From positions 3,339,181-3,403,180 of the forward strand of contig OY775914.1 of assembly GCA_963675215.1 (NCBI GenBank): a DNA stretch of 64,000 nt, written 5' to 3'. The notes beneath the pieces are model-generated. The model had not been told where the DNA came from, did no database searches, and saw only the letters and a program-made list of their open reading frames with translations. Of this stretch, positions 1 to 64,000 are shown one piece after another (positions within the stretch are counted from its first letter, which is position 1; each line of letters begins with the position of its first letter). This DNA is from Bacteroidales bacterium (lineage in GTDB: Bacteria; Bacteroidota; Bacteroidia; Bacteroidales; GCA-2711565). The position numbers and the translations under genes are program-made.

Positions 1-122
1 TCCGTTTCAGCAGCAAAAGGTTCTTTTTCTTCCAAAATATTTTCAGATACATGCTCGGTGCTGCAATTCACAAAAAAAACATTGAGTATGGCAATAAACA
101 TGTAAATTTTCCAGTTTTTCAT
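1..122 (-). CDS. 5' end of a lipoprotein-like gene running off the window start (partial)
   Basis: Reverse complement of 122..1 reads MKNWKIYMFIAILNVFFVNCSTEHVSENILEEKEPFAAET: basic N-terminus, hydrophobic core, then a Cys in a lipobox-like context. Missing from the ORF track because the window edge truncates it. Confidence 0.4.
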   Translation of the reverse strand, partial: MKNWKIYMFIAILNVFFVNCSTEHVSENILEEKEPFAAET

Positions 123-548
123 TACTCCAGATTTCTGAATACGTTTGCAATATACATAGATGTAGATAAGTACAAAATAGGTAAAACACTTAGATATCAC
201 CTAAACACTTCTTTTTTAAATTTAATGAACGGCACAAATAAATTCAATATTTCATACTTGCCTTCATGCATAGCGATCATTTTCTCTATTTTTTCGGGAA
301 CAATTGCTTTAATAATTCGACAAACTCCTCATTAGAAGGCCCTTTTTGTTTATTTTAAAAACAGAAAACCTAAATTAAATTCTACATTTCGTTTATAAAC
401 TTTACTTTTAAAGATCAAAAATAGAAAATGGAATAGGACATGTTTTTTGCACATTTTATAATATCATTAAAAGTTCTTACAAAGAGTATGCATTTTAGCG
501 TATTTTTTATAATTTTGGAGTTCAAACCTAATTAAATGAAATATTAAG

Positions 549-905
549 ATGGACAAATACATCACCATCAAGCCTTGGGAAACAAATGCCCCTAATCATC
601 TTGAATTTCATTTCAACGAGTTGGTTGAAATAACTGAAAAACAGCCTAATAATTCTGAGTGGAAAGATTGGATCTGGTGTCATAATGATTCAAATTCGGG
701 TTGGATTCCAAAGGATTTGATCGAAAAAGTTGATGATAATACCGGCAAAATTTTAGAAAATTACTCGGCCAAAGAGTTGAGTATTGGAGCAGGTGAAGTT
801 GTAAATGGCTATAAAGAGTATGGTGGTTGGGTTTGGTGTCAGCATATTGAAACAGGAGAAAGAGGTTGGTTACCTTTCGAGATATTACTCAAACTTTCAG
901 AATAA
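549..905 (+). CDS. small cytoplasmic protein with two SH3-like W-rich modules, function unknown
   Basis: 118-aa ORF with an internal duplication of the pattern W(I/V)WC....GW(I/L)P ('WIWCHNDSNSGWIPKDLI' and 'WVWCQHIETGERGWLPFEIL'), as in bacterial SH3-like folds. Confidence 0.6.
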   Translation: MDKYITIKPWETNAPNHLEFHFNELVEITEKQPNNSEWKDWIWCHNDSNSGWIPKDLIEKVDDNTGKILENYSAKELSIGAGEVVNGYKEYGGWVWCQHIETGERGWLPFEILLKLSE

Positions 906-2378
906 TTAATCCTTCATTTTACTATTATTTAAGTTCAACGACATTACGGTGCCGATTATTGCAATTAGTGATCCTAATAAAAAGGTGTAACTGTAAGCCT
1001 GTTTTATATTGGCTTCACTCCCATTTGAGGCAGCTACAAAACTAAAACATAAGGCAAACAATAGTACACCCATTAATTTCCCTAAACTTTTTGATGCCGA
1101 AATTGCAGCTGAACCCATTCCTGATTGATGTTTTAAGAGATCCTTCATCCCGACAAAAGAATTAACAGGATAGTATAAGCCCATTGCTAAACCCAGAAGT
1201 ATCATAGCAAGGATAAGTTCCCAAACAGCTGTATGATTATCCCAAAGCGAAAACCAAAACATGGAGGATGCGAGTAAAACATTGGCTGTAATGATGACAA
1301 TCTTGGGTTGAAAATACTTTGACAATAACCTTGAAAACGGGGAAACAAAAAGCATTACCAATGGAGACACCATCATTAACAATCCTGAGATTTGCGGGGT
1401 CACCAACTTCACATTCTCAAAATAAAAAGGCCTTAGAAACCTGGAACCTACATTAACCATAAAAAAAACAAAAAAACCAATGGCAGCCAGATTAAAATTC
1501 CTAACCCTAAATAATTTAAAATCGAATATCGGATTATTAAAACGCCGCTCTCTTCTGATAAAAAACATCAAAAAAACCAAAAATGATGAAAACGCCACAA
1601 TCATGATCCAGTCATTAAATCCTTCTTCGTTTGATGCATTAAGGGCGAAAATCACTGAGGCTAATGTTATAAAACTGTAAAATGCTCCCCAATAATCAGC
1701 ATTTTTGATTCTTTTTAAACCCCTTAGCATAAATGAACCGTTAAGAATCAAGAGTAAAATACCAATTGAACTGAGCGAAAAATTGATCAGAAATACACCA
1801 TGCCAATTAAATTCAGATAATATAAACCCACCAATCACAGGACCAAAACTAATTCCAACTGCGGTTGATGCCATCCATATACCATAGGCTGATTGTTGCT
1901 TATCACCCTGAATGTTTTTTCGAATATAAGCAGGTCCTACAACATACAACAAGGCTTCGCCAAAGCCCTGAAAGAATCTAATCGCGAGTAATATTTCAAA
2001 CTGATCGACAAAAAAACTACTTAGTGTTCCTATTATAAAAATCAAAAAGCCGAGGGTTAAAATTGCAGAAGTTTCGTAATTATCGATGATCCGCCCGGCA
2101 ATAATCGCAAAACTCGTTGCACTTAACATAGATGCCATCAGCAACCACGAAACTTTACTCATCCCAATTCCATAATATTCGCTAATTGTTGGGAGGGCAA
2201 TATTTACTGAAGTTAGATCCATTAAAACTATTGCGGCAGCCAGGTAACAAGCCCAGAGAATGGTTTTGTTAGAGTTAAGAATGGTAGGAGTTAATTTTGT
2301 CAATTGTGTCGAATAAGCTTTAAGCAAATTTAACAATTTTATATTCTCAGTGAAACACCAGTATCCAAAGCCATTCAA
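906..2378 (-). CDS. MFS transporter, DHA2/EmrB-like drug:H+ antiporter family
   Basis: 490-aa ORF that is hydrophobic throughout with about 14 TM segments and two-halves MFS organisation. The first ~30 codons of the ORF-track model may lie upstream of the true start. Confidence 0.85.
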   Translation of the reverse strand: MNGFGYWCFTENIKLLNLLKAYSTQLTKLTPTILNSNKTILWACYLAAAIVLMDLTSVNIALPTISEYYGIGMSKVSWLLMASMLSATSFAIIAGRIIDNYETSAILTLGFLIFIIGTLSSFFVDQFEILLAIRFFQGFGEALLYVVGPAYIRKNIQGDKQQSAYGIWMASTAVGISFGPVIGGFILSEFNWHGVFLINFSLSSIGILLLILNGSFMLRGLKRIKNADYWGAFYSFITLASVIFALNASNEEGFNDWIMIVAFSSFLVFLMFFIRRERRFNNPIFDFKLFRVRNFNLAAIGFFVFFMVNVGSRFLRPFYFENVKLVTPQISGLLMMVSPLVMLFVSPFSRLLSKYFQPKIVIITANVLLASSMFWFSLWDNHTAVWELILAMILLGLAMGLYYPVNSFVGMKDLLKHQSGMGSAAISASKSLGKLMGVLLFALCFSFVAASNGSEANIKQAYSYTFLLGSLIAIIGTVMSLNLNNSKMKD

Positions 2379-2479
2379 AAAACTTAACCTTTTACTTAAG
2401 GAAAAGTATTTTACATTTTGTTTGTTTCAATATTAATTATGTCGTATGTTTGCGTCATATAACATTAATAACAAAAAAC

Positions 2480-2806
2480 ATGACTTACGCCAAAACTGAT
2501 GCTTTTGATACTGAACTACAACACATCGCAAAAATCTCAAAGGTTCTCTCTCATCCGGCACGATTAGCCATTATAAAATATTTGGCCGAGTGCAATAGTT
2601 GTATCTCCGGAGATATTGCCAATGAATTGCCGCTAAGTCGAACAACTGTATCTCAACATTTGCAAGAATTAAAAAACATAGGTTTAATTGAAGGGGAGAT
2701 TGACGGCGTGAAGATTTGTTATTGCCTTAACCAAAAAAACATCATTGAAGCCCGAAATAAAATTGAAGCTTTTTTCAAACTTGGATTTCCGGGCTGTAAC
2801 TGTTAA
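2480..2806 (+). CDS. arsR: ArsR/SmtB family metalloregulatory transcriptional repressor
   Basis: Winged-helix signature 'KVLSHPARLAIIKYLAE...SGDIANELPLSRTTVSQHLQELKNIGLI'. The ATG at 2480 is preferred over the TTG at 2450 used by the ORF track. Confidence 0.85.
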   Translation: MTYAKTDAFDTELQHIAKISKVLSHPARLAIIKYLAECNSCISGDIANELPLSRTTVSQHLQELKNIGLIEGEIDGVKICYCLNQKNIIEARNKIEAFFKLGFPGCNC

Positions 2807-2818
2807 AAAACAAACAAG

Positions 2819-3655
2819 ATGCAAACAAACGAAGAAATTAAAACCGAAGTAAAAAAGAAATACAGTCAGATTGCTAGTCAAAATAAAGACCAAAACGAAC
2901 AAAGCTGCTGTGGTGCCGGAGACACTTGCTGCACCATTGATTATTCTGCATTTTCTAACGACTACACAAAAATTGAAGGTTACAACCCCGAAGCAGATTT
3001 AGGTTTGGGTTGTGGTTTACCAACTCAGTATACACAAATTAAAGAAGGCGATACTGTTTTAGATTTAGGTTCAGGAGCAGGTAACGATTGTTTTGTTGCC
3101 CGCATAGCTGTTGGCAAAATGGGCAAAGTAATCGGGCTCGATTTCACCGAAACCATGATTGAAAAGGCACGCATTAATGCCGATAAATTGGGATTTAATA
3201 ATGTAGAATTTCGTTTAGGTGAAATAGAAAACATGCCTATCGGTGGAAGTTCTATTGACGTTATTGTGAGTAATTGTGTTATGAATTTAGTACCCGACAA
3301 GCAAAAGGCTTTTGCAGAAACCTATCGTGTACTCATACCAGGAGGTCATTTTAGTATTTCTGATGTGGTGTTAAGGGGTGAACTCCCAAAGAACTTTATT
3401 ACAGATGCAGAAATGTGGGCAGGTTGTGTTTCGGGAGCGATGCAAATAGAAGATTACCTCAAAGCAATTGAGGATGCCGGGTTTAAAAACATCAAAGTAC
3501 AAACCGAAAAAAAGATAGCTTTGCCTGATCAGTTACTTTATGATAATTTTACCGAAGAAGTGGTTGAGAAATTTAAACAATCAAACACAGGCATCTATAG
3601 TATAACCGTGTATGCAGAAAAACCCACTTCCGAATGTGGATGCTGCTGTTGCTAA
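2819..3655 (+). CDS. arsM: arsenite S-adenosylmethionine methyltransferase
   Basis: SAM motif 'VLDLGSGAGNDCF'; Cys pairs 'CCGAGDTCC', 'SNCV' and 'AGCVSGA' typical of ArsM; Cys-rich tail ECGCCCC. Lies 12 nt after arsR. Confidence 0.85.
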   Translation: MQTNEEIKTEVKKKYSQIASQNKDQNEQSCCGAGDTCCTIDYSAFSNDYTKIEGYNPEADLGLGCGLPTQYTQIKEGDTVLDLGSGAGNDCFVARIAVGKMGKVIGLDFTETMIEKARINADKLGFNNVEFRLGEIENMPIGGSSIDVIVSNCVMNLVPDKQKAFAETYRVLIPGGHFSISDVVLRGELPKNFITDAEMWAGCVSGAMQIEDYLKAIEDAGFKNIKVQTEKKIALPDQLLYDNFTEEVVEKFKQSNTGIYSITVYAEKPTSECGCCCC

Positions 3656-3697
3656 TGAAGCGTTTAAAAGCTTATTTTTACACTTTAACAAAAAAAG

Positions 3698-5905
3698 ATG
3701 TCAGAAAAAAAAATCTACCCCGTATTAGGAATGTCTTGTGCATCCTGTGCTTCCAGTGTTGAGAGCATGCTCACTGTGCAGCCGGGTGTGATTTCTGCCA
3801 GTGTCAATTATGCCAACGGCGAAGTTTACATTGAATTTGACAAAAAACTGGCTAATCTCACTGAGATGCAGGAAGCCATTAAAAAGATAGGCTACGAAAT
3901 CATTATTGAGACCAAAGAACCCGAAAAGATTGTCGAAGAAAAGGAGAAAGAGCGATTCATTACGCTCCGGAAAAAACTAATTCTGGCCATTTTTCTAACC
4001 TTACCCATTTTTGTGGTCTCCATGTTTATGATGCCTTTGGCTCAGGCGGATAAATGGGTATTATTAGCATTGAGTATTCCGGTATTGTTTTATTGCGGTT
4101 CCGAATTCTTTATCAATGCATTTAATCAGGCACGGCGCAGATCAACAAACATGGACACCTTGGTTGCTCTGGGAACCGGAGTGGCTTTTATTTACAGTGC
4201 AATTGTAACCATATTCCCTTATTATTTTTTGAATCATGGCTTACCAACCCATGTTTATTTTGAATCTGCCACCGTCATTATTTCCTTCATTTTATTTGGA
4301 AGGTTTCTTGAAGAACGAGCAATAAAAAGAGCGTCTTCTGCTATTCATAAGCTAATGAACCTGCAACCAAAAAAATTAAATGTACTCCGAAACAATCAGG
4401 AAATGCAAATTGCGATTAAAGACGTACTCATTAATGATATCGTGCTTATTAAGCCCGGAGAAAAAATTCCGGTAGATGGAATTGTAGAAAGTGGAGAAAG
4501 TTATGTTAACGAGAGCATGATTAATGGTGAGCCAATCGCACTTCGTAAAACAACAAATGCAAAAGTTTTTGCAGGAACCATTAATCAGAAAGGAAGTTTG
4601 ACAATTATTGCTGAGAAAATTGGAAAAGAAACGCTGTTATCTCAGATCATTGACATGGTGAAAGAAGCCCAAAGGGTTAAACCTCCCATACAAAAACTAG
4701 CAGATAAAATTGCCAGCATCTTCGTTCCTATAGTATTGGCAATTTCACTTTTGACTTTTGGACTTTGGTATTTTTTAGGCCCTGAGCCGAGTGCCACTTA
4801 TGCTTTTGTTACCACCGTTGCAGTACTAATTATTGCGTGCCCTTGTGCTCTGGGATTAGCAACGCCAACAGCATTAATGGTTGGAATTGGAAAAGGTGCA
4901 CAGCATGGCATTCTTATTAAAAATGCTGAAAGCCTTGAAATGGCATACAAAGCAAACACGCTGTGCATCGACAAAACAGGAACACTAACGGAAGGAAAAC
5001 CGAAGGTTAGCGATCAATACTGGATACAGGATAATCCATACTTTAAATTGATTTTAATTGAAATGGAGAAAAAATCTGAGCATCCATTGGCTGGAGCCAT
5101 TGTGGCCGGAATTAAAACTTCGGATAATAAAATCCTCACGTTTGAAAATTTCCAGAACCATCCAGGTTATGGTGTGAGCGCAAGAATAGAAGGGATAAAT
5201 TATTACGTTGGACGATTTGATTTCATTAAAGAAAAAGAAATTCAGATTGAGGCAGCAGCAAAAGCAAAAATAGATCATTGGCAAAGCGAAGCCAAAACAC
5301 TGGTACTGTTTTCAGACGAAAAAAGAATATTGGCTGTAGTAGCAATAACCGATCTGCTTAAGGAAGGAACCCCATTTGCCATTAAAAAGCTAAAACAAAT
5401 GGGCATCGAAACCATTATGCTAACAGGAGATAATGAGAATTCAGCCAGAGCGATTGCAAAGCAATCAGGAATTGAAAAATTTCATGCAGGGATGATGCCT
5501 CAAGAAAAAGTTAAGATCATCAAAGAACTTCAGGCAGAAGGTAAAATTGTTGCCATGGCTGGAGACGGGATTAATGATTCTGCCGCATTGGCTCAGGCAG
5601 ATATTGGAATTGCCATGGCAAGTGGTTCAGACATTGCCCTTGAAAGTGCCGGAATTACCCTGATGAAATCAGATTTAAGCCATTTAATTGGAGCCATTAA
5701 ACTTTCGTTTGCAACGGTAAAAACCATCAAGCAAAACTTGTTCTGGGCTTTCTTTTATAATATCATCGCCATTCCTATTGCTGCCGGAATACTTTACCCA
5801 TTCACCGGATTTTTACTCAACCCCATGATTGCCGGAGCTGCCATGGCCATGAGCTCTGTTACCGTAGTAGCAAATAGTTTAAGATTACGAAAAGTGAGGT
5901 TATAA
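3698..5905 (+). CDS. copA: heavy-metal (Cu(I)-type) translocating P1B-type ATPase
   Basis: N-terminal HMA 'GMSCASCASSVE', TM 'CPC', 'DKTGTLT', 'GDGINDS'. The 'YN' (TM7) and 'MSSVTVVANS' (TM8) residues match the Cu(I) subclass. Confidence 0.9.
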   Translation: MSEKKIYPVLGMSCASCASSVESMLTVQPGVISASVNYANGEVYIEFDKKLANLTEMQEAIKKIGYEIIIETKEPEKIVEEKEKERFITLRKKLILAIFLTLPIFVVSMFMMPLAQADKWVLLALSIPVLFYCGSEFFINAFNQARRRSTNMDTLVALGTGVAFIYSAIVTIFPYYFLNHGLPTHVYFESATVIISFILFGRFLEERAIKRASSAIHKLMNLQPKKLNVLRNNQEMQIAIKDVLINDIVLIKPGEKIPVDGIVESGESYVNESMINGEPIALRKTTNAKVFAGTINQKGSLTIIAEKIGKETLLSQIIDMVKEAQRVKPPIQKLADKIASIFVPIVLAISLLTFGLWYFLGPEPSATYAFVTTVAVLIIACPCALGLATPTALMVGIGKGAQHGILIKNAESLEMAYKANTLCIDKTGTLTEGKPKVSDQYWIQDNPYFKLILIEMEKKSEHPLAGAIVAGIKTSDNKILTFENFQNHPGYGVSARIEGINYYVGRFDFIKEKEIQIEAAAKAKIDHWQSEAKTLVLFSDEKRILAVVAITDLLKEGTPFAIKKLKQMGIETIMLTGDNENSARAIAKQSGIEKFHAGMMPQEKVKIIKELQAEGKIVAMAGDGINDSAALAQADIGIAMASGSDIALESAGITLMKSDLSHLIGAIKLSFATVKTIKQNLFWAFFYNIIAIPIAAGILYPFTGFLLNPMIAGAAMAMSSVTVVANSLRLRKVRL

Positions 5906-6010
5906 GTGATTATTGGTTATTAGTTATTAGTTATTAGTTATTGGTGATCAGTTATTAGTTGTCAGTTAAAGATTCTTTATTCTAATTTTTAACTTCTGTT
6001 TTCTTACTAT
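5906..6010. repeat. heptad-periodic tract (TTAGTTA-type) starting at the base after the copA stop
   Basis: gtgatta|ttggtta|ttagtta|ttagtta|ttagtta|ttggtga|tcagtta|ttagttg|tcagtta, then the ..TTC-ending heptads aagattc|tttattc|taatttt|taacttc|tgttttc. Confidence 0.8.
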
Positions 6011-6200
6011 GATATCATTTTTCTTGTAACTTTTATCATGTGTCTATCGTCTTGATTCCGAATTCTCCTTTTCATCTATACATCATTAAATTATTTTTCC
6101 ATCATCTTAACCTTTAATCTTCTGACACGAATAAAGCCAGAACCGCTTCACATTTTTTAACAAATTAGCAACTAAACAAATCATCTCATTACCAAAAAAA

Positions 6201-6395
6201 ATCCATATCTTTAATCCTGAAATTCTTCCCGTCCGGATAGCAGCTGTTGAATAAGAATTCCAAATTCCCCGTAATTTAAAAATTGTTGTCGTTTTACTTT
6301 TAATCGACAAAATATATGATAATATAGAACCTGTGCAACACATCCCAACCTGTCCACCTATAGAGGATTTGGATGTTATTGGCTAAGAAACGTAA
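6201..6395 (+). repeat. conserved intergenic core, copy X (paralogous to 50711..50875)
   Basis: By-eye alignment: 'TATCTTTAATCCTGAAATTCTTCC..TGTTGAATAAGAATTCCAAATTCCCCGTAATTTA..TTAATCGACAAAATATATGATAAT' versus 'TATCTTTATTCCTGAAATTCTTCC..TGTTGATTAGAATTTCAAACTCCCCATTTATTGA..TTAATCGAAAAAATATATAATTGC'. Weaker similarity continues to a GTTA(T/C) site. Confidence 0.7.
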
Positions 6396-6444
6396 ACATA
6401 TTATTAGCCAGCAATAATTAATAACCTAATTTAAAGGACATCAA

Positions 6445-7671
6445 ATGAATAGATTATTCTTTTTAGTACTTATGGGATTTTCATATTTTTTAAATGCACA
6501 AACAGCACAAGAATTTCCTGTATTGAAAGGAGAATATTTAGGACAAAAACCAGCCGATACAATCCCGAAAATATTTGCCAAAGACATTGTTTCTGATCCT
6601 AGCTGGTATGAACATTGTCAGCTTGCAATATCCCCAAAGGGTGATGAAATTTTTTGGTCCGCATTTTCAAGGGAATACCCCCTTCCTGATGGAAAAGGTA
6701 ATACTGAACAGATATATTATTCGAAAATAGAAAATGAAAAATGGACAAAACCAGCTTTAGCTGAATTTGTTACTGATTATTTAACATATGGGAATGGATC
6801 TCCTGTATTTTCACCAGATGGTAATGGACTATATTTTAATTCAACCAGAACGGGTGGCTTAGGAAGAACTGATGTTTGGTATGTGAAAAGAGAGAATGAA
6901 AAATGGAGTATGCCAGTAAATATAGGTGCACCCGTTAATACTGAAAATGATAATTGGTCCCCATCATTTTCTAATCATGAAACGGCTTATCGCATGGATG
7001 ATTATCAAGATAATTCAGATAATAAACCAATTCGTTTTGTATATCGAAATAACAAGTTTATGGATTCTTCCGTCGTAAAAATTCACCCCGAATTCTATCC
7101 CTGGTATTCTTTTTGCGTATCACCAGAAGAAGATTACATGATTTTTTCCGGTTATCATTATCTTGGTGTTGGTGTACTTGACTTGTATATTTGTTATAAA
7201 GATGAGCAGGGTAGTTGGGGCTATCCGATTATGATGAGAGATCAAATAAACACAGAAACAGTAGAAAGATTTCCTGTAGTTTCTCCTGACGGGAAGTTTC
7301 TTTTTTTCGTTCGACAAGTAGATACGCATAACTTTTATTGGGTATCAACTAAGATACTTGATAAGTATAGAAGTGAAAGTTTAGAAAAAATGAAGAACAC
7401 TCCCCTTTTTAAAGATCTAGAATTAAAAGCTGAAGAAATTGAACAATACCTTGGAGTTTATTCTCCCGTTGATTTGCCTTTTAAATTTACTATAAGCAGT
7501 GAAGAAAATAAATTAAAAATAAGAATGGGTAACTCAACTTATCCATTAGAATGTTATGGTAAAAACAAATTTAAATATGATAAACGGATGATAAAGATAG
7601 AATTCTTTCCAGATGAGAATAGAATGTTTTTTCAATCCGGAATTGAAAAAATAGATTTTCTAAAATTATAA
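6445..7671 (+). CDS. secreted PD40/TolB-like beta-propeller repeat protein
   Basis: Signal peptide MNRLFFLVLMGFSYFLNAQ. Repeated 'SP(K/D)G..(I/L)(F/Y)' blades ('SPKGDEIFW', 'SPDGNGLYFNSTR', 'SPDGKFLFFVR'). Confidence 0.75.
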   Translation: MNRLFFLVLMGFSYFLNAQTAQEFPVLKGEYLGQKPADTIPKIFAKDIVSDPSWYEHCQLAISPKGDEIFWSAFSREYPLPDGKGNTEQIYYSKIENEKWTKPALAEFVTDYLTYGNGSPVFSPDGNGLYFNSTRTGGLGRTDVWYVKRENEKWSMPVNIGAPVNTENDNWSPSFSNHETAYRMDDYQDNSDNKPIRFVYRNNKFMDSSVVKIHPEFYPWYSFCVSPEEDYMIFSGYHYLGVGVLDLYICYKDEQGSWGYPIMMRDQINTETVERFPVVSPDGKFLFFVRQVDTHNFYWVSTKILDKYRSESLEKMKNTPLFKDLELKAEEIEQYLGVYSPVDLPFKFTISSEENKLKIRMGNSTYPLECYGKNKFKYDKRMIKIEFFPDENRMFFQSGIEKIDFLKL

Positions 7672-7696
7672 TTTAAAGGTAGAATTTGCTCAAATG

Positions 7697-7842
7697 ACTT
7701 TCACTAACACCTGTAAATAAAATATGGCAAATCCGTACTCGGCTGAGAAGTAGGCAATTCGTTAACACCTTCCTTTCCGTCGGAAAGAAAAATACTCCGA
7801 AATATTGCAACGTTCCATAGCCTAAAGCTTAGTGCGTTAAGC
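7697..7842 (+). repeat. full-length structured intergenic element A (attC-like imperfect dyad)
   Basis: Starts CACTAACACC..ATATGGCA and ends CCATAG..TTAGTGCGTTAAGC. Nested pairings: cactaa/ttagtg, tatgg/ccata, gcaat/attgc, and a central ctttcc-gtc-ggaaag hairpin. The right end GTTAAGC fits GTTRRRY. Confidence 0.6.
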
Positions 7843-7855
7843 AGAAAAACGAAAT

Positions 7856-8779
7856 ATGAAAGTTAAAAATCAAATTATTGTTTACGGCGGAACTGGCTTT
7901 TATGGACAAAAAGTAGTTGAAAAATTAGTTAAAAAAGGACAGCTTGTAAAAGTGGTTACCCGAAACTCTGAAAATGCTAAGAAAATATTTGGAGATAAAA
8001 TAGAACTATTTCAAGGAGATGTAACGGAAAAAGGAACTATTGAAAAGTCTTTAAAAAATGTTAGTGCTATTGTAATTTGTCTTTCGGCGATGAGTAATAA
8101 ACTGATCAGAAAAATGAAAGAAATTGAGCGTGATGCTGTTTTGGAAATCATGGAAGAAGCAAAAAAAGCGGATATTTCAAGATTAGTTTATATGTCGGGA
8201 TATGAAATGAGAAAACAACTTCTTGATGATTTAAAAATCCCAGAATTTGGAGAAATAAAAATAGAAGTTGAGGCAAAAATCAGACAATCAGATTTTAACT
8301 GGACCATATTAGGCGATGCCCCCGCATTTGAAATATTTTTTGCATTCACAAATAAAGGAAGAATGACGGTACCCGGAGGTGGGTTAAATGCATTTCCAAC
8401 TATATCACCAGAAGATGTTGGAGAGCTAACATCACAAATTGTAATGCGAACAGACTTAAACGGAAGAAGAATAAAATTAACAGGGCCGAAAGCCTATTCT
8501 TTTCCCGAAGTAGCAAAATTAATGTCCTACATAGGTGGAAAAAAAATCAAACATATGGCGATCCCTTTATTTATAATAAACGTGGTGTCATTTTTACTTT
8601 TACCATTTACACCTTTTGTTAGATATTTATATAAGAGTTTAAAAATGCTAAATAATTTTCCAGCAGATTTAGCAGAAAATGTTCCAGGAGATCACAAACT
8701 ATTAAGGGAATTATTTGATTATGAGCCAGTAACCTTGGAAATGGAGATTAATCGTAGAATAAACAATAATACATTATAA
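7856..8779 (+). CDS. NAD(P)H-binding NmrA/SDR-like oxidoreductase
   Basis: N-terminal Rossmann motif 'VYGGTGFYGQKVVEKLVKKGQLVKVVTRN'; 307 aa, an atypical-SDR length. Confidence 0.75.
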   Translation: MKVKNQIIVYGGTGFYGQKVVEKLVKKGQLVKVVTRNSENAKKIFGDKIELFQGDVTEKGTIEKSLKNVSAIVICLSAMSNKLIRKMKEIERDAVLEIMEEAKKADISRLVYMSGYEMRKQLLDDLKIPEFGEIKIEVEAKIRQSDFNWTILGDAPAFEIFFAFTNKGRMTVPGGGLNAFPTISPEDVGELTSQIVMRTDLNGRRIKLTGPKAYSFPEVAKLMSYIGGKKIKHMAIPLFIINVVSFLLLPFTPFVRYLYKSLKMLNNFPADLAENVPGDHKLLRELFDYEPVTLEMEINRRINNNTL

Positions 8780-8807
8780 AACATAGAAATGGAATAAGCT
8801 CATAATT

Positions 8808-9341
8808 ATGAAAAAAACTATTGTAATATTTTATTCAAATAAAGGAAGTAACAGATATTTAGCAAAAAGAATTTCAGAGAATCTGAACTGTGAAATTGAA
8901 GAAATCAAGCCTAAAATAGATGCTCATCTTTTTTTGCTGTTCGGATTAAGTTTCGGAAATAAAAAACCCAAAATAAACTTAGCAGCATACGATAGAGTTG
9001 TTTTGTGTGGACCCATTTGGATGGGTAAATTTATTGCTCCTTTAAAAGGGTTTGTAAAAAAACACATAAATAATATAAATGAATTGGTTTTTGCAACTTG
9101 TTGTGGAAGTAGTTTTGACATGAAAGATAAAAAATTCGGTCATGGACTTGTATTTAAAGAAATCAAAGAAATGCTAAAAGGTAAGTGCATACATTGTGAG
9201 GCTTTTCCAATTACTTTAGTAATCCCTGACGACAACAAAGAAAACCCTGATACGGTAATGAAAACACGACTTACAGATGATAATTTCAAAGGTGAAATAC
9301 TAAATAGATTTAATGATTTTATTAAAAAAATATCAGCTTGA
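8808..9341 (+). CDS. flavodoxin-like fold protein
   Basis: 177-aa ORF beginning 'KKTIVIFYSNKGSNRYLAKRI' (flavodoxin-type beta1-loop). The rest is not diagnostic. Confidence 0.5.
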   Translation: MKKTIVIFYSNKGSNRYLAKRISENLNCEIEEIKPKIDAHLFLLFGLSFGNKKPKINLAAYDRVVLCGPIWMGKFIAPLKGFVKKHINNINELVFATCCGSSFDMKDKKFGHGLVFKEIKEMLKGKCIHCEAFPITLVIPDDNKENPDTVMKTRLTDDNFKGEILNRFNDFIKKISA

Positions 9342-9367
9342 AAAAATATTAAAAATTTGTATTGAAA

Positions 9368-9424
9368 CTACGATAGCAAAACAGTAGCTATAAAACATGC
9401 AAATCTTTACTGGCTGAAACGTAG
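9368..9424 (+). repeat. left-half copy C of the structured element
   Basis: 'ctacgaTAGCAaaacagtagctataaaacATGCAAATCTTTACTGGCTGAAACGTAGG' aligns with the left half of A ('ATGGCAAATCCGTACTCGGCTGAGAAGTAGG'). It ends where the convergent LytTR gene terminates. Confidence 0.55.
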
Positions 9425-9436
9425 GAGGCGCGCTGA

Positions 9437-10183
9437 CTACTGATCCAACCAAGCCTTGAAATCAGCCACCCGCTCTCTGGCCACAATTATTTCTTCTTCA
9501 AGGCCTTGAATTTTTAATCGCAAGCGGCTGTTGGTCCAAGCCAACACATCAGCACAAGCGCGATGCGAAACGATGAATTTCCTGCTAATTTTAAAAAATA
9601 TTTCAGGGTTTACCAACTGTTCTATTTGTTCCAACGAATAATCGATCACATATGATCTTTGATCTTCGGTAAACAAAAAACTGGCTTTTGCCATGCTATA
9701 AAAAGCCAGAATTTTATCTGTTTCTATGCTTTTTATTTTATCTCCAACCTTAATCATAAACCTGTTTTTAAATGAAGGCATATTCAAGCTCGTCATTAAA
9801 CTTGCGATTTGCTCAATTGCCATCGGTTTTTGAATGGTTTTGAGCTTATCAAGGGCCTGTTTTAAGCGAGCTTCTTCGATTGGTTTTAATAAATAATCGA
9901 TGCCGTTGGTTTTAAAAGCTTCAATGGCGTATTGATCGTAGGCCGTTGTAAAGATAATGGGACAAAACAACTGATGCTTTTCAAAAATTTCAAAACTTAG
10001 ACCATCTGCTAACTGAATATCAGCAAACACCAACGAAACAGTATTATTTGCTCTAAAAAAAGCGATTGCATCCCGCACCGACTCAAAAACACCAATTATA
10101 CGCATCTCAGGAGCCAGCTTTTTTATCAACAATTCCAATCGATTTGCTGCTCTGTGTTCATCTTCCAATATCACTACATTCAT
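9437..10183 (-). CDS. LytR/AlgR-family response regulator (REC + LytTR DNA-binding domain)
   Basis: REC N-terminus 'MNVVILEDE..' with acceptor 'FADIQLADG'; the C-terminal ~100 aa are LytTR-like. Overlaps the upstream kinase gene by 4 nt. Confidence 0.9.
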   Translation of the reverse strand: MNVVILEDEHRAANRLELLIKKLAPEMRIIGVFESVRDAIAFFRANNTVSLVFADIQLADGLSFEIFEKHQLFCPIIFTTAYDQYAIEAFKTNGIDYLLKPIEEARLKQALDKLKTIQKPMAIEQIASLMTSLNMPSFKNRFMIKVGDKIKSIETDKILAFYSMAKASFLFTEDQRSYVIDYSLEQIEQLVNPEIFFKISRKFIVSHRACADVLAWTNSRLRLKIQGLEEEIIVARERVADFKAWLDQ

Positions 10184-11238
10184 GATTTCACAGATTTTAA
10201 GAGTGGAAGTTTTACAACAAAGAATTGATCGGTATGCTGAACCTCAATGGGTGCTTCTGTAAAGAATTTATACTGCTGAAGAATATTTTTCATCCCTATT
10301 CCTTTTGACGAATCCCCTCTGTTTTTTACTTGCGGGTTATTCTTCACGGCAATATAGCCATCTCTTATAAAAAGTTCAATTTTTAATGGCCTTGCCGTTG
10401 AAGCTTCGTTATGCTTCACGGCATTTTCAATTAACAACTGCAAACTCATGGGTACAACTAAATCGTCATCGGCGGCTTTAATTTGATTGCTGATTTCAAT
10501 TTTATCTTCAAACCTTGTTTTCAATAAAAAAATATATGATTCAATAAAAGCCATCTCGTCCTTGAGCGGAACCAATTCTTTATCTCTGCTGTCCAATACA
10601 TAACGAAATAACCCACTCATCTGTTGAACAAACTTAACTGCTTGCTTTTGATCATCATAAATTAAATCGCTCAATACATTAAAGCTGTTAAACAAAAAAT
10701 GTGGATTAATCTGGTTTCGTAAAGCTTCGTATTTATAGGTGAGCATTTCTGTTTTGAGTTGTTCACTCTTTAATTCAGCTTTTCGCCAGGCCTGAAGATA
10801 CCCATTTGCTGAAAATATCAACGCGAGCGCCGCTCCAATTAAAAAGGCAATATAACTTCCTTTAAAGATAGAATAAAGGAGATCCCAGCTAAAAAAATCA
10901 TTAATGAGCCATATCATGAAAATTTGAATCACTAAATATGCAGACACTGAATACAAAACCATTGCAACTAATCCCCACACAATCCGTTTTGTGGGATGCT
11001 TTAATATGGGAATTTTTTTATCGATATGATGTGTTATAAAAACGATCCCACTCCATTGAGTAATGCATATTGACAGACCCCATAAAAAACTCCTTATGAA
11101 TACTTCCACAGAACTAAAAGCCTGATAAAAAAAGAAAACGATAACTATAAATGTTAAAAGGAGATTAGCTAGAATAAACTTCCACCCCTTGTCAAAAGGT
11201 CTGATTATAATTTGCCGAAATTTCAATTCTTCATTCAT
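10180..11238 (-). CDS. LytS/YehU-type sensor histidine kinase
   Basis: About 4-5 N-terminal TM helices, then the His_kinase box 'NPHFLFNSFNVL' and an HATPase region 'LLIENAVKHN'. Confidence 0.85.
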   Translation of the reverse strand: MNEELKFRQIIIRPFDKGWKFILANLLLTFIVIVFFFYQAFSSVEVFIRSFLWGLSICITQWSGIVFITHHIDKKIPILKHPTKRIVWGLVAMVLYSVSAYLVIQIFMIWLINDFFSWDLLYSIFKGSYIAFLIGAALALIFSANGYLQAWRKAELKSEQLKTEMLTYKYEALRNQINPHFLFNSFNVLSDLIYDDQKQAVKFVQQMSGLFRYVLDSRDKELVPLKDEMAFIESYIFLLKTRFEDKIEISNQIKAADDDLVVPMSLQLLIENAVKHNEASTARPLKIELFIRDGYIAVKNNPQVKNRGDSSKGIGMKNILQQYKFFTEAPIEVQHTDQFFVVKLPLLKSVKS

Positions 11239-11340
11239 AGCACATAAAATTAGGAAATATGTTTGATTAACAAAGCTGACAGTGTGTTATTCTCCTGAGA
11301 CATCTTTCACGCTATCTTTTCTAATGTCTTATCTGAGCTT

Positions 11341-11417
11341 TAGATTTTAGATAATAGACGTTAGACAATAGACTAATGAACATTCATCTAATGTCTAAAA
11401 CCTAAGGTCTAACGTCT
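11341..11417. repeat. heptad-periodic tract
   Basis: tagattt|tagataa|tagacgt|tagacaa|tagacta|atgaaca|ttcatct|aatgtct|aaaacct|aaggtct|aacgtct. Confidence 0.75.
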
Positions 11418-11421
11418 TTTT

Positions 11422-12063
11422 TTACTTACTCACCTGTCGCAATAATCCTTCCACTTGACTTTTTCCCCAATTTGGATGTATAGGAGATTTTGGTTTGTAA
11501 TTATCCCAGTCGGCTAGTAAACTTTCTAGGGCATCTCTGTAATCGGCAGGATCTTTCCCATAAAAGCTGGAACTGCCAATATCCTCTGCCAATTTCATAT
11601 ATCTGGCTCTTGGATTGTTAGGCTCCATCGCCAAAGCTTTACCAATGGTTTGGCCAAACAACATCCCATATTCCTGACCTCTGTTCATCGGATCGATAAC
11701 CAATTTTGCGGTATAATAAAATGCATTTAAGGCGATCACTTCCACCTCATTGGGGGCCAGTTCCAACATCCTGTTGATTGAGGTTTCGGCCTCAACCAAT
11801 AGGGCATCTTTATGTGAAGCATCATCTTGCGACATGAAACTCATAATGATATAAGCGTGGGCATGATAGTATAACGGCAACCATTCTTCTTTCTCAATGT
11901 TTGAGATCATTTTAAACTGATTGGCCATTTTTTGGAAATCCTCAACGGATTTGCATTTCCCATATTGGTCAATAGATTCACTCATTTTTTGTTGAAATTG
12001 TGCTTGTGAAAAACCTGTGAGGCTGATCAAAGTAATTGCTAATGTTAAAATTGTTGTTTTCAT
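11422..12063 (-). CDS. secreted helical protein of unknown function
   Basis: Signal peptide MKTTILTLAITLISLTGFSQA; 213 aa. Sits immediately downstream of the TonB-dependent receptor on the same strand. Confidence 0.7.
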   Translation of the reverse strand: MKTTILTLAITLISLTGFSQAQFQQKMSESIDQYGKCKSVEDFQKMANQFKMISNIEKEEWLPLYYHAHAYIIMSFMSQDDASHKDALLVEAETSINRMLELAPNEVEVIALNAFYYTAKLVIDPMNRGQEYGMLFGQTIGKALAMEPNNPRARYMKLAEDIGSSSFYGKDPADYRDALESLLADWDNYKPKSPIHPNWGKSQVEGLLRQVSK

Positions 12064-12092
12064 TTTATTTGGTTTTAGATTATTATTTATAG

Positions 12093-12134
12093 TTACTGGT
12101 TTCTTGATACTTGATACTTGTTTCTGGTTACTTG
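12093..12134. repeat. heptad-periodic tract
   Basis: ttactgg|tttcttg|atacttg|atacttg|tttctgg|ttacttg, between two minus-strand genes. Confidence 0.7.
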
Positions 12135-12175
12135 TTTAAAAATATTCTCATTCATAACTTATAATTCATTACTTA

Positions 12176-14338
12176 TTACTCAATCTTATCCAATTGATTT
12201 TTATCACCTTTTGCCGATAGTGTGATGAAACAGCCAACAATAAAAAACCTTTTTGCACCCGGAATGATTGGGGTGCCATTATAATAACCTTCGTCATTTT
12301 GTTCACTGGCATAGCGATATCCAAATTCTTGCTTAAAGCCAAAAACGTTGGTAGCTGAAAAATAAAAAATGATATTATCCCGATACAAAAGGGTCCAGTT
12401 TAAATCGATGGTATTATACGCCAGCGTTTTCGCTGCATAGAATTGGTTGCTATTGGGGTCGTTATAATTCCTTGGAGAACCGTATCTATATGAAAAACCA
12501 GCTAAAGATCGGATGCCCTGGAAGAAATACTTGGCAACGAAAGAAAAATTATGTTTACTCGCGTATGATGGTTGCACCTCCACAGGATAATCACGGTAAA
12601 GTCGCTTTGTATCCAGATAGGAATATGAAATCCAATATTCGAGATATTTAAAACTTTTTTTATCTCTCCAGAAAAAATCGAGCCCACGTGCATGACCGCT
12701 GCCTTCATTGTTATAGGCATCCGGTAGAAAGAAGGATTCAGAATCGAAGCGAACTAAGTTTTTATACGCTTTATGATATAGATCGAGTTTTAAAACCCTG
12801 CTATTCTTGATATGTTGAAAGCTCAGGGTGTAATGATCGGAACGCTCAGACTGAATATTATTGGTGTAAATTAAATAATCGTCGTAAGGGTTTTGATAAA
12901 ACCATCCCCACGAAAACGAAATTACATCATCTTTCGTCAATTTATAGGCTGTTGAAAATCTGGGAGAAAACCTGAATTCATTCAGAAAATCTGAATATTC
13001 AACCCTTGCTCCTACCCTGCTTACGAAATTATTTGAAGTATAGAGTTCAGCTTCGGCAAATGCAGCCAACTGATTATTCTTGAATTCTGAGTAAAAATCC
13101 ACCTCATCAGATTGATAACCAAAAGCATAATTTTGGTGATTAAAGGTTGCACCTGTTTTTAAAATAATTTTCGGGCTGGCTTCATATAGTAAAACGCTTT
13201 TCAAATTTAAACCATCAAGTTTTTTGCTAATGACTTCTGAATTTACATTGATATCGTTCACATTATTTGTTAAACTCATTCCTGTTTTCAGATAAAATTT
13301 TTCATTTATTCCTTCTTTCCAATACGCGTTCACAAATATGTTTTCATCAGTCAGGTCATAGGTGATTGGCTGAGCCGGATTACCCGGATCTTCCTGATCC
13401 AATGAAACTTTTGAATTACTATAATTCGCATATAGTTTGAACTCTCCATTTCCTGTTTTTTGTTGGAGGCTCATTTCACTTCCGTAACTTTCAGGATAAT
13501 GATGCCAATTAAAATTTTGCGGGACAATACTCATGTAAGGTTTAAGATTATTATATTTTACACTTGCAGTGATACCGCCGTTTTTCCATCTTTTGGTAGC
13601 AGCAGCATCTGCACCTACCGACATAATTGAAAAATTATATTCATCTTCGAGCGGCACATCTTTCGTTTCGAGCAATAAAACAGAAGATAATGCCTGGCCA
13701 TATTCAGCTGAATAACCTCCGGTACTAAAAACGGTTCCTCCAAAAATGAAAGGATTAAAACGGCCTCTTGTACTCGTATTTGGCACACTTGAATTATAGG
13801 GTACATGAACCAAAGTTCCATTGATATAAGTTTGAGATTCCTGACTGCTCCCACCCTTTACAAACAACTTCCCTGACTCAGGGTTGGCCGTAACGCCAGG
13901 CAGCATTTTTAATGCACCATAAACGTCACCTAACGCTCCTGCTGTGGTAATCATATCAACCGGGCTAAGCACCACCGACTTTCTTTTATCTCCGGCTTCG
14001 AAGGTTCCTGCCGTTATGGTAACAGCCTCCAGTTTATTAAAAGCCTCTTTTAACGAAAAATCCAACTGGATATTTTTATTATCTAATTCCAATTCTTTGG
14101 CGATGGATTCAAACCCTAAAAATTCAACAAGTAGTATTTGTTGTCCCTTCAAATTGGTTTGAATCATATAAGCTCCATCTACATCAGAGGATGTTCCTTC
14201 GTAAGTTCCCTTAAAGTAAATATTAGCTCCGGGAAGGGTTTCTCCTTTTTCATTTCTCACAACTCCACTAATGGTTGTTTGACTATAAATATTTATTGAT
14301 ATAAAAAGTACAATAAGCGTTGCTGTATATTTTGACAT
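12176..14338 (-). CDS. TonB-dependent receptor with N-terminal carboxypeptidase-regulatory-like domain
   Basis: The start at MSKYTATLIVLFISINIYSQ gives a signal peptide. 'ISGVVRNEKGETLPGANIYFKGT' is CarboxypepD_reg-like. The protein is beta-strand-rich with a C-terminal barrel. Confidence 0.85.
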   Translation of the reverse strand: MSKYTATLIVLFISINIYSQTTISGVVRNEKGETLPGANIYFKGTYEGTSSDVDGAYMIQTNLKGQQILLVEFLGFESIAKELELDNKNIQLDFSLKEAFNKLEAVTITAGTFEAGDKRKSVVLSPVDMITTAGALGDVYGALKMLPGVTANPESGKLFVKGGSSQESQTYINGTLVHVPYNSSVPNTSTRGRFNPFIFGGTVFSTGGYSAEYGQALSSVLLLETKDVPLEDEYNFSIMSVGADAAATKRWKNGGITASVKYNNLKPYMSIVPQNFNWHHYPESYGSEMSLQQKTGNGEFKLYANYSNSKVSLDQEDPGNPAQPITYDLTDENIFVNAYWKEGINEKFYLKTGMSLTNNVNDINVNSEVISKKLDGLNLKSVLLYEASPKIILKTGATFNHQNYAFGYQSDEVDFYSEFKNNQLAAFAEAELYTSNNFVSRVGARVEYSDFLNEFRFSPRFSTAYKLTKDDVISFSWGWFYQNPYDDYLIYTNNIQSERSDHYTLSFQHIKNSRVLKLDLYHKAYKNLVRFDSESFFLPDAYNNEGSGHARGLDFFWRDKKSFKYLEYWISYSYLDTKRLYRDYPVEVQPSYASKHNFSFVAKYFFQGIRSLAGFSYRYGSPRNYNDPNSNQFYAAKTLAYNTIDLNWTLLYRDNIIFYFSATNVFGFKQEFGYRYASEQNDEGYYNGTPIIPGAKRFFIVGCFITLSAKGDKNQLDKIE

Positions 14339-14450
14339 GTGTATTTGTTTTGTGCAAAAGTGGCGACGAAATAACAGCAGCACAAATAAAAATCGGTGAA
14401 CTGTTGAATAAAGGTGACGAACTGTAAATTGAGTTAGAAGTGCTGAGTTA

Positions 14451-14618
14451 TGAATCTTGTATCTATTTTCTAGTTACTGGTTCCTAGTTACTGGTTCCTA
14501 GTTACTGGTTTCTGGTTCCAATTTTCTGGATTCTAAATTCTGTCTTCTGGTTTCTCTATTCTATTTTTCTGTCTTGTATCTAGTATCTATTATCTTGTAT
14601 CTTAAATCTGTTTTCTTT
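14451..14618. repeat. long heptad-periodic tract (about 24 heptads, including 14-nt units TAGTTACTGGTTCC)
   Basis: tgaatct|tgtatct|attttct|agttact|ggttcct|agttact|ggttcct|agttact|ggtttct|ggttcca|attttct|ggattct|aaattct|gtcttct|ggtttct|ctattct..., then tatctag|tatctat|tatcttg|tatctta. Confidence 0.85.
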
Positions 14619-15089
14619 CAGATCAAGTCAGGCATTTGTTAACACTTTGTTCATAAAAAACGAGATGGGATTTATGACAAATTTGGCAAGGATCTTACCT
14701 TTATATTAGCATTGATAATGATTTGTTTACGAGTTCTCTCAAAACTCTTTTGAAGCATGGTAGCTGAGGCCTTATTACTGAATTAAGAAGGCTTTCAATT
14801 AATCTCAGATTGAAAATCAGCACTTAAATAAATGCTCAAAATACCATCCTGCACGTATGGTGTAAATTAATTATGATGCCAACACCAGAAGCTAATAATT
14901 AGGTTTTAGCTAGTGCAATTCGAAACAGCAGAAATAAGGTATCAGTATCCTCGAATTGCAATCAAATTCTGTCAAATTTCATAACTGCTCCCCACACTTG
15001 AGGAATCAGTTTCATCATTCACTAAGTATCATAATGCATATAGCATTAGAACTATTTAAATCTAATTAATAATTAAAACAGACTACAAA

Positions 15090-15980
15090 ATGGAAACTCA
15101 AAAACAATTAGAATCACTGATCAGAAAAGGAAGAATTAGCAAAGAAGATTTTAGTAAAATTGACGATATCGTTACGTTTCTAAGTTCTCAGATCAAGGAT
15201 AATTTATTGACGAAGGAGGACATCTCAGAAATCAACACCCATTTCCCCGACGATTTTATAAAAAACACCGTACAGGGCCATGGCCTCAGCAAACCATTTG
15301 GTTACGCAGGCGATTTTTTAATGATTGATAAAATTTATACTTATCACAAATCTGATAAACCTGAGTATGGAATATGGGATGAATATTTCCATCAACAATC
15401 TGCTCCGATTGCCGTACGAAACCGAAAAGAATATTTCAAAAAAATGATTAATCAAAAGATGGAGTATTACCCTCATCTCGAACTATTAAATGTTGCAAGC
15501 GGACCAGCACGAGATCTTTATGAAGCATATTCAGCATTACCAAAAAGCAAAAAGATTAACACAACTTGTGTAGAAATGGATGAAAATGCCATCAAATTTG
15601 CAAAAACATTAAATCATGAATTCTTGGATAATATCATATTTGTTCACAAAAACATATTCAGGCATAAGGAGATTAAGCACTATGATTTAATATGGTCTGC
15701 CGGCCTTTTCGATTATTTCAGCGACAAAGCATTTAAAATGGTGCTTAAACGTTTTAAAGACTGGATTAAAGAGGATGGCGAAATAATCATTGGCAACTTT
15801 AATGAGGATTACAACCCGAGTAGAGATTATATGGAGATATTCGGTGAATGGTATCTCAATCACAGAACCGAAAATCAATTATTTAATCTGGCTATGGAAT
15901 CCGGATTTAAGGCCAGTCAAATTACCATTGGAAAAGAACCGGAAAATGTTAATTTGTTCTTGCATTTAAAAAACAACTAA
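15090..15980 (+). CDS. class I SAM-dependent methyltransferase
   Basis: Motif I-like 'LLNVASGPARDL' and motif-II-like 'YDLIWSAGLFDY'; 296 aa. Confidence 0.7.
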   Translation: METQKQLESLIRKGRISKEDFSKIDDIVTFLSSQIKDNLLTKEDISEINTHFPDDFIKNTVQGHGLSKPFGYAGDFLMIDKIYTYHKSDKPEYGIWDEYFHQQSAPIAVRNRKEYFKKMINQKMEYYPHLELLNVASGPARDLYEAYSALPKSKKINTTCVEMDENAIKFAKTLNHEFLDNIIFVHKNIFRHKEIKHYDLIWSAGLFDYFSDKAFKMVLKRFKDWIKEDGEIIIGNFNEDYNPSRDYMEIFGEWYLNHRTENQLFNLAMESGFKASQITIGKEPENVNLFLHLKNN

Positions 15981-16036
15981 CCTGAATTGATTTTCTGTAT
16001 TCTGTATTATGTGTACTGTCTTTTATTCTTTTGTAC
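15981..16036. repeat. heptad-periodic tract starting at the base after the stop codon
   Basis: cctgaat|tgatttt|ctgtatt|ctgtatt|atgtgta|ctgtctt|ttattct|tttgtac. Confidence 0.7.
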
Positions 16037-16069
16037 CTTTGAGCTTAACAATCATTCAAAGGTTAAAAC

Positions 16070-16999
16070 ATGATTACTGCGAACAAAAATCTCGAATCCT
16101 ATAAATCCGGATACATTAACGTTTCTGACGGCTATGAATTATATTACGAATTATACGGCAACCCAAAAGGCATCCCCGTTTTATTTTTACATGGCGGACC
16201 CGGTGCGGGATTTTCGGATAGCGACAAACAGTTTTTTGATGAAGCAAAGTATAATGTGATTTTTTTCGATCAACGTGGGGCATCGAGAAGTAAGCCTTTT
16301 GGCTCCATCGAAAATAACACCACTGAACATTTAGTAGCTGATATTAATCACATTTTAGACACTTTAAATTTTAAAGAAGTTTTTGTTTTTGGCGGTTCGT
16401 GGGGTAGTACGCTGGCGTTGGTTTATGCCATTCTTCATCCTGAACGGATACTTGGTTTAATTTTAAGAGGTATTTGGCTGGCCAATAAATACGGACTGGA
16501 ACATTATATCGGTGGTGGCATTAAGGAATTCTTCCCGGATGTTTGGGGTCGTTTTAACAAACTCGTTAAAACAGGCGAAAATCCGGTGAGTTATTATTTA
16601 CAGCAAATGTTATCCGACGATCCGGAAATCAGTGATAAATACGCTTACGAATGGGCTTATTACGAATCTTCCTTTTACACCATCAACAAAATTGAACATA
16701 TCGAAGATATCGTGGCCTCATTCCCCTATAAATCTTTAGCAATTTTAGAAGCGCACTTTATCGCTAACAAATGTTTTTTAACCGAAGATTTTATCATAAA
16801 AAACACCCATAAAATAAAAGACATCAAAACCTCAATCGTACAAGGTCGATACGATTTTATTTGTCCGCCCATACAAGCATTTAGATTGCATGAACATTTA
16901 AATAACTCCAAATTAAATATAGTAAATGCAGGTCACTCCTCTTCCGATGAAGAAATAAAAAAGGCTTTAATCAATGAACTGGAACGCATCACTTCTTAA
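16070..16999 (+). CDS. pip: prolyl aminopeptidase (proline iminopeptidase, S33 alpha/beta hydrolase)
   Basis: 'LHGGPGAG', 'FDQRGASRS' and the nucleophile elbow 'GGSWGSTLAL' match the proline iminopeptidase family. Confidence 0.85.
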   Translation: MITANKNLESYKSGYINVSDGYELYYELYGNPKGIPVLFLHGGPGAGFSDSDKQFFDEAKYNVIFFDQRGASRSKPFGSIENNTTEHLVADINHILDTLNFKEVFVFGGSWGSTLALVYAILHPERILGLILRGIWLANKYGLEHYIGGGIKEFFPDVWGRFNKLVKTGENPVSYYLQQMLSDDPEISDKYAYEWAYYESSFYTINKIEHIEDIVASFPYKSLAILEAHFIANKCFLTEDFIIKNTHKIKDIKTSIVQGRYDFICPPIQAFRLHEHLNNSKLNIVNAGHSSSDEEIKKALINELERITS

Positions 17000-17165
17000 T
17001 CTAGCATGGAATTATTAGAGATTATTATTCTTTATATTATGATTTAGCTAAAAATATTTTATCAGCAAATTCATATTTTTTTATCTTTATAGACATAGTT
17101 AATGATGTTTGCGTGTGGATTTATATTATAAATTTAAATCACACTTTTGATCAAAAAAACAGGTA

Positions 17166-17507
17166 ATGAACCAAGCCGGAAAATTACTAGCAATCAAGCT
17201 TACTCACACCTTAATCTGGATATTTTTTGTTGGCATTATTTTTTATATTCTGTATTCAGGGATTAGCGATAATATAACTACTTATACCTGGATCGCAATA
17301 GGTTTAGTCATCGGAGAAGGCCTTGTACTCATAATTTTCCATCTTTACTGTCCGCTCACCATCTTGGCAAGACAATATTCTGATTCTGAAAAAGATAATT
17401 TTGATATATTTATACCAAACTGGCTGGCAAGAAATAATAAAGTGATTTTTACAAGCATTTATATTTTTGGGCTAATCATAGTTCTATATAGAGTAATACT
17501 GAATTAA
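17166..17507 (+). CDS. small integral membrane protein (3-4 TM)
   Basis: 113-aa hydrophobic ORF. Confidence 0.6.
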   Translation: MNQAGKLLAIKLTHTLIWIFFVGIIFYILYSGISDNITTYTWIAIGLVIGEGLVLIIFHLYCPLTILARQYSDSEKDNFDIFIPNWLARNNKVIFTSIYIFGLIIVLYRVILN

Positions 17508-17593
17508 GCATTTTTATTTACCATAACTACATTGATTTATGGCACTTAGTAATCCTATTAAAAAATCAAATATTTAATCAATAAATAGAAATT

Positions 17594-18334
17594 ATGAAGA
17601 AAGTACTATTCATAGCTACAATAGTTTGTATTGGACTATCAGTAGGCTGTAAAAAAGAGAAATCCGCTTCCAATGATGTAAAATACGAGAAAATTTTAGG
17701 ATTGGAGTTGTATAATTTCGGCAATACACAGGTTGTTTATACAGGTGGGGGTAATACATACGATCTCACTTTTAAAAATGATGGTACATATACCAAAAAA
17801 AGATGGTCGGATAAAAGTACCGTAAGTGGCACGTGGGTTACATCGTCAACAGAAATTACGATGAGCGAAAAAAACGGACCAACATATACGCTCACTGCTA
17901 ATCCCGAAGGTATTGTTAAGGATGGCATGGCTGTTTACATAAACGGAGAATCAGGATATATTGTTGGCCTTTTCAATGAATTAATTGGCACCGGTTCAGG
18001 GGTACTTGACATGTGTTATACAGACGCTTTGGGCAGGTATAAAGTGGAATTATTGGGCGATGTTGCATCCATTATTATCAACATCAATAATGGAGAATTA
18101 AACATCAAAAGGAATCTGTTAAGTGGCGGATTTTTAGAAGACAATGACTATGAATGGACCTGTGACGGGTATGATGTAATATTATCAAAAATGGGTACTT
18201 CTGGAGAACCGCAAGACATTTCTAAAATTGATGATAAATGGTGGGTAGAAGGAATTCCTATTAATCTTTTCTTTATATCGGATAACTCATACGTTGGATA
18301 CATGGTAACCAATATTGATTACCTGGGTGAATAA
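17594..18334 (+). CDS. lipoprotein of unknown function
   Basis: Signal peptide plus lipobox 'IGLSVGC'; 246 aa. Confidence 0.7.
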   Translation: MKKVLFIATIVCIGLSVGCKKEKSASNDVKYEKILGLELYNFGNTQVVYTGGGNTYDLTFKNDGTYTKKRWSDKSTVSGTWVTSSTEITMSEKNGPTYTLTANPEGIVKDGMAVYINGESGYIVGLFNELIGTGSGVLDMCYTDALGRYKVELLGDVASIIININNGELNIKRNLLSGGFLEDNDYEWTCDGYDVILSKMGTSGEPQDISKIDDKWWVEGIPINLFFISDNSYVGYMVTNIDYLGE

Positions 18335-18409
18335 ATTGAAATCGTTTCAGGCAATCCTAATTTATACGCGCTTCTATAATTATTAATTATAATTTGATAA
18401 TTTTAAGCC

Positions 18410-19180
18410 ATGAGGATTACCAAATACATTTTCTTTTTATTACTGATTGCCAAATATGGCAGTTCACAAACAATCATTAATGCAGAGCGATTGATTAGTG
18501 GCAGCGATTCTACAATTTACGCGATGTCATTATCATATAACGGCACCAATGGAAACTCAGTCACAACCCAACTTAATATTGCTCCGTCAATCATTTTTGT
18601 AAGAGCAAAGAATGATTATAAAATACTTGGGGGCTACTCCCTGCTTTCTGAAGATAATAATGGAATTTTAAATAGTGGCTTTGTACATCTCAGGCATAAT
18701 TACAAAATAGCAGACCGCATTAAAACATTTGAATTTTATCAAATACAATTTAATGAGGTGATCCTGCTCACCAAAAGAGAAGTTTTTGGAGCAGGCTTGA
18801 GATTTAATCTGATAAAAAAAAACAGTCTTAAGTTTGATTTAGAAGCAGGGCTTATGCGGGAGATGGAAACCTTAGACAAAACCAAATTAGCATTAAATGA
18901 AACGTTTTCTGCAAACGTTTATCGCTTAACACTCGTAAGTATTTTTAAATGCAATATTGGGAAATTGGTTAGATTGAATAATATTAGTTACTACCAACCC
19001 AATACAGAGCGTTTTTCTGATTTCAGACTTTTAAATGAATTAAACCTTACATTTAAGATTTCTGACAATTTTGAATTAATTAATGCCTTAACCATACGAT
19101 ACGACAGTCATCCACCGATTGCTCTAAAAAAAATGGATACCGCCCTTAGCTTTGGATTAAACATTAAATTTAACAAATAG
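18410..19180 (+). CDS. outer-membrane beta-barrel protein (DUF481-like)
   Basis: Signal peptide, alternating beta-strand pattern and terminal 'LSFGLNIKFNK'; resembles the DUF481 family. Confidence 0.6.
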   Translation: MRITKYIFFLLLIAKYGSSQTIINAERLISGSDSTIYAMSLSYNGTNGNSVTTQLNIAPSIIFVRAKNDYKILGGYSLLSEDNNGILNSGFVHLRHNYKIADRIKTFEFYQIQFNEVILLTKREVFGAGLRFNLIKKNSLKFDLEAGLMREMETLDKTKLALNETFSANVYRLTLVSIFKCNIGKLVRLNNISYYQPNTERFSDFRLLNELNLTFKISDNFELINALTIRYDSHPPIALKKMDTALSFGLNIKFNK

Positions 19181-19185
19181 GAATT

Positions 19186-20250
19186 ATGGCCAGATTTATA
19201 AAAAAACACCGAAAAGAAGTAGGACTCTCACCCGATGCACTGTATTTCAGAGGGAACCAGAAGATTGATAATATTTTATTGCGTTTGATTGATTTTGATG
19301 CTGAGAATTTAGAGGAAAGTGCTATTAATACTGTTGCAGAAGTCTTGAGCTATCAAAAGAAGAATACGGTTACCTGGTTTAATATCGACGGACTGCATAA
19401 TAAAGAAATTATGCAAGAAATTGCAAACGGGTTTAAACTCGATACCCTTGTTTTGGCAAGAGTAATGGACACGCATTCGCGTCCAACCATCCGAGAACAT
19501 TCAAATTGCATCTTCTTATCCATCAAAATGCTTCAGCAAAATGAAAACAGTACTTCCATAACTGTCGAAAACTTAAGTTTAATTCTTACGAAAAACATAT
19601 TAATCTCATTTCAGGAAAGAAAAGGGGATGTTTTTGAGCCTATACGCGAGCGCATTCGTGCTCAAAAGAAGAGAATTAGAAGTTCTGGAATCGACTATCT
19701 GGCATTTGCATTACTCGACATCGTTATTGATAATTACATTTATATAATTGGTGAGTTTGGCGAAAAAATTGAAAACCTGGAAGACAAATTATTGTTAAAC
19801 CCGAACCAAAGTGTGATTGACGAAATTAACACTTATAAAAGAGAATTAAATTTTTTGAGAAAAAACATCATTCCTGCCAAAGAAATGATTTTGTCATTAT
19901 CGAAGCTAGAATCGGAGTTCATCTCTGAAAGTTCGGAAGTTCATTTTAAGGAATTACTTGACAATATAAATTATGCCATCGAATCAACAGACAACTACAG
20001 GGAGATTTTATCAGATCAGCTGAATATTTATCACACAACCATGAGTACAAAGTTAAATGATGTGATGAAATTTTTAACCGTATTCTCCGTTATTTTCATC
20101 CCGCTGACATTTATTGCCGGTATTTACGGAACCAACTTTGATGTTGTTCCTGAGCTTCATTATGAATACAGCTATTTTATAATGTGGGGGGTAATCGTAG
20201 TGATTGCAATTTCAATGTTGTTTTATTTCAAAAAGAAAAAATGGCTCTAA
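19186..20250 (+). CDS. corA: CorA-family divalent metal ion transporter
   Basis: Two C-terminal TM helices with the loop motif 'YGTNF' (canonical YGMNF); cytoplasmic alpha/beta funnel-domain length is typical. Confidence 0.85.
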   Translation: MARFIKKHRKEVGLSPDALYFRGNQKIDNILLRLIDFDAENLEESAINTVAEVLSYQKKNTVTWFNIDGLHNKEIMQEIANGFKLDTLVLARVMDTHSRPTIREHSNCIFLSIKMLQQNENSTSITVENLSLILTKNILISFQERKGDVFEPIRERIRAQKKRIRSSGIDYLAFALLDIVIDNYIYIIGEFGEKIENLEDKLLLNPNQSVIDEINTYKRELNFLRKNIIPAKEMILSLSKLESEFISESSEVHFKELLDNINYAIESTDNYREILSDQLNIYHTTMSTKLNDVMKFLTVFSVIFIPLTFIAGIYGTNFDVVPELHYEYSYFIMWGVIVVIAISMLFYFKKKKWL

Positions 20251-20417
20251 AAACAAGATTTAACATCTAGACATTACAATATATTGGCATTTTAAGTATC
20301 TCATTTGAGATAATTAGTATAAATCTCCCAAAAAAATCGACCAAAAGGCGGATCAAATTTTGATTACTTATCGCTATCAAATTGCTTTTTAGTATATTTG
20401 TCGCTTAACCTGGTTAT

Positions 20418-22094
20418 ATGCACTCTTACGAAAAACTAAATTTTGCAACTGTTATCCCCGATGTAGTTTCAAAATATGCCAATAATGTGGCTTTGGGATT
20501 TGTTGATGAAGAACAAATTACCTATGCCCAAATGGGAACCAAAATAAAGGCAGTTATATCATTTCTGGAAACCTTAAATATAAAGCCCGGAGACAAAGTA
20601 ATTATTTATAGTCAGAACATGCCTAATTGGGGGATTGTTTATTTTGCGCTGCAATGCATGGGTGTTGTAACTGTTCCGGTTTTACCGGATTTTAATAAGC
20701 ATGAATTACAAAATGTTTTAAGCCATTCAGAGGCCAAGGCTATTTTTATTTCTGAAAGTCTGGAATATAAATTTAAAGATATAGATAGAGGGTTTATTAA
20801 ATCCGTGATTCGTCTTGATAATTTAAAAGTTTTAGAAAGTGAAGAACAAAATATTGCTTTTAATATAGATGCAATAGCTGCAAATTCTTACAATCCAGAC
20901 GAAAATGAATTGGCCATCTTACTCTATACTTCAGGAACAACAGGTGATTCGAAAGGTGTAATGTTATCCCAAAAGAATGTAATTATCAATGCATTTCAAA
21001 GCAATGACATTCAAAATATTCATGAAACAGATAAATTTTTATCGGTATTACCCTTGTCACATACCTACGAAAACACCCTTGGTTTAGTTTTACCTGTTTT
21101 AAAAGGAGCGAGTGTAAGTTATTTGCGTAAACCTCCAACTGCAGCAGTTCTGATTCCTGCAATGCAAGCAATCAGACCAAATATTATGTTGACGGTTCCG
21201 ATGATTATCGAAAAAGTATACCGAAATAGCATCCTGCCTAAATTACAAAGCAAAAGTATAACCCGATTTTTACTCAAATTTAAACCAACTCGAAAACTGC
21301 TTCATCGCATTGCAGGAAAAAAACTATATGAAACTTTTGGTGGAAGACTAAGCTTTTTTGGAATTGGCGGCGCAAAGCTAGATCCAAAAGTTGAGCAATT
21401 TTTAAGAGACGCTAAATTCCCATATGCGATTGGATACGGGCTAACAGAAACAGCTCCAATGCTTGCCGGCTCAAATCCATCCATGACTAAATTTCAGGCC
21501 ATTGGTCGAAAAGTAGTCGATTGCGAATTAAAAATTCATAATCCTGATCCGATAACAGGTGAAGGAGAAATTTGGGGAAAAGGACCAAATGTAATGCTGG
21601 GCTACTATAAAAATGAAGAAAAAACAAAAGAGGTTATGACCGAAGACGGTTGGTTTAAAACCGGCGATTTAGGGGTGTTTGACAAAAACGGCTGGCTTAG
21701 TCACAAAGGGAGATTAAAAAATATGATTGTTGGTGCCAATGGCGAGAACATTTATCCCGAAGAAGTTGAATCTCTCATTAATAATTTCAGGCATGTTGTA
21801 GAATCGATAGTTATTGAAAAGAAAGGCAAATTAATGGCACTGGTTTATTTTAATAGAGAAGAACTGGAGTTAAGGATGAAAGAATTAAGAAGTGAACTTA
21901 CGAATAAAGTTGATGAAAAAATTGAAGAAGTTACCCAATTGGTCGATCAGTCAATCGACGAATTAGCCACAGAACTTCAAGAATACATAAATAGCAGGGT
22001 AAATAAATTTTCGCGCTTACAATTAATCGTAGTACATCCTGATCCATTTCAAAAAACAGCAACCCTTAAAATAAAAAGGCATCTGTATTATTAG
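20418..22094 (+). CDS. AMP-dependent synthetase / long-chain-fatty-acid--CoA ligase
   Basis: AMP-binding motif 'YTSGTTGDSKGV', 'GYGLTET' and 'GWFKTGD'. Confidence 0.85.
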   Translation: MHSYEKLNFATVIPDVVSKYANNVALGFVDEEQITYAQMGTKIKAVISFLETLNIKPGDKVIIYSQNMPNWGIVYFALQCMGVVTVPVLPDFNKHELQNVLSHSEAKAIFISESLEYKFKDIDRGFIKSVIRLDNLKVLESEEQNIAFNIDAIAANSYNPDENELAILLYTSGTTGDSKGVMLSQKNVIINAFQSNDIQNIHETDKFLSVLPLSHTYENTLGLVLPVLKGASVSYLRKPPTAAVLIPAMQAIRPNIMLTVPMIIEKVYRNSILPKLQSKSITRFLLKFKPTRKLLHRIAGKKLYETFGGRLSFFGIGGAKLDPKVEQFLRDAKFPYAIGYGLTETAPMLAGSNPSMTKFQAIGRKVVDCELKIHNPDPITGEGEIWGKGPNVMLGYYKNEEKTKEVMTEDGWFKTGDLGVFDKNGWLSHKGRLKNMIVGANGENIYPEEVESLINNFRHVVESIVIEKKGKLMALVYFNREELELRMKELRSELTNKVDEKIEEVTQLVDQSIDELATELQEYINSRVNKFSRLQLIVVHPDPFQKTATLKIKRHLYY

Positions 22095-22101
22095 CGACCT
22101 T

Positions 22102-22815
22102 ATGAAACTTATAAGTACGTCTTTTAAATCGGTTTCGTTAATTTTTGCACTCTTCATTCTTACTATTTCATGTGGTACACCAAAGGAAGATGGCTACAAA
22201 CAAGCCTTGAATGTTGTATCCGACTCTGAAATTTACCATAAACTGATAGATGAAAACCCAACAAATGAATTAATTGATCTTGAAAAATTCATCCCTGATA
22301 TCATATTCGACATCCGTTATGCCACCAAAAACAATTTCACGAAACAGGTAATTTACAATTCGCCAAAAGCCTTTGTTCGGAAACCTGTTGCAGATGCTTT
22401 AGCCAAAATTCAAACTGAACTAAAAGCTCAAGGCTTGGGATTAAAAATATTTGATGCATACCGACCTTATGCTGCAACCGTTAAATTTTACGAAGTTTAC
22501 CCCGACACAAACTTTGTTGCAGCACCATGGAAAGGATCAGTGCATAACCGAGGCTGTGCTGTGGATTTGACCATCGTAAATACAGCTACAAATATGGAGC
22601 TGAAAATGCCTACTCCATTTGATGATTTCACAGATAAAGCAGCACATTCGTATATTGAGCTTTCAGATACGGTTTTAAAAAATCGCACTTTGTTGAGAGA
22701 AATTATGGAAAAACATGGTTTTCAAATCTATAGTTATGAATGGTGGCATTATAACTTTAATGGATGGCAAGATTTTCAATTAATGGATATTCCTTTTGAA
22801 CAGTTAGTGAAGTAA
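22102..22815 (+). CDS. D-alanyl-D-alanine dipeptidase (VanX/M15D family), lipoprotein-type
   Basis: 'DAYRPY', 'SVHNRGCAVDLT' (SxHxxGxAxD) and 'EWWHY'. The N-terminus has a signal peptide with 'LTISCGT'. Confidence 0.85.
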   Translation: MKLISTSFKSVSLIFALFILTISCGTPKEDGYKQALNVVSDSEIYHKLIDENPTNELIDLEKFIPDIIFDIRYATKNNFTKQVIYNSPKAFVRKPVADALAKIQTELKAQGLGLKIFDAYRPYAATVKFYEVYPDTNFVAAPWKGSVHNRGCAVDLTIVNTATNMELKMPTPFDDFTDKAAHSYIELSDTVLKNRTLLREIMEKHGFQIYSYEWWHYNFNGWQDFQLMDIPFEQLVK

Positions 22816-22898
22816 GATAATTTTATCCAAAACCCAAATTAGACAAAATGAAATTGGTTTAAATATTTAAAGTATATTTGAATTACTAATCATAAATC

Positions 22899-25061
22899 AT
22901 GAAATATAAAGCGATACTATCCTTACTTATAATAATAGTCGTTTGTTTCTGTGGGTGCAAAGAAAAGGAAATAGTTAAGGATAACGATATCGAAAAAGAA
23001 CTAAGCAAGGCAGACACAACAATCATTCTATCTGAGCTCAGGAAAGCTAATTCATTTACAGCCAATTTTCCCGATTCTGTTAAATTCTACGCAGAAGATG
23101 CTTTAAAATTATCCAAAGAAATCAATTTTAACCGTGGAATCGATTTTAGTAATTATTATTTAGGTGTTGCTGAATGGAGTAAAGGAAACTATCCAGAATC
23201 CATAGCTTACCACAAAAAAACACTTAACAACACCAATAACGAAGGACTTAAAGCCCTATGTTTACGCGATATAAGTTTATCTTTAATCTATTCAAACAAA
23301 CACGAAGAAGCCAGAAACTATCTTGATCAATCGATTGAAATATTTGAAAAACTAGATAACAAATCAGCATTAACCCTGGCTTATATCAATTACGGTTTAA
23401 TTGAAAGTTATAATGAAAACTATCTGCTTGCCTTAGCTCATTATCACGAAGCGCTTAAACTTAGCGAAGAAACAAAGAACTTAACGAATAAATCTCTCAT
23501 CCTGAACAATCTTGGAGTTATTAATTCGAAGCTAGAAATGAACCCAATATCACTCGATTATTACCAACAGGCCTATGATATTGTTAAAGAATCTGGCGAT
23601 TTAAAATTAAGAGCACTTTACCTTAATAATATTGCAAACATCGATATTGAATTAAATAACTATAAGGAGGCACTCCTTCTTATTGATTCAGGATTAATGC
23701 TCACCGAAGAATCGGGAGATAAAAGAAGTAAATTGTTTTTACTTACAAACAAAGGAAAAGCGTTACAAGGTATTAAGGAATTTGATTTAGCTATTCAATT
23801 TTATAAGCAGGCAAATGAATTGGCGAATGAAACCGGCGTCAGAGATAACGCATTAAAAATACAAACTGGGCTAGGAACTACATATTTTGAGATGGGTAAT
23901 TTTAATATGGCGATGACTCACCTGAACAAAGCACTTAATGATGCAGAGCAAGAAGCCGATAAAGAAATCATCAAAGAAGCGAGCGAATTAATGGCAAAGA
24001 TTTACGCATTGCAATTAGACTTCGAAAATGCTTTTATTTATATGAAGATGAGTAATGAAATGGCAGACAGCCTTTCAAAATCTAAAATTGTAAAGCAGTT
24101 TACTCAAATGGAAATGCAATTTGAATTCGACAAAGAGGTGTATGAAAATGAATTGGTTCAGCAAAAGATTAATCTTCAAAACAAGCAAAAAATTGAAAGA
24201 CAACGATTTCTTTTATATGTTTTTATCCTGATTTTCTCAATTATCTTATTCTTTGTTTTTGTGACTTATAGAAACTATCGAAACAAACAAAAGCTTAATT
24301 TAAAACTTGCAGAAAATTTTAAACAAATCAAAGAACAAAACAGACTTATTGCAAACAAAAACAACGACTTAGAGTCCTTAAATGAAACAAAAGATAAATT
24401 ATTTTCATTAATTGCCCACGACCTTACAAGCCCCTTTAATACGATATTAGGATTCGCTGAAATGTTTTCTGATCAATACGATTCAATTGATGAAACCAAA
24501 CGCAAGCATTATCTTAAGCAAATTTATCAATCCTCAAAACAAGCTTTTAATCTTTTGGTAAACTTACTGGTGTGGGCTCGTTCACAAAAAGGGAGTATTG
24601 AAATCGAAATGGAGGATGTAATTTTATATGAATTGATAAATAAAAGTGTTGAACCTTTTTTATCGAACGCGAATGAGAAAAAGATTAACATTCATGTTAA
24701 TATTCCGGATAACATTACTGTTAGATTAGACAAGTTCACCATGCAAAGCAGTTTTGGGAATTTAATAAATAATGCCATCAAGTTCACAAAACCCGGAGGA
24801 CATATAGATATTTCGATTGTATTACATTCCTCCTATTTGGAGATTAAAATATCTGATGATGGTATCGGAATTGCACCCAATCGAATTAATAATTTATTTA
24901 AAATTGGCAAAAACCATTCAACACCGGGTACCAATAATGAAAAAGGTACCGGCTTAGGTCTGATCATTTGTAAAGACTTTATCGCAAAGAATGGCGGAAA
25001 GCTAAAAGTGGAAAGTAAACTTGGGAAAGGAAGTACTTTCAAGGTAATTCTCCCATTATAA
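22899..25061 (+). CDS. TPR-repeat sensor histidine kinase
   Basis: Lipoprotein-like signal, about 350 aa of TPR-like repeats, one TM, then HisKA 'LIAHDLTSP' and HATPase 'GTGLGLIICKDF'. Confidence 0.85.
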   Translation: MKYKAILSLLIIIVVCFCGCKEKEIVKDNDIEKELSKADTTIILSELRKANSFTANFPDSVKFYAEDALKLSKEINFNRGIDFSNYYLGVAEWSKGNYPESIAYHKKTLNNTNNEGLKALCLRDISLSLIYSNKHEEARNYLDQSIEIFEKLDNKSALTLAYINYGLIESYNENYLLALAHYHEALKLSEETKNLTNKSLILNNLGVINSKLEMNPISLDYYQQAYDIVKESGDLKLRALYLNNIANIDIELNNYKEALLLIDSGLMLTEESGDKRSKLFLLTNKGKALQGIKEFDLAIQFYKQANELANETGVRDNALKIQTGLGTTYFEMGNFNMAMTHLNKALNDAEQEADKEIIKEASELMAKIYALQLDFENAFIYMKMSNEMADSLSKSKIVKQFTQMEMQFEFDKEVYENELVQQKINLQNKQKIERQRFLLYVFILIFSIILFFVFVTYRNYRNKQKLNLKLAENFKQIKEQNRLIANKNNDLESLNETKDKLFSLIAHDLTSPFNTILGFAEMFSDQYDSIDETKRKHYLKQIYQSSKQAFNLLVNLLVWARSQKGSIEIEMEDVILYELINKSVEPFLSNANEKKINIHVNIPDNITVRLDKFTMQSSFGNLINNAIKFTKPGGHIDISIVLHSSYLEIKISDDGIGIAPNRINNLFKIGKNHSTPGTNNEKGTGLGLIICKDFIAKNGGKLKVESKLGKGSTFKVILPL

Positions 25062-25187
25062 CATCTTAAATCAACACAAAATCCCATCTAATTTACTAAT
25101 TTAGCCATTTAACAATCTCCACCACTTAATATTAATTGTTAAGCAGTTGGAACTTTTGAATATTTTATTGAATACTGAACTAAGACT

Positions 25188-25760
25188 ATGATTCCGACTA
25201 ATTACCGCCGAAAAAAAGCCCAAACCATAAGTTTATTTAGAAAGATTCATCGAAAACTGGCAATCTTCCTATTTCTATTTTTCTTTATTATTTCAATTTC
25301 AGGCTTATTATTAGGCTGGAAGAAACACAGCGGTGGAATAATTTCTCCAAAGTCATATATCGGAACTACCACAGATTTAAAAAAATGGCTTCCAATTGAT
25401 AGCTTAAACAATATCGCCAGTAAGATTTTAATCGACTCTGTTTCACCGGATCTATCTGATGAATTAGACAGGATTGACATCCGAAAAGAACTCGGGATGG
25501 TAAAATTTGTATATAAAAATCATTACTGGGGCATACAACTCGATGGTGCTACAGGTAAGTTGTTAAATTTGGAGAAACGTCGTTCTGATTTTATTGAAAA
25601 TGTGCACGATGGAACCATATTCGATAAATATTTAGGCACTAACAAAACTTATATCAAATTAATTTATTCCACTTTAATGGGGCTTGCCTTGATCGTGTTC
25701 ACCTTTACCGGATTTTGGTTATGGTATGGGCCTAAAAGGATTCACAGAAAAAAGGATTAA
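25188..25760 (+). CDS. PepSY-associated TM helix family membrane protein
   Basis: N- and C-terminal TM helices flank a soluble domain; 'FRKIHRKLAIF' is typical of PepSY_TM proteins. Confidence 0.55.
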   Translation: MIPTNYRRKKAQTISLFRKIHRKLAIFLFLFFFIISISGLLLGWKKHSGGIISPKSYIGTTTDLKKWLPIDSLNNIASKILIDSVSPDLSDELDRIDIRKELGMVKFVYKNHYWGIQLDGATGKLLNLEKRRSDFIENVHDGTIFDKYLGTNKTYIKLIYSTLMGLALIVFTFTGFWLWYGPKRIHRKKD

Positions 25761-25900
25761 GCATATAAAACGGTTCAATTAATACTAAAACAGAGGCAAT
25801 TATTTTAATCAGTATATGATTTTCAAAAAATAATTTCAGATTGTAAGAAAATTACCACTATCTTTGCCCCCTAAATTTATTTTAACAATTTATTAAAACA

Positions 25901-26092
25901 ATGAAAAACGGAACAGTAAAATTCTTCAACGAATCCAAAGGATTTGGATTTATCGTTGATGAAGATTCAAAAGAAGAATTCTTCGTACATGTATCAGGAC
26001 TAATTAATGAAATCCAAGAGGGTGACGCAGTAAGCTTCGAATTAAAAGAAGGTAAAAAAGGTTTAAATGCAGTTGATGTAAGAACAGCATAA
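25901..26092 (+). CDS. cold-shock protein (CspA family)
   Basis: 'GTVKFFNESKGFGFI' (RNP1) and 'FFVHVS' (RNP2); 63 aa. Confidence 0.92.
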   Translation: MKNGTVKFFNESKGFGFIVDEDSKEEFFVHVSGLINEIQEGDAVSFELKEGKKGLNAVDVRTA

Positions 26093-26116
26093 AAATATTA
26101 AGATTTTTTTATCATT

Positions 26117-26148
26117 AAAAAGCCTGTCAATATTGACAGGCTTTTTTT
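26117..26148 (+). terminator. rho-independent terminator of the cold-shock gene
   Basis: agcctgtca-atat-tgacaggct (9-bp perfect stem) followed by a 7-T run. Confidence 0.8.
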
Positions 26149-26281
26149 GTTCTAAGTAATAAATTTATGCTTTGAACTGCAAAAGCAGAATTAAAAATCT
26201 GAACCTCATTTTCTTCCTGAGAATCACTAAAGATGTAATAATTGTTTTTACTATATTCGTTTTTCATTGAACTAATTATTT

Positions 26282-27190
26282 ATGCAAGCAAAAGTTTTAA
26301 TCGCAGGTGGATCGGGTTTTATAGGAAACAAATTGGGAAAACTACTCCTTGATAAGGGTTATCAGGTTGCGATTTTAACTCGAAATAAACACAAAGAATC
26401 AATCTTCGAAGAATTTACATGGAACATAAACTCCAAGCACATCCAGTCGGATGCTTTGAAGAATGTCGATTATGTGATAAACCTTGCAGGTACAAATATT
26501 GCTGAAGGCAGATGGACTAAAAAACGCAGACAAGACATCCTGGATAGTCGAATAAAATCGACTGAGTTATTATTTGAGCACACCCAAAAACTGCAAATAA
26601 AACCCAAAGCCTTTATCGCTGCATCAGCGGTTGGCTATTATGGTAATGCGGATAATGATAAAACTTACGACGAACAAGAAATGGCAGGAGTTGATTTCCT
26701 TGCGAAGGTTTGTCAAAAGTGGGAAGAAGCGTCATTGAAATTTCAAAAGGCAAAAATTAGAACTGTAATATTAAGGACAGGTGTTGTTTTAGACAAACAA
26801 GGTGGTGCTTTCCCGAAAATGGTTCAAAGCCTTAAATTCGGTTTCATTTCAAGTATTGGTTCAGGCAAACAATATATTCCATGGATTCATCTGAATGATT
26901 TATTGAACATCTATCTGAATGCGATTGAGCATGAAAACATAATCGGGATTTACAATGCTGTAGCTCCTCATCAAATTACCCAAAATGATTTTGCTCAGGA
27001 AATTAAAACGGTCTCTCAAAAAATAAAATTTCCTAATTTACCCGCATTCGTTTTAAAAATCCTGTATGGAGAAATGTCATCAATACTATTAAAAGGGAAT
27101 AAAATTTCAGCAAAAAAAATACTTGAAACTGGTTTTAGTTTTAAGTATAATCATATAAGTGCTGCGTTGAAAGAGCTATTGAGAAAATAA
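26282..27190 (+). CDS. TIGR01777/YfcH-like epimerase-family protein (NAD-binding plus DUF1731 C-terminus)
   Basis: 'VLIAGGSGFIGNKL' Rossmann motif; C-terminal 'GFSFKYNHISAALKELL'. Confidence 0.8.
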   Translation: MQAKVLIAGGSGFIGNKLGKLLLDKGYQVAILTRNKHKESIFEEFTWNINSKHIQSDALKNVDYVINLAGTNIAEGRWTKKRRQDILDSRIKSTELLFEHTQKLQIKPKAFIAASAVGYYGNADNDKTYDEQEMAGVDFLAKVCQKWEEASLKFQKAKIRTVILRTGVVLDKQGGAFPKMVQSLKFGFISSIGSGKQYIPWIHLNDLLNIYLNAIEHENIIGIYNAVAPHQITQNDFAQEIKTVSQKIKFPNLPAFVLKILYGEMSSILLKGNKISAKKILETGFSFKYNHISAALKELLRK

Positions 27191-27283
27191 TCCAAATCTA
27201 AATTCGACACTAAAAATACGCTGGTAAACTTTTTTGTTTATATTGCGTATAAAATTGTTAATCCCCATTACCAATTTTAATAG

Positions 27284-27340
27284 CTAACACCTAAACTGTA
27301 AATCAAATGTGTGAACTTGATATATAATGGTGTTTAAATG
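27284..27340 (+). repeat. possible degenerate left-end copy G of the structured element
   Basis: 'CTAACACCTAAACTGTAAATCAAATGTG' versus copy A 'CTAACACCTGTAAATAAAATATGG'. Confidence 0.4.
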
Positions 27341-27396
27341 CTCTTAAATTATTGAAATTGAGTTGTTCGCAATAATTGACAACAAAACAAAATCGG

Positions 27397-30300
27397 ATGA
27401 GAAAACTGAAATTGGTACTCATTTTACTTTGGTTCTTACCCATTTGGGGGCAGGCACAAAATATCTCCATCCGATTCCAACATCTCAGTGTTAATGAAGG
27501 ATTATCTCAAGCTACAATTACTGCTATAACGCAAGACAAATATGGGTTTATTTGGGTTGGAACTCAAGATGGATTAAATCGTTTTGAAGGTTACGATTTC
27601 AAAACTTTTAGGAATAATCAGCAAGATTCAAACTCAGTTTCTAGCAGTTATATTCTATCATTATTAACAGATAGTTATAAAAACATCTGGGTTGGTACGC
27701 AATTAGGGTTGGATCGTTACGACTATTTAACTGAACAATTTATTAAATACCCCATTACTAAGTCAAGTCAAAGCAAATCATCACATGAATCAATTAATGT
27801 AATTACAGAATCAGTAAGTAAACCAGGAATACTTTGGTTAGGAACCAATCATGGCATACTTGAATTTAACACGCAAACTTTTACATATTCTGAAGATCAT
27901 TACCATTTTCTTGACACCCTTGAACAACGACAGTATTTAATTAATGACATTTACGAATCGCCCAATGAACCCGGAATACTTTGGGTCGGATCATCTGATG
28001 GCCTGTTCAGAGTTAATAGCATCAATAAAAAAATTGAGCGCTATCTGGTCAGTGATGGATTGAGTGATAATTATATAAATTGCATTTATGAGGATTCATA
28101 TCAAAAATTATGGATCGGAACTGGTAACGGATTAAATGAATTTAACAGAAACACCGAAGCCTTTACCTTATACAAAAATAAAACAAATGATTCTCAAGGT
28201 TTAAGCAATGGGCACATAAGTGCAATTTATGAGGATAGTCGTCGAAATTTATGGATTGGAACACTCGGCGGTGGATTAAACAAATATAACAGAGACTTAA
28301 ATAATTTCACTAAATGGTTAAGCCAACCGGGAAATTCAACAACCATTAGTGGAAATAATATCTCAGCAATTTTTGAGGATCAATCTGGAATAATGTGGTT
28401 TTGCACAGAAGGCAACGGATTGAATAAGGTAAATCCAAATTATCAAAATATTGTTTATCATTATCATGATCCAAATAACCCGAATAGTTTAGTGGGTGAA
28501 AGAATCAGATCTGTTATAGTTGATAAGCAAAACCACCTCTGGATTGCTACCACCAATGGGATCAGTATTTATAATCCAAAAACAAAAAACTATTCACATT
28601 TGGTTCATCAGGATAATAACCCCAATACAATTGCCAGTAATTTGATTAGGGTGATTTATCAAGATCGTAAAGGTTTCATATGGATCGGTAGCAGAGACGG
28701 CGGACTTGATAAATATGACCCCGTAAAAAAACAATTCAGGAATTATAAAAATGATGTTAACGATAAAAATAGTTTAAGCAGTAATTATATCAGAGCGATT
28801 TTAGAAGATGAAGATGGAATGATATGGATCGGAACAGTCTTTGGTGGTTTGAATAGTTTTAATCCTAAAACTGAATTATTCACGCATTATTATCACGATG
28901 TGAATAATAAGAACAGCATAAATGACAATAGGATTTACGCGCTCTTTAAAGATAGTAAAGGTATACTCTGGTTAGGAACCGGCTCAGGAATAGCAAAATT
29001 TAACCCTGTCAGTAAAAATTTTGAACGAATTTTAAACGACCCATCAGATAGAAATAGTTTAAGCCCTGATCTAATCATGGGGATTTCGGAAGATCATTTG
29101 GGCAATATTTGGTTTGCCACTTATGGAGGAGGGATTAGCAAACTTAATCCAGAAAGTGGGAAATATAAACGTTATACCGAAACAGAAGGACTTGCCAATA
29201 ATGCTTCTTATATTGTCATTGAAGATAAGGATTACAACCTATGGATCAGCACCAACCTGGGGATATCTAAGCTTAATCCTGTCACCGAAAAATTTACAAA
29301 TTATGATATTGAAGATGGCTTGCAAGAAAGTGAATTTAATGCAGGGGCATACTATAAAGATGCGGCCGGTTATATTTATTTTGGAGGGGTGAATGGCCTA
29401 AATATTTTTGATCCCAGCAAACTTACGCAAAGCGAATATGTCCCACCCATTCTCATAACGGATTTCCAAATCTATAACAAAACTGTTAATCCCTTAGATT
29501 CGCTTAACGGAAAAATTATTCTATCAAAATCTATCCTCGAAACAGATACCATTATATTATCACACCAAGAAAATATCTTCTCTTTCAGTTTTGTTTCATT
29601 AGATTACTCTAATCCAAAAAAGAATAAATACACCTATATTCTTGAAAATTTTGAAAACAAATGGAATGATGCGGCTAAGCGAAGGTTTGCAAGCTACACA
29701 AACCTCTCACCCGGAGAATACGTTTTTAAAGTAAAGGGATCAAGCAGTTCAGGGATTTGGAACGAAGAGGCCCAGTCTGTAACTATTATTATTATTCCTC
29801 CATGGTGGAAAACAAAAACGTTCTATTTCCTATCCGCTATTGCCATTTTGTTAATCATTATTATTCTGTTTAGAACCAGATTGTATCAATTAAAGAAAGA
29901 TAAATCAAGGTTAACCAGAAGAGTAGAAGAGAGAACAAAAGAAATCCAACAAAAAAACAAAATCCTAGAGCAAAGTGAGGCTAAACTCCTTAATCAGAAG
30001 AAAGAAATCCAAAAAAGTGTAAATGAACTAAAAGAAGCCAATGCCACAAAAGATAAATTTTTTAACATCATCGCTCACGATTTAAAAAATCCATTTAATA
30101 TCATACAAGGTTATGCGGATATTTTAAAAACCGAATATGATAAATTCACTGATACAGAGCGAAAAAGAATGATAAATGAAATTGATCGTTCTTCAGAAAT
30201 TACTTTTCGTTTACTTGAAAACCTGTTAATGTGGTCACGTTCTCAACGGGGAAAAATAAAAATTATCAAAGAAAATACTGACCTTAACGATCTGGTTAGG

Positions 30301-30732
30301 GGAAGTATCAATCTTTACCAAGCTAACGCTAAAAATAAAAAGATAGCTGTAATTAACACTATTAATTCAAGCTTAATGCTTAACTGTGATAAATTTACCT
30401 TAAATACCATAATTGGAAATCTCCTCAACAATGCAATTAAATTTACACCTGAAAATGGAGAAATTAAAATTTCAGGCAGTGAGACGGAAAATCAAATTCA
30501 TCTTTCGATAAAAGATAATGGTGTTGGCATGACCGATGAAATAAAAACAAATCTTTTCAAGATTGATGAAGGATTAACCACTCTTGGCACAAACAATGAA
30601 AAAGGAACTGGCTTGGGACTAATTCTTTGTAAAGAATTTGTAGAAATGAACAACGGCACAATAACAGTTGAAAGCAAAGTTGGGAAAGGCACAACGATCA
30701 AACTATCGTTTAATAAAAGCCAAAAAGCCTGA
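27397..30732 (+). CDS. sensor histidine kinase with periplasmic two-component-regulator beta-propellers and Y_Y_Y domain
   Basis: Many 'W(I/V)GT..GL..(F/Y)' propeller repeats, one TM (FYFLSAIAILLIIIILF), HisKA 'IIAHDLKNP' and HATPase 'GTGLGLILCKEF'. No receiver or AraC domain. The ATG at 27397 is preferred to the TTG at 27376. Confidence 0.85.
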   Translation: MRKLKLVLILLWFLPIWGQAQNISIRFQHLSVNEGLSQATITAITQDKYGFIWVGTQDGLNRFEGYDFKTFRNNQQDSNSVSSSYILSLLTDSYKNIWVGTQLGLDRYDYLTEQFIKYPITKSSQSKSSHESINVITESVSKPGILWLGTNHGILEFNTQTFTYSEDHYHFLDTLEQRQYLINDIYESPNEPGILWVGSSDGLFRVNSINKKIERYLVSDGLSDNYINCIYEDSYQKLWIGTGNGLNEFNRNTEAFTLYKNKTNDSQGLSNGHISAIYEDSRRNLWIGTLGGGLNKYNRDLNNFTKWLSQPGNSTTISGNNISAIFEDQSGIMWFCTEGNGLNKVNPNYQNIVYHYHDPNNPNSLVGERIRSVIVDKQNHLWIATTNGISIYNPKTKNYSHLVHQDNNPNTIASNLIRVIYQDRKGFIWIGSRDGGLDKYDPVKKQFRNYKNDVNDKNSLSSNYIRAILEDEDGMIWIGTVFGGLNSFNPKTELFTHYYHDVNNKNSINDNRIYALFKDSKGILWLGTGSGIAKFNPVSKNFERILNDPSDRNSLSPDLIMGISEDHLGNIWFATYGGGISKLNPESGKYKRYTETEGLANNASYIVIEDKDYNLWISTNLGISKLNPVTEKFTNYDIEDGLQESEFNAGAYYKDAAGYIYFGGVNGLNIFDPSKLTQSEYVPPILITDFQIYNKTVNPLDSLNGKIILSKSILETDTIILSHQENIFSFSFVSLDYSNPKKNKYTYILENFENKWNDAAKRRFASYTNLSPGEYVFKVKGSSSSGIWNEEAQSVTIIIIPPWWKTKTFYFLSAIAILLIIIILFRTRLYQLKKDKSRLTRRVEERTKEIQQKNKILEQSEAKLLNQKKEIQKSVNELKEANATKDKFFNIIAHDLKNPFNIIQGYADILKTEYDKFTDTERKRMINEIDRSSEITFRLLENLLMWSRSQRGKIKIIKENTDLNDLVRGSINLYQANAKNKKIAVINTINSSLMLNCDKFTLNTIIGNLLNNAIKFTPENGEIKISGSETENQIHLSIKDNGVGMTDEIKTNLFKIDEGLTTLGTNNEKGTGLGLILCKEFVEMNNGTITVESKVGKGTTIKLSFNKSQKA

Positions 30733-30758
30733 CCCAAGAATAGAATCCCGAGTCAGGC
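30721..30758 (-). terminator. terminator-like hairpin for the minus-strand gntR-ABC operon, overlapping the 3' end of the + strand kinase gene
   Basis: gcctgac/gtcaggc 7-bp stem, followed on the minus strand by CTTTTTG. Confidence 0.5.
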
Positions 30759-30844
30759 AAAATAATTATATAATAATCCTAAGCGTAATAAGAGCCGTTA
30801 TCAACATTACTGCCCCTACAATGAGTATGGCAGCAAATATTTTA

Positions 30845-31240
30845 TTACTGGTTTTTTTCATCATCATTTTTATTTTGATTATTTAACTTCCATTTTTTAA
30901 ACATTTCTTCAAGGTCTTCAAACGTCAGGCCAATGAGTTGCATTTTCCTGTAAAACTCTGGCAACTCAACCTCTATAAATTGTTGTTTTATCATATCGAT
31001 CAAAATAGTTTTTGCATTAGGTGAAACAAAATAACCAATTCCTCTTTTATTATAAATTACCCCTGATTCTTGCAGGTGCGTATATGCCCGCATAACCGTA
31101 TTAGGGTTTACTTCTAATTCAATGGCCAGTTGCCTCACAGAGGGTACTTTCTCATCCGATTTCCATTGCTCTTCTAAAATATTATCACCAAAGTAATCTG
31201 CAATCTGCATATAAATCGCTTGCCTGTCTCTAAATTCCAT
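30845..31240 (-). CDS. GntR-family (YtrA-subfamily) transcriptional regulator
   Basis: 'PSVRQLAIELEVNPNTVMRAYTHLQESGVIYNKRGIGYFV' winged helix with a short C-terminal tail. Confidence 0.85.
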   Translation of the reverse strand: MEFRDRQAIYMQIADYFGDNILEEQWKSDEKVPSVRQLAIELEVNPNTVMRAYTHLQESGVIYNKRGIGYFVSPNAKTILIDMIKQQFIEVELPEFYRKMQLIGLTFEDLEEMFKKWKLNNQNKNDDEKNQ

Positions 31241-31241
31241 C

Positions 31242-32075
31242 TTATACCTCCCGTTCTTTAAGTTTAAAATAAGCGGTCACATAAAAAGCTGTACTCACAA
31301 GAAACATCATTAAGCGCCAAAAATATCTGATCCTGTAACCCATTGTTTCAATCACTTCACCTTTATAAATTATTCGATCAACAAACCAATCTTTATCTGC
31401 AAGCAAATTACCCAGTGACTCCATGGCTTCACCAAAATTCTCCATTGAGCCAAATAGGATAACGATAACAATTAGTGCCAATAAAGAAAATGACCATTGC
31501 AAAACAGTTAGGCTGATCAATGTTTTTACGATGGGATATCTTTTAAAAGTTGCAGCTCCTAATAGAAAAGTTGAATGCACGAGAATGATGGCTAATGTTA
31601 TTTCAAAAAGAAATGGTATTTTGAATATCTCTGAAGCATAGAAAATCTGAAAATCATATCCAAATGAACATGACCATGCACAATTAAATATCAGACTAAA
31701 AAGGTGATAGCTCACAAAACTAAATACCAACCAAATAATGGAAGTTGATATCATGGGTAAAATAAACTTTTCAAAAGTAGATGCAGGAATTAATATTTGA
31801 CCAATTGATCGTTCAGGAGTATTCATATCCTGAAATGACCTACTCGCCAATAAAACACATCCCAATAACATCATAATTGATATTGAAATATAATGAAAGG
31901 TCTCGTAAAAGGAAAACTCTTCGGTATTATTTCGGCCTGCGTACGCAATAAAAAACCCAATAATTAAAAGCAAACCAAAATATCCTAAAACACTCATCAT
32001 GAGTACCTTTTTATGCAGATTAAACTTTAACCTGGCTAACAAAACTATTCTTTTAAAATCATATACCTGGTTCAT
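31242..32075 (-). CDS. polytopic membrane protein, putative permease partner of the ABC ATPase
   Basis: 277 aa, about 6 TM. Lies between the ABC ATPase and the GntR gene with 1-3 nt spacers. Confidence 0.7.
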   Translation of the reverse strand: MNQVYDFKRIVLLARLKFNLHKKVLMMSVLGYFGLLLIIGFFIAYAGRNNTEEFSFYETFHYISISIMMLLGCVLLASRSFQDMNTPERSIGQILIPASTFEKFILPMISTSIIWLVFSFVSYHLFSLIFNCAWSCSFGYDFQIFYASEIFKIPFLFEITLAIILVHSTFLLGAATFKRYPIVKTLISLTVLQWSFSLLALIVIVILFGSMENFGEAMESLGNLLADKDWFVDRIIYKGEVIETMGYRIRYFWRLMMFLVSTAFYVTAYFKLKEREV

Positions 32076-32078
32076 AGC

Positions 32079-32918
32079 TTAATTTTTTAGATGTTCAACA
32101 ATTTCGTTTTGCTTACTCAAAACTGCATTAAATAACAGTTCGAAATCAATCGGTGATTCATGATCATCACTTCGCTCTGTGAGTAAGTATTTTCCTCCAA
32201 AAATAGGTTCGCTATAAAGTACGTTAATACCTTCCGGAGCTTTCTCATGCACCTTTATAAAGCTGAGTTTGTTCGAAATATTTTCAATACTTTCCTGAAA
32301 AACAATTTTTCCTGACTCAATAATTACCAATGGATCAATGAGGTTTTCAAGGTCTCTTACCTGATGAGTTGAAATAATAAAAGTTCGATCTTCATTGGCA
32401 GTTGAAGCTATAATTTTCCGGAATTTACTTTTTGAAGGAATGTCCAGGCCATTGGTTGGTTCATCCATAAACACAACTGAGCAATTGGTTGCAATTGAAA
32501 AAGAAACGATGAATTTTTTCTTTTGTCCGTGCGACAATTTGTTTAGCTTCTTACCTCTGGTAACTTCAAATTCAGTAATCAATTCTTCAAATAATTTGTG
32601 ATCGAATTTGGGATAGAATGGTGAAACATTTGCGACATACGCTTCTAAGGTAAAATCAGGTAAATAAAACTCTTCAGGTATTAAATAAATATCCTGTAGC
32701 ATTTTAGGGCTTCGCTTCGAAACATCTTCACCATTTATTTCCAGTTCACCTTTTTGAGTATAGAGTAAACCACACATAAGTTTTAAAAGGGTTGATTTAC
32801 CGGCTCCATTTTTACCTAGTAAGCCGTAAATGCTTCCTTTAGCGATATCCAGTTCGAGCTTATCAAATAATAAGCCACTTTTAGGATAACCAAAATCAAG
32901 ATTTTTAATTGATAACAT
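32079..32918 (-). CDS. ABC transporter ATP-binding protein
   Basis: Walker A 'GKNGAGKST', signature 'LSHGQKKK', Walker B 'VFMDEPTNGLD'. Confidence 0.9.
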   Translation of the reverse strand: MLSIKNLDFGYPKSGLLFDKLELDIAKGSIYGLLGKNGAGKSTLLKLMCGLLYTQKGELEINGEDVSKRSPKMLQDIYLIPEEFYLPDFTLEAYVANVSPFYPKFDHKLFEELITEFEVTRGKKLNKLSHGQKKKFIVSFSIATNCSVVFMDEPTNGLDIPSKSKFRKIIASTANEDRTFIISTHQVRDLENLIDPLVIIESGKIVFQESIENISNKLSFIKVHEKAPEGINVLYSEPIFGGKYLLTERSDDHESPIDFELLFNAVLSKQNEIVEHLKN

Positions 32919-33160
32919 ATTTATTGTATTAGTGTATTACTTTATTAGTACACTGCAAATGTATATTCTGATTTTAGAAAATCCAAATTTTTTTATCATT
33001 ATTTTCAATTTATTTTTTTGCTATTTCCAAATCCCTTTATTTTCAAAGCTTTCTAACGCATTCATTTTTTAGCCAAACATGAGTAATTAACAACTTTTCA
33101 ACAAGGGGTGATAAACTAAATCAAATGAATTAGATTTACTTCTCATTTAAAACTACAATA

Positions 33161-34564
33161 ATGGGCGGATTTTTTGGTACAATTTCAACTTCAGATTGCG
33201 TTAAAGATTTATACTACGGAACAGATTACCATTCTCACTTAGGAACAAAGAGAGGTGGCTTGGCTGTTGTAAACGACAATATTTTTACCAAGGCTATTCA
33301 CAGTTTGGAGAATTCTTATTTCAGAACAAAATTCGAACCTGAATTACCTAAGTTTTTTGGGAACAGTGGAATTGGAATTATTAGTGATACTGAATCTCAA
33401 CCTATTGTTATTAATTCGCACCTGGGCAAATTTGCCATTGTAACAGTAAGTAAGATAGCTAATATTGATGAGTTAACTCAGCGTGCCATTGATCGAAAAG
33501 ATCATTTTGCAGAAGCCGGAAGTGGTAAAACCAGTCCAAGTGAATTAGTGGCTATGCTAATTAATGAGAAAGACACCATTGAAGAAGGCATCGAAAATGT
33601 ACAGAATTTGGTAAAAGGATCATGTTCACTCTTACTTTTAACACAGGACGGAATTTTTGCTGCCCGCGATAAGTTAGGGCGCACACCTATCATCATTGGA
33701 AAAAAAGTGGGGGCTTTTGCAGCCTGTTCAGAATCTAGCTCCTTTTTAAATCTCGGCTATGAAATTGATCACTACGTTGGCCCAGGAGAAATCCTCTTTA
33801 TAACAGCCGACAAATATGAACAAAAACGTAAACCTAATAAAGAAATGCAGGTTTGTGCATTTTTATGGGTTTATTACGGATATCCCAGCTCCTATTATGA
33901 GGGGATAAATGTGGAAGATGCACGTTATCGATGTGGGGCAGCTTTGGCTCGAAATGACGATAAAGAAGTTGATTTTGTTTCAGGTGTGCCCGATTCAGGA
34001 ATAGCCCACGCTATTGGTTATTCGAATGAGAAACAAATACCATACAAGAGAGCTTACGTAAAATATACACCTACCTGGCCACGAAGTTTTATGCCTCAAA
34101 ATCAGGAAATGAGGAATTTGGTCGCGAAAATGAAATTGATTCCGAATACAGCTTTAACCAAAGACAAAAAGATTGCTTTACTTGATGACTCCATTGTTAG
34201 AGGTACACAATTACAAGACAATGTTCAGGTTTTGATGAAATCCGGAGCCAAAGAGGTTCATGTCCGACCAGCATGCCCTACATTGGTATATCCTTGTGAA
34301 TTTTTGAACTTTTCAACTTCTCGATCAACACTGGATTTGGCAGGAAGAAAAGCCATTAAAGAAATTGAAGGTGTCGAAGATGCTAATCTGAAAGCGTATG
34401 CCGATCCCGACTCACCAAAATGTGCTGCCATGGTTGAGAAAATAAGAGAGAAGATGGATGTGACATCCTTAAGATTTCAGCGGCTTGATGATTTGGTAAA
34501 AGCCATAGGTTTACCTAAAAATAAACTTTGTACCCATTGTTGGGATGGAAGTAGTCATTTCTAA
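33161..34564 (+). CDS. amidophosphoribosyltransferase-like protein (PurF paralogue lacking the N-terminal Cys nucleophile)
   Basis: Class-II amidotransferase-like N-half beginning MGGFFG; PRPP-binding loop 'IALLDDSIVRGTQL'. Confidence 0.75.
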   Translation: MGGFFGTISTSDCVKDLYYGTDYHSHLGTKRGGLAVVNDNIFTKAIHSLENSYFRTKFEPELPKFFGNSGIGIISDTESQPIVINSHLGKFAIVTVSKIANIDELTQRAIDRKDHFAEAGSGKTSPSELVAMLINEKDTIEEGIENVQNLVKGSCSLLLLTQDGIFAARDKLGRTPIIIGKKVGAFAACSESSSFLNLGYEIDHYVGPGEILFITADKYEQKRKPNKEMQVCAFLWVYYGYPSSYYEGINVEDARYRCGAALARNDDKEVDFVSGVPDSGIAHAIGYSNEKQIPYKRAYVKYTPTWPRSFMPQNQEMRNLVAKMKLIPNTALTKDKKIALLDDSIVRGTQLQDNVQVLMKSGAKEVHVRPACPTLVYPCEFLNFSTSRSTLDLAGRKAIKEIEGVEDANLKAYADPDSPKCAAMVEKIREKMDVTSLRFQRLDDLVKAIGLPKNKLCTHCWDGSSHF

Positions 34565-34609
34565 TGATAAGCTCCTGAAAAATATTTTATATCTTTCCTG
34601 ATTATTAAT

Positions 34610-34625
34610 ATTAACCATGGTTAAT
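34610..34625. promoter_or_regulatory. perfect 16-bp palindrome ATTAACCATGGTTAAT upstream of the tricorn-like protease gene
   Basis: The sequence is self-complementary with no loop, which fits a dimeric-protein operator better than a hairpin. Confidence 0.4.
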
Positions 34626-34771
34626 GACTATCACCACAAAGAAGTGTGCGTCAATATCATGTTTTTTAATCAAACCTTTTATATGAAACTTGCATATCTG
34701 ATTATTCCATACAAGGATAAATCCCATACTTGCATATTTCATCAAATTCATTTAATAAAAACCATTCTCAG

Positions 34772-37700
34772 ATGAAAACACTACTTAAATTAAGCATTTT
34801 GCTGTTGGTCATCAATACTTCAGTATTTGGCCAGGGCACACAATTATTAAGGCAACCTACCATTTCTTCAGAAAGCATCGTTTTTGTTTACGCGAATGAT
34901 CTTTGGAAAGTTGATCGAAATGGAGGAGAAGCCATGCGTTTAACAACTAATGAAGGAGCCGAATCTGATCCCCATTTTTCGCCGGATGAAAAATGGATCG
35001 CTTTTACAGGACAGTATGGCGGAAATACAGATGTTTTTGTAATTCCTTCCGAAGGTGGTTCACCAGAAAGATTGACATGGCATCCAGGTGCAGACATAGT
35101 ACAAGGATGGACCCCCGAAGGAGAAATCATGTTCAGATCTTCAAGAGAAGGCAAACCTACACTAACCAATAAATTTTATAAAGTCGGACTTAATGGCGGA
35201 TTACCTGTGGCTATTGATATTCCACGAGCCGCTTACGGTGAAATTTCTCCTGATGGAAAATATATTGCTTACACCCCAATTACAGGATGGGATCCGGAAT
35301 GGAGAAACTATCGTGGTGGTCAGGCTATGCCAATCTGGATTGTCGATATGGCAACCAAAGACCTGATACGCACACCACAGCCAACTCAGGAGCGCCATTT
35401 AGATCCCGTTTGGTTTCAAAACAAAGTTTATTACTTATCAGAAAGAGATTATGCCAGTAATATCTGGTCATTCGATCCTACTACAAAAGCTGAGGCACAA
35501 ATTACACATCACATGAAGTTTGATGTTAAAAGTTTAGATGCCTGCAAGGATGCCATTGTTTATGAACAAGGTGGATACCTTCATTTAATCACCGAAAATT
35601 CGACTGAAGCTAAACAGCTAAATATTGAAGTTAAGGGTGATATGAATTTCGCAATCACGCGATGGGAAAATGTTCCTTCTTCAGGATTAACTAATGCCAA
35701 CATTTCTCCTAATGGTAAACGAGCTATTTTTGAGCATAGGGGTGAAATTTTTACAATTCCTAAAGAAGAGGGAAGTTGGAGAAACTTAAGCAATAGTTCA
35801 GGAGTAGCAGACCGTTCTCCAATCTGGTCTCCGAAAGGTGATCAGGTTGCATGGTTTTCAGATGCAAGTGGAGAATACCAATTGATGATAGCAGATCAAT
35901 TTGGAAATAACGTACGACAAATCAAACTCCCAAACCCAACTTTTTATTTTGTACCCGATTGGTCACCTGATGGAAAGTATATTGCTTATACTGATACTGA
36001 CTACAATATCTGGATTTTGGATATAAAAAGCGGAAAAGCTAAAAAAGCTGACACCGATCGTTTTGCACATCCAAACAGAGCAATGAATCCGGTTTGGTCG
36101 CCAGACAGTAAATGGATTGTTTATTCACGCCAACTTGAAAATAGTTTTAAAGCAGCCTTTGTTTATAATGTTGAAACTGAAGAAAGACTTCAACTCACTG
36201 ATGGAATGGCTGATGTTGTAACACCGGTTTGGGATAAAAGTGGTAAATATTTATATTTCTTATCAAGTACCAATTATGGATTACAAACGGGTTGGCTGGA
36301 CATGAGTTCTTATGATCCAAGTGCGACATATAATTTATATTGCATGATATTGGATGAAGGTGTTCCTTCTCCATTACTTGCAAAAAGTGATGATGAAGAA
36401 GCGGCTAAGGAGGCTAAAGTAGAACCCGCGGATGCAGATTCAAAAAAATCTAAAAATGCTAAAAAGGATGATAATCCTAAAGCTGATAAAAAAACCATTG
36501 AAGTAAAAATCAGCACCACAAATCTTGCAAAAAGAATTATTGCATTAAACATGCCAGCCCGGAATTATCCGGCATTGGTAGCAGGTCCTGAAAATTCAGT
36601 TTTCGTTTTGGAAGGAATTGCAAATGAGCGCGGTTTAACAATGCATAAATACGATCTAACTAAAGATAAAGCAAGTGAATTTCTTACCGGAATAACTTCG
36701 GTTACAAGTTCTACTGATGGAAATAATCTATTGTACCGATCAGGACAATCATGGAGTATTGTTGATACTAAAAGTAAACCAAAAAAAGGTGATGGCGCAT
36801 TAAAGCTCGACCTAAAAATTAAAATTGATCCTCAAGCCGAATACCGACAAATTTTTAAAGAAGGCTGGCGATACATGCGCGATTTCCTATATGTTGAAAA
36901 TGTGCACGGTGCCCCCTGGGATGATATTTTTGATTGGTATTCACCATGGATTGACCACGTGCGACATCGTACAGATTTAAATTATGTGGTAGATATTATC
37001 AGTGGTGAAGTAGCCATTGGTCACTCCTACGTTTCCGGTGGTGATATGCCGGATTTAGATTTCGTACCAGTAGGTTTACTTGGTTGTGATTTAGTGGAAG
37101 AAAATGGCTATTATAAAATTACCAAGATTTACACAGCTGAAAGTTGGAATCCAGGTATGGTTGCTCCACTTGACATTCCAGGAATTAAAGTTAAAGAAGG
37201 TGACTATTTGCTTGCTGTAAATGGCAAAGCCTTGAAAGCTCCAACCAATCCTTACAGTTTATTTGAACAAACAGCAGGTATTCAAACTAAAATTACTGTA
37301 AACGCAACTCCCGACATGAGCACAGCCAAAGAAATAACCGTTGAACCAATTAGCAGAGATGGAGGCTTACGTAATATTGAATGGGTAGAAAGTAATCGAA
37401 GAATGGTTGATAAATTATCGGGTGGTAAGCTTGCTTATGTTTATGTGCCAAATACCAGTAATCCGGGCTTCACCTCATTCAATCGATATTATTTTGCACA
37501 ACAAGATAAAAAAGGGGTCATTATAGACGAAAGAAACAATGGTGGTGGATCTGCTGCTGACTATATGATGGACATCATGCTAAGACCACTTTATGGATAT
37601 TTCAACAGTGCAGCAAACGATAGAAGGCCTTGGACAACTCCAATGGCCGGTATCTGGGGACCAAAAGTGATGATCATTAACGAAAGAGCCGGCTCGGGTG

Positions 37701-38056
37701 GAGATTTATTTCCATACATGTTTAAAAAAGCCAAATTAGGACCAATGGTCGGAACCCGAACCTGGGGCGGATTAGTTGGAACCTGGGATACGCCAAGATT
37801 TATTGATGGTGGAAGAATGGTGGCGCCTCGAGGTGGATTTTATGATACAGATGGTAACTGGGCTGTTGAAGGCGTTGGCGTCACTCCTGATATTGAAGTG
37901 ATTCAAGAACCCAAATTATTATTGCAAGGGATTGATCCACAATTGGTGAAAGCAGTGGAAACGGCCATGGAACTATTAAAAGATAATGAATTCCAACTTA
38001 AGCCTGAACCTAAAGCACCAATCCGTTCATTAAGACCTAAAGGTTTTAAAAAATAG
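34772..38056 (+). CDS. tricorn protease homologue (PD40 propellers + PDZ + S41 peptidase)
   Basis: Signal peptide at MKTLLKLSILLLVINTSVFG; repeated 'SPDGK(Y/W)IA(F/Y)' blades; C-terminal 'DERNNGGGSAADY' and 'NERAGSGGDLFP' S41-type motifs. Confidence 0.85.
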   Translation: MKTLLKLSILLLVINTSVFGQGTQLLRQPTISSESIVFVYANDLWKVDRNGGEAMRLTTNEGAESDPHFSPDEKWIAFTGQYGGNTDVFVIPSEGGSPERLTWHPGADIVQGWTPEGEIMFRSSREGKPTLTNKFYKVGLNGGLPVAIDIPRAAYGEISPDGKYIAYTPITGWDPEWRNYRGGQAMPIWIVDMATKDLIRTPQPTQERHLDPVWFQNKVYYLSERDYASNIWSFDPTTKAEAQITHHMKFDVKSLDACKDAIVYEQGGYLHLITENSTEAKQLNIEVKGDMNFAITRWENVPSSGLTNANISPNGKRAIFEHRGEIFTIPKEEGSWRNLSNSSGVADRSPIWSPKGDQVAWFSDASGEYQLMIADQFGNNVRQIKLPNPTFYFVPDWSPDGKYIAYTDTDYNIWILDIKSGKAKKADTDRFAHPNRAMNPVWSPDSKWIVYSRQLENSFKAAFVYNVETEERLQLTDGMADVVTPVWDKSGKYLYFLSSTNYGLQTGWLDMSSYDPSATYNLYCMILDEGVPSPLLAKSDDEEAAKEAKVEPADADSKKSKNAKKDDNPKADKKTIEVKISTTNLAKRIIALNMPARNYPALVAGPENSVFVLEGIANERGLTMHKYDLTKDKASEFLTGITSVTSSTDGNNLLYRSGQSWSIVDTKSKPKKGDGALKLDLKIKIDPQAEYRQIFKEGWRYMRDFLYVENVHGAPWDDIFDWYSPWIDHVRHRTDLNYVVDIISGEVAIGHSYVSGGDMPDLDFVPVGLLGCDLVEENGYYKITKIYTAESWNPGMVAPLDIPGIKVKEGDYLLAVNGKALKAPTNPYSLFEQTAGIQTKITVNATPDMSTAKEITVEPISRDGGLRNIEWVESNRRMVDKLSGGKLAYVYVPNTSNPGFTSFNRYYFAQQDKKGVIIDERNNGGGSAADYMMDIMLRPLYGYFNSAANDRRPWTTPMAGIWGPKVMIINERAGSGGDLFPYMFKKAKLGPMVGTRTWGGLVGTWDTPRFIDGGRMVAPRGGFYDTDGNWAVEGVGVTPDIEVIQEPKLLLQGIDPQLVKAVETAMELLKDNEFQLKPEPKAPIRSLRPKGFKK

Positions 38057-38074
38057 AATCTCGATTTTTTTTAA

Positions 38075-38110
38075 AGGTCACTTCGAGCTTGTCGAGAAGT
38101 GGCCTTTTTT
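38075..38110 (+). terminator. rho-independent terminator
   Basis: ggtcacttcgagc..gtcgagaagtggcc imperfect stem followed by an 8-T run. Confidence 0.65.
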
Positions 38111-38207
38111 TTATTCCCTGCTGAAGGTTTTTCAAGAAATGCCTTAAAGCACCTCCGTAATTTCACTATATTTATGCTGAACAATTCAACCTCCAAAGAT
38201 TTTAAAC

Positions 38208-39155
38208 ATGAGCTCAAAAAAAACAATCTCCAATACTTTTATCTTCTCATTCATCATTCTTTTAGCATCATGCATGACTGAAAACCAACCGAAAGAAAAT
38301 GATTTCGACCCTAAGCTTCAGGCCATTTCTCTTTTTGGAGATTCTTTATTTTCATCAATTCCGGGAGAAAAAACCATTAAAAAATACGAATTGGCGAAAT
38401 CAATTTATAAGGCTGATAAAAATAATGCAGATAATTTGGTTTGGTTTGGAAGATGGACGGCCTATACCGGGAATTATAAAGAAGCGATCAAAATTTTCAC
38501 CAAGGGAATTGAACAATTCGCCGATGATGCCAGATTTCTTAGGCACAGAGCACATCGTTACATCAGCATTCGAAAATTTGATCTGGCGATTAAGGATTTA
38601 GAATTAGCCTCAAAATTAATTGAGAATAAAGAAGACATTGTTGAACCAGATGGAATGCCCAATGCCATGAATATGCCTATCAGTTCTCTTCATTCGAATA
38701 TACGTTACCATTTAGGTTTAGCCTATTATTTAAATAACCAGATGGATAAGGCTTTTGAAGTTTTTAAAAAGGATGTTGAACTGGCATCTAATGACGATAA
38801 AATTGTTTCGAGTAGTCATTGGCTGTATATGATTTCAAGACTTCGCAATGACAATGAAATGGCGAAAAAAACTTTAGAACCAATTACAAGAGAAATGAAC
38901 ATTATTGAGAATTTTGACTATCATCAATTGCTCTTACTTTATAAAGGCGAATTAATCGACACTGATTTACTGGGAGAAAACTATGATGTAAAGGTTTCAG
39001 ATGGAATGGCTTATGGAATTGCCAATTGGTATTATTACAATGGGGAAACTGAAAAAGCAAAAATCCTGCTCAACAAAATCCTTAACGGCAATCAGTGGGC
39101 TTCTTTTGGTTTTATTGCTGCTGAAGTTGACTATGTGAAAAACTTCGGCAAATAA
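38208..39155 (+). CDS. TPR-like lipoprotein
   Basis: Signal peptide plus lipobox 'ILLASCMT'; TPR-like helical repeats. Confidence 0.7.
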   Translation: MSSKKTISNTFIFSFIILLASCMTENQPKENDFDPKLQAISLFGDSLFSSIPGEKTIKKYELAKSIYKADKNNADNLVWFGRWTAYTGNYKEAIKIFTKGIEQFADDARFLRHRAHRYISIRKFDLAIKDLELASKLIENKEDIVEPDGMPNAMNMPISSLHSNIRYHLGLAYYLNNQMDKAFEVFKKDVELASNDDKIVSSSHWLYMISRLRNDNEMAKKTLEPITREMNIIENFDYHQLLLLYKGELIDTDLLGENYDVKVSDGMAYGIANWYYYNGETEKAKILLNKILNGNQWASFGFIAAEVDYVKNFGK

Positions 39156-39156
39156 A

Positions 39157-39200
39157 ATAACAAAAGGTTCATATTTGGAGGAATCTCATTTAATGTTTAC
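39157..39200 (+). repeat. possible degenerate left-half copy H of the structured element, 2 nt after the stop codon
   Basis: 'ATAACAAAAGGTTCATATTTGGAGGAATCTCA' versus copy B 'CTAACAAAGGCTCATAAAACATGGCTAATTCTTA'. Confidence 0.35.
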
Positions 39201-39254
39201 TTTTATAATCTCCCTCAGTCTAAAATTTAGTTTAGACTTATTTCATATGTCTTT

Positions 39255-39269
39255 ATTTACGATGTAAAT
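39255..39269. promoter_or_regulatory. ATTTAC-GAT-GTAAAT inverted repeat plus an adjacent TTATTTAC direct repeat upstream of the 39360 operon
   Basis: 6-bp arms with a 3-nt spacer. The half-site TTATTTAC recurs 18 nt downstream. The shape is compatible with a LuxR/NarL-type dimer site. Confidence 0.35.
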
Positions 39270-39359
39270 TTCTTATTTACACACAATAAATACAGGGAAT
39301 CATTTCACCCACAACTCACAAATTAAATTCATTATTAATCAAACGAAAGGATATTTATT

Positions 39360-40082
39360 ATGAAACTAGAAACAATTAAAACTGCAATTCAAGAATGGTA
39401 TGAACTAAATGATTATGTAAACGAAACCCAATTTTTACTAAACGAAGGTGTTATCTTCAAAATTGATCCAAAAGTAAAAGACTTCATTGGTGACACAATA
39501 GAAAAAAAGGACGTATACATCCATGCTTATCCTGGGGTTATTGAGGGTAAATTAAAGTTTATACTCATCAATTCCGAAATGGATAAATTAGAAAAATTTG
39601 AAGATAAAAATGATCCGATAACCCGATACATTTATGTCTCAGATGTGATGGGAATGGACAGCCAACTTGCGGCAGATTTTCTAAAACTAAAATCCTTAGG
39701 TACAAATGACGATAAAATAAGTCCGGAAGTGGCAAAAGAAAGGATTTTAAGATGGTCGTTAACAAAAGATGAATGGATAGTAAATCAAATTAACAATACT
39801 GAAGGTGTATTTGAAGTTTTTGTAATTCCTGATATTGATTTGAAAAAGGGGTCTGATATTTACGCTTTTCTTGCATTAACAGATAAAAATACAGCCGATT
39901 TAATTATCATGGATAAAAATAAAAAAACAAATGAACTTAATATCATAAATCCGGATGATGAAGGCTTGTATGATGTGGTAGCTCCATGTCCTCCCTATGG
40001 AGTTGATGGAATAAGCGCCGAAGTAGCGAATGGAAAAACAGATAAAAAGAATTTCTTTTTACTTGATATTAGCATTCAATAA
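39360..40082 (+). CDS. acidic cytoplasmic protein of unknown function
   Basis: 240-aa ORF with no signal peptide and no motif I recognise. First gene of a 4-gene same-strand cluster that ends in a two-component pair. Confidence 0.65.
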   Translation: MKLETIKTAIQEWYELNDYVNETQFLLNEGVIFKIDPKVKDFIGDTIEKKDVYIHAYPGVIEGKLKFILINSEMDKLEKFEDKNDPITRYIYVSDVMGMDSQLAADFLKLKSLGTNDDKISPEVAKERILRWSLTKDEWIVNQINNTEGVFEVFVIPDIDLKKGSDIYAFLALTDKNTADLIIMDKNKKTNELNIINPDDEGLYDVVAPCPPYGVDGISAEVANGKTDKKNFFLLDISIQ

Positions 40083-40095
40083 TTCAAAATAAATA

Positions 40096-40767
40096 ATGTC
40101 ATCTAAACAATTATTAATTTTTATTACTTATACCTCTCCAGTATTATTACTAATTGGCTCAATCGTTGCTGCCTATAATTATAAGTGGCTAAGCAAACGA
40201 TTTAAAATTGTTGGCATCTATTTATTTATGGCTTTCGTTATAGATATTATTTCTCGTAAATGGGGATTCTTCTCAACAAGCAGAAACAATCTATTCATTA
40301 TTCCGGTTTTTGGATTCATTGAACTTGCAATTTTCTCATTTCTCTATTATCGATACATACTTAAAAGCAACAATAAGATTCTTAAATTGTATGTGTTTAT
40401 CGCGCTCTTTTTAATCTTAATTGATATTATTTTTATTGACACTCAAAATGTAAAAGCGTTTCATTCGTATGGCAGGCTGCTCGCTAATTTGAGCATTATC
40501 TTTTACTGCCTTCTTACTATATGGAATTCAATAAAAGGCAATATGAATAATGACAATGAAGCAATGATATTAAGTTTTGGTGCTTTGGTATATTTCTCTA
40601 TCAACTTACTGGTTTACTTACCGTTAAATTTTTTGATAAACGGAAGTCCAGATTTAATTTTTTATTTTTGGAATATTAATTTGTTTTTTACAATTGCATT
40701 TTACGCACTCCTAATTTTTCTTATATGGCAGAATGGCAAGACCCGCAAACATTTGCGATTGGGCTAA
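40096..40767 (+). CDS. polytopic membrane protein (about 6 TM), possibly the detached sensor module of the downstream kinase
   Basis: 223 aa, hydrophobic throughout. The 3' end overlaps the kinase ORF by 43 nt in another frame. Confidence 0.6.
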   Translation: MSSKQLLIFITYTSPVLLLIGSIVAAYNYKWLSKRFKIVGIYLFMAFVIDIISRKWGFFSTSRNNLFIIPVFGFIELAIFSFLYYRYILKSNNKILKLYVFIALFLILIDIIFIDTQNVKAFHSYGRLLANLSIIFYCLLTIWNSIKGNMNNDNEAMILSFGALVYFSINLLVYLPLNFLINGSPDLIFYFWNINLFFTIAFYALLIFLIWQNGKTRKHLRLG

Positions 40768-41501
40768 GCATCGTTATTATTCTTGTTTTAGCGCTTATAA
40801 TTTCCATCATTATTTTCACCAAAGGATACATTAAGCGAATTAAGCAAGAGCAAACTAAATTGAGTGAAACAAAAATTAAGTATCAAAAAGACCTACTTAA
40901 GGATAGTGTTTTAGTTCAGGAGCGTGAACGAAACCGTATTGCAGCCGACTTGCATGATAATTTAATTTCTAAACTACATATTTTAAAGCTAAGTCATCAT
41001 GCAAAAAAGCCGGCATCTCAAATTGACGAAATGCTGACAAATTCAATTGACATTGCCAGAAGAATATCGCATGATTTAAGTCCTCCCCTGATTGAAGAAA
41101 CTAGTTTAATTGAATTAATTGGCGAAATTACAAGTTCAATTCAGGGGAGCATTAATGTGGTCTTTTCTAAAACCAATATCACTGACCTTGAGATTCCCGT
41201 TGAATACAAACTGCAGATATTGCGAATCATACAAGAAGTAATTCAGAATATTTTAAAACATGCAGCAGCTAAAAGGATTGACATAAACTTACGAATCACA
41301 AAAAACAGCTTTGCCATCACCGTAAAGGATGATGGCATTGGTTTTGACCCTACCAGAAAAGCAAAGGGATTGGGAACAAAAAACATTGAACTAAGAACAC
41401 AATTACTTAAAGGACGTTATCGCTTTAAGTCAAAGATAAATGAAGGGACCTTTTTCCTTTTATTTATAAATGAATTTCATAAAAAAATAACAAATGACTA
41501 A
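40725..41501 (+). CDS. NarL/LuxR-type (HisKA_3) histidine kinase
   Basis: One TM (FAIGLSIVIILVLALIISIIIF), H-box 'ERNRIAADLHDNLISKL', and HATPase 'KDDGIGFD..KGLGTKNIE'. Confidence 0.8.
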   Translation: MAEWQDPQTFAIGLSIVIILVLALIISIIIFTKGYIKRIKQEQTKLSETKIKYQKDLLKDSVLVQERERNRIAADLHDNLISKLHILKLSHHAKKPASQIDEMLTNSIDIARRISHDLSPPLIEETSLIELIGEITSSIQGSINVVFSKTNITDLEIPVEYKLQILRIIQEVIQNILKHAAAKRIDINLRITKNSFAITVKDDGIGFDPTRKAKGLGTKNIELRTQLLKGRYRFKSKINEGTFFLLFINEFHKKITND

Positions 41502-42165
41502 AATTAACATAGCAATTGTTGATGATGAAGGATTGATCGTAGAATTACTAGATAATTTCTTTTCAAAAACAGATGAAATAATGGTTACGCTTACCGCTGG
41601 TGATGGTGAAGAATTTCTGCAAAAGTTACATGAAATGAATCAACTTCCCGACATTGTGTTGTTAGATCTTAGGATGAAGCAAATGAATGGGATCGAAACT
41701 CTCACCATACTAAAGCAGGATTTTCCGTTGATAAAGACAATAATTATGTCCTCGTACTACAAAAAGAATTTAATGGGATATATGCTAAAACTGGGAGTTA
41801 ATGCATTCATTCCCAAAGGTGTTTCACCTGAGCAATTGGTCGAAATTATTAAGGATGTAGCCGAAAAAGATTATTTTTTCATGAATGATCAGATTGATGA
41901 ATTACGAAAACAATTATCGTCAAAAATACCTAAGCCCAAACTGATTGAAGAAGAACAATTATCAGATAGAGAAAAAGAAGTGCTCTCCCTCATCTGTCAA
42001 CAAAAAACAGCCCAGGAAATTTCAGAGATATTATTTCTATCCAAACGAACTATTGAAGGTCACAGAACTAATTTATTATTAAAAACCGGGGCAAAAAACA
42101 CAGCAGGCCTGGTAATTTTTGCGATTCAGAACAAAATAGTAGATCCAACCGAACAGATAATGTAA
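41494..42165 (+). CDS. NarL/LuxR-family response regulator
   Basis: REC 'IAIVDDEGLIV..DIVLLDLRM'. C-terminal LuxR HTH 'LSDREKEVLSLICQQKTAQEISEILFLSKRTIEGHRTNLLLKTG'. Confidence 0.9.
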   Translation: MTKINIAIVDDEGLIVELLDNFFSKTDEIMVTLTAGDGEEFLQKLHEMNQLPDIVLLDLRMKQMNGIETLTILKQDFPLIKTIIMSSYYKKNLMGYMLKLGVNAFIPKGVSPEQLVEIIKDVAEKDYFFMNDQIDELRKQLSSKIPKPKLIEEEQLSDREKEVLSLICQQKTAQEISEILFLSKRTIEGHRTNLLLKTGAKNTAGLVIFAIQNKIVDPTEQIM

Positions 42166-42282
42166 AGATCACGCTCAGCGTCATTGAAGCAAATTTTCTT
42201 TTCTGCCCTAAGTGCCTTTTAATCAATTTGGTAATCGCACTTCCTACACTAAACCTTCTGCATTTTAGATACAAATGGTGTT

Positions 42283-42357
42283 TATACCTGTTTTACAAAT
42301 TGAGTATTTCCTACCTAAAATTTCCATTGATGAGTTACTAAATTCGCTGCATAACTA
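42283..42357 (+). promoter_or_regulatory. conserved upstream box, copy 1 (shared with 44342..44402)
   Basis: 'TATACCTGTTTTACAAATTGAGTATTTCCTACCTAAAATTTCCAT...GCTGCATAACT' versus 'TATACTTGATTTTACAAAACAGGTATTTCCTACCTAAATATTTACAT...GCTGCTTATAACT'. The 16-mer GTATTTCCTACCTAAA is identical. Confidence 0.6.
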
Positions 42358-42485
42358 AATGTTAATTTAATTAATTACTAATTAAAACCATGTCTACTTC
42401 AAGAAAGCTCAAAAACTTAGACAGGTTTACACAATTAAATAATTAATTCCATTTCAAACTAATCATAAACTTAAAATCAAACAAA

Positions 42486-43097
42486 ATGCAAAATTTAAAA
42501 ACAGTTTTTCAAAAGGCACCTGCTAATTCAGGGTCATCAGCAGATGGTATTAGCGTAACATCATTCGGACAGGGACAATGTTCTGGTGTAACATATACAG
42601 TATCTCCACATTCTGTAATTGATGTTGATTTTACCATTAACATGCTTTGTGTAACACCTGAGAATGTTGACACATTGGACAAATTAATCAGGAGTATGCT
42701 AAGTGCTTCAAAGCAGCATGAATATGATCAGTTAACCAAGAAAAGTTCAAGTGGCGGAAGAGGTTTCTTCTTGTTTTTCTCAGGTGGTGGAAGTCGTTCA
42801 TCTGTGAGCCAAACTACTCATACCATGGATTCGTTTGGACTTACCAGAGAGCAACAATCAAAAATTATTGATTCAATGCTGGCATTGGTTGCAAAAACAA
42901 ACAAATTTAGTTTTAAGGGCAAAATTTCAAATCAACAATACGATTATGCCGTTTCAGGAAATCTGTTTGCGATTGTGATGGATGCAACAATTCAAAAAGG
43001 TGAAACCCATACACAAGTCAGATTTTTAGCACCTAATGTACACATGAACAGTACAGATGGCGCTGCTAGTTTGCCAGTTGAAGGCAAGCTTTATTAA
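42486..43097 (+). CDS. orphan protein with a central Gly/Ser/Phe-rich segment
   Basis: 203-aa ORF with no signal peptide; 'KKSSSGGRGFFLFFSGGGSRSSVSQTT' lies mid-protein. Flanked by the conserved box upstream and a strong terminator downstream. Confidence 0.65.
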   Translation: MQNLKTVFQKAPANSGSSADGISVTSFGQGQCSGVTYTVSPHSVIDVDFTINMLCVTPENVDTLDKLIRSMLSASKQHEYDQLTKKSSSGGRGFFLFFSGGGSRSSVSQTTHTMDSFGLTREQQSKIIDSMLALVAKTNKFSFKGKISNQQYDYAVSGNLFAIVMDATIQKGETHTQVRFLAPNVHMNSTDGAASLPVEGKLY

Positions 43098-43121
43098 TCC
43101 TATATTTTAGTCTAGTGTATT

Positions 43122-43170
43122 AAAATAATACCTCCGGGTTATGATTAACCAGGAGGTATTATTTTAAAAC
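43122..43170 (+). terminator. rho-independent terminator
   Basis: aaaataatacctcc / ggaggtattatttt 14-bp perfect stem, with an inner ggtt/aacc extension, ending in a T-run. Confidence 0.8.
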
Positions 43171-43248
43171 TATAAATATCTTATCGTACCTGCCTGTTTT
43201 TGATACTGATAATATAATTTGTTTTGGAATTTGTAGGAACATATCAGA

Positions 43249-44256
43249 ATGAGATATGATAAAATCTTAAAAATGTATACAATAGGTACAAACGAAAGCC
43301 GCAATTACTCAGTGAAAAAGCTACAGAATCTAAAACAAAAACACAATTCCGGCATAGGATATATTTGTGCGCTTTTGTTATTCACTTTTGTATTTCATTT
43401 AAACACGAATGGACAATGCATTAGAACAAGAAACACTCGCAACTGGGATTCAAAATTCACGATTGGTATAGAACGCGGTATTGCATCACAAATAATAAGA
43501 GGCAACTCAAGTCTGAATTTCACAAGTATCCCGACTAACTCAGAAGCCGCTATAAATTTAAGTGAAACAAGATTATTTGACCAGCATCTTAGCTCATCTG
43601 CACTCATTGGAATTGAGGCTTTGTATAAAATTACGCCTGCAATTTCAATAGGCTTAGCCTATCAATTCCGAAACCAGAATACCTATAATTCAAAGATGAT
43701 TTTTAATCAGGATAAGTTAATCCTATCAAATGATTTAGCGGTGTCTTCATTCGGAGAATTTAAACTTAATTCGGATATCAGAAATACATCCATTTCTGTG
43801 GTTACCCATTTAAATATCTTCAATTTCAGCCTTACAAACGAACATGCCGGTTCATTCGAGATTGGCCTTGGAGGCGGAATATCTTTCTTTAAAATAAAAT
43901 CCTTTGTATCACAAGCTTTCTTAAGAATGGACATTCAAAATGATTATGTTGAGGGCAGATACATATTAGGTCCCGGAAATATTTCACCTGAAACCAAAAG
44001 ATCAGCATCCTGCACTTGGCAATTGATCACCGCTTTAAATTTAAAGTCGACTTATTCGCCTGATATTAAGATAGGATTCAGAATAAGCAGTTTAGGACAT
44101 TTTATTATTTTGAAAAGAAATAAAGAAATGCATCAATTGTTCAAACTCACCAGTGCGAATACAGGCTCACAAGATCAGGAATTATCTCTATTATCAACAA
44201 ATAGCAGCAGAGAAATTATCCTCAATGAGATTTTTATTAGAATTTATTTATGGTAG
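43249..44256 (+). CDS. putative outer-membrane beta-barrel protein
   Basis: Hydrophobic signal-like segment 'IGYICALLLFTFVFHLNTNGQ', alternating-residue strands, and a C-terminal aromatic end 'IFIRIYLW'. The start (43249 or 43273) is uncertain. Confidence 0.55.
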   Translation: MRYDKILKMYTIGTNESRNYSVKKLQNLKQKHNSGIGYICALLLFTFVFHLNTNGQCIRTRNTRNWDSKFTIGIERGIASQIIRGNSSLNFTSIPTNSEAAINLSETRLFDQHLSSSALIGIEALYKITPAISIGLAYQFRNQNTYNSKMIFNQDKLILSNDLAVSSFGEFKLNSDIRNTSISVVTHLNIFNFSLTNEHAGSFEIGLGGGISFFKIKSFVSQAFLRMDIQNDYVEGRYILGPGNISPETKRSASCTWQLITALNLKSTYSPDIKIGFRISSLGHFIILKRNKEMHQLFKLTSANTGSQDQELSLLSTNSSREIILNEIFIRIYLW

Positions 44257-44341
44257 CATTTAAATAAAAACGTTGGCGGTGAATGCAGCATCAGAGCCTG
44301 TCGCTAAAATATTATGCAATCTGTAAGGCATAAATAGTAAT

Positions 44342-44402
44342 TATACTTGATTTTACAAAACAGGTATTTCCTACCTAAATATTTACATAGGCTGCTTATA
44401 AC
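44342..44402 (+). promoter_or_regulatory. conserved upstream box, copy 2
   Basis: See copy 1. Located about 40-100 nt upstream of the 44440 ORF. Confidence 0.6.
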
Positions 44403-44439
44403 TTAGCCATAACTTGTTAGATTATATGGTTAAAAAGTT

Positions 44440-45102
44440 ATGATTATGAACAAGATTAAAAATATCATCAATGTTCCTTTAGCTAACACTCACGCTTATT
44501 TTAATATGAATCATACTTCTGCAATAGAAAAAGGATTCATTTCAAATGGTTATGCAGAAATAAAGACGAAACTTCAACATACCAAAAACAAGATTGAATA
44601 TTTTATTGAAATAAACTCAATTGATGTAGCAGTTTTTACAGAATGGAGATTACAACTCATTAAAATATTAGGCAATAGGCTTATTAATAACATTGAATCG
44701 ATAATGGTTTTAGACTCCCCATTAAAAAAGAATCATGTCCTCATCGAACACATGCCAACCTATGTGCTTTACATCATCGAATATGCTTTAAAAACAAATA
44801 TTAATATTGAAAAGTTCCCAAACTATACACAAATTCATTTTAACACTACAAGTTCTTCAAACTGTCAATGCAATCAAATATTTGAAAGTATTTACAATTT
44901 GGAATCGAATATAATTCAACATTCAGGAAAACTGCTTGCTACTAAAAACCGTCAATTATCAAAAGCATATATTCCAGTTACTATTCTTGAATTTTCTGAT
45001 GGTAAAATTGTTCCTTTCACAGGATACAATGGGCCATTCACCATAACATCCAGCTTTCATAATTCATTGCGATTACAATATGAATGCAATAATATGAATT
45101 AA
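44440..45102 (+). CDS. orphan Asn/Ile/Lys-rich protein
   Basis: 220-aa ORF with very AT-rich codon usage, no recognisable motif and no signal peptide. Confidence 0.55.
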   Translation: MIMNKIKNIINVPLANTHAYFNMNHTSAIEKGFISNGYAEIKTKLQHTKNKIEYFIEINSIDVAVFTEWRLQLIKILGNRLINNIESIMVLDSPLKKNHVLIEHMPTYVLYIIEYALKTNINIEKFPNYTQIHFNTTSSSNCQCNQIFESIYNLESNIIQHSGKLLATKNRQLSKAYIPVTILEFSDGKIVPFTGYNGPFTITSSFHNSLRLQYECNNMN

Positions 45103-45166
45103 CATAAAAAATCCTTGCCCATGTTAATATTGAAAGTCAGATAAGAAGTGGAGTTCAGAAACCACT

Positions 45167-45240
45167 ATAACAAACGAAACCTTCCCGAATTGGTTAAAAC
45201 TTGGGGGCGAAAACCGAAAAGCCTTATGAGTAGGAATAAC
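45167..45240 (+). repeat. possible divergent copy I of the structured element
   Basis: 'ATAACAAACGAAACC....GGTTAAAACTTGGGGGCGAAAACC....TATGAGTAGGAATAAC' shares the TAACAAA start and the GAGTAGG block with copies A and C. Confidence 0.3.
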
Positions 45241-45255
45241 TAAATATTATTAATT

Positions 45256-45711
45256 ATGGCTATTTTAAATTTTGTTGGACGCGTTAACATTGCAGTCCGT
45301 ATCGTAACAGAGAAGTACCCTAACGCAAAATTGTATGAAGCAGAAGGCGTATCTTCAACAGGATTGACTACTGATCCTCTAAAAATTGATAAACTAAAGG
45401 TCGTTTTTCAAAACAGTAATAACACAACTGTTATTATTAAATCAACTGGTTGGGGAGAATTTGGAGAACCAGAATTAATTCCTTACCCATGGTGTGAAGA
45501 TGTTGTTATTCAATGGCCTGTAAAAATGGATTTGGCAGAAGCCAATCAACTAAAAGAGGCTGCTGGTTACAAAGCCTCCTATGGTGCAGTAACTCTTCGT
45601 AATCCTTTAGGACCAAAAATTGGCAATCCTTATTACATTTTTGGCAGCAATCCAAGAGAACCGTATATTTTTGTGGACACGATAACCAAAGATGTACATG
45701 CTGGAAGTTAA
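45256..45711 (+). CDS. orphan small soluble protein
   Basis: 151-aa ORF with no signal peptide and no motif I can name. Confidence 0.6.
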   Translation: MAILNFVGRVNIAVRIVTEKYPNAKLYEAEGVSSTGLTTDPLKIDKLKVVFQNSNNTTVIIKSTGWGEFGEPELIPYPWCEDVVIQWPVKMDLAEANQLKEAAGYKASYGAVTLRNPLGPKIGNPYYIFGSNPREPYIFVDTITKDVHAGS

Positions 45712-46184
45712 TCTGAGTATGGTAAAACGGGCAGTAATTCTACAATTAAAGAATTACTATCCGTTACTTATCTTAATCAAGTACTTGAGGTATATCAACT
45801 TTTATATTGTGCCATCCAAACAGGTGTTTTTTTCTCAAAAACAAATTAAAATCAGATCAGACTTGTATGATGCAGATTAACATCCGATTGCGCTATAAAT
45901 TTATAAACAATCGCTATGACATTTAAATTCCACAATTTCAATCTAGTCAGAGGAAAGCAAATCCTGAACTGAATCAAAAAAATCAATTTTTAACCTGAAA
46001 ACTAAAAAAATACAACAGGCCATTTAAAGCCAGGAATTTAAACTCCATTTCGGGAATTAACAAAAAAAGACAAAATACTTTTTTAAAACCGCAATGAAGA
46101 CACGTTAGTGAAATAAAGAAAATTTATTTTTAATCTAATCTCTCCTGTTCACGCGAGTTATTGCTGATCAATAGCTCACATCAT

Positions 46185-46226
46185 ACTGCTCATTCAGTTC
46201 TCAATACTTGTATGAGCAGTTTTTAT
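46185..46226 (+). terminator. orphan rho-independent terminator in a 730-bp ORF-free region
   Basis: actgctcat / atgagcagt 9-bp perfect stem followed by TTTTT. No credible upstream ORF. Confidence 0.55.
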
Positions 46227-46438
46227 AACTTAAAAACTAGAATTAATAAACACCCTTCAAAAAATCAGAATCCAGCAAACCTGAATTTAAAGAAACAATA
46301 TTTTTACATATTTAAATCATCTCTTATTTTTTTATACTTTTATCTATCTATTTGGATATATTAAATCTATCTACTAACCAAACTATTACAACACTTATTA
46401 TTCATTTTGTTATTTAATTTAACCAATCTATATCAATT

Positions 46439-49400
46439 ATGAAAAAAATAGCCCTTTACCTAAGTTTATTTTTCATACTTCTGTCTTCGACAGGATTTTC
46501 ACAAAGCAATGAGAAAGATGAACTTCTATCTGAAAAAACTTTTAAAGATTTAAAATTTCGAAATATCGGACCGGCTTTCATGTCGGGAAGAATTGCCGAT
46601 ATAGCTATTCATCCTAATGACGACAACACCTGGTACGTTGCCGTTGGATCAGGTGGTGTTTGGAAAACCGTAAATGCAGGAATCACCTGGGAACCCATTT
46701 TCGATAATGAAACTTCATACTCAATCGGCTGTGTAAGTATTGATTCAAAAAATCCAAACAACATTTGGGTTGGAACCGGCGAAAATGTGGGTGGTCGTCA
46801 TGTTGGCTTTGGCGATGGCATTTACAAAAGTGTAGATGCCGGAAAGACATGGAAAAACATGGGTTTAAAACTCTCTGAGCATATCTCAAAAATCATTGTT
46901 CATCCTACGAATTCCGATATTGTATGGGTTGCAGCCCAAGGTCCTTTGTGGAGTAAAGGAGGAGAACGGGGTTTATATAAAACTGTTGATGGTGGAAAAA
47001 CATGGAAAAAGACTTTAGGTGATGATACCTGGACAGGTGTAACTGATCTGGTTATTGATCCCCGAAATCCGGATGTACTTTTTGCTGCAACATGGCAACG
47101 ACATCGATCCGTCGCTTCTTATGTCGGTGGTGGACCCGGATCTGGAATTCATAAAAGTACTGATGGAGGCGACACTTGGCTAAAACTTAGCAGTGGATTA
47201 CCAGAAGAAAACATGGCTAAAATAGGGCTTGCGATCTCACCACAACAACCCGATATTGTTTATGCCGCAATTGAATTAATTCGTGTCAAAGGTGGAATTT
47301 ATCGCAGCAGCAACTCAGGAATGACTTGGGAAAAGCGTTCAAATGTTGTCTCTGGTGCCACGGGACCACATTATTACCAAGAACTTTATGCATCACCTCA
47401 TCAATTCGAACGATTATATTTGGTTGACAACACCATGTTGATTTCGGAAGATGGAGGAAAAAATTTCTCTCGCATGAACAACACCCATAAACATGGTGAT
47501 GAACATGCAGTGGCATTTAAAAAAAACGACCCGGATTATGTGATGGTTGGTTCTGATGGTGGTTTATACGAAAGCTTTGATCATACTAAGAATTGGCGAT
47601 TTATGGAAAATCTTCCGATCACTCAATTTTATAAAGTCGCGCTGGATGATGCGGAACCATTTTATAATATTTATGGAGGAACTCAGGATAATAGCACTCA
47701 AGGCGGACCATCGCGAACAGATAATTTTCAAGGCATTCAAAACTCCGACTGGAGCGTGGTATTAAACTGGGATGGACATCAACCTGCAACAGAGCCCGGC
47801 AATCCAAATATCATGTACGCTGAACGTCAGGAAGGGGCGCTATCACGAATTGACCTAAGCACTGGTGAAGTAATCGATATTCAACCAGCACCAAATGCCG
47901 ATGAAGATTTTGAGCGATTTAATTGGGATGCACCGATTTTGGTGAGCCCGCACTCCCCTACCCGAATTTATTTCGCATCTCAAAGGGTTTGGAAATCCGA
48001 AAACCGTGGTGACGAATGGAAAGCCATTTCTGGTGATTTAACTAAAAATGAATTGCGAATTGCTACACCGCTAATGGATGGAACCCAAAGCTGGGATGCG
48101 GCCTGGGATTTCAATGCCATGTCAAATTATAATACCATTACTTCTTTGGCCGAATCACCAAAACAAGAAGGTTTAATTTATGCCGGAACCGACGATGGAA
48201 CCATTCAAGTGACTGAAGATGGAGGAAACAATTGGCGAAAAGTTGATTTCGGAAAAATTCCGGGACTTCCTAAAACAGCATTTGTAAATGACATTAAAGC
48301 TGATTTATTTGATGCCGGAACCGTTTATGTTTCATTTGATAATCATAAATATGGCGACTTCTCACCCTACTTATACAAAAGTACTGATAAAGGTAAAAGC
48401 TGGAAATCCATCAGTTCAAATATCCCAGATAGAACTTTAATCTGGCGATTGGTTCAGGATCATGTAAAACCTGAATTGATGTTTTGTGCCACTGAGTTCG
48501 GTGTTTATTTTACCATCAATGCAGGCGAAAAATGGATTAAATTAAGTGGAGGGATTCCTACCATTTCCTTCAGAGATATAGCCATTCAAAAACGAGAAAA
48601 TGATTTAGTTGCGGCTTCCTTTGGGCGTGGATTTTTTGTTTTAGACGACTACAGTGTACTTCGTGAAATTACAGAGGAAAAACTTGAAGCAGAAGCCAGT
48701 TTATTCTCAACTCGAAAAGCATGGTGGTATGTTCCCCGTTCTCACCTGAGTTTTGATGAAGAGAAAGGCAGCCAGGGCGCTGATCATTATGTAGCACCTA
48801 ACCCCGATTTTGGCGCCATTTTCACTTACTTCTTAAAAGATGATTTGAAAACCAAAGAAAAGATCAGACAGGAAAAAGAAAAAAACTTGAGCAAACAATC
48901 CAAAGCAATTTCCTTTCCCGGATGGGATGAGCTGCTTGATGAAGTAAGGGAAGAAATGCCCGGCATTTATATTGTTGTCAGCGATGCAACTGGCAAAGTA
49001 ATTAGAAGGGTAAAAGGACCTTCAACAAAAGGATTTCACCGTGTGAGTTGGGATTTACGTTACCCGGCTACCAGTGCAATTCGTTTGGACGAAACTAGTT
49101 CAAATCAAACATCAGGTCTTTTGGCTGCCCCCGGAACCTATACTGCCGAAATGGTAAAATACGCAAACGGAAAAATCAGCAAGCTCTCCGAAGCCATTTC
49201 TTTTGAGGTGGTGCCTTTAAAGTCGGGTGCATTGAAGGGTGCTTCGATGGAGGAAGTTGATGCTTTCTGGCGTGCATACGAAAAAGTATCTCGCGAAGTT
49301 TCTGGAATGGAAATAGAACTGGCAAATGCTTTAAATAAAATTAAAGCAATGCAAAAAGCTCTATTGAGCTCATCTTCAAAACCAGGAACTTTGGAAACAC

Positions 49401-49696
49401 AATTATTTGAAGTTCATCAAACACTGCTAAATTTGGATATGGAACTATACGGCCATCAGGCTAAACGACAGGTTGGCGAAAAAACCAAACCCAATATTGG
49501 TCAGCGCATGTTCAGACTTGAGTTGGGAATTAGTCGTTCAACCTACGGCCCCACTCCTACCCACAGAAAACAATTAAAAATTGTAAACGATCAGTTGTCT
49601 GCAATCATCACTAAATTGGAAAAAGCAATGCAGGAAATGGATGTTTTGGGTAAAACCCTGAAAGATCATGGTGCTCCCTTGGTTGAAGGAAGATAA
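46439..49696 (+). CDS. secreted BNR/Asp-box (sortilin/VPS10-like) repeat protein
   Basis: Signal peptide; repeated Asp-boxes 'SVDAGKTW', 'TVDGGKTW', 'STDGGDTW', 'SSNSGMTW', 'TEDGGNNW', 'STDKGKSW'. Confidence 0.85.
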   Translation: MKKIALYLSLFFILLSSTGFSQSNEKDELLSEKTFKDLKFRNIGPAFMSGRIADIAIHPNDDNTWYVAVGSGGVWKTVNAGITWEPIFDNETSYSIGCVSIDSKNPNNIWVGTGENVGGRHVGFGDGIYKSVDAGKTWKNMGLKLSEHISKIIVHPTNSDIVWVAAQGPLWSKGGERGLYKTVDGGKTWKKTLGDDTWTGVTDLVIDPRNPDVLFAATWQRHRSVASYVGGGPGSGIHKSTDGGDTWLKLSSGLPEENMAKIGLAISPQQPDIVYAAIELIRVKGGIYRSSNSGMTWEKRSNVVSGATGPHYYQELYASPHQFERLYLVDNTMLISEDGGKNFSRMNNTHKHGDEHAVAFKKNDPDYVMVGSDGGLYESFDHTKNWRFMENLPITQFYKVALDDAEPFYNIYGGTQDNSTQGGPSRTDNFQGIQNSDWSVVLNWDGHQPATEPGNPNIMYAERQEGALSRIDLSTGEVIDIQPAPNADEDFERFNWDAPILVSPHSPTRIYFASQRVWKSENRGDEWKAISGDLTKNELRIATPLMDGTQSWDAAWDFNAMSNYNTITSLAESPKQEGLIYAGTDDGTIQVTEDGGNNWRKVDFGKIPGLPKTAFVNDIKADLFDAGTVYVSFDNHKYGDFSPYLYKSTDKGKSWKSISSNIPDRTLIWRLVQDHVKPELMFCATEFGVYFTINAGEKWIKLSGGIPTISFRDIAIQKRENDLVAASFGRGFFVLDDYSVLREITEEKLEAEASLFSTRKAWWYVPRSHLSFDEEKGSQGADHYVAPNPDFGAIFTYFLKDDLKTKEKIRQEKEKNLSKQSKAISFPGWDELLDEVREEMPGIYIVVSDATGKVIRRVKGPSTKGFHRVSWDLRYPATSAIRLDETSSNQTSGLLAAPGTYTAEMVKYANGKISKLSEAISFEVVPLKSGALKGASMEEVDAFWRAYEKVSREVSGMEIELANALNKIKAMQKALLSSSSKPGTLETQLFEVHQTLLNLDMELYGHQAKRQVGEKTKPNIGQRMFRLELGISRSTYGPTPTHRKQLKIVNDQLSAIITKLEKAMQEMDVLGKTLKDHGAPLVEGR

Positions 49697-49716
49697 AGCA
49701 GATTTAAGCAAAGTGA

Positions 49717-49757
49717 ATTTATTCGGCTGTGAGATTCTTATGGCCGAATATTTTTTT
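49717..49757 (+). terminator. rho-independent terminator
   Basis: attcggc / gccgaat stem followed by ATTTTTTT. Confidence 0.7.
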
Positions 49758-49816
49758 GTACCCCAATTAAACAATACTTTTATATTCCTTTATTAAAAGG
49801 GAATAATAATTTATAC

Positions 49817-50539
49817 ATGCCTAAAAAAATCAAAACATTCTTAAACTGGAGTTCGGGTAAGGATGCCGCCATGGCTCTTTATTATATGCAACAAAGCCCG
49901 GATTTTCAAGTCGATCATTTGCTTATTTCCGTCAATGGACATTTAGATCGGGTGTCAATGCATGGCGTTCGCACTTCGCTCTTAAAAATGCAGGTTGAGG
50001 CCATTGGCCTGCCTTATTCTATAATTAAATTACCGGAAGAACCCAGCATGGATACCTATGAAGCTATCATGTCGGTGCAAGTAAAAAAGCTACAAAGTGA
50101 AGGATTCACCTGTGCTGCTTTTGGAGATATTTTTCTGGAAGATCTTCGTGAATATCGAGAAAAAAAACTGAAAGAAATTAATATGCAAGCGGCTTTCCCT
50201 TTATGGAACAAGAACACCAAAACACTTTTAAACGAGTTTTTAGATCATGGTTTTAAAGCCATTGTGGTTTGCATTAATTCCAATTTATTGGATGCTTCTT
50301 TTGCCGGTCGGGTCATCGATAAAGATTTTATAAAAGATTTGCCTGGCAACGTTGACCCTTGCGGAGAAAATGGTGAATTTCACACCTTTTGTTTTGATGG
50401 CCCTATTTTTAAACAGCCCATTGATTTTACAATTGGCGAAAAAATATTTAAAGAATACAAAACACCTAAAGGAGACAATAAAGAAAATGACAGCAACATG
50501 GGATTTTGTTTTTGCGACCTGATTCCGAAAATCAGTTGA
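49817..50539 (+). CDS. Dph6-related / MJ0570-type ATP pyrophosphatase (PP-loop) domain protein
   Basis: 'WSSGKDAAMAL' PP-loop variant and 'GENGEFHTF' motif. Confidence 0.75.
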   Translation: MPKKIKTFLNWSSGKDAAMALYYMQQSPDFQVDHLLISVNGHLDRVSMHGVRTSLLKMQVEAIGLPYSIIKLPEEPSMDTYEAIMSVQVKKLQSEGFTCAAFGDIFLEDLREYREKKLKEINMQAAFPLWNKNTKTLLNEFLDHGFKAIVVCINSNLLDASFAGRVIDKDFIKDLPGNVDPCGENGEFHTFCFDGPIFKQPIDFTIGEKIFKEYKTPKGDNKENDSNMGFCFCDLIPKIS

Positions 50540-50665
50540 CTGGTTGTTGGTTGTTGGTGATTAGTGACTGGTTCTGAATTTAGTAATCAGATTCTAACAA
50601 TCTATTTTTCTTTTTTCTTTTTTCTTTTTTCTACATTCTGCATTCTAACTTCTCATTTTCAAATT
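50540..50665. repeat. heptad-periodic tract (about 18 heptads) starting at the base after the stop codon
   Basis: ctggttg|ttggttg|ttggtga|ttagtga|ctggttc|tgaattt|agtaatc|agattct|aacaatc|tattttt|ctttttt|ctttttt|ctttttt|ctacatt|ctgcatt|ctaactt|ctcattt|tcaaatt. Confidence 0.85.
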
Positions 50666-50677
50666 AGCACATCATCA

Positions 50678-50705
50678 AACTTGCCTGTTGCAAGCAGGTT
50701 TTCAA
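50678..50705 (+). terminator. terminator-like hairpin
   Basis: aaacttgcctg-ttg-caagcaggttt imperfect stem followed by TTC. Confidence 0.45.
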
Positions 50706-50710
50706 ATTTA

Positions 50711-50875
50711 TTCCTTATCTTTATTCCTGAAATTCTTCCTGCCCTTGGGAAGTAATTGTTGATTAGAATTTCAAACTCCCCATTTATTGAATTTTTAGCT
50801 CGGTTTTAATTAATCGAAAAAATATATAATTGCACAAAAGCTAGCTAATACATGTCTATATAGGTGAATATAGTT
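50711..50875 (+). repeat. conserved intergenic core, copy Y (paralogous to 6201..6395)
   Basis: See copy X. Confidence 0.7.
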
Positions 50876-50953
50876 ACTAAAGATGCCCATATATAGTCGT
50901 TAGGTTTAATGCAAAAAAAGGGAACAAAAATTGACTACGTGTACTAATTTTTA

Positions 50954-50961
50954 TATTTTTG
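50954..50961 (+). promoter_or_regulatory. Bacteroidota-type -7 box candidate (TATTTTTG = TAnnTTTG) in front of the Fic gene
   Basis: Matches the TAnnTTTG consensus, 18 nt before the ATG at 50979. Confidence 0.35.
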
Positions 50962-50978
50962 GTACAAATATTGAAAAC

Positions 50979-52061
50979 ATGGGACAAAATGCACCATATC
51001 GGATTCTAGAAAAACTACCTCCCCCAAGAGAAAAAGTAGAAACAATCAAGATATTAAGAAATGTGAGCAAGGCAACTGCTGCATTGGCCGAATTAAAAGG
51101 TATTGCCAAAACAATCCCTAATCAGGCAATGTTGATTAATGCGATTGTTCTTCAAGAAGCAAAAGGCAGTTCAGAAATAGAGAACATCATCACGACACAA
51201 GATGAGCTATACAAAGCTTTGACTGTAAACAGATCAATCATTTCAGCAGGAACAAAAGAAGTAGTAAACTATAGAAAATCAATTTTTCAGGGGTTTGACT
51301 TGATTAAGAAACAAGGACTTTTAAAAGTAAACGATATTGTAAACATCCAACAAGAGTTAGTTGGAAACAATTCTGGTATAAGAAGTATGCCTGGAACCGT
51401 ACTTAAAAATGACACAACAGGAGAGATTGTTTACACTCCTCCTCAGGACAAACAAGAAATATTAGATTTACTTTCAAATTTCATTGATTACTACAACCAA
51501 AACAATCAGGAGTTATCACCTTTGATAAATCTTGCAATTTTGCACCATCAATTTGAGAGCATTCACCCATTTTATGACGGGAATGGAAGAACTGGTAGAA
51601 TATTGAACATTTTATACCTGATATTAAATGACTTGATAGATATACCAATATTATATCTCAGTTCGTATATCATAGAAAACAAGGCAGGTTATTACCGTTT
51701 ATTAAACCAAACAAATCGTCTGAATGAATGGGAAGAATGGATTTTATTCATGCTCAAGGCTGTTGAAGTCACATCCTTACAAACAATCGAAAAGATAAAT
51801 ACCATTAGACAATTATTAAATCAAACTATAGAAAAAGCACAGATTGATGCTCCTAAAATATATAAGAAAGAGTTGGTTGAATTGCTATTTGAACAACCTT
51901 ATTCAAAAATAGAATTCGTAGTAAACCTCTTAAGGGTCGAAAGAAAAGCAGCATCAAGATACCTAAAGGAGTTAGAGAGAATTGGAATCTTGGAATCTCA
52001 AATAGTTGGTCGAGAAACATTATACATTAATAAAGAACTGATTGAAATATTAAAAAAATAA
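50979..52061 (+). CDS. Fic-family protein (AMPylase-type) with an N-terminal inhibitory helix motif
   Basis: Fic motif 'HPFYDGNGRTGR'; upstream 'GSSEIEN' fits the (S/T)xxxE(G/N) auto-inhibition motif; C-terminal winged-helix-like tail. The ATG at 50979 is preferred to the TTG at 50931. Confidence 0.85.
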   Translation: MGQNAPYRILEKLPPPREKVETIKILRNVSKATAALAELKGIAKTIPNQAMLINAIVLQEAKGSSEIENIITTQDELYKALTVNRSIISAGTKEVVNYRKSIFQGFDLIKKQGLLKVNDIVNIQQELVGNNSGIRSMPGTVLKNDTTGEIVYTPPQDKQEILDLLSNFIDYYNQNNQELSPLINLAILHHQFESIHPFYDGNGRTGRILNILYLILNDLIDIPILYLSSYIIENKAGYYRLLNQTNRLNEWEEWILFMLKAVEVTSLQTIEKINTIRQLLNQTIEKAQIDAPKIYKKELVELLFEQPYSKIEFVVNLLRVERKAASRYLKELERIGILESQIVGRETLYINKELIEILKK

Positions 52062-52068
52062 TGCACTA

Positions 52069-52175
52069 AGCCCAACAAAAGCTATGGTTCATGGCGCTCA
52101 GACAGGTTACGAAATCTTAGGGTTTTCCTGCCTACGGCAGGCAGGTGCCACGTAACCATCGCAATACAGTTAGCG
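52069..52175 (+). repeat. full-length structured intergenic element D (attC-like imperfect dyad)
   Basis: GCCCAACAAAAGCTATGGTTCATGGCG....CCATCGCAATACAGTTAGCG. Nested pairings: aac/gtt, atggtt/aaccat, tggc/gcca, and a central cctgcc-tac-ggcagg hairpin. Starts 8 nt after the Fic stop. Confidence 0.6.
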
Positions 52176-52238
52176 GCAATGTAAAATTTAAACTCCTAGA
52201 AAAAGGAATATTTGTATTAAAAACCTAAACTCAAGATC

Positions 52239-52661
52239 ATGAAAACTTTAACCAAATTATTTTTGTCAGTTTTTATAATTAGTCTTACTTCTTGTAACCA
52301 TTTTAAAGATAAACCTGAATGTATTAACAAAGATAGCTTCTTTGACAATAATGATCCAATGACAGAAACATATCAGGAAAAAGTTAAAGAAGTTTTAAAA
52401 ATTACAACCCCTAATGATTTTAGATATTTTTTCGTAACATTTACTGGCGACAATAATGAATATCTAATGGTGAACATGAGAAACAATGAATATTGTTTTG
52501 ACGCAAAAATATTGGTAGAAAATTGGGATAAATTAGCAGGCATGAGAGAGAAAAAGGGGAGATCGTATCCCGAAGAATTACATAATTTAAAATGGAAATT
52601 AGAAAAATCTGGAGGAAGCGAAAATATAGTCTATCTAGACATGAACAAAATTATTGATTAA
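52239..52661 (+). CDS. small lipoprotein, unknown function
   Basis: Signal peptide plus lipobox 'ISLTSCNH'; 140 aa. Confidence 0.65.
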   Translation: MKTLTKLFLSVFIISLTSCNHFKDKPECINKDSFFDNNDPMTETYQEKVKEVLKITTPNDFRYFFVTFTGDNNEYLMVNMRNNEYCFDAKILVENWDKLAGMREKKGRSYPEELHNLKWKLEKSGGSENIVYLDMNKIID

Positions 52662-52663
52662 CA

Positions 52664-52720
52664 CTGCTGCTAACAAAGGCTCATAAAACATGGCTAATTC
52701 TTACTCAGCAGAAACGCATT
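52664..52720 (+). repeat. left-half copy B of the structured element
   Basis: 'ctgctgCTAACAAAGGCTCATAAAACATGGCTAATTCTTACTcagcagAAACGCAT'. ctgctg/cagcag can close a stem. Starts 3 nt after the stop codon. Confidence 0.55.
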
Positions 52721-52747
52721 AATTATAAATATATAAAAACGAAAATC

Positions 52748-53323
52748 ATGAATAGAATTATTATTTTACTCATCTTTTCTCACTTTTTTTCAAATGGCAT
52801 ATCTGCGCAAGACATTCTTGATAAATACACTTCAACCAAATGGGGGTTTACCATTTCTTTTCCTTTCGAGAAAACAAAGAAGGGTAGCCGTTTCGAGGAT
52901 GATAAAACTTTTCAGTTTCACATCAGTCAGTATTACAGAGGGCAATATGATGTAGTCGATATTTCAGTGATAAAATATTCCGATACGCTTGAACTGGTAA
53001 ACAATTACAATTCAATGATTACAGCACTTGAAACATCAAAACTAAGCGATGGATACACGCTGATCGACAGTCTTTGTTCAGAAGTTAAAAGTGCTCATTA
53101 TAACGGGGTTCAAAAAGCTTTTTATAATGAATTCGCTGGTCTGAACAAAGATTATATCATCGTTCGCTTCTTCAAAACAGACCGCTATTTATATAGTCTT
53201 ACGCTTACAGTTCCAAACCTGAAAAGATATAATGAAAATTTGAAAATATTAGCGTCGTTTACCATTCTTACCCAGGATAATCAAACTGGCGCTCCAAAAA
53301 AAGAAAGAAAACGACCCAAATAG
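52748..53323 (+). CDS. secreted protein, unknown function
   Basis: Signal peptide MNRIIILLIFSHFFSNGISAQ; 191 aa; basic tail KKERKRPK. Confidence 0.65.
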   Translation: MNRIIILLIFSHFFSNGISAQDILDKYTSTKWGFTISFPFEKTKKGSRFEDDKTFQFHISQYYRGQYDVVDISVIKYSDTLELVNNYNSMITALETSKLSDGYTLIDSLCSEVKSAHYNGVQKAFYNEFAGLNKDYIIVRFFKTDRYLYSLTLTVPNLKRYNENLKILASFTILTQDNQTGAPKKERKRPK

Positions 53324-53327
53324 TAAG

Positions 53328-53831
53328 ATGATGAAAAACATAGGTTATTACTTCTTTATATCTGCAATTACAATTTTGTTATTATCAAGTTGTAACAAAG
53401 AATCCAAAATAATTATTGATAAAAAAAGTGAAATAGAGGGAATTTGGTACACTGAGGGTTATTTGGAAGAATTTAATGAAATTTCCAGATTAGAATATAA
53501 TTTCAAGAAACAAGGAGGACTTGATATTCTAAGAGTCGAGCTTGATTTTAATTCAAGAGAAATATTAGGTTACAGATATCGGACGCTAGGGAAATATAGA
53601 TTAGAAGAAAATCATTTAATATTATACAGTTTGAGAAGCTTCGGGAATGATGATACCATAGCACATTATACGAATCTTCACAATTTGCAATTTGTCCCCA
53701 ACAGTGATATGCATACATATAATTACAGGTATGAGATAATTGATGGGGAAAATAAATTAATTATATACTTTACGAGTGGAAGAACAAGTAAAAGTAGTCT
53801 GGGTAAAATTATCTTAACAAAGCAGCAATAG
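53328..53831 (+). CDS. small lipoprotein, unknown function
   Basis: Signal peptide plus lipobox 'LLLSSCNK'; 167 aa. Confidence 0.65.
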   Translation: MMKNIGYYFFISAITILLLSSCNKESKIIIDKKSEIEGIWYTEGYLEEFNEISRLEYNFKKQGGLDILRVELDFNSREILGYRYRTLGKYRLEENHLILYSLRSFGNDDTIAHYTNLHNLQFVPNSDMHTYNYRYEIIDGENKLIIYFTSGRTSKSSLGKIILTKQQ

Positions 53832-53860
53832 AATTGTTTGTGCCAAAGTTGACTAATCTT

Positions 53861-53922
53861 AATAAGGGCTTTAAACAATGGCGCCTGCATGCAGTGCAGC
53901 TAAACCATCACTACCAACTGAA
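53861..53922 (+). repeat. short degenerate copy F of the structured element
   Basis: 'AATAAGGGCTTTAAACAATGGCGC-CTGCATGCAG-TGCAGCTAAACCATCACTACCAACTG'. The ATGGC..CCAT frame surrounds a perfect 10-bp palindrome; both ends are mutated relative to D. Confidence 0.45.
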
Positions 53923-53952
53923 ATTAAATGGTGCAATAAAAATTTGAATAAC

Positions 53953-54126
53953 ATGAAAAAACAATCTTATTTAGCATTAATCCTTTTAATATTGGGACTC
54001 ATATTTTCATCAAGTTTTGGATTTAAATTTAATTTAAGTGATGGATTTACCATGCTTGTTACTGGATTCACCAGCCTTTTCAATTTCTTGATTTTGCAGT
54101 TATCGGCTCAAATGAAGTTCATTTGA
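53953..54126 (+). CDS. tiny membrane protein (57 aa), or the 5' part of a frameshifted membrane-protein gene
   Basis: MKKQSYLALILLILGLIFSS... The ORF-track start at 53878 lies inside repeat F, so the internal ATG is preferred. Confidence 0.4.
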   Translation: MKKQSYLALILLILGLIFSSSFGFKFNLSDGFTMLVTGFTSLFNFLILQLSAQMKFI

Positions 54127-54401
54127 CATCACATCTTATTGGTTACATTTTTTATTTTTTTGCAGGAATAGTAGCACTTAAAAATGTAAAAACTGGTGAC
54201 AAAAAAACCAAAACTGCGACAAGTATCTTTTTCTTATTAATTGCAATTGTTTTTATAAGTGAACTTTACTCATACCATCAAGACTTTAATAACATATTTA
54301 TTGGCCGGCACTTCAGAGTTGGGTTTACTGTTTTTCTTATTGGAGTTTTCATCTTAAAACAATTAAAAAATAAATCCGATCAAGCAATCACAAAACATTA
54401 A
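54123..54401 (+). CDS. small membrane protein (TTG start), or the 3' part of the same frameshifted gene
   Basis: 92 aa, 3 TM; overlaps the preceding stop in TTGA. Confidence 0.4.
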   Translation: MTSHLIGYIFYFFAGIVALKNVKTGDKKTKTATSIFFLLIAIVFISELYSYHQDFNNIFIGRHFRVGFTVFLIGVFILKQLKNKSDQAITKH

Positions 54402-54438
54402 ACTTTCAAAACTTAGTCGCTAACAAAAACCTAATGAA

Positions 54439-54897
54439 ATGAAAAATCAAAAATATAGCCTTTTCATAGTGTTCTTCATAGTTTTTCCTTTTCTTTCTCT
54501 TTCAGCTCAAGACACTTTTAAAAAAGTTACGGAAAGGATGATTGATAAATCTAAAATTGAACTCGCTACAAAAATTGCAAGTTCGTTTTTTGAAAACTTA
54601 AAACAAGGTAAATTTTACGACTTTAGCGAAGTTGCTATAAAAACTTTTAGTGATGGAATGGGTGCTGAGGTTCAAAAACAAACCTATGAGCAATTAAAAA
54701 TTCAATTTGGCGAATTCAAAAAACTTGACTATGCGGAAACATGGGCAGCAAATGAAGATGATGGTTTACAAGTTATTCGCTTTAAAGGTACTTTTGAAAA
54801 TTATACAGCGCCTTTAGAAATAAGAGTCGTGATAAACGATTCAAATAAATTAACAGGATTGTGGTTTAAACTTTGGAAGGACAACTTAAACAACTAG
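54439..54897 (+). CDS. secreted DUF3887-like protein
   Basis: Signal peptide; 'QTYEQLKIQFGEFKKL..' and 'PLEIRVVINDSNKLTGLWF' resemble DUF3887. Confidence 0.55.
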   Translation: MKNQKYSLFIVFFIVFPFLSLSAQDTFKKVTERMIDKSKIELATKIASSFFENLKQGKFYDFSEVAIKTFSDGMGAEVQKQTYEQLKIQFGEFKKLDYAETWAANEDDGLQVIRFKGTFENYTAPLEIRVVINDSNKLTGLWFKLWKDNLNN

Positions 54898-54901
54898 TAA
54901 A

Positions 54902-55294
54902 ATGACAAAATCAAGCATTTCAAATTATTTAAACAAGTTTGACTATAAATTTATTGAGCACGAAAAATCATTTATTGTTGACCTTGATTTTTCATTGCAA
55001 ATTATCATCGAACTGATGGATAATGGAAAAATAAAAATAACCGACCAATTAAAAGGTTTAAATTTCCTAACATGGCCTTTTCCAATGAGTATTAAGTCAT
55101 CAATGATCTACAATACAATTGGTTTAATCGTATTTACACTACTTATTCTTGTAATAGAAAAATCATACAGTCAATTTTTTCTCACTATAATTTATATGTG
55201 TGCTATCTTTGCGATTTTATTTTGGATGATTTACTATTTTGTTAAAGCTGAGAATTTTAAAAAACAAATTATTGATCTGATTACTCATCAATAA
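54902..55294 (+). CDS. small membrane protein, unknown function
   Basis: 130 aa with a soluble N-half and 2 C-terminal TM helices. Confidence 0.55.
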   Translation: MTKSSISNYLNKFDYKFIEHEKSFIVDLDFSLQIIIELMDNGKIKITDQLKGLNFLTWPFPMSIKSSMIYNTIGLIVFTLLILVIEKSYSQFFLTIIYMCAIFAILFWMIYYFVKAENFKKQIIDLITHQ

Positions 55295-55306
55295 AAATTA
55301 AACTAA

Positions 55307-55747
55307 ATGAAAACTTCCGAAAACACTGTTGTTGTTGAACAAACTTTTAAAACATCACCTGCGAAGGTGTGGAGTGCCATTACCAATGTGAAAGAAATGA
55401 CACTTTGGTTTTTCGATAATATTCCTTCCTTCAAAGCTGAGGTTGGATTTAAAACACAATTTTTGATTCAGGTAAGAAAAAGAAAATTTACCCACCTTTG
55501 GGAAATAACTGAGGTAATTCCCAATCAAAAAATAACTTATAACTGGAAGTATAAAGAATACCCTGGAGATGCCTACGTGACTTTTGAACTATTTGAAGAA
55601 GAGAAGCAAGTCAGACTCAGAGTCACCATGCTCGTGACTGAAGATTTTCCGGACGATGTTCCTGAATTTACCTGGGATAGCTGCATTGAGGGCTGGAGGT
55701 ATTTTATAGTTGAGCGACTTAAAATTTATTTGCACCGAAGGCGGTAA
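55307..55747 (+). CDS. SRPBCC/AHSA1-like domain protein
   Basis: 'VVVEQTFKTSPAKVWSAITNVKEMTLWF' and the length (146 aa) fit the Aha1/START-like superfamily. Confidence 0.7.
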   Translation: MKTSENTVVVEQTFKTSPAKVWSAITNVKEMTLWFFDNIPSFKAEVGFKTQFLIQVRKRKFTHLWEITEVIPNQKITYNWKYKEYPGDAYVTFELFEEEKQVRLRVTMLVTEDFPDDVPEFTWDSCIEGWRYFIVERLKIYLHRRR

Positions 55748-55833
55748 ACCGAGGCTCATTCTTTTACTTCAAATTCGTTTGTTCGAGCAATCCATTTTCT
55801 TTATTTTTACATTTCACTTAAGTAATTCAATTT

Positions 55834-56595
55834 ATGTTACTACTTCTTTCTCCTGCTAAATCATTCGATTTTGATTCACCGGCGCAAACGCAATCATTCT
55901 CTGAACCTGTCTTTAATGAGGAGTCGACACGGTTGATCAAAAAGATGAGCACCTTCACTGCTAAAAAATTGGCTACACTTATGGGCATTAGTTCTGAATT
56001 AGCCGCATTGAATGTTGAACGATATCAATACTGGTCGTCAACCCCAAGTTTAAATAACGCAAAACAGGCCATACTTGCATTTAATGGAGAAGCTTATCGA
56101 GGTCTAAATACTGAAGAGATGAATGAGGCTGATTTAGAATTTGCTCAAAATCATTTACGAATTTTATCAGGCTTATACGGTGTACTTCGGCCCTTGGATT
56201 TAATTCAACCTCATCGCCTGGAGATGGGAACCAAGCTTAAATATTACAGCTACAACAACCTTTATCAATTCTGGGGCGATAAAATAACCAAGCGAATAAA
56301 CGATGATTTGGGAGAGAGCAATACCCTTATAAATTTAGCTTCCAACGAGTATCTCAAATCAGTGAAACAAAACAAACTCAAGGCTAAAATCATTACGCCA
56401 ATTTTTAAGGATTACACCAATAGTGGCTACAAAGTGCTGATGACCTATGCTAAAAATGCCCGAGGTGCAATGGCTAATTATATCATTAAAAATAAAATTA
56501 TTGAACCTGATTTAATTAAATCATTCAATAAAAATAGTTACGTTTACGACCCGTGTTTATCCGATGATTCGAACTGGGTTTTTACAAGAGGTTAA
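55834..56595 (+). CDS. yaaA: peroxide stress protein YaaA (UPF0246/DUF328)
   Basis: N-terminal 'LLLSPAKSFDF' hallmark; 253 aa. Confidence 0.85.
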   Translation: MLLLLSPAKSFDFDSPAQTQSFSEPVFNEESTRLIKKMSTFTAKKLATLMGISSELAALNVERYQYWSSTPSLNNAKQAILAFNGEAYRGLNTEEMNEADLEFAQNHLRILSGLYGVLRPLDLIQPHRLEMGTKLKYYSYNNLYQFWGDKITKRINDDLGESNTLINLASNEYLKSVKQNKLKAKIITPIFKDYTNSGYKVLMTYAKNARGAMANYIIKNKIIEPDLIKSFNKNSYVYDPCLSDDSNWVFTRG

Positions 56596-56608
56596 TAAAA
56601 CTCAAATC

Positions 56609-56965
56609 ATGATAAAAAAAATTAACTGGGCTGATGTTCCTGAAGAACAGGTAAATCCCAAAATGAAAAGGAAATTAGTTTATGGCGAAAAAGTGATGAT
56701 CGCTAAAATGAAATTTAAAGATGGTTTTTTGGTACCACTGCACAGCCACGAAAATGAGCAAATTACGGAGGTACAATCAGGTACCATCCGTTTTTGGTTT
56801 GGCGAAAACAAAGAACAGGAAATGGAAATTCATGCGGGTGAAATCATTGTGATTCCGCCACATCTGCCTCATGCAGCTTTAATGGTTGGTGATGTTGAAG
56901 AAACAGATACATGGGCACCTCCGCGTAAAGATTGGTTGGACGGTACAGATACTTATTTAAGATAA
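56609..56965 (+). CDS. cupin domain protein
   Basis: 'PLHSHENEQITEVQSG' and 'IPPHLPHAA' are cupin motifs 1 and 2. The ATG at 56609 is preferred to the overlapping upstream start. Confidence 0.75.
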   Translation: MIKKINWADVPEEQVNPKMKRKLVYGEKVMIAKMKFKDGFLVPLHSHENEQITEVQSGTIRFWFGENKEQEMEIHAGEIIVIPPHLPHAALMVGDVEETDTWAPPRKDWLDGTDTYLR

Positions 56966-56969
56966 AAAT

Positions 56970-57731
56970 ATGGATTTAGGAATCAAAAGCAAAAGAGCCT
57001 TAGTAATGGCTTCGAGCAAAGGCCTGGGCAAAAGTGTCGCATTGCAGCTTGCAACAGAAGGTGTTGAAGTGATGATTTGTGGAAGAAATGAAGCGAGCCT
57101 AATCGAAACTGCAAAGGAAATTACTGCACTTAGTAAAACTAAAATTCATTTTACCGTTGGCGACCTATCCTCTGCGGATGATCGCAAAAAAATATTAAAT
57201 GCCTGCAAAGATAAAATGGGCGCAATTGATATCTTAGTCACCAATTCGGGTGGTCCTCCATTTGGTGATTTTGAAAAGCATGAGGAAACCGACTGGGAGC
57301 AAGCTTACAAGTTGCTACTTGAAAGTGTTGTTGGGATGATAAAGGGTGTACTTCCTGAGATGAAAAAGAATAAATGGGGACGCATTGTTACCATTACTTC
57401 TCAGGCTGTGAAACAACCTGTTGATGGACTCATCTTATCAAACTCCATAAGGGCTTCGGTAGTTGGGCTTGTTAAAACCCTTTCTAACGAATTGGGTTCA
57501 TTCAATATTACGGTCAATAATGTAATGCCGGGTTATACCCAAACAGAAAGACTTGAAAACCTGATCAAAGCTAATCCCGATTTAATGAAAGTGACCAATG
57601 AAATTCCTTTGGGTCGCATTGGAAAACCCGAAGAATTTGCCAATGCCGTTACCTTTTTAGCAAGTGAAAGAGCTAGTTATATTACAGGAGTTTCATTGGC
57701 TGTTGATGGAGGATGGATTAAAGGCATTTGA
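56970..57731 (+). CDS. SDR-family oxidoreductase (3-oxoacyl-ACP reductase-like)
   Basis: 'ALVMASSKGLGKSVA' (TGxxxGxG variant), 'NSGG' and a 'SxxxxxxxxxxxYxxxK'-region equivalent. Confidence 0.8.
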   Translation: MDLGIKSKRALVMASSKGLGKSVALQLATEGVEVMICGRNEASLIETAKEITALSKTKIHFTVGDLSSADDRKKILNACKDKMGAIDILVTNSGGPPFGDFEKHEETDWEQAYKLLLESVVGMIKGVLPEMKKNKWGRIVTITSQAVKQPVDGLILSNSIRASVVGLVKTLSNELGSFNITVNNVMPGYTQTERLENLIKANPDLMKVTNEIPLGRIGKPEEFANAVTFLASERASYITGVSLAVDGGWIKGI

Positions 57732-57906
57732 TTACTATCATATCATATTAAAACAATTGAAAACAATAACAAATACCTACAGTTTTCAAATTCGCTAGTT
57801 AATTATAACTAAATCAACAAATCTTATTCAGATTTGAACTCATTAGCCACTGGAATCTCGTCTATAAATTGTTAAATTTGGATAAGTATTAACTAAATTT
57901 AATATT

Positions 57907-60900
57907 ATGTCTCGCATTATAAATTTTATTTTATGCAGTCTTTTTCTGATTGCTACAGTACCTATAATAGCCCAAGAAAACCCACTTTGGCTCAGATATC
58001 CGGCCATCTCACCAGATGGACAAACCATACTTTTCAATTATCAGGGAGATATTTTTAAAGTATCGGCAAAAGGTGGAACTGCGGTTCCTCTAACAATTAG
58101 CGACACTTATGAGTATAATGCCGTTTGGAGTCGTGATGGTAAACAAGTAGCCTTCGCATCCGATCGTTTTGGAAATTTTGATGTTTTTGTAATGCCAATT
58201 GAAGGTGGAGAAGCAAAAAGATTAACCTTTCATTCCAGTAATGAAGTCCCCAGTGCTTTTACGCCCGATAATCAAAATATAATATTCGACGGATTAAGAC
58301 AGGACCTGCATTCGAATGTTCAGTTTCCTACAGGAACTTTAACTGAACTCTATAGCGTGCCTGTTAACGGAGGAAGAGTTACACAAATCCTAACCTCACC
58401 AGCCCTTGATGCAACATTTAGCCCGGATGGGAAAAAACTAATTTTTCATGATCGAAAAGGCTATGAAAACATCTGGAGAAAACATCATAAATCATCAGTA
58501 ACCAGAGATGTATGGGCTTATGATTTGAAAGACAAAAAATACACCCAACTTTCAACTTTTGAAGGTGAAGATCGAAATCCTGTTTTCGACAGCAACAATA
58601 ATGATTTTTACTATTTAACAGAAGAAAGCGGAACTTTTAATGTTCACAAAAGTTCGTTAAGCAATCCAGCATCTAACACTGCGATTACCAATTTCAAGAA
58701 AAACCCCGTACGATTTTTAACCAAAGCTTCTGATAATACCCTCTGTTTTGGTTATGACGGAGAAATTTACACCATGACTTTAAATGGGCAAGCGCAAAAA
58801 GTTAATATTCAGATTGCCTATGATGGTCGCAGTACACTGGATAAAATTGTGCCTGTTAATTCAAACCTAAGAGATGCCAGTCTTTCGCCAAACGGAAAAG
58901 AATTTGCATACACTTTCAGGGGTGAAATATTCGTCAGTAGTATTGAAGCAGGAACTACAAAACGTATTACCAATACACCCTGGCAGGAACGAAGTGTAAG
59001 TTTTAGTCCTGATGGTAAATCATTGGTTTACGCAGCCGAGGTCGAAAACAGCTGGAATATTTATACAACTTCGATTGTCAGAGATGAGGAGCCCTATTTT
59101 TATATGTCTACCTTATTAAAACAAGAAACCATTATTGCAAGCCCCAGAGAAGAATTCCAGCCAGCCTATTCACCCGATGGTAAAGAAATTGCTTATTTGG
59201 AGGATCGAACCACTTTAAAAGTAATCAACCTGGCCAGCAAAAAAACCAGAACAATTATGGGGGCAGAACACAATTACTCCTATGCTGATGGAGATCAATG
59301 GTATCAATGGTCGCCCGACAGCAAGTGGTTCCTTGTCGAATTTGGTCAGCCTGAAGCCGTGATGAGCGGAGAAGTTGGATTGGTAGATGCAGCCGGAAGC
59401 GGAAAAATTATCAACCTTTCTCAAAGTGGTTACGGTGATGGTGCTCCTAAATGGGCCATGGATGGACAGATGATGATTTGGTATTCTACCCGTGAAGGAA
59501 CCAAATCGGAAAATGATCGAATCGCTTTTGGAGACGTTTATGGAATGTTTTTTACACAAGAAGGCTTCGACAGATTTAATTTATCAAAAGAAGAATTAGC
59601 CTTACTCGAAGAAATTGAGAAAAAGGACAAAAAGAATGAGAAGGATGATAAATCAAAAGATGACGAGAAAAAAGATGAAAAGAAAATTGAAGATCTTAAA
59701 ATTGATTGGGAAAACTTAAGAGACAGAAAACAGAAACTCACAGTAAACACGTCAAGTCTCGGAGATTATGTGCTTTCAAAAGATGGGGATAAACTATTCT
59801 ATTTTACCAGATTTGAAGGCCGGAATGATTTATGGGTAACTGACCTTCAAAGCAAAGAAGCCAAATTATTTACCAAAATAGGTGCAAATAGAACAAGCAT
59901 GGACCTTTCGAAAGATGGTAAGTTTTTATTGGTGATGGCTGATGGCAAACCAAGAAAAATAAATACTTCGGATGGGAAATCAAAATCGATCCAAACCAAA
60001 GGTGAAATGCTTCTGCAACAAGCGGATGAACGCGCATACATATTTGATCATAGCTGGCGACAAGTGCGCGAAAAGTTTTACGTAAAAGATTTGCAGGGTG
60101 TTGACTGGGATTATTATTATACACAATACAAAAAATTCTTACCTTTTATCAATAACGGTTATGACTTTGCAGAGATGCTTAGTGAAATGCTTGGTGAATT
60201 GAACGCTTCTCATACCGGTGGCAGTTATCGTTTCAGGGCGCAAAATGCCGACCAAACGGCCTCTTTAGGTTTATTATACGACTATGCACATACCGGCAAT
60301 GGCTTAAAAGTCGCTGAAGTTATCAAAGGCGGCCCACTCAACAAGGCTAAATCAAAAATTAAAGCAAACGATATTATCGAAAAGATAGATGGCATCGCCT
60401 TAACAACATCCATCGATTTTTATCAACTCCTGAATAGAAAAGCAGGTGATAATGTGCTGTTATCTATGTTTAACCCAAATACAAACAATCGTTGGGAAGA
60501 AGTTGTTAAACCCATTTCAACGGGTATGGAAAACCAACTACTTTATATAAGATGGGTTGAAACCCGAAGAGCTGAGGTTGAAAAATTATCGAAAGGGAAA
60601 TTGGGCTACGTGCATGTTCGTGGAATGAATGATGCAAGCATGAGAACTGTTTTCGAAGATGCACTCGGAAAACATTTATCAGCAGATGCACTCATTGTGG
60701 ATACCAGATTTAATGGCGGTGGAAACTTACACGATCAGCTTTCTGATTTCTTAACAGGGAAAAAATACATGGATATTATTCCTCACGGACAATATGTTGG
60801 ACATCAACCAGGAAATCGATGGATTAAGCCTTCTATTGTCATCATGGGAGAAAGTAATTATTCTGATGCCCACCTTTTCCCTGTGGCTTATAAAATTAAA

Positions 60901-61143
60901 GGAGGTGGAAAAACACTTGGTATGCCGGTACCCGGAACAGGTACTTTTGTTTGGTGGGAAAATCAAATTGACCCAACCATTACTTTCGGAATTCCGATGG
61001 GAGGATGGAGACCAATAGGTGAGCCATTCCTTGAGAATCATCAGATGGAACCAGACATCATGGTTCGGAATGAAGCAGGAATAATGGCCATTGGGCGTGA
61101 CCAACAAATTGAAGAAGCAGTTAAAGAATTATTGAAAAAATAA
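57907..61143 (+). CDS. tricorn protease homologue, second paralogue (PD40 + PDZ + S41)
   Basis: Signal peptide; 'SPDG(Q/K)' blades; C-terminal 'DTRFNGGGNLHDQL'. Same architecture as 34772..38056. Confidence 0.85.
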   Translation: MSRIINFILCSLFLIATVPIIAQENPLWLRYPAISPDGQTILFNYQGDIFKVSAKGGTAVPLTISDTYEYNAVWSRDGKQVAFASDRFGNFDVFVMPIEGGEAKRLTFHSSNEVPSAFTPDNQNIIFDGLRQDLHSNVQFPTGTLTELYSVPVNGGRVTQILTSPALDATFSPDGKKLIFHDRKGYENIWRKHHKSSVTRDVWAYDLKDKKYTQLSTFEGEDRNPVFDSNNNDFYYLTEESGTFNVHKSSLSNPASNTAITNFKKNPVRFLTKASDNTLCFGYDGEIYTMTLNGQAQKVNIQIAYDGRSTLDKIVPVNSNLRDASLSPNGKEFAYTFRGEIFVSSIEAGTTKRITNTPWQERSVSFSPDGKSLVYAAEVENSWNIYTTSIVRDEEPYFYMSTLLKQETIIASPREEFQPAYSPDGKEIAYLEDRTTLKVINLASKKTRTIMGAEHNYSYADGDQWYQWSPDSKWFLVEFGQPEAVMSGEVGLVDAAGSGKIINLSQSGYGDGAPKWAMDGQMMIWYSTREGTKSENDRIAFGDVYGMFFTQEGFDRFNLSKEELALLEEIEKKDKKNEKDDKSKDDEKKDEKKIEDLKIDWENLRDRKQKLTVNTSSLGDYVLSKDGDKLFYFTRFEGRNDLWVTDLQSKEAKLFTKIGANRTSMDLSKDGKFLLVMADGKPRKINTSDGKSKSIQTKGEMLLQQADERAYIFDHSWRQVREKFYVKDLQGVDWDYYYTQYKKFLPFINNGYDFAEMLSEMLGELNASHTGGSYRFRAQNADQTASLGLLYDYAHTGNGLKVAEVIKGGPLNKAKSKIKANDIIEKIDGIALTTSIDFYQLLNRKAGDNVLLSMFNPNTNNRWEEVVKPISTGMENQLLYIRWVETRRAEVEKLSKGKLGYVHVRGMNDASMRTVFEDALGKHLSADALIVDTRFNGGGNLHDQLSDFLTGKKYMDIIPHGQYVGHQPGNRWIKPSIVIMGESNYSDAHLFPVAYKIKGGGKTLGMPVPGTGTFVWWENQIDPTITFGIPMGGWRPIGEPFLENHQMEPDIMVRNEAGIMAIGRDQQIEEAVKELLKK

Positions 61144-61175
61144 TATATTAAAACACGATTATTGAGTTAGTAAGA

Positions 61176-61226
61176 AAAAGAATGCACCCAAAGCAATGAA
61201 TGTTCAAGCTGGGTGCATTCTTTTTA
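61176..61226 (+). terminator. rho-independent terminator
   Basis: aaaaagaatgcaccca / tgggtgcattcttttt long stem with a T-run. Confidence 0.8.
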
Positions 61227-61259
61227 TATTTGTGTCTTTATTCATTTCAATTTTTAATT

Positions 61260-62174
61260 TTGATTAAGCAGCCCCGAAACAAACAACAAACATTAGGTTA
61301 TCTGTTTGCCCTTCTGGCTACCGCATTCTGGTCGGGTAATTTTATCGTCGCCCGAGACTTATCAGGAAGTATTCCTCCTGTAAGCATCGCATTTTGGCGC
61401 TGGACCGTGGCCCTGATTGCAATAACTCCTTTTGCAATCCGATCATTAATCAGAGATTGGCAAATTGTCAAAAAGAATATTCCATATTTATTCATTACCT
61501 CCATTCTGGGAATTACGATTTTCAATACATTAATCTATATTGCCGGACATTCAACAACGGCTACAAACCTTTCATTAATAGCCATTACCTTTCCTGTTTT
61601 TATACTTATTTTATCACGGATCTTTTACCAAGAAAAAATATCGCTTAAAAAAGTAATTGGCATTTGCATCGTAGCAACAGGAGTGGTTCTGATCATTACC
61701 AAGGGATCTTTAGAATTGCTTTTAAATCTTACTTTCTCAATTGGGGATATCTGGATGTTGCTGGCCTCAATTATTTTTGCAACCTACAGTATCTTACTTA
61801 AACGCAGACCCAGTGAATTAAGCATTTGGGCATTCCAAATTTCTACTTTCTTTATCGGACTTGTGAGCTTGTTTCCGTTTTATATCATGGAATATATAAA
61901 TGCTCCGGCATTTAGTTTTGATACAAAGTCATTTATCTCTATTTTGTATATCGGTGTCTTTTCATCACTTACCTCATTCGTATTATGGAATAATGCCATC
62001 GTAAAAATTGGCCCCACAAAAGCCGGATTGATATATTATACTTTGCCTGTTTTTAGTGGACTTTTGGCATTTTTATTGCTGAAAGAGGAAATTGGAATTA
62101 TCCATTTTTTAAGTGCACTAATGATTATTACCGGAATACTCATCGCAAATTATGAAAGCCGGAAAAAGCTATAA
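61260..62174 (+). CDS. EamA/DMT-family transporter
   Basis: 10 TM with duplicated EamA halves. The ORF-track ATG at 61200 lies in the terminator loop, so a TTG at 61260 (or nearby) is more plausible. Confidence 0.75.
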   Translation: MIKQPRNKQQTLGYLFALLATAFWSGNFIVARDLSGSIPPVSIAFWRWTVALIAITPFAIRSLIRDWQIVKKNIPYLFITSILGITIFNTLIYIAGHSTTATNLSLIAITFPVFILILSRIFYQEKISLKKVIGICIVATGVVLIITKGSLELLLNLTFSIGDIWMLLASIIFATYSILLKRRPSELSIWAFQISTFFIGLVSLFPFYIMEYINAPAFSFDTKSFISILYIGVFSSLTSFVLWNNAIVKIGPTKAGLIYYTLPVFSGLLAFLLLKEEIGIIHFLSALMIITGILIANYESRKKL

Positions 62175-62181
62175 ATTAATT

Positions 62182-62694
62182 TTACTTGAGTAAAAATTCA
62201 GGATTCAGCAAATCAACCGGCTTATCATCTTTAAACCAATTGCCCCCCAAATAATCATCATGTTCAATAATCGGATTTGTTTTCCAACATTCAAGATGCA
62301 GCATCGCATTTTTACCGTCCTTTAATTTTTGCACGTAAACCGGATCACGCTCAGTTACCTTACTCCCATCCAATACTTGACCAACAAGTGCAACAACATT
62401 GCCTGCCTTCACCTCATCACCAACTTTAACTTTTGGATATGCAACTTCTCCATACTTAATAAAAAAACCATCTGCTTCAATAACAATCTGATAGGTGATA
62501 TTCCAGTAATGGATAAAATCGGGATGGGTCATTACTTCAATGGCGATAACTTTCCCATCGGTTATGGCATAAATTTCATCGTCTTTTTCAGCGTACAAAT
62601 CAATTCCACAATGGTGACGATCTCCCCGATCTTCCCAAAAAGAACCCTGTCCGGAGACAGGGATTTCTGTTATGTTTTTTAAAGGCTTGTACAT
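62182..62694 (-). CDS. M23-like (LytM-fold) peptidase domain protein
   Basis: 'HHCGIDLYA' (HxxxD), 'GDEVKAGNVVALVG' and 'MLHLE' in place of the HxH motif. Confidence 0.65.
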   Translation of the reverse strand: MYKPLKNITEIPVSGQGSFWEDRGDRHHCGIDLYAEKDDEIYAITDGKVIAIEVMTHPDFIHYWNITYQIVIEADGFFIKYGEVAYPKVKVGDEVKAGNVVALVGQVLDGSKVTERDPVYVQKLKDGKNAMLHLECWKTNPIIEHDDYLGGNWFKDDKPVDLLNPEFLLK

Positions 62695-62699
62695 TAATT

Positions 62700-64000
62700 T
62701 TATTCAATGATCGTGTTAAATAATAATTTAAACGTTCCATCCATTTGATTTCGGTGCTGCACTCTAAAACCTATTAATACAACCTTTCCCTTTCCATAGG
62801 TTGTAACTATCATTCCCGGCTTTTTAGCAATATAATCTTCCCCAATAAGCCAACCACTCTTCAATAAATCTTTATCCTCATAACGTGCAATGGTTTTATA
62901 ATCGGCGTTGGTTCTACTTGGTACAACTTCAAAAGCAGGACTGTAATTAAACATAACCAAACCTTCATCAGGCATTCCATAAGCCAGTGGATCAGTGTTA
63001 TCAAACTTAACTTTCACGGTTGAGCCCGGGCAGAAAAATTCCTTTGACGCTATACCTGAAGTTATGTCTCTTACTTTCAAATCAAATTCATCAACCACAT
63101 ACTCATAGGAAGAACCAAGCGCTACCAGTGTGCCGCCATTTTTAACAAATTCTTTAAGCATTTTGCCACCGTCTTTTCCAACTCCACTCTCATACTTTTC
63201 AGGATATTTTTCCGGAGTTCTGCGCCCGCCTTTGGGATAAATTCCTGTAATTCCTGAAGGTGAATCATTAGGAATCACGATCACATCCCACTTCTTATTT
63301 AAATCTCCCTTTCTCACTTCGGTGCTCATTAAAGTCTTGTAAGGAATGGCAAAATTCTCAAAACATAAACGGGTCCATCCTTCATCCATATTACCACCGT
63401 TATATCGCTGAAACAATCCAACCCGTCCTCGTTTAACCTGATGATTGACAACCAAAGGTTTTTCATTTAAAGGCATAAAGTTAATCCCGGTTTCGTCAGC
63501 GATATTTTTCAAAACATTTTCATTGGCTTTGTCAATGATAAAATCTCCCGGACGATTACTATTAAATTTCTCGTCCAGGCGTTTTACTTTTACCCCTTTA
63601 TCAATCAATAAACTAACAGCTTTAAAAGCATTGTTTTGTCGACCATCTAAAAGATATCCATTGCTCCCTTCAATTACTTCTGATTCAATTTTCTCAGGGA
63701 AATTTACGGTTGCAAAATCACCTTCAATATGTACTGATTTATTATCTACTTCAACACCCATAAATTCAGCCATGGTATGTGTGGCCAGATCATAAGGACG
63801 AATAGGTGATCCATCAGCTGAACGTGTCCATGAATTATCAGCGTAGTGTGTTTCCATCAGTAAATTCTTAAGTAATCCCATTTTAGGCTGGGCAAGAGAT
63901 ATTACATAAGAACCCTTTTTGTAACTCATGGATCCTACCTTAAAATCAGCCTTTGCTTTTTTAATTTCAATGCCTGATTGTAAGAGGATATTTATCATTT
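62700..64000 (-). CDS. C-terminal part of a larger protein that continues beyond the window end (partial); possibly the accessory domains of an M14-type peptidase
   Basis: Open frame to the window edge (432+ aa). The family assignment is a weak impression only. Confidence 0.6.
   Translation of the reverse strand, partial: MINILLQSGIEIKKAKADFKVGSMSYKKGSYVISLAQPKMGLLKNLLMETHYADNSWTRSADGSPIRPYDLATHTMAEFMGVEVDNKSVHIEGDFATVNFPEKIESEVIEGSNGYLLDGRQNNAFKAVSLLIDKGVKVKRLDEKFNSNRPGDFIIDKANENVLKNIADETGINFMPLNEKPLVVNHQVKRGRVGLFQRYNGGNMDEGWTRLCFENFAIPYKTLMSTEVRKGDLNKKWDVIVIPNDSPSGITGIYPKGGRRTPEKYPEKYESGVGKDGGKMLKEFVKNGGTLVALGSSYEYVVDEFDLKVRDITSGIASKEFFCPGSTVKVKFDNTDPLAYGMPDEGLVMFNYSPAFEVVPSRTNADYKTIARYEDKDLLKSGWLIGEDYIAKKPGMIVTTYGKGKVVLIGFRVQHRNQMDGTFKLLFNTIIE

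Follow-up and report, generated by a model that had tools for sequence, protein, structure and literature searches.

The conserved element in the gap behind copA is most probably a copy of a chromosomal integron-like platform from which the recombinase gene has been deleted, and each copy of this element (X) would dock and express gene cassettes through an integrase acting in trans. This explanation starts from what can be observed, namely the colinearity of X with the flanks of the integrase gene, its copy number, its position at the head of cassette arrays, an insertion relative to a related genome and the recurrence of the arrangement in other families; from these we infer the docking and expression role, the action of the integrase in trans and the activity of the promoter. 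The window is the whole stretch of DNA that was analysed, 64,000 nucleotides from the 4.05-Mb chromosome of a Bacteroidales bacterium (G000); the other G-numbers denote relatives and other sampled genomes. Two copies lie in the window, X1 behind copA (about 6161-6407) and X2 (50634-50905).

Copies of X and their anatomy

In the preliminary description 6201-6395 had been aligned by eye with 50711-50875 at roughly three-quarters identity. BLASTN against the whole genome found these two segments to be 74% identical over 119 nt (E=1e-11), nhmmer detected X1 with X2 and vice versa (E=8e-8 and 3.5e-8), and a global MAFFT alignment over the whole of both gaps gave a mean column identity of 71%, all in agreement with the estimate. 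When nhmmer searches of G000 were iterated until convergence, about 22 copies were obtained, spread over the entire chromosome and all intergenic, which argues against a simple segmental duplication with only two copies. Twenty of the 22 are co-oriented with the upstream gene; the downstream ORFs that were found all have the orientation of the copy. Some copies consist of the left half or the right half only. Frame-breaking indels between copies, and the location of the called ORFs on opposite strands, indicate that X is non-coding and that conservation is at the nucleotide level, as had been proposed.

Two models were built for searching other genomes: R1, a covariance model of the left part of X, and R2, a sequence model of the attI-like module described below, with which 36 genomes were checked. 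E-values from these and our other models, which were given a short calibration, are rough. In six of the twelve other genomes of the genus R1 detected 5-16 copies, and in two further ones a single copy. G003, G005, G008, G009 and G012 gave no match, nor did 28 other families of the order. In a tree, 34 copies did not group by genome, and a few of them were recent duplicates within a genome. Since the copies do not cluster by genome, the X lineages predate speciation within the genus, and concerted evolution can be ruled out.

The modules of X are arranged in the order U (TTTTCAAATTAGCACATCATCAAATT), -7 promoter box (TATCTTTA), hairpin A, CTCCCC, hairpin B, TGAAATATA(T)AA and a right-hand module of ~85 nt ending in ...ATATA-CTAGTT. 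In the alignment, hairpin A consists of GAAATTCTT, about 28 nt and AAGAATTTC, and is followed by the invariant CTCCCC, whereas hairpin B reads TCGATT...AATCGA. The consensus of the Bacteroidota -7 promoter element is TAnnTTTG; the box that is conserved here fits TAnnTTTR. Features of the X1 locus are the following (window coordinates):

3698-5905, plus strand: copA, heavy-metal P-type ATPase (Pfam E1-E2_ATPase, Hydrolase, HMA), outside the element
5906-5969, plus strand: heptad tract (GTTATTA)n, a 3' feature of copA
6063-6086, plus strand: weaker copy of U (alignment of about 22 copies)
6161-6193, plus strand: module U, CAAATTAGCAACTAAACAAATCATCTCATTACC, a conserved segment in front of the promoter box (alignment of about 22 copies)
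6206-6213, plus strand: predicted -7 box TATCTTTA, pointing rightward, 7/8 match to TAnnTTTG, kept in alignments
6219-6270, plus strand: hairpin A (GAAATTCTT ... AAGAATTCC) and TTCCCC box (CTCCCC in most copies)
6288-6308, plus strand: hairpin B (GTCG...CGAC), standing in place of the integrase ORF
6309-6319, plus strand: probably what is left of the integrase 3' end with its stop codon, AAAATATATGA, compare GAAATATAA (profile alignment)
6320-6407, plus strand: attI-like module, colinear with the integrase-adjacent site (R2 match 6310-6401, 29.5 bits)
6445-7671, plus strand: gene of a PD40 beta-propeller protein (Pfam), cassette-like
7697-7842, and truncated at about 9380-9436: attC-like sites of the X1 array (nhmmer)
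7856-8779, plus strand: gene of an NmrA-like protein (Pfam), cassette-like
8808-9341, plus strand: gene of a flavodoxin-like protein (Pfam), cassette-like

The corresponding features at X2 are:

50634-50905, plus strand: X2 (R1 120.7 bits, R2 56 bits)
50634-50680, plus strand: TCTRAC repeats and U
50715-50723, plus strand: predicted -7 box
50729-50772, plus strand: hairpin A
50776-50781, plus strand: CTCCCC
50800-50817, plus strand: hairpin B
50817-50829, plus strand: apparent integrase-end remnant
50830-50905, plus strand: attI-like module with intact core CGTT/AGGT (50898-50905)
50979-52061, plus strand: SoFic gene (Pfam)
52062-52176 and about 52660-52720: attC-like sites, with a small gene between them

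The short block of similarity that had been noticed further upstream is real and corresponds to a weak copy of U, which is common to many copies of X. The drop of similarity had been placed just after a GTTAT (6378) in X1 and a GTTAC (50867) in X2. Both positions are internal to the attI-like module, and a junction there would be ~30 bp too early: the homology of the family continues as far as about 6407 in X1, and in X2 it reaches the core at 50898-50905. The attI-like module of X1 contains an insertion of ~23 nt (6344-6367) shared by a subfamily of copies, and its crossover core is mutated, reading ATTATTAG/CC at 6400-6409 instead of ACTAG/TT, with loss of the GTT. With its GTT core lost and the last attC-like site of its array truncated, X1 is probably a fossil copy; X2, which kept the core, looks intact.

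The heptads had been described as part of the module. A period-7 tract was found within 400 nt upstream in only 7 of the 22 copies, and there are about 310 such tracts in the genome. Moreover, heptads stand behind copA not only in G002 and G004 but also in G007, where X is absent, therefore they belong to the 3' region of copA. The gene itself is conserved in five relatives (72-81% nucleotide identity), the homology ending at or just after the stop codon. Tandem repeats with a period of 6-12 are very common in this genome (2131 tracts were reported by TRF at low thresholds), and many are located just after stop codons, those at 5906-5969 and 50540-50575 of the window being examples. A run of TCTTGWA heptads, ~250 nt long, follows copA in G002 (locus L076).

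Conservation of the hairpins was evaluated in 34 copies from 8 genomes. The covariation score was above those of all 500 shuffles and of all slid controls. In hairpin A 96% of the cells were paired and three pairs had compensatory changes; in hairpin B the values were 81% and four pairs, making seven such pairs together, and every wobble was a G.U on the plus strand. The folding energy of the leader was unexceptional relative to shuffled sequence (z-scores between -0.95 and 0.29, both strands), thus it is the pattern of conserved pairing that speaks for the hairpins. They may function as RNA structures, in single-stranded DNA or as dyads to which proteins bind. The Bacteroidota LexA-type operators GGA-N5-TCC and CTAA-N5-TTAG (PMC8565304) were not found in 22 extended copies. 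Rfam 15 gave no match in the window at gathering scores, and allowing E-values up to 10 at the two loci produced chance-level matches only. The best sub-threshold match, Bacteroides-1 (22.4 bits compared to a gathering score of 43, E=0.16; 50846-50914, minus strand), covers the attI-like module of X2 and is probably due to chance.

Partial copies occur in several settings. At genome positions 650912, 1703037 and 2451273 left-half-only copies, comprising promoter box, hairpin A and CTCCCC, are found upstream of unrelated genes, which encode, respectively, an XRE-type HTH protein, a secreted protein of 690 aa and a protein of 248 aa; promoter and leader may thus also be used independently of the rest of X. 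Two right-half-only copies are arranged in tandem, 1 kb apart, on the minus strand at 1718304-1719424 with a single gene, that of a 178-aa lipoprotein, between them, and look as if the attI-like unit itself were repeated like a cassette boundary. A comparable tandem pair of partial copies was seen in G011 (locus L046).

The integrase locus and the cassette arrays

A scan with the integron-integrase model detected a single recombinase of this type in G000. It is a Xer/IntI-like tyrosine recombinase of 383 aa encoded on the minus strand (genome 2628583..2627432), 0.72-0.76 Mb from X1 and X2, and its gene adjoins a partial copy of X. This is the only place in G000 where the platform is complete (genome 2627354-2628700, minus strand), with -7 promoter box, leader hairpin, CTCCCC, the recombinase gene and an attI-like site ending in ...ACTAG/TT following each other in this order. 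The 5' flank of the integrase gene, consisting of U, -7 box, hairpin A and CTCCCC, matches X on the left side, and the last codons together with the 3' flank (...GAAATATAA-AATACAAGAAAACATGTACAATACACGCGTATTTGGATGTTATTGTGCAAGAAACGTGTACATATATACTAGTT) match its right-hand module; a few hundred bases beyond this there is an attC-like site. The attI-like site behind the integrase contains two direct repeats (CAAGAAAC-TGTRCAWATA).

This relationship is not limited to G000. The same -7 box is present upstream of the integrase gene in G000, G004, G007 and G011, and in G000 and G004 the box is separated from the start codon by hairpin A and CTCCCC; the integrase leaders of G007 and G011 lack hairpin A. 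The profile of X aligns across the joined flanks of the integrase gene with 67.9 bits in G000 (a rough E=1.6e-21) and with 32 bits in G004, the last integrase codons and the stop codon falling on the segment TGAAATATA(T)AA. In all four species the 3' flanks of the orthologous integrase genes match positions 127-187 of the X model, and a conserved site of ~85 nt is found behind the integrase stop codon in G000, G004, G007, G011, G138, G061 and G101. When ten X copies and six integrase-adjacent sites were aligned in one register (alignment A3), the sequences diverged immediately after AGTT; the AGTT core is mutated in four of the ten aligned G000 copies, X1 included. The attI-like site adjoins the integrase at the head of the array, and the limits of homology place the presumed crossover at G/TT. 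A left-end recombination site was not recognised: CAAGTTATCCAAT is present upstream of the integrase gene in G000 and G138, but not in G004, G011 and G061.

The colinearity of both halves of X with the integrase flanks identifies X as the platform without its gene. Comparison with attI regions had been suggested earlier, and the right half of X is indeed colinear with the site directly behind the only integron-type recombinase of the genome. The same colinearity supports the view of a nucleotide-level element that ends at a recombination junction and heads cassette-like arrays. Taken as a whole, the preliminary description was borne out in the similarity and its attI-type interpretation, while a copy number of two, the heptads as a component and the position of the junction had to be abandoned.

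Another integrase-less copy was found at genome position 1314718. It has a perfect -7 box (TATATTTG), TTTCTCCCC, the last nine codons of the integrase and an attI-like site with three differences from that beside the integrase. The second-largest array begins behind this copy, and its locus is the one where G011 keeps an intact integrase. As judged from its sequence, it is a second, independent deletion copy, which makes the description of X as a platform without its gene explicit. Hairpin B is absent from this copy and from the integrase locus. The complete platform occupies a different locus in each of the four species, and platforms are always located just 3' of a gene, usually a conserved one, with which they are co-oriented. 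The integrase-bearing platform of G007 is located immediately behind the ortholog of the 1078-aa gene at window positions 57907-61143, where nothing comparable is present in G000.

Searches with three repeat classes seeded from the attC-like elements of the window (nhmmer and inspection by eye) yielded 146 merged attC-like matches in G000. They fall into three sequence classes, lie between small co-oriented ORFs and have ends resembling GCCCAAC...GTTAGCG or CTAAC...GTTAAGC. Most of them (109) form a main cluster of 72 kb (2556169-2626932), which starts directly behind the integrase gene on the same (minus) strand. About 30 of the 109 are opposite-strand echoes of the same dyads, and the integrase heads about 100 attC-like sites. 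A second array of about 9 cassettes (1310423-1314235) is located behind the integrase-less attI at 1314718-1314804. Nearly all other multi-site clusters have an X or attI-like site upstream on the same strand; the clusters headed in this way are those at X1, X2, 1292818, 1314718, 2682614, 3135999, 3450066, 3517230 and 8559. Most copies that retain the attI-like part are followed by same-strand cassettes with attC-like sites, and downstream of 4 of the 14 attI-like sites of G000 no attC-like site was detected. Arrays that follow X copies are short: 0-2 sites were detected in them, as opposed to about 100 behind the integrase. The accessory genes and attC-like repeats that had been described behind X1 and X2 are present behind both and co-oriented, and both loci have at least two attC-like sites with no integrase within a few kb, as in CALINs. 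Paralogous cassettes were also considered for fixing the exact cassette boundary; the sole paralog found is inside a two-gene cassette and was uninformative.

The copA locus permits a comparison with a related genome in which the element is absent. In G007 only about 165 bp separate copA from a convergent lytTR response-regulator gene orthologous to that at 9437-10183 of the window. In G000 the same interval, block 5906-9436, accommodates X1 and three cassettes in 3.5 kb. This array ends with a truncated attC-like site that abuts the stop codon of the convergent lytTR gene, so that the distal boundary of the array falls exactly at a core gene. A platform stands behind copA in G002 and G004, too, followed by different genes, and is missing from this place in G011.

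The recombinase contains the Pfam domains Phage_integrase and Phage_int_SAM_4, and the catalytic residues (R, K, HxxR, H, Y) can all be read in its sequence. Its best NCBIfam model was XerA_Arch ('site-specific tyrosine recombinase/integron integrase') with 192.7 bits, below the cut-off of 220; the integron-integrase model TIGR02249 gave 178.5 bits against a cut-off of 265 and left positions 182-238 unmatched. Alignment with the VchIntIA structure (2A3V) was split at the IntI-specific insert, about 40 aa remaining without a counterpart. In these two comparisons the additional domain specific for IntI was not found, and the action of the enzyme on folded attC-like sites is therefore putative. 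At its N-terminus the recombinase has an extension of about 105 aa.

Homologs with 35-56% identity are encoded by 49 of the 151 sampled genomes of the order, mostly in single copy. The recombinase and the attI-like sites occur together: G000, G002, G004, G007 and G011 have one integrase ortholog and 12-15 attI-like sites each according to R2 (14 in G000), and G003 and G009, which lack an integrase ortholog, have one and zero, respectively, and no X as detected by R1. G003 carries at least six near-identical copies of a different tyrosine recombinase (loci L061 and L072, frames of 300-332 aa), which suggests another family of mobile elements. In other families, R2 found 9 attI-like sites for one integrase in G101 and two in each of G138 and G061, i.e. 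one extra copy in each of the latter. In G101 and G061 the additional sites still contain 45-200 nt from the 3' coding end of the integrase (about 50 nt in G061), and their sequences diverge right after GAGTT or AAGTT. Integrase-less attI copies with apparent remnants of the integrase 3' end are thus found in two other families as well.

Origin and present role of the copies

According to the explanation that we prefer, the recombinase ORF has been lost except for its last few codons; hairpin B stands in its place, so that promoter and leader abut the attI-like site. The single integrase would insert attC-bearing cassette circles in trans at the AG/TT core of the X copies, and the predicted promoter, which X has retained, would transcribe the inserted cassettes. 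If the integrase-less copies (about 14 to 22 per genome) still work, one enzyme would serve many docking sites.

A possible, though in our judgement unlikely, alternative is that the X copies are inert fossils of duplicated or relocated platforms whose integrase has decayed, with no present role in capture or expression. The mutated core of X1 and the truncation of its last attC-like site against the lytTR stop codon would fit such a state, and so would the copies reduced to a left or right half and the shortness of the arrays behind X in comparison with the one behind the integrase. Against this reading, the -7 box, CTCCCC and both hairpins are kept across 34 copies from 8 genomes, with compensatory changes in the stems, and the X lineages are older than speciation within the genus. 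It also speaks against inertness that the copA platform is common to G000, G002 and G004 and yet has different genes behind it in each, and that the second array, of about 9 cassettes, stands behind an integrase-less attI.

It is rather doubtful that X moves as a non-autonomous element of its own, comparable to a MITE or a cassette, which the integrase would excise and reinsert in trans and which would seed new arrays. The deletion structure characterised by hairpin B occurs at many different loci, both within and between genomes, and the complete platform is at a different locus in each species, as would be expected of a mobile unit. Homology between recent duplicates starts exactly at the -7 box. 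In G004 they have only ~195 nt in common, bounded by the -7 box and the attI core; in G006 the shared stretch is ~340 nt long and ends at the core. These limits could equally reflect a mobile unit or gene conversion between existing copies, and neither terminal inverted repeats, nor target duplications, nor a recombination site at the left end were recognised. With MITEs and similar deletion derivatives X has in common that a single coding master is accompanied by many short gene-less copies keeping both flanks, and that the distribution within the genus is patchy; it differs from them in lacking terminal inverted repeats, target-site duplication and a transposase, its ends being a predicted promoter and a recombination site.

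That X is a structured cis-regulatory RNA or a small RNA gene unrelated to recombination appears very improbable. The conserved pairing in the two hairpins, the G.U wobbles, all on the plus strand, and the promoter-like box just upstream are what one would look for in such an RNA. Against it stand the negative Rfam searches, the fold z-scores near 0, the mutual unrelatedness of the downstream genes and the lack of hairpin A in the integrase leaders of G007 and G011; the integrase flanks account for both halves of X. Finally, the terminal repeat of an IS element or MITE can be dismissed, because X is not bounded by inverted repeats, no target duplication was seen at its boundaries, and the related coding copy is a tyrosine recombinase, not a transposase.

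Relation to known integron systems

The deleted-platform explanation puts X next to the attI and Pc platform of integrons (class 1 attI1, the Vibrio superintegron). In both cases a site beside a tyrosine recombinase heads a co-oriented cassette array, the site contains direct repeats, and homology ends at a G/TT-type core. The predicted promoter would likewise read into the cassettes, and these seem to end in imperfect dyads with ...AAC / GTTRRRY-like ends. In contrast to integrons, the recombinase described here is co-oriented with the cassettes, has no IntI-specific domain, matches XerA-type proteins best and is extended by ~105 aa at its N-terminus; each genome has 12-15 or more copies of the platform, only one of them with the gene, and there is no LexA-type box. 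Ghaly and co-workers reportedly described archaeal integrons with XerA-related integrases in 2022. The likeness to these consists in the recombinase scoring best against the XerA_Arch model, and the lineage studied here is bacterial (Bacteroidota).

Integrons of Bacteroidetes were represented in the IntegronFinder 2.0 survey only by In0 elements and a single complete integron, that of Salinibacter ruber, and, apart from those of class 1 integrons, attI sites have been described only poorly (PMC9024848). The definition of CALINs is based solely on attC sites (PMC9024848), and among the origins proposed for them is the loss of intI by deletion (PMC8618304). X1 and X2 resemble CALINs in heading short attC-like runs with no integrase nearby. 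Unlike in CALINs, almost every satellite array here begins with the same deletion derivative of the platform, conserved across species and at many loci. In the part of the literature that was covered, recurrent, conserved, multi-copy heads made of attI plus promoter were not found described.

The origin of CALINs is debated. Almost all satellite clusters of this genome start with the same attI-like site, a predicted promoter and a scar of the integrase gene, and would thus offer a direct and testable route from integron to CALIN; they also suggest that many docking sites on the chromosome may be served by a single recombinase. The domain by which integron integrases are defined and detected is missing from this recombinase family, which nevertheless has homologs in 49 of the 151 sampled genomes; standard tools should therefore fail to recognise such systems as complete integrons, or report CALINs only.

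A more far-reaching and less probable interpretation, which we put forward tentatively, is that of a distributed integron: one Xer-like recombinase without the IntI domain would serve at least a dozen dispersed, self-propagating, promoter-bearing docking sites at the 3' ends of core genes, X being mobilised in trans and seeding new arrays. If true, this would provide a concrete origin for integrase-less cassette clusters and would add to the integron-type elements a new class, represented in about a third of the genera sampled in this Bacteroidota order.

Follow-up and report, generated by a model that had tools for sequence, protein, structure and literature searches.

Gene Organization Around Element A

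The DNA analyzed here is a window of 64,000 nucleotides (C1:3339181-3403180) from the 4.05-Mb, single-contig genome (35% G+C) of a Bacteroidales bacterium; coordinates without a prefix are those of the window. Element A, an imperfect dyad, is flanked on the same strand by a 408-aa ORF (6445-7671, + strand) before it and a 307-aa ORF (7856-8779, + strand) after it. The upstream ORF encodes a secreted PD40/beta-propeller-repeat protein (PF07676, PD40) with partial matches to proteins of the PorE (T9SS)/CHU_0125 type, families that are consistent with Bacteroidota. The only ortholog found, 75% identical, is encoded by genome G001, in an unrelated context that contains no attC site. The stop codon of the PD40 ORF is located 30 nt upstream of Element A, which bears out the earlier observation that the element lies behind a gene of the same orientation. 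The downstream ORF corresponds to an NmrA-like NAD(P)-binding protein (PF05368/PF13460) and is followed by a gene for a flavodoxin-like protein (8808-9341, + strand; PF12724). In the interpretation developed below, the PD40 protein would be the cargo of a first cassette, and the NmrA-like and flavodoxin-like proteins that of a second one.

In the complete genome of a congener (G007), copA is followed by about 108 nt and then by a convergent LytTR gene, after which the genes for a histidine kinase, a 213-aa protein and a TonB-dependent receptor are arranged as they are in the window. Therefore, the 3.5 kb that lie between copA and the LytTR gene in the window (5906-9436) represent an accessory island. 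From left to right, this island comprises a heptad-repeat tract, an attI-like platform (module X, described below), the PD40 gene, Element A, the NmrA-like and flavodoxin-like genes and a truncated attC site. Its left edge, made of the heptad-repeat tract and a spacer, begins right after the copA stop codon (5906-6186, + strand). Its right edge is the truncated attC (9376-9425, + strand), which consists of a left half only, agrees with the left half of type-1 sites in 43 of 52 columns and breaks off 11 nt short of the stop codon of LytTR, a convergent gene. As nhmmer gave no match for the 200 nt surrounding 9376, the site was scored by pairwise alignment against an empirical background; of 4000 random 100-nt pieces of the window, taken from either strand, only 3 reached its score.

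The region 3' of copA is also occupied in another congener, G002, where the attI-like half of a platform module (Part 2, see below) is followed by other accessory genes. This locus is therefore a recurrent docking place. In G002 (L063, contig C33, about 7553-7652 and 3827-3941), a Part 2 module and four same-strand accessory genes are observed, together with a weak attC-like match (11.6 bits) just before the first conserved gene. The whole looks like a parallel island that was filled differently. As for the heptad-periodic tracts (TTATTAG-type and GTTACTG-type), they are found after stop codons at three places in the window (5906-6010, 12058-12150, and 14453-14559). Similar tracts follow copA in G002, G004, and G007, which indicates that they are intergenic features of the genus as a whole, unrelated to the cassette system.

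Complementary Blocks and Ends of Element A

The preliminary description had taken positions 7697-7842 as a single unit and had proposed an integron attC site on the basis of nested complementary blocks and of its ends. All the blocks that it named are found in the sequence: cactaa (7702-7707) and ttagtg (7829-7834), tatgg (7723-7727) and ccata (7815-7819), gcaat (7754-7758) and attgc (7804-7808), and the central hairpin CTTTCC-GTC-GGAAAG (7773-7787). The idea of a nested dyad holds in this respect only, since the fold as a whole is at chance level and the blocks are not coaxial, with an asymmetry of 20 nt between the tatgg/ccata and gcaat/attgc pairs.

The limits of the unit have to be corrected. 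According to a covariance model of the repeat family (R1, see below) and to blastn, Element A proper is a decayed attC that extends over about 7702-7834 on the + strand (or to 7842), and its right end was probably misplaced. Within these limits, the R'' box reads CACTAAC (7702-7708), the L'' box is degraded (7711-7716), the L' box reads CATAGCC (7816-7822) and the R' box, at the spacing seen in the family, reads CTTAGTG (7828-7834). The latter is also the complement of CACTAAC, and 6 of its 7 positions pair with R''. The GTTAAGC heptamer formerly regarded as the right box (7836-7842, + strand; aligned by eye) is indeed present and fits GTTRRRY, but it sits 8 nt past the homologous box. It pairs with R'' through TAAC/GTTA alone, and it can be aligned with the CGTTA of the family only if a 7-nt insertion, TTAGTGC (7829-7835), is allowed. 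If TTAGTGC was inserted, GTTAAGC could possibly be a second or the original R' box, as a by-eye alignment to the family variant CATAGCCTAAACCGTTA would have it. Also by eye, GTTAAGC and the bases that follow (GTTAAGCAG) resemble the right half of the attI-like sites, GTTAGCAAC. Concerning the left end, the TAACAAA start reminiscent of Vibrio VCR repeats is a property of the intact family (TAACAAAGGCT); Element A itself reads CTAACACCTG.

A Genome-Wide Family of attC-Type Sites

The R1 model was built from 25 array sites located elsewhere in the genome, and its E-values are rough because the calibration was short. Searching the genome with R1 gives 94 sites, about 85 of which are in two same-strand arrays. 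The main array (C1:2547041-2627090) contains at least 72 sites, all on one strand, and a satellite at 1.31 Mb contains 6. A search for the right-end motif TAGCCnAACCGTT gave 72 occurrences at 2.547-2.627 Mb and 6 at 1.31 Mb, all of them in minus-strand orientation. Consensus ends of the family are nnnYAACAAnRGCT...CATAGCnAAACCGTTnnn, with AAC and GTT invariant among the aligned copies. Sites of this family are found in 18 of 41 related genomes, usually in 2-13 copies.

Sequence comparisons support a conserved secondary structure. In the R box (TAAC/GTTA), the L box (GCT/AGC) and a 6-bp stem, 97.6% of the alignment cells are paired, and compensatory changes between subfamilies are seen in five pairs. 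Neither this pairing nor this covariation was reached by any of 500 shuffles, and sliding the partners against each other, as a control, destroyed the pairing of the array sites. RNAalifold detected part of the structure in a mixed-subtype alignment, and it was completed manually with the R box and two further pairs, which were verified by counting pairs. Moreover, the bottom strand is the more stable one in 77 of 77 array sites (mean -30.9 versus -27.7 kcal/mol).

The junctions between sites carry a further signature, which is the most telling of all. The six bases that follow GTTA are the reverse complement (at least 5 of 6 positions) of the six bases that precede the TAAC of the next site at 61 of 70 junctions in the main array, a count that may be slightly inflated by the use of complementarity to the previous site as a tie-breaker in the choice of the left box, and at 5 of 5 junctions in the satellite. 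The match of the same six bases to the right end of their own site is mostly far lower. The nine exceptions all fall on long intervals, in which a site probably escaped detection. This complementarity between neighbors is the footprint of cassette exchange, with a crossover between G and TT. In 41 cassettes the longest ORF has the orientation of the attC, in 16 it is reversed, and in another 13 no ORF reaches 40 aa. With these hallmarks, the repeat family behaves as integron-type attC sites.

The main array also shows some peculiarities of composition. Roughly twelve cassettes of about 381 bp, hardly different from one another, share the left box AAATGGTAAC and are devoid of any ORF of at least 40 aa; they are present in C1:2569839-2610706, singly and in tandem runs along the array. 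Type-1 sites, such as C1:2589271-2589402, have a right arm (TTTGCCACGTTTC) with two possible partners in the left arm, AAAACATGGCAAA and, 26 nt further in, GAAACGTGGGCAA. These alternatives correspond to two competing hairpins, a long one closing the R and L boxes and a short one.

In the window, two further members of the family accompany Element A and the truncated site at 9376-9425. Element D (52070-52174, + strand; R1 55.6 bits, E 4.5e-13) is a second full attC of the superfamily and closes a cassette with a Fic gene. A second truncated attC, again a left half, follows a 140-aa ORF (52668-52716, + strand; nhmmer E 7.7e-8, model positions 3-51).

The preliminary description had noted that random scatter of the repeat relative to gene ends would speak for a REP-like element. 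The distribution just described, with about 85 of 94 sites in two same-strand arrays and 7 of the 9 others behind platforms, is the opposite of scatter. It bears directly on the view that Element A would be a REP/MITE-like repeat or an element acting at the RNA level (a 3'-UTR stabilizer, a terminator or a small RNA) that happens to resemble an attC. A 3' intergenic position on the transcribed strand would suit such an element, and the truncated left halves at the ends of blocks could suggest an autonomous left-half module. Besides the clustering of the copies, this view is opposed by the crossover signature of the arrays, which is specific to site-specific recombination at G|TT, and by the RNA fold of Element A, close to that of shuffled sequences on the + strand (z = -0.21) and little better on the - strand (z = -1.87). 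Searches of Rfam, with the whole window at gathering scores and with 7500-8000 at E-values up to 10, returned chance-level matches only; the attC model of IntegronFinder is not part of Rfam. A scan of 5800-9600 for terminators and sigma-70 promoters, the latter ill-suited to Bacteroidota promoters, found nothing at Element A. An origin of Element A as a repeat or RNA element of this kind appears very unlikely. The REP/MITE-type and intrinsic terminator readings were rejected as such, given the array clustering and the lack of any terminator-like site.

Element A as a Decayed Copy

Element A belongs to the family by homology. R1, built without it, recognizes 7702-7833 (+ strand) with 66.3 bits (E 5.4e-16). 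This score places Element A 82nd among the 94 genome matches, the array copies reaching 108-139 bits. When Element A is used as a blastn query, about 21 other copies are retrieved with 77-82% identity over a core that corresponds to 7717-7825 (109 nt), at E-values of about 1e-23. They comprise 16 copies at 2.556-2.619 Mb and 4 at 1.310-1.313 Mb, these 20 being all on one strand, as well as a copy at 3.518 Mb. That the dyad would have arisen by chance might be argued from the folding energy of Element A alone, which equals that of shuffled sequences, but it is refuted by the E-value of 5e-16 given by a model made from other loci and by the blastn matches to at least 20 loci; the probability left to this reading is negligible.

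The structure is eroded. In the R1 alignment, 6 of the 17 conserved pairs are non-canonical in Element A. Two of the three L-box pairs are broken, the family GCT having become GTA, and the extrahelical C is gone. One R-box pair is also broken, with a C opposite a C, because GTT became CTT. Four of six stem pairs and three of four R-box pairs are kept, as are the TAAC/GTTA core and the central hairpin. Folding of the bottom strand, one of the checks proposed at the outset, gives -12.1 kcal/mol, with z = -0.37 against shuffles. Bottom-strand DNA folds elsewhere range from -24 to -49 kcal/mol for the array sites, and one intact member has z = -4.5. The divergence of Element A is about 20%, whereas among the array copies very little variation is seen, even from one species to another. 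A search with an Element A-specific 20-mer gave one unrelated chance match in the genome collection and none in the metagenome collection, and this sequence variant was found in no array of the other genome or metagenome contigs searched.

The features that usually define an attC are thus unevenly represented. Element A stands at the 3' end of an ORF in the same orientation, with a truncated site after it and an attI-like module before it, as does the end of a cassette. The L box and bulged hairpin are not retained. No crossover signature is apparent between module X and Element A, the match extending to 7 of 15 positions, which is close to chance for AT-rich DNA. The left boundary of a cassette, GTTAGTGAAA (the reverse complement of the left box), was also sought in the window and gave chance-level matches, none of them upstream of the PD40 ORF. 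As far as the sequence can tell, Element A is an attC-type site by descent that has decayed. The original proposal of an attC was right as to the kind of element, through its family, but the fold, the L box and the R' triplet of this particular copy speak against an intact site.

A Tyrosine Recombinase Linked to the Main Array

No tyrosine recombinase is encoded in the window, as already stated in the preliminary description, and the nearest match is more than 200 kb away. The main array begins 340 nt downstream of a gene for a 383-aa tyrosine recombinase (C1:2627432-2628583) encoded on the same strand, the only array-linked one in the genome. This protein contains PF13495 and PF00589 domains. 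It scores 192.7 bits against the XerA/integron-integrase model (cut-off 220) and 178.5 bits against the IntI model TIGR02249 (cut-off 265), in two stretches that skip model positions 182-238. Furthermore, about 45 residues of VchIntIA (PDB 2a3v) have no counterpart in the array recombinase. The skipped positions and this gap indicate that the recombinase is devoid of the IntI-specific insertion. The missing stretch of VchIntIA includes the segment that reads extrahelical bases. When the genome was searched for intI, as had been suggested, no gene reached the TIGR02249 cut-off, and no complete integron is present by that standard.

At the other end of the protein, an N-terminal extension (residues 1-105, approximately) has no match in Pfam or NCBIfam. 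This extension is conserved in the congener orthologs, with matches spanning residues 1-383 of the query. Orthologs of the recombinase occur in three congeners, with 76-87% identity, and in two of these (G011 and G007) same-strand attC sites are located directly downstream of the gene.

Orphan attI-Like Platforms

Upstream of several attC sites, a composite module is found of which the genome has about 20 copies. A profile was built from nine of them, including modules X and Y of the window. Part 1 of the module comprises a TAnnTTTA box, the inverted repeat GAAATTCTT...AAGAATTTC and CTCCCC. It is followed by a short AT-rich hairpin and then by (C)GATGAAATATAA. Part 2 corresponds to ...GGATGTTATTGTGCAAGAAACGTGTACATATATACTA|GTTAGCAAC. 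In the main integron, Part 1 stands just before the start codon of the recombinase gene and Part 2 runs from its stop codon (...GATGATTTTGAAATATAA). The two parts flank the recombinase gene there, and the orphan modules therefore look like integron heads without that gene.

Details of Part 1 can be compared at three places, the window sites 6206-6271 and 50715-50790 and the region upstream of the recombinase (C1:2628617-2628690). The TAnnTTTA box is a near match to the -7 promoter motif of Bacteroidota. The inverted repeat has the layout GAAATTCTT-N25-AAGAATTTC, and mismatches in its arms are single and not compensatory, which makes it more like a protein operator than like an RNA helix. Part 1 may be the promoter and operator of the recombinase and of the orphan cassettes, as judged from these motifs. 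In the orphans (for instance at C1:3517330-3517350 and at 6310-6330 of the window), the (C)GATGAAATATAA stretch before Part 2 is similar to the final codons of the recombinase gene, stop codon included (GATGATTTTGAAATATAA). This likeness suggests either that the platforms lost the gene or that the gene entered a pre-existing platform.

In order to characterize Part 2, the bases after its GTT were compared with the left end of the next attC downstream, taken in reverse complement. They match at 10 of 10 positions in the main array, about 16 of 19 in the 1.31-Mb satellite, about 14 of 17 at the 3.517 Mb platform, 13 of 14 at the 8.6 kb platform and 8 of 9 at the 3.450 Mb platform. For module Y and Element D, the match is 11 of 14 (junction GTTAGGTTTAATGC). 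In addition, 7 of the 9 attC matches outside the arrays are located at most 3 kb downstream of a same-strand platform. By these sequence relations, Part 2 of the module behaves as an attI-like site.

Both modules of the window are orphans. Module Y (50698-50935, + strand) scores 170.8 bits and module X (6187-6448, + strand) 150.8 bits over its full length, each being among the nine source copies of the profile. Before the profile existed, Part 2 of the main array had been used alone as a query and had retrieved module X weakly (E 0.021). Module X stands immediately before the PD40 ORF. Its Part 1 includes the TAnnTTTA box (6206-6213), the arms GAAATTCTT (6219-6227) and AAGAATTCC (6253-6261), and TTCCCC (6266-6271). 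Its putative attI-like Part 2 (6349-6415) has GCC as core triplet (6407-6409), in place of the GTT of the family.

Origin and Present State of Element A

Taken together, the data make it quite probable that Element A is a degenerate attC forming the 3' boundary of the PD40 cassette, the first of two cassettes in an integrase-less mini-array (CALIN). How this island was formed can be proposed by analogy. The array recombinase (C1:2627432-2628583) would have acted in trans, and circular cassettes would have been inserted into module X by recombination of a folded, single-stranded attC with attI at G|TT. The sites would then no longer have been maintained: the core of module X would have changed from GTT to GCC, the R' box of Element A would have changed from GTT to CTT or received a 7-nt insertion, the L box and part of the stem of Element A would have been lost, and the last attC would have been truncated. 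The cassettes would now be fixed chromosomal genes. Insertion in trans, entry at module X and the order of these events are what we infer from the present arrangement. In particular, since the junction between module X and Element A matches at 7 of 15 positions, entry of this cassette at module X is deduced from the architecture of the island. Likewise, as the recombinase is devoid of the IntI-specific insertion, the mechanism is extrapolated from classical integrons.

Alternatively, Element A may be a divergent attC that still functions, the recombinase moving the PD40 cassette in trans with GTTAAGC (7836-7842) as R' box. Integron integrases tolerate diverse attC sequences. GTTAAGC fits GTTRRRY and, once the 7-nt insertion is accepted, the right end (CATAGCCTAAAGC...GTTA) is one base off the family variant CATAGCCTAAACCGTTA; the TAAC/GTTA core, four of six stem pairs and the central hairpin have been retained. 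This view is however difficult to reconcile with the loss of the L box and with a bottom-strand fold no better than that of shuffles. The partner site, module X, has GCC in place of GTT and the junction rule fails there. Finally, Element A has diverged by about 20% and the array copies are nearly identical. On balance, a functional site appears improbable, and the degenerate attC is preferred. Element A is most likely dead for recombination, or nearly so; the survival of GTTAAGC, of the kept pairs and of the hairpin makes some residual activity possible.

On a larger scale, a "distributed integron" can be imagined, in which a single recombinase serves in trans the 80-kb array as well as at least 10 recombinase-less attI platforms, the island of Element A being a fossilized member. 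Each platform would head a small cassette island at a different locus of the core genome, and the platforms would be either duplicated heads minus the recombinase gene or a native docking unit that the gene entered. We consider this extension tentative, its chances being somewhat short of even.

Comparison With Known Systems

Surveys with IntegronFinder found almost no integrons in Bacteroidetes. The system described here points to integron-type cassette capture in a lineage of Bacteroidota, where integrons are reported to be nearly absent, and to the delivery of cassettes beyond the main array, at several orphan attI-like platforms. Element A provides a sequence-level example for the idea that isolated attC sites arise from degraded cassettes (Cury et al., 2016). 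Taken alone, it is an ordinary outcome; the dispersed attI-like platforms are more notable. If these platforms are active, they would explain the origin of CALINs at many loci. With them, the actual need for the IntI insertion, the domain thought to read folded attC sites, could also be studied in a tractable system.

The family shares many traits with the attC sites of sedentary chromosomal integrons (59-base elements, Vibrio VCRs). Its members have AAC in the left box and GTT in the right box, and they form an imperfect hairpin made of an R box, an unpaired spacer, an L box and a variable center. Their bottom strand is more stable, and they are located 3' of promoter-poor cassettes in one orientation. 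The crossover at G|TT is also reminiscent of chromosomal integrons, as are the size and homogeneity of the array, which adjoins a tyrosine recombinase gene and an attI-like site. Some traits are nevertheless unlike those of integron attC sites. The sites of the family are long (125-182 nt), and the complementarity between cassette start and left box reaches 10-16 nt. Type 1 shows a single clear extrahelical base, a G of the bottom strand, and type 2 has a different bulge. Element A itself departs further, being devoid of the L box, of one R-box pair and of the fold.

The recombinase can be compared with the integron integrases (IntI; TIGR02249, PRK15417) and with the Xer/XerA tyrosine recombinases. 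Its PF13495 and PF00589 domains are typical of IntI, and its best matches are the XerA/integron-integrase model, the IntI model and VchIntIA (PDB 2a3v). Unlike IntI, the protein scores below both cut-offs, has no equivalent of positions 182-238 and carries about 105 additional N-terminal residues. In contrast to classical integrons, its gene is on the strand of the cassettes, and the encoded protein is without the IntI-specific insertion.

Clusters of attC sites without an integron integrase are known as CALINs (Cury et al., 2016, PMC4889954; Néron et al., 2022, PMC9024848), and it has been proposed that such clusters and lone attC sites can arise by degradation of cassettes or through integration by an integrase encoded elsewhere (Cury et al., 2016, PMC4889954). 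If a CALIN is defined by two or more attC sites in 4 kb that have no integron integrase in their vicinity, the island of Element A is one: two attC-family sites, called by the family model, are separated by 1.5 kb, and no recombinase is encoded in the 10 kb around them, only elsewhere in the genome. What sets this CALIN apart is that the block has its own attI-like platform with a promoter-region module, and this platform holds about 12-17 nt that resemble the last codons of the recombinase gene. These two features argue that the island resulted neither from insertion at a secondary site nor from a simple split of the main array.

Follow-up and report, generated by a model that had tools for sequence, protein, structure and literature searches.

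The locus examined here, which we refer to as module Y, lies in a 64,000-nucleotide stretch of a Bacteroidales genome (the window; positions are those of the window, and features are on the plus strand, unless otherwise indicated). Directly after the stop codon of a gene of the Diphthami_syn_2 family is a heptad-periodic tract (50540 to 50665, assigned to neither strand). This is followed by a small GC-rich palindrome, CTTGCCTG-TTGC-AAGCAGG (50680 to 50698), a conserved core, a TAnnTTTG box (TATTTTTG, 50955 to 50962), and a gene encoding a SoFic-type Fic protein (ATG at 50979, ending at 52061). The initial annotation had taken the heptads, the palindrome, and the core together as one composite module with the same order of parts as a second module, X (6203 to 6400), and had suggested that the module might be an attI-like or array-entry region, albeit one with no integrase beside it. 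The downstream TAnnTTTG box and the Fic gene were both found as that annotation had described them.

The heptads and the palindrome are unrelated neighbours of the core and lie outside the module. The 7-nt periodicity reported earlier is real (lag-7 identity over 50540 to 50665 is 0.60, versus 0.35 ± 0.04 in shuffled sequences; z = 7.0), and the tract belongs to the class of heptanucleotide intergenic tandem repeats. Note, however, that the count of 18 in-phase heptads is generous, because the periodicity occurs in two in-phase blocks (50540 to 50581 and 50603 to 50665) and the intervening 21 nt are non-periodic. Genome-wide there are 57 intergenic lag-7 arrays, versus 2, 23, and 6 at lags 6, 8, and 9, respectively; they occur in all gene orientations, and only five of the 57 are located within 400 nt upstream of a core. 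Since such arrays are found throughout the genome and in all intergenic orientations, we rejected the heptads as a part of the module. At the Y locus of the closest relative (G011) the tract is absent. TAACTGA-type intergenic 7-nt repeats abut stop codons in some Bacteroidetes and Cyanobacteria (MacGregor 2015, PMC4679880); the tract at Y is likewise an intergenic 7-nt tandem array that abuts a stop codon, but the units near Y are CTGGTTG, CTTTTTT, and CTnCATT.

The hairpin that had been described as terminator-like does exist, but it is weak (dG of -7.8 kcal/mol, z of -1.45), was not called in a terminator scan, and is an optional insertion that is present in only three of 23 aligned core copies. 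The absence of a call and the weakness of the fold led us to reject it as an intrinsic terminator. The genome has some 25–30 related CCTGCC..GGCAGG palindromes, most of which are optional insertions within attC-like sites. Of the order said to be common to X and Y, what the two have in common is the core; the heptads are a genome-wide class and the hairpin is absent from X. Immediately upstream of the palindrome, the motif CAAATTAGCACATCATCAAA (50660 to 50679) is common to about half of the recombinase-less copies among the 23 aligned, and is absent upstream of the recombinase gene in full platforms (see below). The idea that this TTAGCACAT motif forms the R' end of a 'super-cassette' that carries the whole pad is unsupported, because no matching R'' was found downstream and because the left boundary of Y is 125 nt further upstream.

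Searches with nhmmer matched the core in 19 copies genome-wide, all 19 in the same orientation as the downstream gene, and the genus contains further copies, in four to five of its species. The copies are mutually 70–79% identical and all about equally distant from one another. The core is conserved far above chance, as first reported for 50711 to 50875, although alignment and column conservation place its true extent at approximately 50699 to 50905. This span includes the GTTAGGT heptamer (50899 to 50905), which had been listed apart from the core and is in fact the crossover box inside it.

The genome contains one complete platform with which the core can be compared, at 2.6287–2.6273 Mb on the minus strand. 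Its order is a -7-like box (TAnnTTTA), a hairpin (P1), a CTCCCC box, a recombinase gene, an approximately 85-nt conserved site, and then cassettes; the layout is the same in two other members of the genus (G004 and G007). The gene (2627432 to 2628583 of the genome, minus strand) encodes an IntI/XerA-like tyrosine recombinase of 383 amino acids, the only one found in the genome, and a six-frame search of the genome identified no other IntI candidates. The 85-nt site begins right after the recombinase stop codon and ends in CATATATACTAG|TTA (CTAG|TTA), which is the start of the first cassette. The core of Y aligns with both non-coding flanks of the recombinase gene, which supports the attI-like or array-entry reading. 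Alignment thus demonstrates that Y is homologous to both flanks, and on this comparison of sequences the core is two non-coding halves of an integron-like platform fused to one another.

The first of these halves is the leader. It begins with the box TATCTTTA (50716 to 50723), a TAnnTTTA sequence that matches the Bacteroidota TAnnTTTG box at seven of eight positions, has a mean column conservation of 0.92 across 23 copies, and has an equivalent in the same position upstream of the recombinase gene in this genome (G000) and in G004. Upstream of genes in this genome, TAnnTTTG has a 2.7-fold sense bias and TAnnTTTA a 1.26-fold sense bias; we infer that the TAnnTTTA box may function as a promoter. 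The box is followed by P1 (GAAATTCTT ... TAGAATTTC, 50729 to 50772), in which pairing extends to 93.9% of cells over 33 copies, with three double (compensatory) changes and with T-G wobbles on the sense strand only. The covariation of P1 is weak because its arms are nearly invariant (conservation of 0.96 and 0.84). The 5' half ends with the CTCCCC box (50776 to 50781), which in the full platform is located approximately 35 nt before the recombinase ATG. Next comes the joint, a second hairpin, P2 (TCGGTT/AATCGA), together with GAAAAAATATATAA (50800 to 50829; conservation of 0.80–0.89), where the recombinase open reading frame (ORF) is missing. On its right side, the joint corresponds to the final codons of the recombinase gene, stop codon included (..GATGATTTTGAAATATAA). 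No recombinase gene is present near Y, confirming that it has no adjoining integrase.

The second, attI-like half (50819 to 50905) has its counterpart, by alignment, in the stretch that separates the first cassette from the stop codon of the recombinase gene. Its crossover box reads CATATATAGTCG|TTAGGT and differs from the consensus at two of 15 positions, and strand exchange is predicted to occur between G50899 and T50900. Across 23 copies, conservation is 0.78 in the crossover box, falls to 0.53 immediately past the crossover, and reaches 0.96 in other boxes. The half does not fold as single-stranded DNA (z of +0.95 and +1.85). Fourteen attI-like halves are present in the genome, and 10 of the 14 have attC-like sites within 6 kb downstream. 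Y itself has the position of an attI site: it forms the 5' edge of a cassette array, and at its terminal R box the sequence becomes cassette-specific. It is not adjacent to an integrase gene of its own.

Behind Y are two cassettes. Cassette 1 (50900 to 52169) carries the Fic gene (Pfam domains Fic_N, Fic, and SoFic-like_C) with its own TAnnTTTG box, and ends in an attC-type site (52070 to 52175; R'' GCCCAAC ... R' GTTAGCG) that belongs to a family of 105 copies (nhmmer E = 1.7e-20) and folds as single-stranded DNA (z of -2.7 and -2.0). The start of this cassette (GTTAGGTTTA) matches the reverse complement of its own attC R'' (TAAGCCCAAC) at five of the seven variable bases that follow GTT, a level that random pairs reach or exceed approximately 19% of the time. 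Cassette 2 (52170 to 52735) encodes a predicted lipoprotein of 140 amino acids (52239 to 52661), and its start (GTTAGCGGCA) matches the reverse complement of TGCTGCTAAC at six of the seven variable bases after GTT. The attC of cassette 2 is truncated; from 52668 onwards only the first 54 or so positions of the profile match. Six or seven small genes make up the rest of the island (52736 to 55294, plus strand). In this distal 2.6 kb, a profile search detected no attC sites and Pfam returned only DUF3887 and weak matches to membrane proteins. Close copies of the Y cassettes were not found elsewhere in the genome; this and the truncation of the second attC make Y look old.

The initial annotation had proposed a comparison with relatives for variability in gene content downstream of the core. 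The closest relative (G011), whose flanking genes are 82–88% identical at the amino-acid level, lacks the whole 4.75-kb island (50540 to approximately 55290); at its locus the upstream gene is followed by 107 nt and then by an AHSA1 gene. The edges of the island relative to G011 do not form a clean site-specific junction, as approximately 85 nt of the G011 spacer, including the AHSA1 promoter box, has been replaced. The island is strain-specific in this comparison, which rests on one relative because synteny at the locus is not kept in the more distant members of the genus. No other contigs encoding an identical upstream protein were found. A scan of the window identified no tRNA or tmRNA gene, and the island is therefore not tRNA-linked.

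The array headed by the complete platform has the structure of an integron. Approximately 80 attC-type cassettes extend over 80 kb, and at the end of each is an attC of approximately 150 nt, an imperfect palindrome of the form TAAC...GTTA; in the genome as a whole, an nhmmer profile identified 105 attC-like sites. In the seven bases that follow GTT, cassette starts in the main array are complementary to their own attC R'' at seven of seven positions in 31 of 70 cassettes and at six of seven in a further 12 of 70, as compared with an average of 2.9 of seven in control pairs (random pairs and same-site pairs), and the native attI junction is complementary to the first attC at seven of seven. The main array contains both attC-ended cassettes with complementarity to their own R'' and an attI beside an integrase-like gene, and its cassette structure is of the integron type.

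The recombinase matches the integron-integrase model TIGR02249 in two pieces (profile positions 2–181 and 239–314; 178.5 bits versus a cut-off of 265), its alignment to VchIntIA (2a3v) is interrupted at that same point, and it lacks the IntI-specific insertion of approximately 35 residues near patch III. Because this insertion is missing, the protein is not a canonical IntI. Integron integrases are considered to require this insertion in order to recognize folded attC sites. The closest solved structure, and the best match, is XerA of Pyrococcus abyssi (4a8e; E = 3e-37), and the length of the domain between catalytic patches II and III is equal in the two proteins. Xer proteins act in chromosome dimer resolution at dif. 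Unlike these proteins, the recombinase described here heads a cassette array, has an extra N-terminal region of approximately 105 amino acids, and scores almost as well against integron-integrase profiles. Its adjacency to the array, its co-occurrence with the sites, and the presence of homologues beside similar arrays suggest that it is the enzyme that acts on these attI and attC sites. With respect to co-occurrence, the core was found only in those members of the genus that have an orthologue of the recombinase: G000, G004, G007, and G011 have both, and G003, G009, and G010 have neither. Related recombinases are present in approximately 5% of the Bacteroidota genomes sampled. The genome thus does encode an IntI-like recombinase, at the head of the array of some 80 cassettes, and the locus does vary between relatives, so that neither of the two outcomes that the initial annotation had named as refuting its reading was observed.

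Pads like Y number about 14–19 across the genome, and Y and at least 12 other copies are without a recombinase gene; all are apparently served by the single unusual recombinase, which is encoded 0.76 Mb from Y. Approximately 14 attC clusters lie outside the main array, and about 10–11 of them are preceded, on the same strand, by an attI-like half or a copy of the core. Complementarity between the junction and the R'' of the first attC in recombinase-less pads is 7/7, 6/7, 6/7, 5/7 (Y), 4/7, 3/7, 3/7, and 2/7. Module X is one such pad, with a variant 3' half that contains an additional hairpin; the junction, TATTAGCC, is followed by a cassette that encodes a PD40 protein and by an attC (7697 to 7842). 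A sister pad at 1.31 Mb also has no recombinase gene, and its deletion joint is unlike that of Y in that it retains a longer remnant of the 3' end of the gene. On the evidence of these different joints, the recombinase ORF has been lost at least twice independently. Five cassettes at the 1.31-Mb pad are 100, 100, 99.8, approximately 95, and 99.8% identical to cassettes of the main array, where the matches are scattered (offsets of 63.1, 31.9, 28.1, 37.6, and 0.1 kb), and the first match begins at the G of CTAG|TTA. Such identities indicate recent exchange of cassettes at a pad that has no recombinase gene. Because these cassettes are 95–100% identical to those of the main array and are joined at the crossover G, recombinase-less pads appear to be used in trans. 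Pads of G000 and G011 could not be paired as orthologues by sequence identity, given the near-equal distances among all copies; one pair of pads (c3450083 and L026) has the upstream flank in common, with an extra GH20-like gene in G000.

Taken together, we consider it highly likely that Y is a recombinase-less copy of an integron-type gene-capture platform. The recombinase ORF of approximately 1.15 kb would have been lost from Y, leaving the leader joined to the last codons of the gene and to the attI-type site, so that Y would supply a docking site and probably an outward-reading promoter. The recombinase, supplied in trans, would join a circular cassette to Y between G50899 and T50900. More broadly, the chances seem to us evenly balanced that this Bacteroidales lineage has what might be called a distributed integron, in which one recombinase that lacks the IntI-specific domain serves both its home array and a dozen or more pads, Y included.

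The most serious competitor, which we regard as possible though clearly the less likely, is that Y is a dead relic whose boxes are kept only because its leader still promotes the Fic island. Such a state could account for the lack of near-identical copies of the Y cassettes elsewhere, the truncation of the second attC and the absence of attC from the rest of the island, a junction complementarity of only five of seven, and the age of the family implied by the even divergence of its copies. Selection on a promoter would not, however, be expected to preserve the L/R box next to the crossover and to relax only past that point, as is seen here; moreover, the box of Y is close to the consensus, and a recombinase-less sister pad has had very recent cassette traffic. 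Y may still be used as a recombination site.

A second alternative, in which the core acts as a structured 5' leader or as a small RNA, regulates accessory genes in cis, and has no role in recombination, we consider improbable. It is prompted by the uniform co-orientation of the 19 copies with genes that lie 11–342 nt (mostly 50–340 nt) downstream, by the conservation of P1 and P2 with G-U wobbles on the sense strand only, and by the -7-like box just upstream. No Rfam family matched in the window at its gathering score; the best sub-threshold match, to Bacteroides-1 on the minus strand, scored 22.4 bits versus the 43 required. RNAalifold, applied to 23 copies, supports P1 only, with high pairing and little covariation, and we have dropped the reading of the core as a large structured RNA. 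Furthermore, in the full platform the 1.15-kb recombinase gene separates the two halves, which therefore do not form one RNA domain, and the 3' end of the core coincides with the recombination junction. A leader that regulates the recombinase gene would be compatible with, and would not replace, the gene-capture platform reading. Finally, although the copies form a dispersed family whose positions differ among species, we rejected as very improbable the notion that the core might be a self-transposing, MITE-like promoter, landing upstream of accessory genes by chance, because it has no terminal inverted repeats, target-site duplications, or near-identical copies of the kind that recent transposition leaves, because it occurs in strict linkage with attC arrays and the recombinase lineage, because no co-varying transposase and no empty and filled sites that differ by the core and a target duplication were seen, and because at least two losses of the recombinase ORF, with different joints, explain its structure.

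A platform of this kind resembles the attI and Pc/PintI region of integrons (for example, attI1 of class 1 integrons) in several ways. It is located at the 5' edge of a cassette array, its last element is a GTT-type R box (GTTAGGT, consistent with GTTRRRY) at which joining would occur between the G and the TT, its attI-like half is not a folded hairpin, unlike attC, and it comes with a promoter-like element directed towards the cassettes. Y has no sequence similarity to attI1, attI2, or attI3, and in the parent platform the site follows the stop codon of the recombinase gene and is not between divergent intI and cassettes. Moreover, since Y and at least a dozen further copies have no recombinase gene, this genome has many attI-like sites and not one per integron. 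The 'inverted' chromosomal integrons of the Treponema denticola type (PMC3607928) also comprise a long chromosomal array, but the Treponema IntI has the IntI-specific domain, and dispersed attI platforms without an integrase are not reported in that paper. The main array resembles sedentary chromosomal integrons such as the Vibrio cholerae superintegron in its size, in its homogeneous attC sites and repeated cassettes, and in cargo of the defence and toxin type such as Fic, but is found in another phylum, Bacteroidota, and with a recombinase of another type and orientation. IntegronFinder 2.0 reported only one complete integron in Bacteroidota (PMC9024848). The array at Y also falls within the definition of CALINs, clusters of attC sites without an integron integrase (Cury et al. 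2016, PMC4889954; Neron et al. 2022, PMC9024848), as it has two attC sites and is far from the recombinase gene with a large array elsewhere in the genome, although only marginally, given that one of the two is truncated. Possession of attC sites is the sole criterion for a CALIN; the small arrays described here keep a conserved platform of promoter and attI from which the ORF has been removed, and one of them has exchanged cassettes with the main array recently.

Integrons are defined by one integrase with a special insertion and by one attI per element, and integrase-less arrays are usually regarded as broken pieces. What differs here is the exact crossover signature of integrons in arrays beside a recombinase that lacks the IntI insertion, a docking site behind the recombinase gene and not in front of it, and many conserved copies of the platform from which the recombinase gene has been removed, at least one of which has traded cassettes with the main array in the recent past. 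Presumably, tools that depend on the IntI-specific domain call these arrays CALINs or miss them. If one recombinase does serve many pads, then captured genes could be parked and expressed at many loci, and integron-type recombination of folded attC sites would not depend on the IntI insertion. Confirmation would widen the definition of integron-like gene capture, would explain the origin and continued activity of some CALIN-type clusters, and would provide a tractable system in which to study the protein features needed to recombine folded attC DNA.

Iterated nhmmer searches identified 19 copies of the core found in module Y, the intergenic module upstream of the Fic gene, in this single-contig genome of 4.05 Mb (the window corresponds to C1:3339181-3403180). 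Five further genomes of the genus also contain the family, and no copy was found in the 18 genomes searched from the order's other families. (Note that the publicly available relatives are MAGs of uncultured Bacteroidales.) All 19 copies lie upstream of the next gene and in its orientation, at 11-342 nt from the ATG (mostly 50-340 nt), and the genes behind them are very varied: Fic, a type IIG restriction-modification enzyme, a helicase-nuclease, lipoproteins, outer-membrane proteins and one tyrosine recombinase. Pairwise identity is 70-79% for all copies, both within and between genomes, which argues that the family is old and has not been amplified recently. Alignment of 23 full-length copies gives the order of conserved blocks as a TAnnTTTA box, hairpin P1 (GAAATTCTT/AAGAATTTC), TGTTGAT, CTCCCC, hairpin P2 (TCGATT/AATCGA), AAATATAAA, a ~70-nt segment that exists in two variants, and CATATATACTAGTTAGC. 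The initial annotation was therefore right that Y contains a conserved core, but its extent is ~50699-50905 rather than 50711..50875, and the GTTAGGT heptamer at 50899-50905, although present, is not a separate element since it falls inside the last core block, CATATATACTAGTTAGC. The core of Y can be aligned with that of its sister module X at 6203-6400.

The tyrosine recombinase gene that one core copy precedes (genome 2627432..2628583, minus strand like the cassettes; 383 aa) lies directly upstream of the main cassette array. On the minus strand, the order at this full platform is a heptad tract, TTACCTTTA with P1 and CTCCCC (the 5' half of the core), the recombinase ATG, the end of the recombinase gene with its stop codon (GAAATATAA), AATACAAGAAAACATGTACAATACACGCGTATTTGGATGTTATTGTGCAAGAAACGTGTACATATATACTAG|TTACCGTTT (the 3' half of the core), and the first cassette, whose start matches its own attC R'' (AAACGGTAAC) at 7/7 positions. 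Both flanks are the same around the orthologous recombinases of two other genus members, G004 (79% identity) and G007 (76%), with P1 missing in G007. Because Y can be aligned to both platform halves, the core is the platform minus the ~1.15-kb recombinase ORF; the joint in the core (P2 ... GATGAAATATAA) retains the last codons and stop codon of the gene. At a platform copy without a recombinase gene (hereafter a pad) at 1.31 Mb the joint differs, reading TATATTTG, then ATTTTCTCCCC, then GAAAAACATAAATCATCCGAAGGATGGATTTGAGATATAA, then the attI-like half, which argues that the ORF was lost at least twice independently. This pad (genome 1314600-1315300, locus L076) carries a perfect TAnnTTTG box (TATATTTG) and a longer leftover of the recombinase 3' end, with no P1 or P2. 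Three further pads (genome 1718370, 1719426 and 1733882, minus strand) have another 5' part (..TCGAAGTATCTTTTTCTTACATTTGAGTTTTACTCCCC) instead of the -7 box and P1 and retain P2 together with the attI-like half. A 1052-aa type IIG restriction-modification gene follows one of these three.

Among NCBIfam profiles, the recombinase matches XerA_Arch best ('site-specific tyrosine recombinase/integron integrase'; 192.7 bits against a cut-off of 220), and its closest solved structure is XerA of Pyrococcus abyssi (4a8e). The match to the integron-integrase profile TIGR02249 is split (profile positions 2-181 and 239-314), and the alignment to VchIntIA (PDB 2a3v) is interrupted at the same place, which argues that the IntI insertion is absent. 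This insertion is the defining trait of integron integrases (PMC4889954), and Smyshlyaev et al. describe it as 'not fully conserved' in the integron-like subgroup (PMC8138268). A six-frame search of the genome revealed no better IntI candidate. As for the IntI homologue that, according to the initial annotation, might exist elsewhere in the genome, a tyrosine recombinase does head an array of ~80 sites, but one without the IntI insertion. An extra N-terminal region of ~105 aa, which has no Pfam match, may replace the missing insertion. This extension is conserved in the orthologues of G004, G007 and G011 and is shared by some homologues of 43% identity that belong to other classes of Bacteroidota. 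Recombinase orthologue and core family occur together in the genome under study and in G004, G007 and G011, and both are missing from the near-complete genomes G003, G009 and G010. Homologues at 43-54% identity were found in 14 of 301 sampled Bacteroidota genomes, and two of the four examined adjoin TAAC...GTTA repeat arrays of their own (at least 19 sites in 18 kb in G042 and four in G186). The recombinases of these two distant Bacteroidota (L073 and L071, respectively) are 52-54% identical to the one described here, and the attC-like repeats read ..CTAACGTTCCCGCGCTACAAGCAG ... CTTGTAGCGTGTGTTA.

When the spacer 3' of Fic (52055-52240) was used as a seed, a repeat family with 105 members was recovered, each an imperfect palindrome of ~150 nt; the copies begin ..TAACAA(A/C)AGCT..CATGGCGC and finish ..GCGCCACG..CATAGCCAAACCGTTA. 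About 80 of them make up the main array (genome 2,547,020-2,627,091), all on the minus strand and spaced ~380-2000 nt apart. In 31 of 70 cassettes, the 7 bases behind the opening GTT are complementary at 7/7 positions to the R'' of the attC belonging to the same cassette (the next site downstream), and in 12 of 70 at 6/7, compared with a mean of 2.9/7 both for random pairs and for the two ends of the same site. A crossover between G and TT yields exactly such a match, the hallmark of integron cassettes. (Note that one ~380-nt cassette recurs many times in the array, seen as runs of attC sites ~380 nt apart whose identical flanks end ..AAATGGTAAC and start GTTACCATTT.)

At the recombinase-less pads, the junction matches the R'' of the first downstream attC at 7/7 positions (c3517257), 6/7 (c375290 and c3450083), 5/7 (Y) and, in four others, 4/7, 3/7, 3/7 and 2/7. 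The second cassette of Y, whose attC is truncated, matches at 6/7 (GTTAGCGGCA against the reverse complement of TGCTGCTAAC). Among the 23 copies, column conservation falls from 0.78 in the L/R box to 0.53 just past the crossover. A profile of the 3' half detects 14 copies in the genome, 10 of which have attC-like sites within 6 kb downstream; moreover, an attI-like half or core copy heads about 10-11 of the ~14 attC clusters outside the main array. The attC 3' of Fic folds as single-stranded DNA (z = -2.7 and -2.0), whereas the attI-like half of Y does not (z = +0.95 and +1.85), the same contrast that classical integrons display between folded attC and double-stranded attI. These findings support the view that Y is a copy of the platform that lacks the recombinase and has its crossover at G50899|T50900. 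What the initial annotation observed is confirmed in part, and its reading of Y as an attI-like entry region without an adjacent integrase is supported by the alignment to both recombinase flanks, the missing ORF and the drop in conservation past the crossover.

The 1.31-Mb pad, which has no recombinase gene, is followed by seven attC sites, and its seven cassettes are near-identical copies of main-array cassettes in shuffled order. Identities are 100, 100, 99.8, ~95 and 99.8% to main-array cassettes at offsets of 63.1, 31.9, 28.1, 37.6 and 0.1 kb, respectively, so that cassette order differs between the two loci. The edges of the matches coincide with cassette junctions, and the G of CTAG|TTA (genome 1314724) is where the first 100% match starts. 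From sequence comparison, this pattern suggests that cassettes have recently moved one by one between the main array and a pad that would be used in trans. No close copies of the Y cassettes were found elsewhere, and so no recent traffic of this kind at Y.

Gene content at Y does differ between this genome and its closest relative, G011, in line with the initial annotation. In G011, the orthologue of the Diphthami_syn_2-family gene that lies directly upstream of the heptad tract (49817..50539; 82% identity) is followed 107 nt later by the AHSA1 orthologue, and then by YaaA, cupin, SDR and tricorn protease genes, so that 50540-~55290 is absent there. Besides the heptads, the pad and Fic, this island carries six or seven small genes, and a search with the attC family found no site in its distal 2.6 kb. 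Its edges show no clean site-specific junction; ~85 nt of G011 spacer are replaced, including a TAAATTTG box before AHSA1. With the island end in place of that box (window 55287-55310, compared at L019/L020), transcription of AHSA1, YaaA, cupin and SDR may now start inside the island. The syntenic region of G011 also lacks two other blocks, 42486-44256 and 45256-49696 (containing two orphan genes, and a 151-aa gene with a 1085-aa BNR/sortilin-repeat protein), which argues that the chromosome around Y has received several strain-specific insertions. The ten pads of G011 lie mostly at synteny breaks with this genome.

The heptads and the small hairpin, which the initial annotation counted as parts of the module and of an order shared with X, are not part of the platform. 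The 7-nt periodicity starts directly 3' of the Diphthami_syn_2-family stop codon and is real (lag-7 identity of 0.60 at 50540-50665, compared with 0.35 +/- 0.04 when shuffled; z = 7.0), but it comes from two in-phase blocks, 50540-50581 and 50603-50665, with 21 non-periodic nt between them, so that the noted figure of 18 in-phase heptads is on the high side. Intergenic lag-7 arrays number 57 in the genome (lags 6, 8 and 9 give 2, 23 and 6), occur in co-directional, divergent and convergent gaps, and in only five cases precede a core at a distance of up to 400 nt. They belong to the known class of intergenic heptamer direct repeats (PMC4679880). Those in the window are at 5889-5971, 12080-12138, 14451-14618 and 50540-50665. 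Units vary (TAGACnT, CTTGATA, TTAGTTA, AATGATT and others), and arrays are somewhat above expectation near the 3' ends of genes, in gaps of the co-directional (minus-strand) and convergent types. The hairpin (CTTGCCTG-TTGC-AAGCAGG, 50680-50698), thought to be terminator-like, is weak (dG -7.8 kcal/mol, z = -1.45) and was not called in a terminator scan. It is one of ~25-30 small CCTGCC..GGCAGG palindromes, most of which are optional inserts inside attC sites. Some attC sites and platform copies are almost the same except that a member of this GC-rich family (CCTGCC(T)GCGGCAGGCAGG and variants) is present in one and absent from another, as if the palindromes were self-inserting; they occur at window 50680-50698 and 52127-52145, at genome positions such as 28084, 888614, 2893160 and 3919939-3920658 (three copies ~360 nt apart at 3.92 Mb), and inside ~20 attC sites.

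With its attC-type cassettes, G|TT crossover and attI-type primary site, this system resembles integrons, and in Treponema integrons the recombinase is likewise transcribed toward attI (PMC3607928). The short arrays fit the CALIN definition (PMC4889954). Having a recombinase without the IntI insertion, the system lies outside the integrons in the strict sense, of which IntegronFinder 2.0 reported only one complete example in Bacteroidetes (PMC9024848). We found no description of a conserved family of platform copies without a recombinase gene in the integron literature compared. The mode of action is nevertheless integron-like. As for the 5' half, the invariant TAYMTTTA box is one base off the Bacteroidota -7 consensus; upstream of genes in this genome, TAnnTTTG shows a 2.7-fold and TAnnTTTA a 1.26-fold sense bias. 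(The TAnnTTTG box noted before Fic, TATTTTTG at 50955-50962, is present and is Fic's own.) In an alignment of 33 copies, P1 is paired in 93.9% of cells and shows three compensatory double changes and sense-strand wobbles, but its arms hardly vary. The 5' half most likely serves the recombinase gene as promoter and leader, and where the ORF has been lost it would read into the cassettes.

Follow-up and report, generated by a model that had tools for sequence, protein, structure and literature searches.

The first 1.8 kb of a lineage-specific island in a Cytophagales-like chromosome is probably what remains of an integron-type cassette array whose sites are divergent and that has no integrase nearby. 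It comprises two units, a gene for a SoFic-type Fic protein followed by a complete attC-like site (D) and a small lipoprotein-like ORF (o140) followed by a shorter site (B). These two units are supported by the occurrence of the Fic unit in multi-cassette arrays elsewhere, by the covariation of the sites, and by the pairing of each unit's 5' end with its own 3' box. An earlier note on the 64-kb stretch of DNA analyzed here (the window) had proposed an integrase-less cassette array of Fic and eight or nine small ORFs with attC-like sites; the proposal holds for the Fic and o140 units, is not supported for the six ORFs after B, and fails for an AHSA1 gene. All of the ORFs that it listed are present on the + strand, and the N-termini of those other than Fic are signal-peptide, lipoprotein, or TM-like as judged by eye. 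The features are summarized in Table 1.

Table 1. Features of the island and its borders (positions in the window)
Feature	Position	Strand	Description or basis
Lineage-specific island, ~4.7 kb	50540-55288	+	Missing from L001 (tblastn, blastn)
Upstream junction	50856-50905	+	Imperfect dyad CTATATAGG (50856-50864) / GCCCATATATAG (50885-50896)
Fic (SoFic) cassette, 1270 bp	50900-52169	+	5' end, own promoter/operator, CDS, attC-like site to crossover G
Promoter/operator-like box	50941-50965	+	Palindromic, conserved, GTACTAATTTTTATATTTTTGGTAC; inside Fic cassette
Fic CDS, 361 aa	50976-52061	+	SoFic-type protein adenylyltransferase; Pfam, NCBIfam, PADLOC
Site D, 106 nt	52070-52175	+	Complete attC-like site; composite score, R2 alignment
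D, left boxes	52070-52076; 52081-52089		R'' GCCCAAC; spacer AAAA (4 nt); L'' GCTATGGTT
D, right boxes	52154-52162; 52169-52175		L' AACCATCGC; spacer AATACA (6 nt); R' GTTAGCG
Second cassette, 547 bp	52170-52716	+	5' end TTAGCGGCAATGT..., ORF o140, short site B
o140	52239-52661	+	140-aa lipoprotein-like ORF, no family
Site B	52668-52716	+	Short attC-like site; left-end PWM, top nhmmer match
B, parts	52668-52674; 52716		R'' TGCTAAC; spacer AAAG; GCTCATAAAAC...; CAGCAG; AAAC; crossover G (52716)
Remainder of island	52717-55288	+	Six ORFs, cassette status unproven
o191	52748-53323	+	
o167	53328-53831	+	
Repeat F	53861-53915	+	Not supported as family member
o57	53953-54126	+	
o92	54123-54401	+	
'Remnant' CGCTAACAAAAACC	54418-54431	+	R''-like heptamer and A-rich spacer only; statistically unsupported
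o152	54439-54897	+	DUF3887
o130	54902-55294	+	
AHSA1/SRPBCC gene	55307-55747	+	Backbone, outside array; Pfam AHSA1

The island and its limits

The island is an insertion specific to this lineage and is missing from the closest relative, L001, as seen by tblastn synteny and blastn. It extends from the stop codon of up240, a diphthamide-synthase-like gene, to the last codons of o130; a gene for a BNR/sortilin protein is also among the upstream neighbours. DNA homology to L001 restarts at ~55289 (blastn). The insertion is not clean, approximately 90 nt of L001 sequence having been exchanged for the island. In L001, the gene order is up240-AHSA1-yaaA and the AHSA1 orthologue is 82% identical. Because of this order and the return of homology at ~55289, the AHSA1 gene belongs to the backbone and is not a cassette; the array does not run up to yaaA, where the earlier note had placed its end.

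The Fic cassette

The Fic unit is a widely travelling cassette with a promoter/operator of its own and site D at its 3' end. Its product belongs to the SoFic family of single-gene anti-phage defence proteins, and a role in defence is predicted. Like known SoFic proteins, it has the Fic_N/Fic/SoFic-like_C architecture, with all three Pfam domains over the full length, and matches PADLOC SoFic over its full length (5e-111, residues 11-360); it differs in that its match to NCBIfam ProtAdlyltaseSoFic (1.9e-123; 412 bits) stays under the equivalog cut-off of 550 and in that it is packaged as a cassette with its own promoter. More than 8000 homologues were found, the best 120 of which share 77-93% identity and bear names from several Bacteroidota lineages, including Bacteroidales/Cytophagales. 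They occur both solo and inside arrays, in unrelated neighbourhoods. The ATG start (MGQ) is common to all homologues compared, and so are a 5' motif, CGTTAGGCTTCATGCAAAAAA, and a 3' motif, TAATGCACGAAAGCCTAAC, after which comes a hairpin site. The palindromic box stands upstream of nearly every homologue regardless of neighbourhood, and we take the TAnnTTTG within it to be a Bacteroidota -7 box.

At the upstream junction, the imperfect dyad is followed by TC and then by an R'-type core, GTTAGGT (50899-50905), within which the crossover would lie between G50899 and T50900. Window alignments to Fic loci begin at 50895-50898, the motif CGTTAGGyTTmATGCAAAAAA at this junction is common to many Fic loci, and a right-end profile match at 50896-50914 (E 2.7) is the third best in the window. 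The junction represents either a preceding site that has degenerated or a point of entry.

A family of attC-like sites in Bacteroidota

The site family was reconstructed from 85 loci with Fic homologues, sites being collected only around those homologues, and a covariance model (R2) was built from 15 Fic-associated sites with the window left out. R2 found 72 sites in 623 kb, all 72 in gene orientation, and 44 further sites on L159/L160, 44/44 on the + strand. Because most of these 116 matches follow unrelated ORFs, the model is not an artefact of conservation of the Fic 3'-UTR. Each site begins 5-12 nt past a stop codon, and successive sites enclose one ORF, one contig having about 33 sites in 31 kb; a multi-ORF cassette, with a SAVED and DncV-like pair, is found in L073.

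The outer boxes of a site are an inverse core, NNNYAAC, and a core, GTTRNNN, which form a pair. Inside them lies a covarying stem between unpaired spacers (left 4 nt, right 6-8 nt), and the middle is variable, so that total lengths run from 63 to about 135 nt. All of the ~61-62 sites aligned have AAC and GTT without exception; their inner L helix is about 77% paired, and seven of its eight pairs change on both sides. The whole-structure covariation score was 0.40, as against 0.14 for shuffles and at most 0.11 for slid partners. In some sites (L083, L085, L090_up), the left arm has a bulge of one base; most sites have a conserved mismatch instead, with column 17/281 unpaired in 42/61.

In the arrays of L075, L073, L102, L090, and L159/L160, cassettes are numerous, and those of one array have near-identical sites of ~130 nt. 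Small proteins without known function make up most of the cargo, alongside defence genes (CBASS-like SAVED + DncV-like, OLD/AAA_15, GmrSD, NACHT, and SoFic). The sole visible array start, in L075, adjoins a gene for a T9SS-tailed peptidase, and on the basis of this peptidase and of the names of the Fic homologues the array hosts are Bacteroidota.

Sites D and B

Both D and B belong to this family, and D is genuine and far from random. On a composite family score constructed for this analysis, D reached 33.7 bits, whereas the window runner-up had 10.5 and control DNA (1.66 Mb) did not exceed 19.9. R2 alone aligned it full-length on the + strand, at exactly 52070-52175, with only 13.8 bits (E 1.2). 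Its left end, which scored 18.4 bits with a left-end PWM, is almost the same as the left end in L075 (TAATGCACTAAGCCTAACA), and the left ends of D and B hold the top two ranks in the 128 kb searched. With regard to the attC boxes, R'' of D fits RYYYAAC perfectly and R' fits GTTRRRY only over GTTAG. Eight of the nine pairs form in the L stem, with one T.C mismatch; a variable region with an inner hairpin lies between L'' and L', and the sole bulge sits in the right arm, away from the canonical positions of extrahelical bases.

Site B, the top nhmmer match in the window, scored 18.1 bits at its left end, the next in the window besides D being 11.5, and only four positions in 1.66 Mb reached at least 18. 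B had been described as a left half; the site is real, and it is more than a half, for it reaches the crossover G and lacks only the TT of a next unit, with CATTAA in its place. Homologues of o140 occur in other contexts, and in L154 a 78%-identical homologue is followed by the same short site. The L154 site continues as G|TTATGG, and its identity to the window ends directly after ...CAGCAGAAACG, at the predicted crossover G.

Junction complementarity and the proposed mechanism

As a rule, a unit begins with the reverse complement of the box at its own 3' end. When the 13 nt that follow GTT in one site were compared with the reverse-complemented 13 nt that precede AAC in the next, consecutive sites agreed at a mean of 8.6/13, and 16 of the 33 pairs scored at least 10, as against 4.05 for random pairs and 4.7 for a site's own pair. 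In the window, the 5' junction of the Fic unit matches the reverse complement of the R'' region of D at 9/13 (background P 2e-3), and the R' region of D matches the reverse complement of the R'' region of B at 10/13 (background P 3e-4), or 14/17 when extended by eye. Such complementarity implies a crossover at G|TT, and the footprint in the arrays and in the window suggests that the bases after GTT would belong to the next cassette. Mechanistically, the single-stranded DNA of a family site would fold and be cut between G and TT by a site-specific recombinase that works in the manner of an integron integrase; the excised unit would take the first bases after the upstream GTT, pairing with its own 3' box. 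The excision footprint so predicted is seen in foreign arrays and at both window junctions. The folding of D counts against this reading, its single strand doing no better than shuffles.

The remainder of the island

R2, nhmmer, the composite score, and the left-end PWM detected no family-type site after B in the window. The six ORFs there have no homologues in any of the loci compared, no Pfam, NCBIfam, or PADLOC assignment save DUF3887 for o152, and no cassette features. Of the four repeats that had been assigned to one family, D and B are members, and F and the 14-nt remnant are at background. The left end of F scores -8.0 bits and no GTT follows its spacer-like TAAACC; that of the remnant scores 1.3 bits, and neither appears in the nhmmer scan of the window. 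The CGCTAAC of the remnant is the exact complement of GTTAGCG, R' of D, with an extended match of only 8/13 (background P about 1e-2).

These results bear on a narrower reading, in which only the Fic and o140 units are cassette-derived and o191 to o130 are ordinary accessory genes, so that there was no array of eight or nine cassettes. We give this reading somewhat less than an even chance. The block from o191 to o130 would have come by another route, for example homologous recombination of the flanks or illegitimate insertion. The lack of sites past B, the CATTAA in place of TT after its crossover G, the replacement of ~90 nt of L001 without a clean insertion, and the absence, by eye, of junction complementarity between the right side of B and F or between F and the remnant all favour it. 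However, as in foreign arrays, the ORFs all point the same way, are short, and lie close together; multi-ORF cassettes exist in arrays, such as the SAVED and DncV-like pair of L073, and short sites decay in place, as L154 shows. As for the cassette array itself, it is presumably now immobile and eroding, B being without the TT of R' and the six downstream ORFs without sites.

Search for an integrase and canonical attC sites

A tblastn search with IntI1 gave just two weak matches, neither of them in the window. No tyrosine recombinase of the IntI type was found in the 64 kb or in any locus with an array, and no IntI was seen in about 730 kb of loci bearing Fic or arrays; nor was a complete integron, with intI and attI beside the first cassette, seen in the window. 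A surrogate covariance model of 18 class-1 attCs (R1) gave 26-75 bits for controls and recovered two untrained attCs at 43-45 bits. R1 gave D less than 4.6 bits and found no site in the window or in the Bacteroidota arrays; a match to attC models, which had been suggested as a check of the array, was thus not obtained with this class-1 surrogate, and the sites are attC-like in logic but escape a canonical-attC model. Among the nine best of the weak matches of R2, in turn, were four true class-1 attCs, placed at their exact coordinates and on the correct strand, which points to a shared architecture.

A mobile system other than an integron that uses folded single-stranded DNA, with convergent resemblance to attC, is an improbable source of these units. 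Candidates would be an HUH nuclease (IS200/IS605-like or REP/RAYT-like) or an unrelated recombinase acting in trans. The lack of IntI in these loci, the solo Fic units at many unrelated chromosomal positions, the failure of R1 and R2 to significantly recognise each other's sites, and a spacer geometry unlike that of class-1 attCs would fit such a system. It is opposed by the head-to-tail arrays with one site per unit and invariant AAC...GTT, by a junction footprint that fits the G|TT crossover of integrons, by the class-1 attCs among the R2 matches, and by gene tables for the array loci, which list no TnpA, TnpB, or RAYT genes. Finally, it is very improbable that the repeats are hairpins or terminators between genes, unrelated to one another, in an ordinary variable islet, and that they resemble attC by chance: although D has no other sequence copy in the window, the 13-nt motif count is not above chance, the single-strand fold of D is no better than that of shuffles (z about -1.3), and Rfam gave no matches, this is contradicted by the score of D against the control maximum, the rank of both left ends, the complementarity at each junction (P about 1e-3 to 1e-4), and the conserved site behind the L154 homologue of o140.

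Comparison with known systems

A CALIN is a cluster of attC sites without an integron-integrase, as defined by IntegronFinder, with at least two attC sites within clustering distance (PMC9024848). The cassette remnant shares with attC sites and CALINs the start of the site a few nucleotides after a stop codon, an outer RYYYAAC/GTTRRRY-type pair, a paired inner L box, unpaired spacers and a middle of variable length, co-oriented one-ORF units whose 5' end is complementary to their own 3' box, and the lack of an adjoining integrase. Unlike aligned class-1 attCs, which have a left spacer of 5 nt, family sites have one of 4 nt, with a right spacer of 6-8 nt; where canonical sites have extrahelical bases, which set strand choice, they have a mismatch that is conserved or, occasionally, a bulge, the junction complementarity reaches about 13 nt, and the covariance model of 18 class-1 attCs misses them. 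In contrast to a CALIN, the window has only one complete site (D), with B, without the TT of R', ~490 nt away.

The Vibrio superintegron is a sedentary chromosomal integron with homogeneous VCR-type attC sites. The large foreign arrays listed above resemble it in their many cassettes, near-identical sites, and small-protein and defence cargo; they differ in their Bacteroidota hosts and in that no intI or attI was seen, and the window holds a two-unit remnant only. Defence cargo is also described for sedentary chromosomal integrons (bioRxiv 10.1101/2024.07.02.601686).

Family sites are imperfect palindromes in intergenic DNA. REP/BIME and IS200/IS605-derived palindromic elements are likewise imperfect intergenic palindromes, presumably recognised as folded single strands, but they are not known to bound single ORFs in head-to-tail arrays or to show the complementarity of 5' end and 3' box.

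More tentatively, and with the balance of probability against it, Bacteroidia and Cytophagia may carry an attC-type class of their own that builds large sedentary arrays loaded with defence genes. Its marks may be the 4-nt left spacer, the conserved mismatch in place of extrahelical bases, and the complementarity of ~13 nt between 5' end and 3' box. If so, canonical attC models would miss arrays of at least 33 units in 31 kb, and their recombinase may be other than the classical IntI. The window island would then be a footprint of that system, and SoFic would be among its most widely distributed cassettes.

The Fic gene and its shared flanks

All sizeable ORFs between 50.9 and 55.8 kb lie on the + strand, as the earlier note had stated. 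The first of them encodes a Fic protein with Fic_N, Fic and SoFic-like_C domains, which matched the SoFic defence model of PADLOC at 5e-111. More than 8000 homologues of this protein were found; the best 120 shared 77-93% identity with it, and the named organisms among these 120 were Bacteroidales, Cytophagales, Prolixibacteraceae and Marinilabiliaceae. In complete genomes, the neighbourhoods of the homologues were unrelated to each other and included SusC/D, TrkH, CBASS and housekeeping genes. Alignments between the window and the Fic loci start at 50895-50898, right before a GTTAGGT core. The upstream flank common to the window and these loci reads ...C/GTTAGGCTTCATGCAAAAAA and continues into a conserved palindromic promoter-like box, while the flank shared after the Fic stop codon consists of TAATGCACGAAAGCCTAAC, a 4-nt spacer, an arm, 40-110 nt, the complementary arm, 6-8 nt and GTTAGGS. 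Reverse-complementing the upstream motif yields the downstream one. A palindromic GTAC-N17-GGTAC box overlaps a TAnnTTTG motif approximately 10 nt before the start of Fic. Whatever the context, almost every one of about 50 Fic loci has kept this box; it may be an operator through which SoFic, by its wHTH C-terminal domain, regulates its own gene.

A family of attC-like sites in Bacteroidota

A covariance model of these sites (R2) was built on 15 hand-delimited examples with the window left out. A search of both strands of 85 Fic loci (623 kb in total) with this model gave 72 sites at E<1; these form arrays, and all of them have the orientation of Fic. One locus (L075) contains 14 sites with a single ORF between neighbours, each site starting 5-12 nt past a stop codon; next to this array is a subtilase that carries a T9SS sorting domain, the mark of a Bacteroidota host. 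A further stretch, L159/L160 (ENA ERZ25074695 ctg337403_3x_l, 7064-38313), has approximately 33 distinct sites in 31 kb, all on the + strand, and its cargo includes the defence-type proteins AAA_15/OLD-TOPRIM, GmrSD, NACHT and HTH. The stretch holds nothing but + strand ORFs parted by sites, and one cassette gene occurs twice, 10.6 kb apart. In another locus (L073, 7314-9901), a CBASS-like pair consisting of a SAVED effector and a DncV-like nucleotidyltransferase forms one cassette between two family sites, immediately downstream of the Fic cassette.

In an alignment of 62 sites, AAC and GTT were invariant, the inner helix was 77% paired and 7 of its 8 pairs showed compensatory changes, and the three outermost positions of the outer (R) boxes were mostly unpaired within a site. 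The last feature is what is expected of an integron if the bases after G/TT belong to the next cassette. We reverse-complemented the 13 nt that precede the AAC of each site, compared them with the 13 nt past the GTT of the site before it, and found a mean agreement of 8.6/13, against 4.05 for random pairs and 4.7 for the two ends of one and the same site; 16 of the 33 consecutive pairs reached at least 10/13. The window follows the same rule: the GTTAGGT core agrees with the left box of site D, which follows Fic, at 9/13, and the right box of D agrees with the left box of the next site, B, at 10/13. Such values occur at frequencies of 2e-3 and 3e-4, respectively, among all GTT...AAC pairs of the window that are 300-2500 nt apart.

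Relation to canonical attC sites

By eye, D looks attC-like, with GCCCAAC, a spacer, an arm, a complementary arm, a spacer and GTTAGCG. As a surrogate for the IntegronFinder model, we aligned 18 attC sites excised from plasmid class-1 integrons and built a second covariance model (R1). This model regained its training sites at 26-75 bits, and also two attCs outside the training set at 43-45 bits, these two solely on the correct strand. In the window, searched with filters off, the highest match (13.4 bits) was noise and D scored below 4.6 bits; all Bacteroidota sequences tested were likewise negative. The earlier note had named a lack of attC-model hits as an outcome that would refute it, and with this surrogate the outcome is negative. 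Neither R1 nor R2 gave significant scores to the sites of the other. When R2 was run on class-1 loci, 4 of 9 weak matches coincided exactly, in coordinates and strand, with true attCs, an indication that the two groups have a common architecture. The family sites have a left spacer of 4 nt, whereas the class-1 attCs aligned here have 5, and they also differ in a right spacer of 6-8 nt and in a conserved mismatch that mostly takes the place of the bulged base. The family is distinct enough from canonical attC for the locus to be filed as a variant and not as a plain member.

Neither the window nor any array locus gave a relevant match in a tblastn search with IntI1. No integrase was found at the sole visible array start or within the L159/L160 stretch; the sequence upstream of L073 is on another contig, which is array throughout.

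Sites of the window and limits of the island

The coordinates of the window features are collected in the table.

Features of the window
Feature	Position	Strand	Remark
Island	50540-55288
GTTAGGT core	50899
Palindromic box GTAC-N17-GGTAC	50941-50965
Fic CDS	50976-52061	+	ATG is the start common to all homologues
Site D	52070-52175	+
Site B	52668-52716		short site
AHSA1/SRPBCC protein, ORF	55307-55747	+	yaaA next downstream
ORF, PD40-repeat protein	6445-7671
Site-like match	7702-7834	+	31 nt past the stop of ORF 6445-7671
Paralogous regions	6145-6343, 50648-50853
7-nt tandem repeats	5910-5965, 12058-12150, 14453-14559, 50537-50564		14-nt register
Inverted repeat	43117-43170		directly after ORF 42486-43097
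ORF with broken orthologue in L001	41494-42165
Further genes absent from L001	43249-49696

The earlier note had assigned four repeats, D, B, F and a 14-nt remnant, to one family. A repeat search and blastn found no copies of D elsewhere in the window, its single-strand fold was no better than those of shuffled sequences, and the motif GCYMAACAAARGC was not above chance in the window; a narrower motif, GCTAACAAARRC, was enriched solely through B and the remnant. Matches at 31493, 41930 and 62011 were located within genes and were discarded as chance. R2 aligned to D over its full length at just 13.8 bits (E 1.2). A composite score with empirical controls was also set up; it adds the pairing of the inner (L) arms to two position weight matrices, one for the left and one for the right end, derived from 60 foreign sites. 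By this score D reached 33.7 bits, which bears out its membership: the runner-up in the window had 10.5, and no position in 1.66 Mb of control loci exceeded 19.9. When the left end alone was scored with its matrix, D had 18.4 bits and B 18.1 bits, the two highest values of the window on both strands, followed by 11.5; only four control positions had 18 bits or more. F (-8.0) and the remnant (1.3) drop out of the family.

B had been described as the left half of a repeat. It is independently validated as a real site: the same short site lies 3' of an o140 homologue (78% identity) in the foreign locus L154, o140 being the island ORF of 140 aa that follows Fic. The window and L154 match up to ...CAGCAGAAACG and then part, L154 continuing with TTATGG (intact GTT) and the window with CATTAA. 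From this divergence point, B is more than a left half: it runs on to the crossover G at 52716 and is without only the next unit's share. L154 itself has a small array in decay (7880-9010), set in another genomic context: three B-type short sites in tandem follow a DUF5829 gene, the o140 homologue and an ORF of 146 aa, and the last of the three has no outer R'' box.

The ORFs after Fic, named by their length in amino acids (o140, o191, o167, o57, o92, o152 and o130), are small, and their N-termini look by eye like signal peptides, lipoproteins or TM segments. Pfam, NCBIfam and PADLOC gave no family assignment except DUF3887 for o152. No family sites were found after B, and no homologues of island ORFs other than Fic and o140 occurred in any fetched locus; the six ORFs from o191 to o130 are therefore not callable as cassettes. 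Rfam gave no match in the window at gathering thresholds and, in E-value mode, a sole match in the island, a sub-threshold Lnt inside the AHSA1 gene. A tRNA search was also negative.

In a YaaA scan of GTDB genomes, the window grouped with Cytophagales-like Bacteroidota, and the closest locus was L001, from a related MAG (YaaA identity 85%). There, a diphthamide-synthase-like gene is followed by the AHSA1 gene, yaaA and then the same downstream genes as in the window, and DNA homology picks up again at about 55289; the limits of the island, which L001 lacks, are drawn from these two observations. By this comparison the AHSA1 gene is read as backbone, and the array does not run up to yaaA as had been claimed. 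The whole neighbourhood is indel-rich, further window genes to the left of the island being absent from L001 as well. At L001 6530-7202, the orthologue of a window ORF is broken across two frames, probably by an assembly frameshift. A near-perfect (92%) 25-nt inverted repeat with a 4-nt loop in the window is probably a terminator.

Cassettes in Bacteroidota

The locus is best likened to an integron cassette array that is eroding and no longer has an integrase. The integrase-less cassette array proposed in the earlier note stands in kind for the first two units, Fic and o140, and fails for F, the remnant and the right boundary. The island in the window is probably an eroded, immobile remnant, and the consequence for the window itself is modest.

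Integrons are regarded as rare in Bacteroidota. In a survey of complete genomes, the sole complete integron of the Bacteroidetes was that of Salinibacter ruber, and a CALIN call by IntegronFinder 2 needs at least two attC sites (PMC9024848). Reviews name Bacteroidota among the phyla with integrons detected, and no more (PMC8618304, PMC9668308), and a 2024 preprint lists them among clades "previously found without any integrons" (10.1101/2024.07.02.601686). The arrays described here are direct sequence evidence that integron-type cassettes circulate widely in this phylum, that the SoFic defence gene is one of them and that long cassette arrays are present in metagenomic contigs. Chromosomal integrons have been shown to store defence systems (10.1101/2024.07.02.601686), and both the cassette with SoFic and the defence genes carried by the arrays are in line with this. 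If the sites truly escape standard attC models, the cassette pools of a major environmental and gut phylum would be undercounted, and the missing integrase would become a concrete, searchable question.

Other repeats of the window

The best R2 match in the window was the site-like sequence behind the PD40-repeat protein gene (18.8 bits, E 0.12). Its left end is CACTAAC and its right end CCATAGCC-TAAAGC-cTTAGTG, the two being mutually complementary, and it may be a lone degenerate site of the D/B family. Two paralogous regions of about 200 nt (~74% identity, E 3e-13) lie upstream of the units that end in attC-like sites, one before Fic/D and the other before this PD40 unit. They are missing from the L001 locus and could be a shared platform or promoter region; an attI-like platform was considered, with position as its sole support, and was set aside. 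Both regions are preceded by 7-nt tandem repeats. In the window, runs of such repeats of the TGGTTAC/TAGTTAT type directly follow the stop codons of unrelated genes (repeat-search families D1, D5 and D8).
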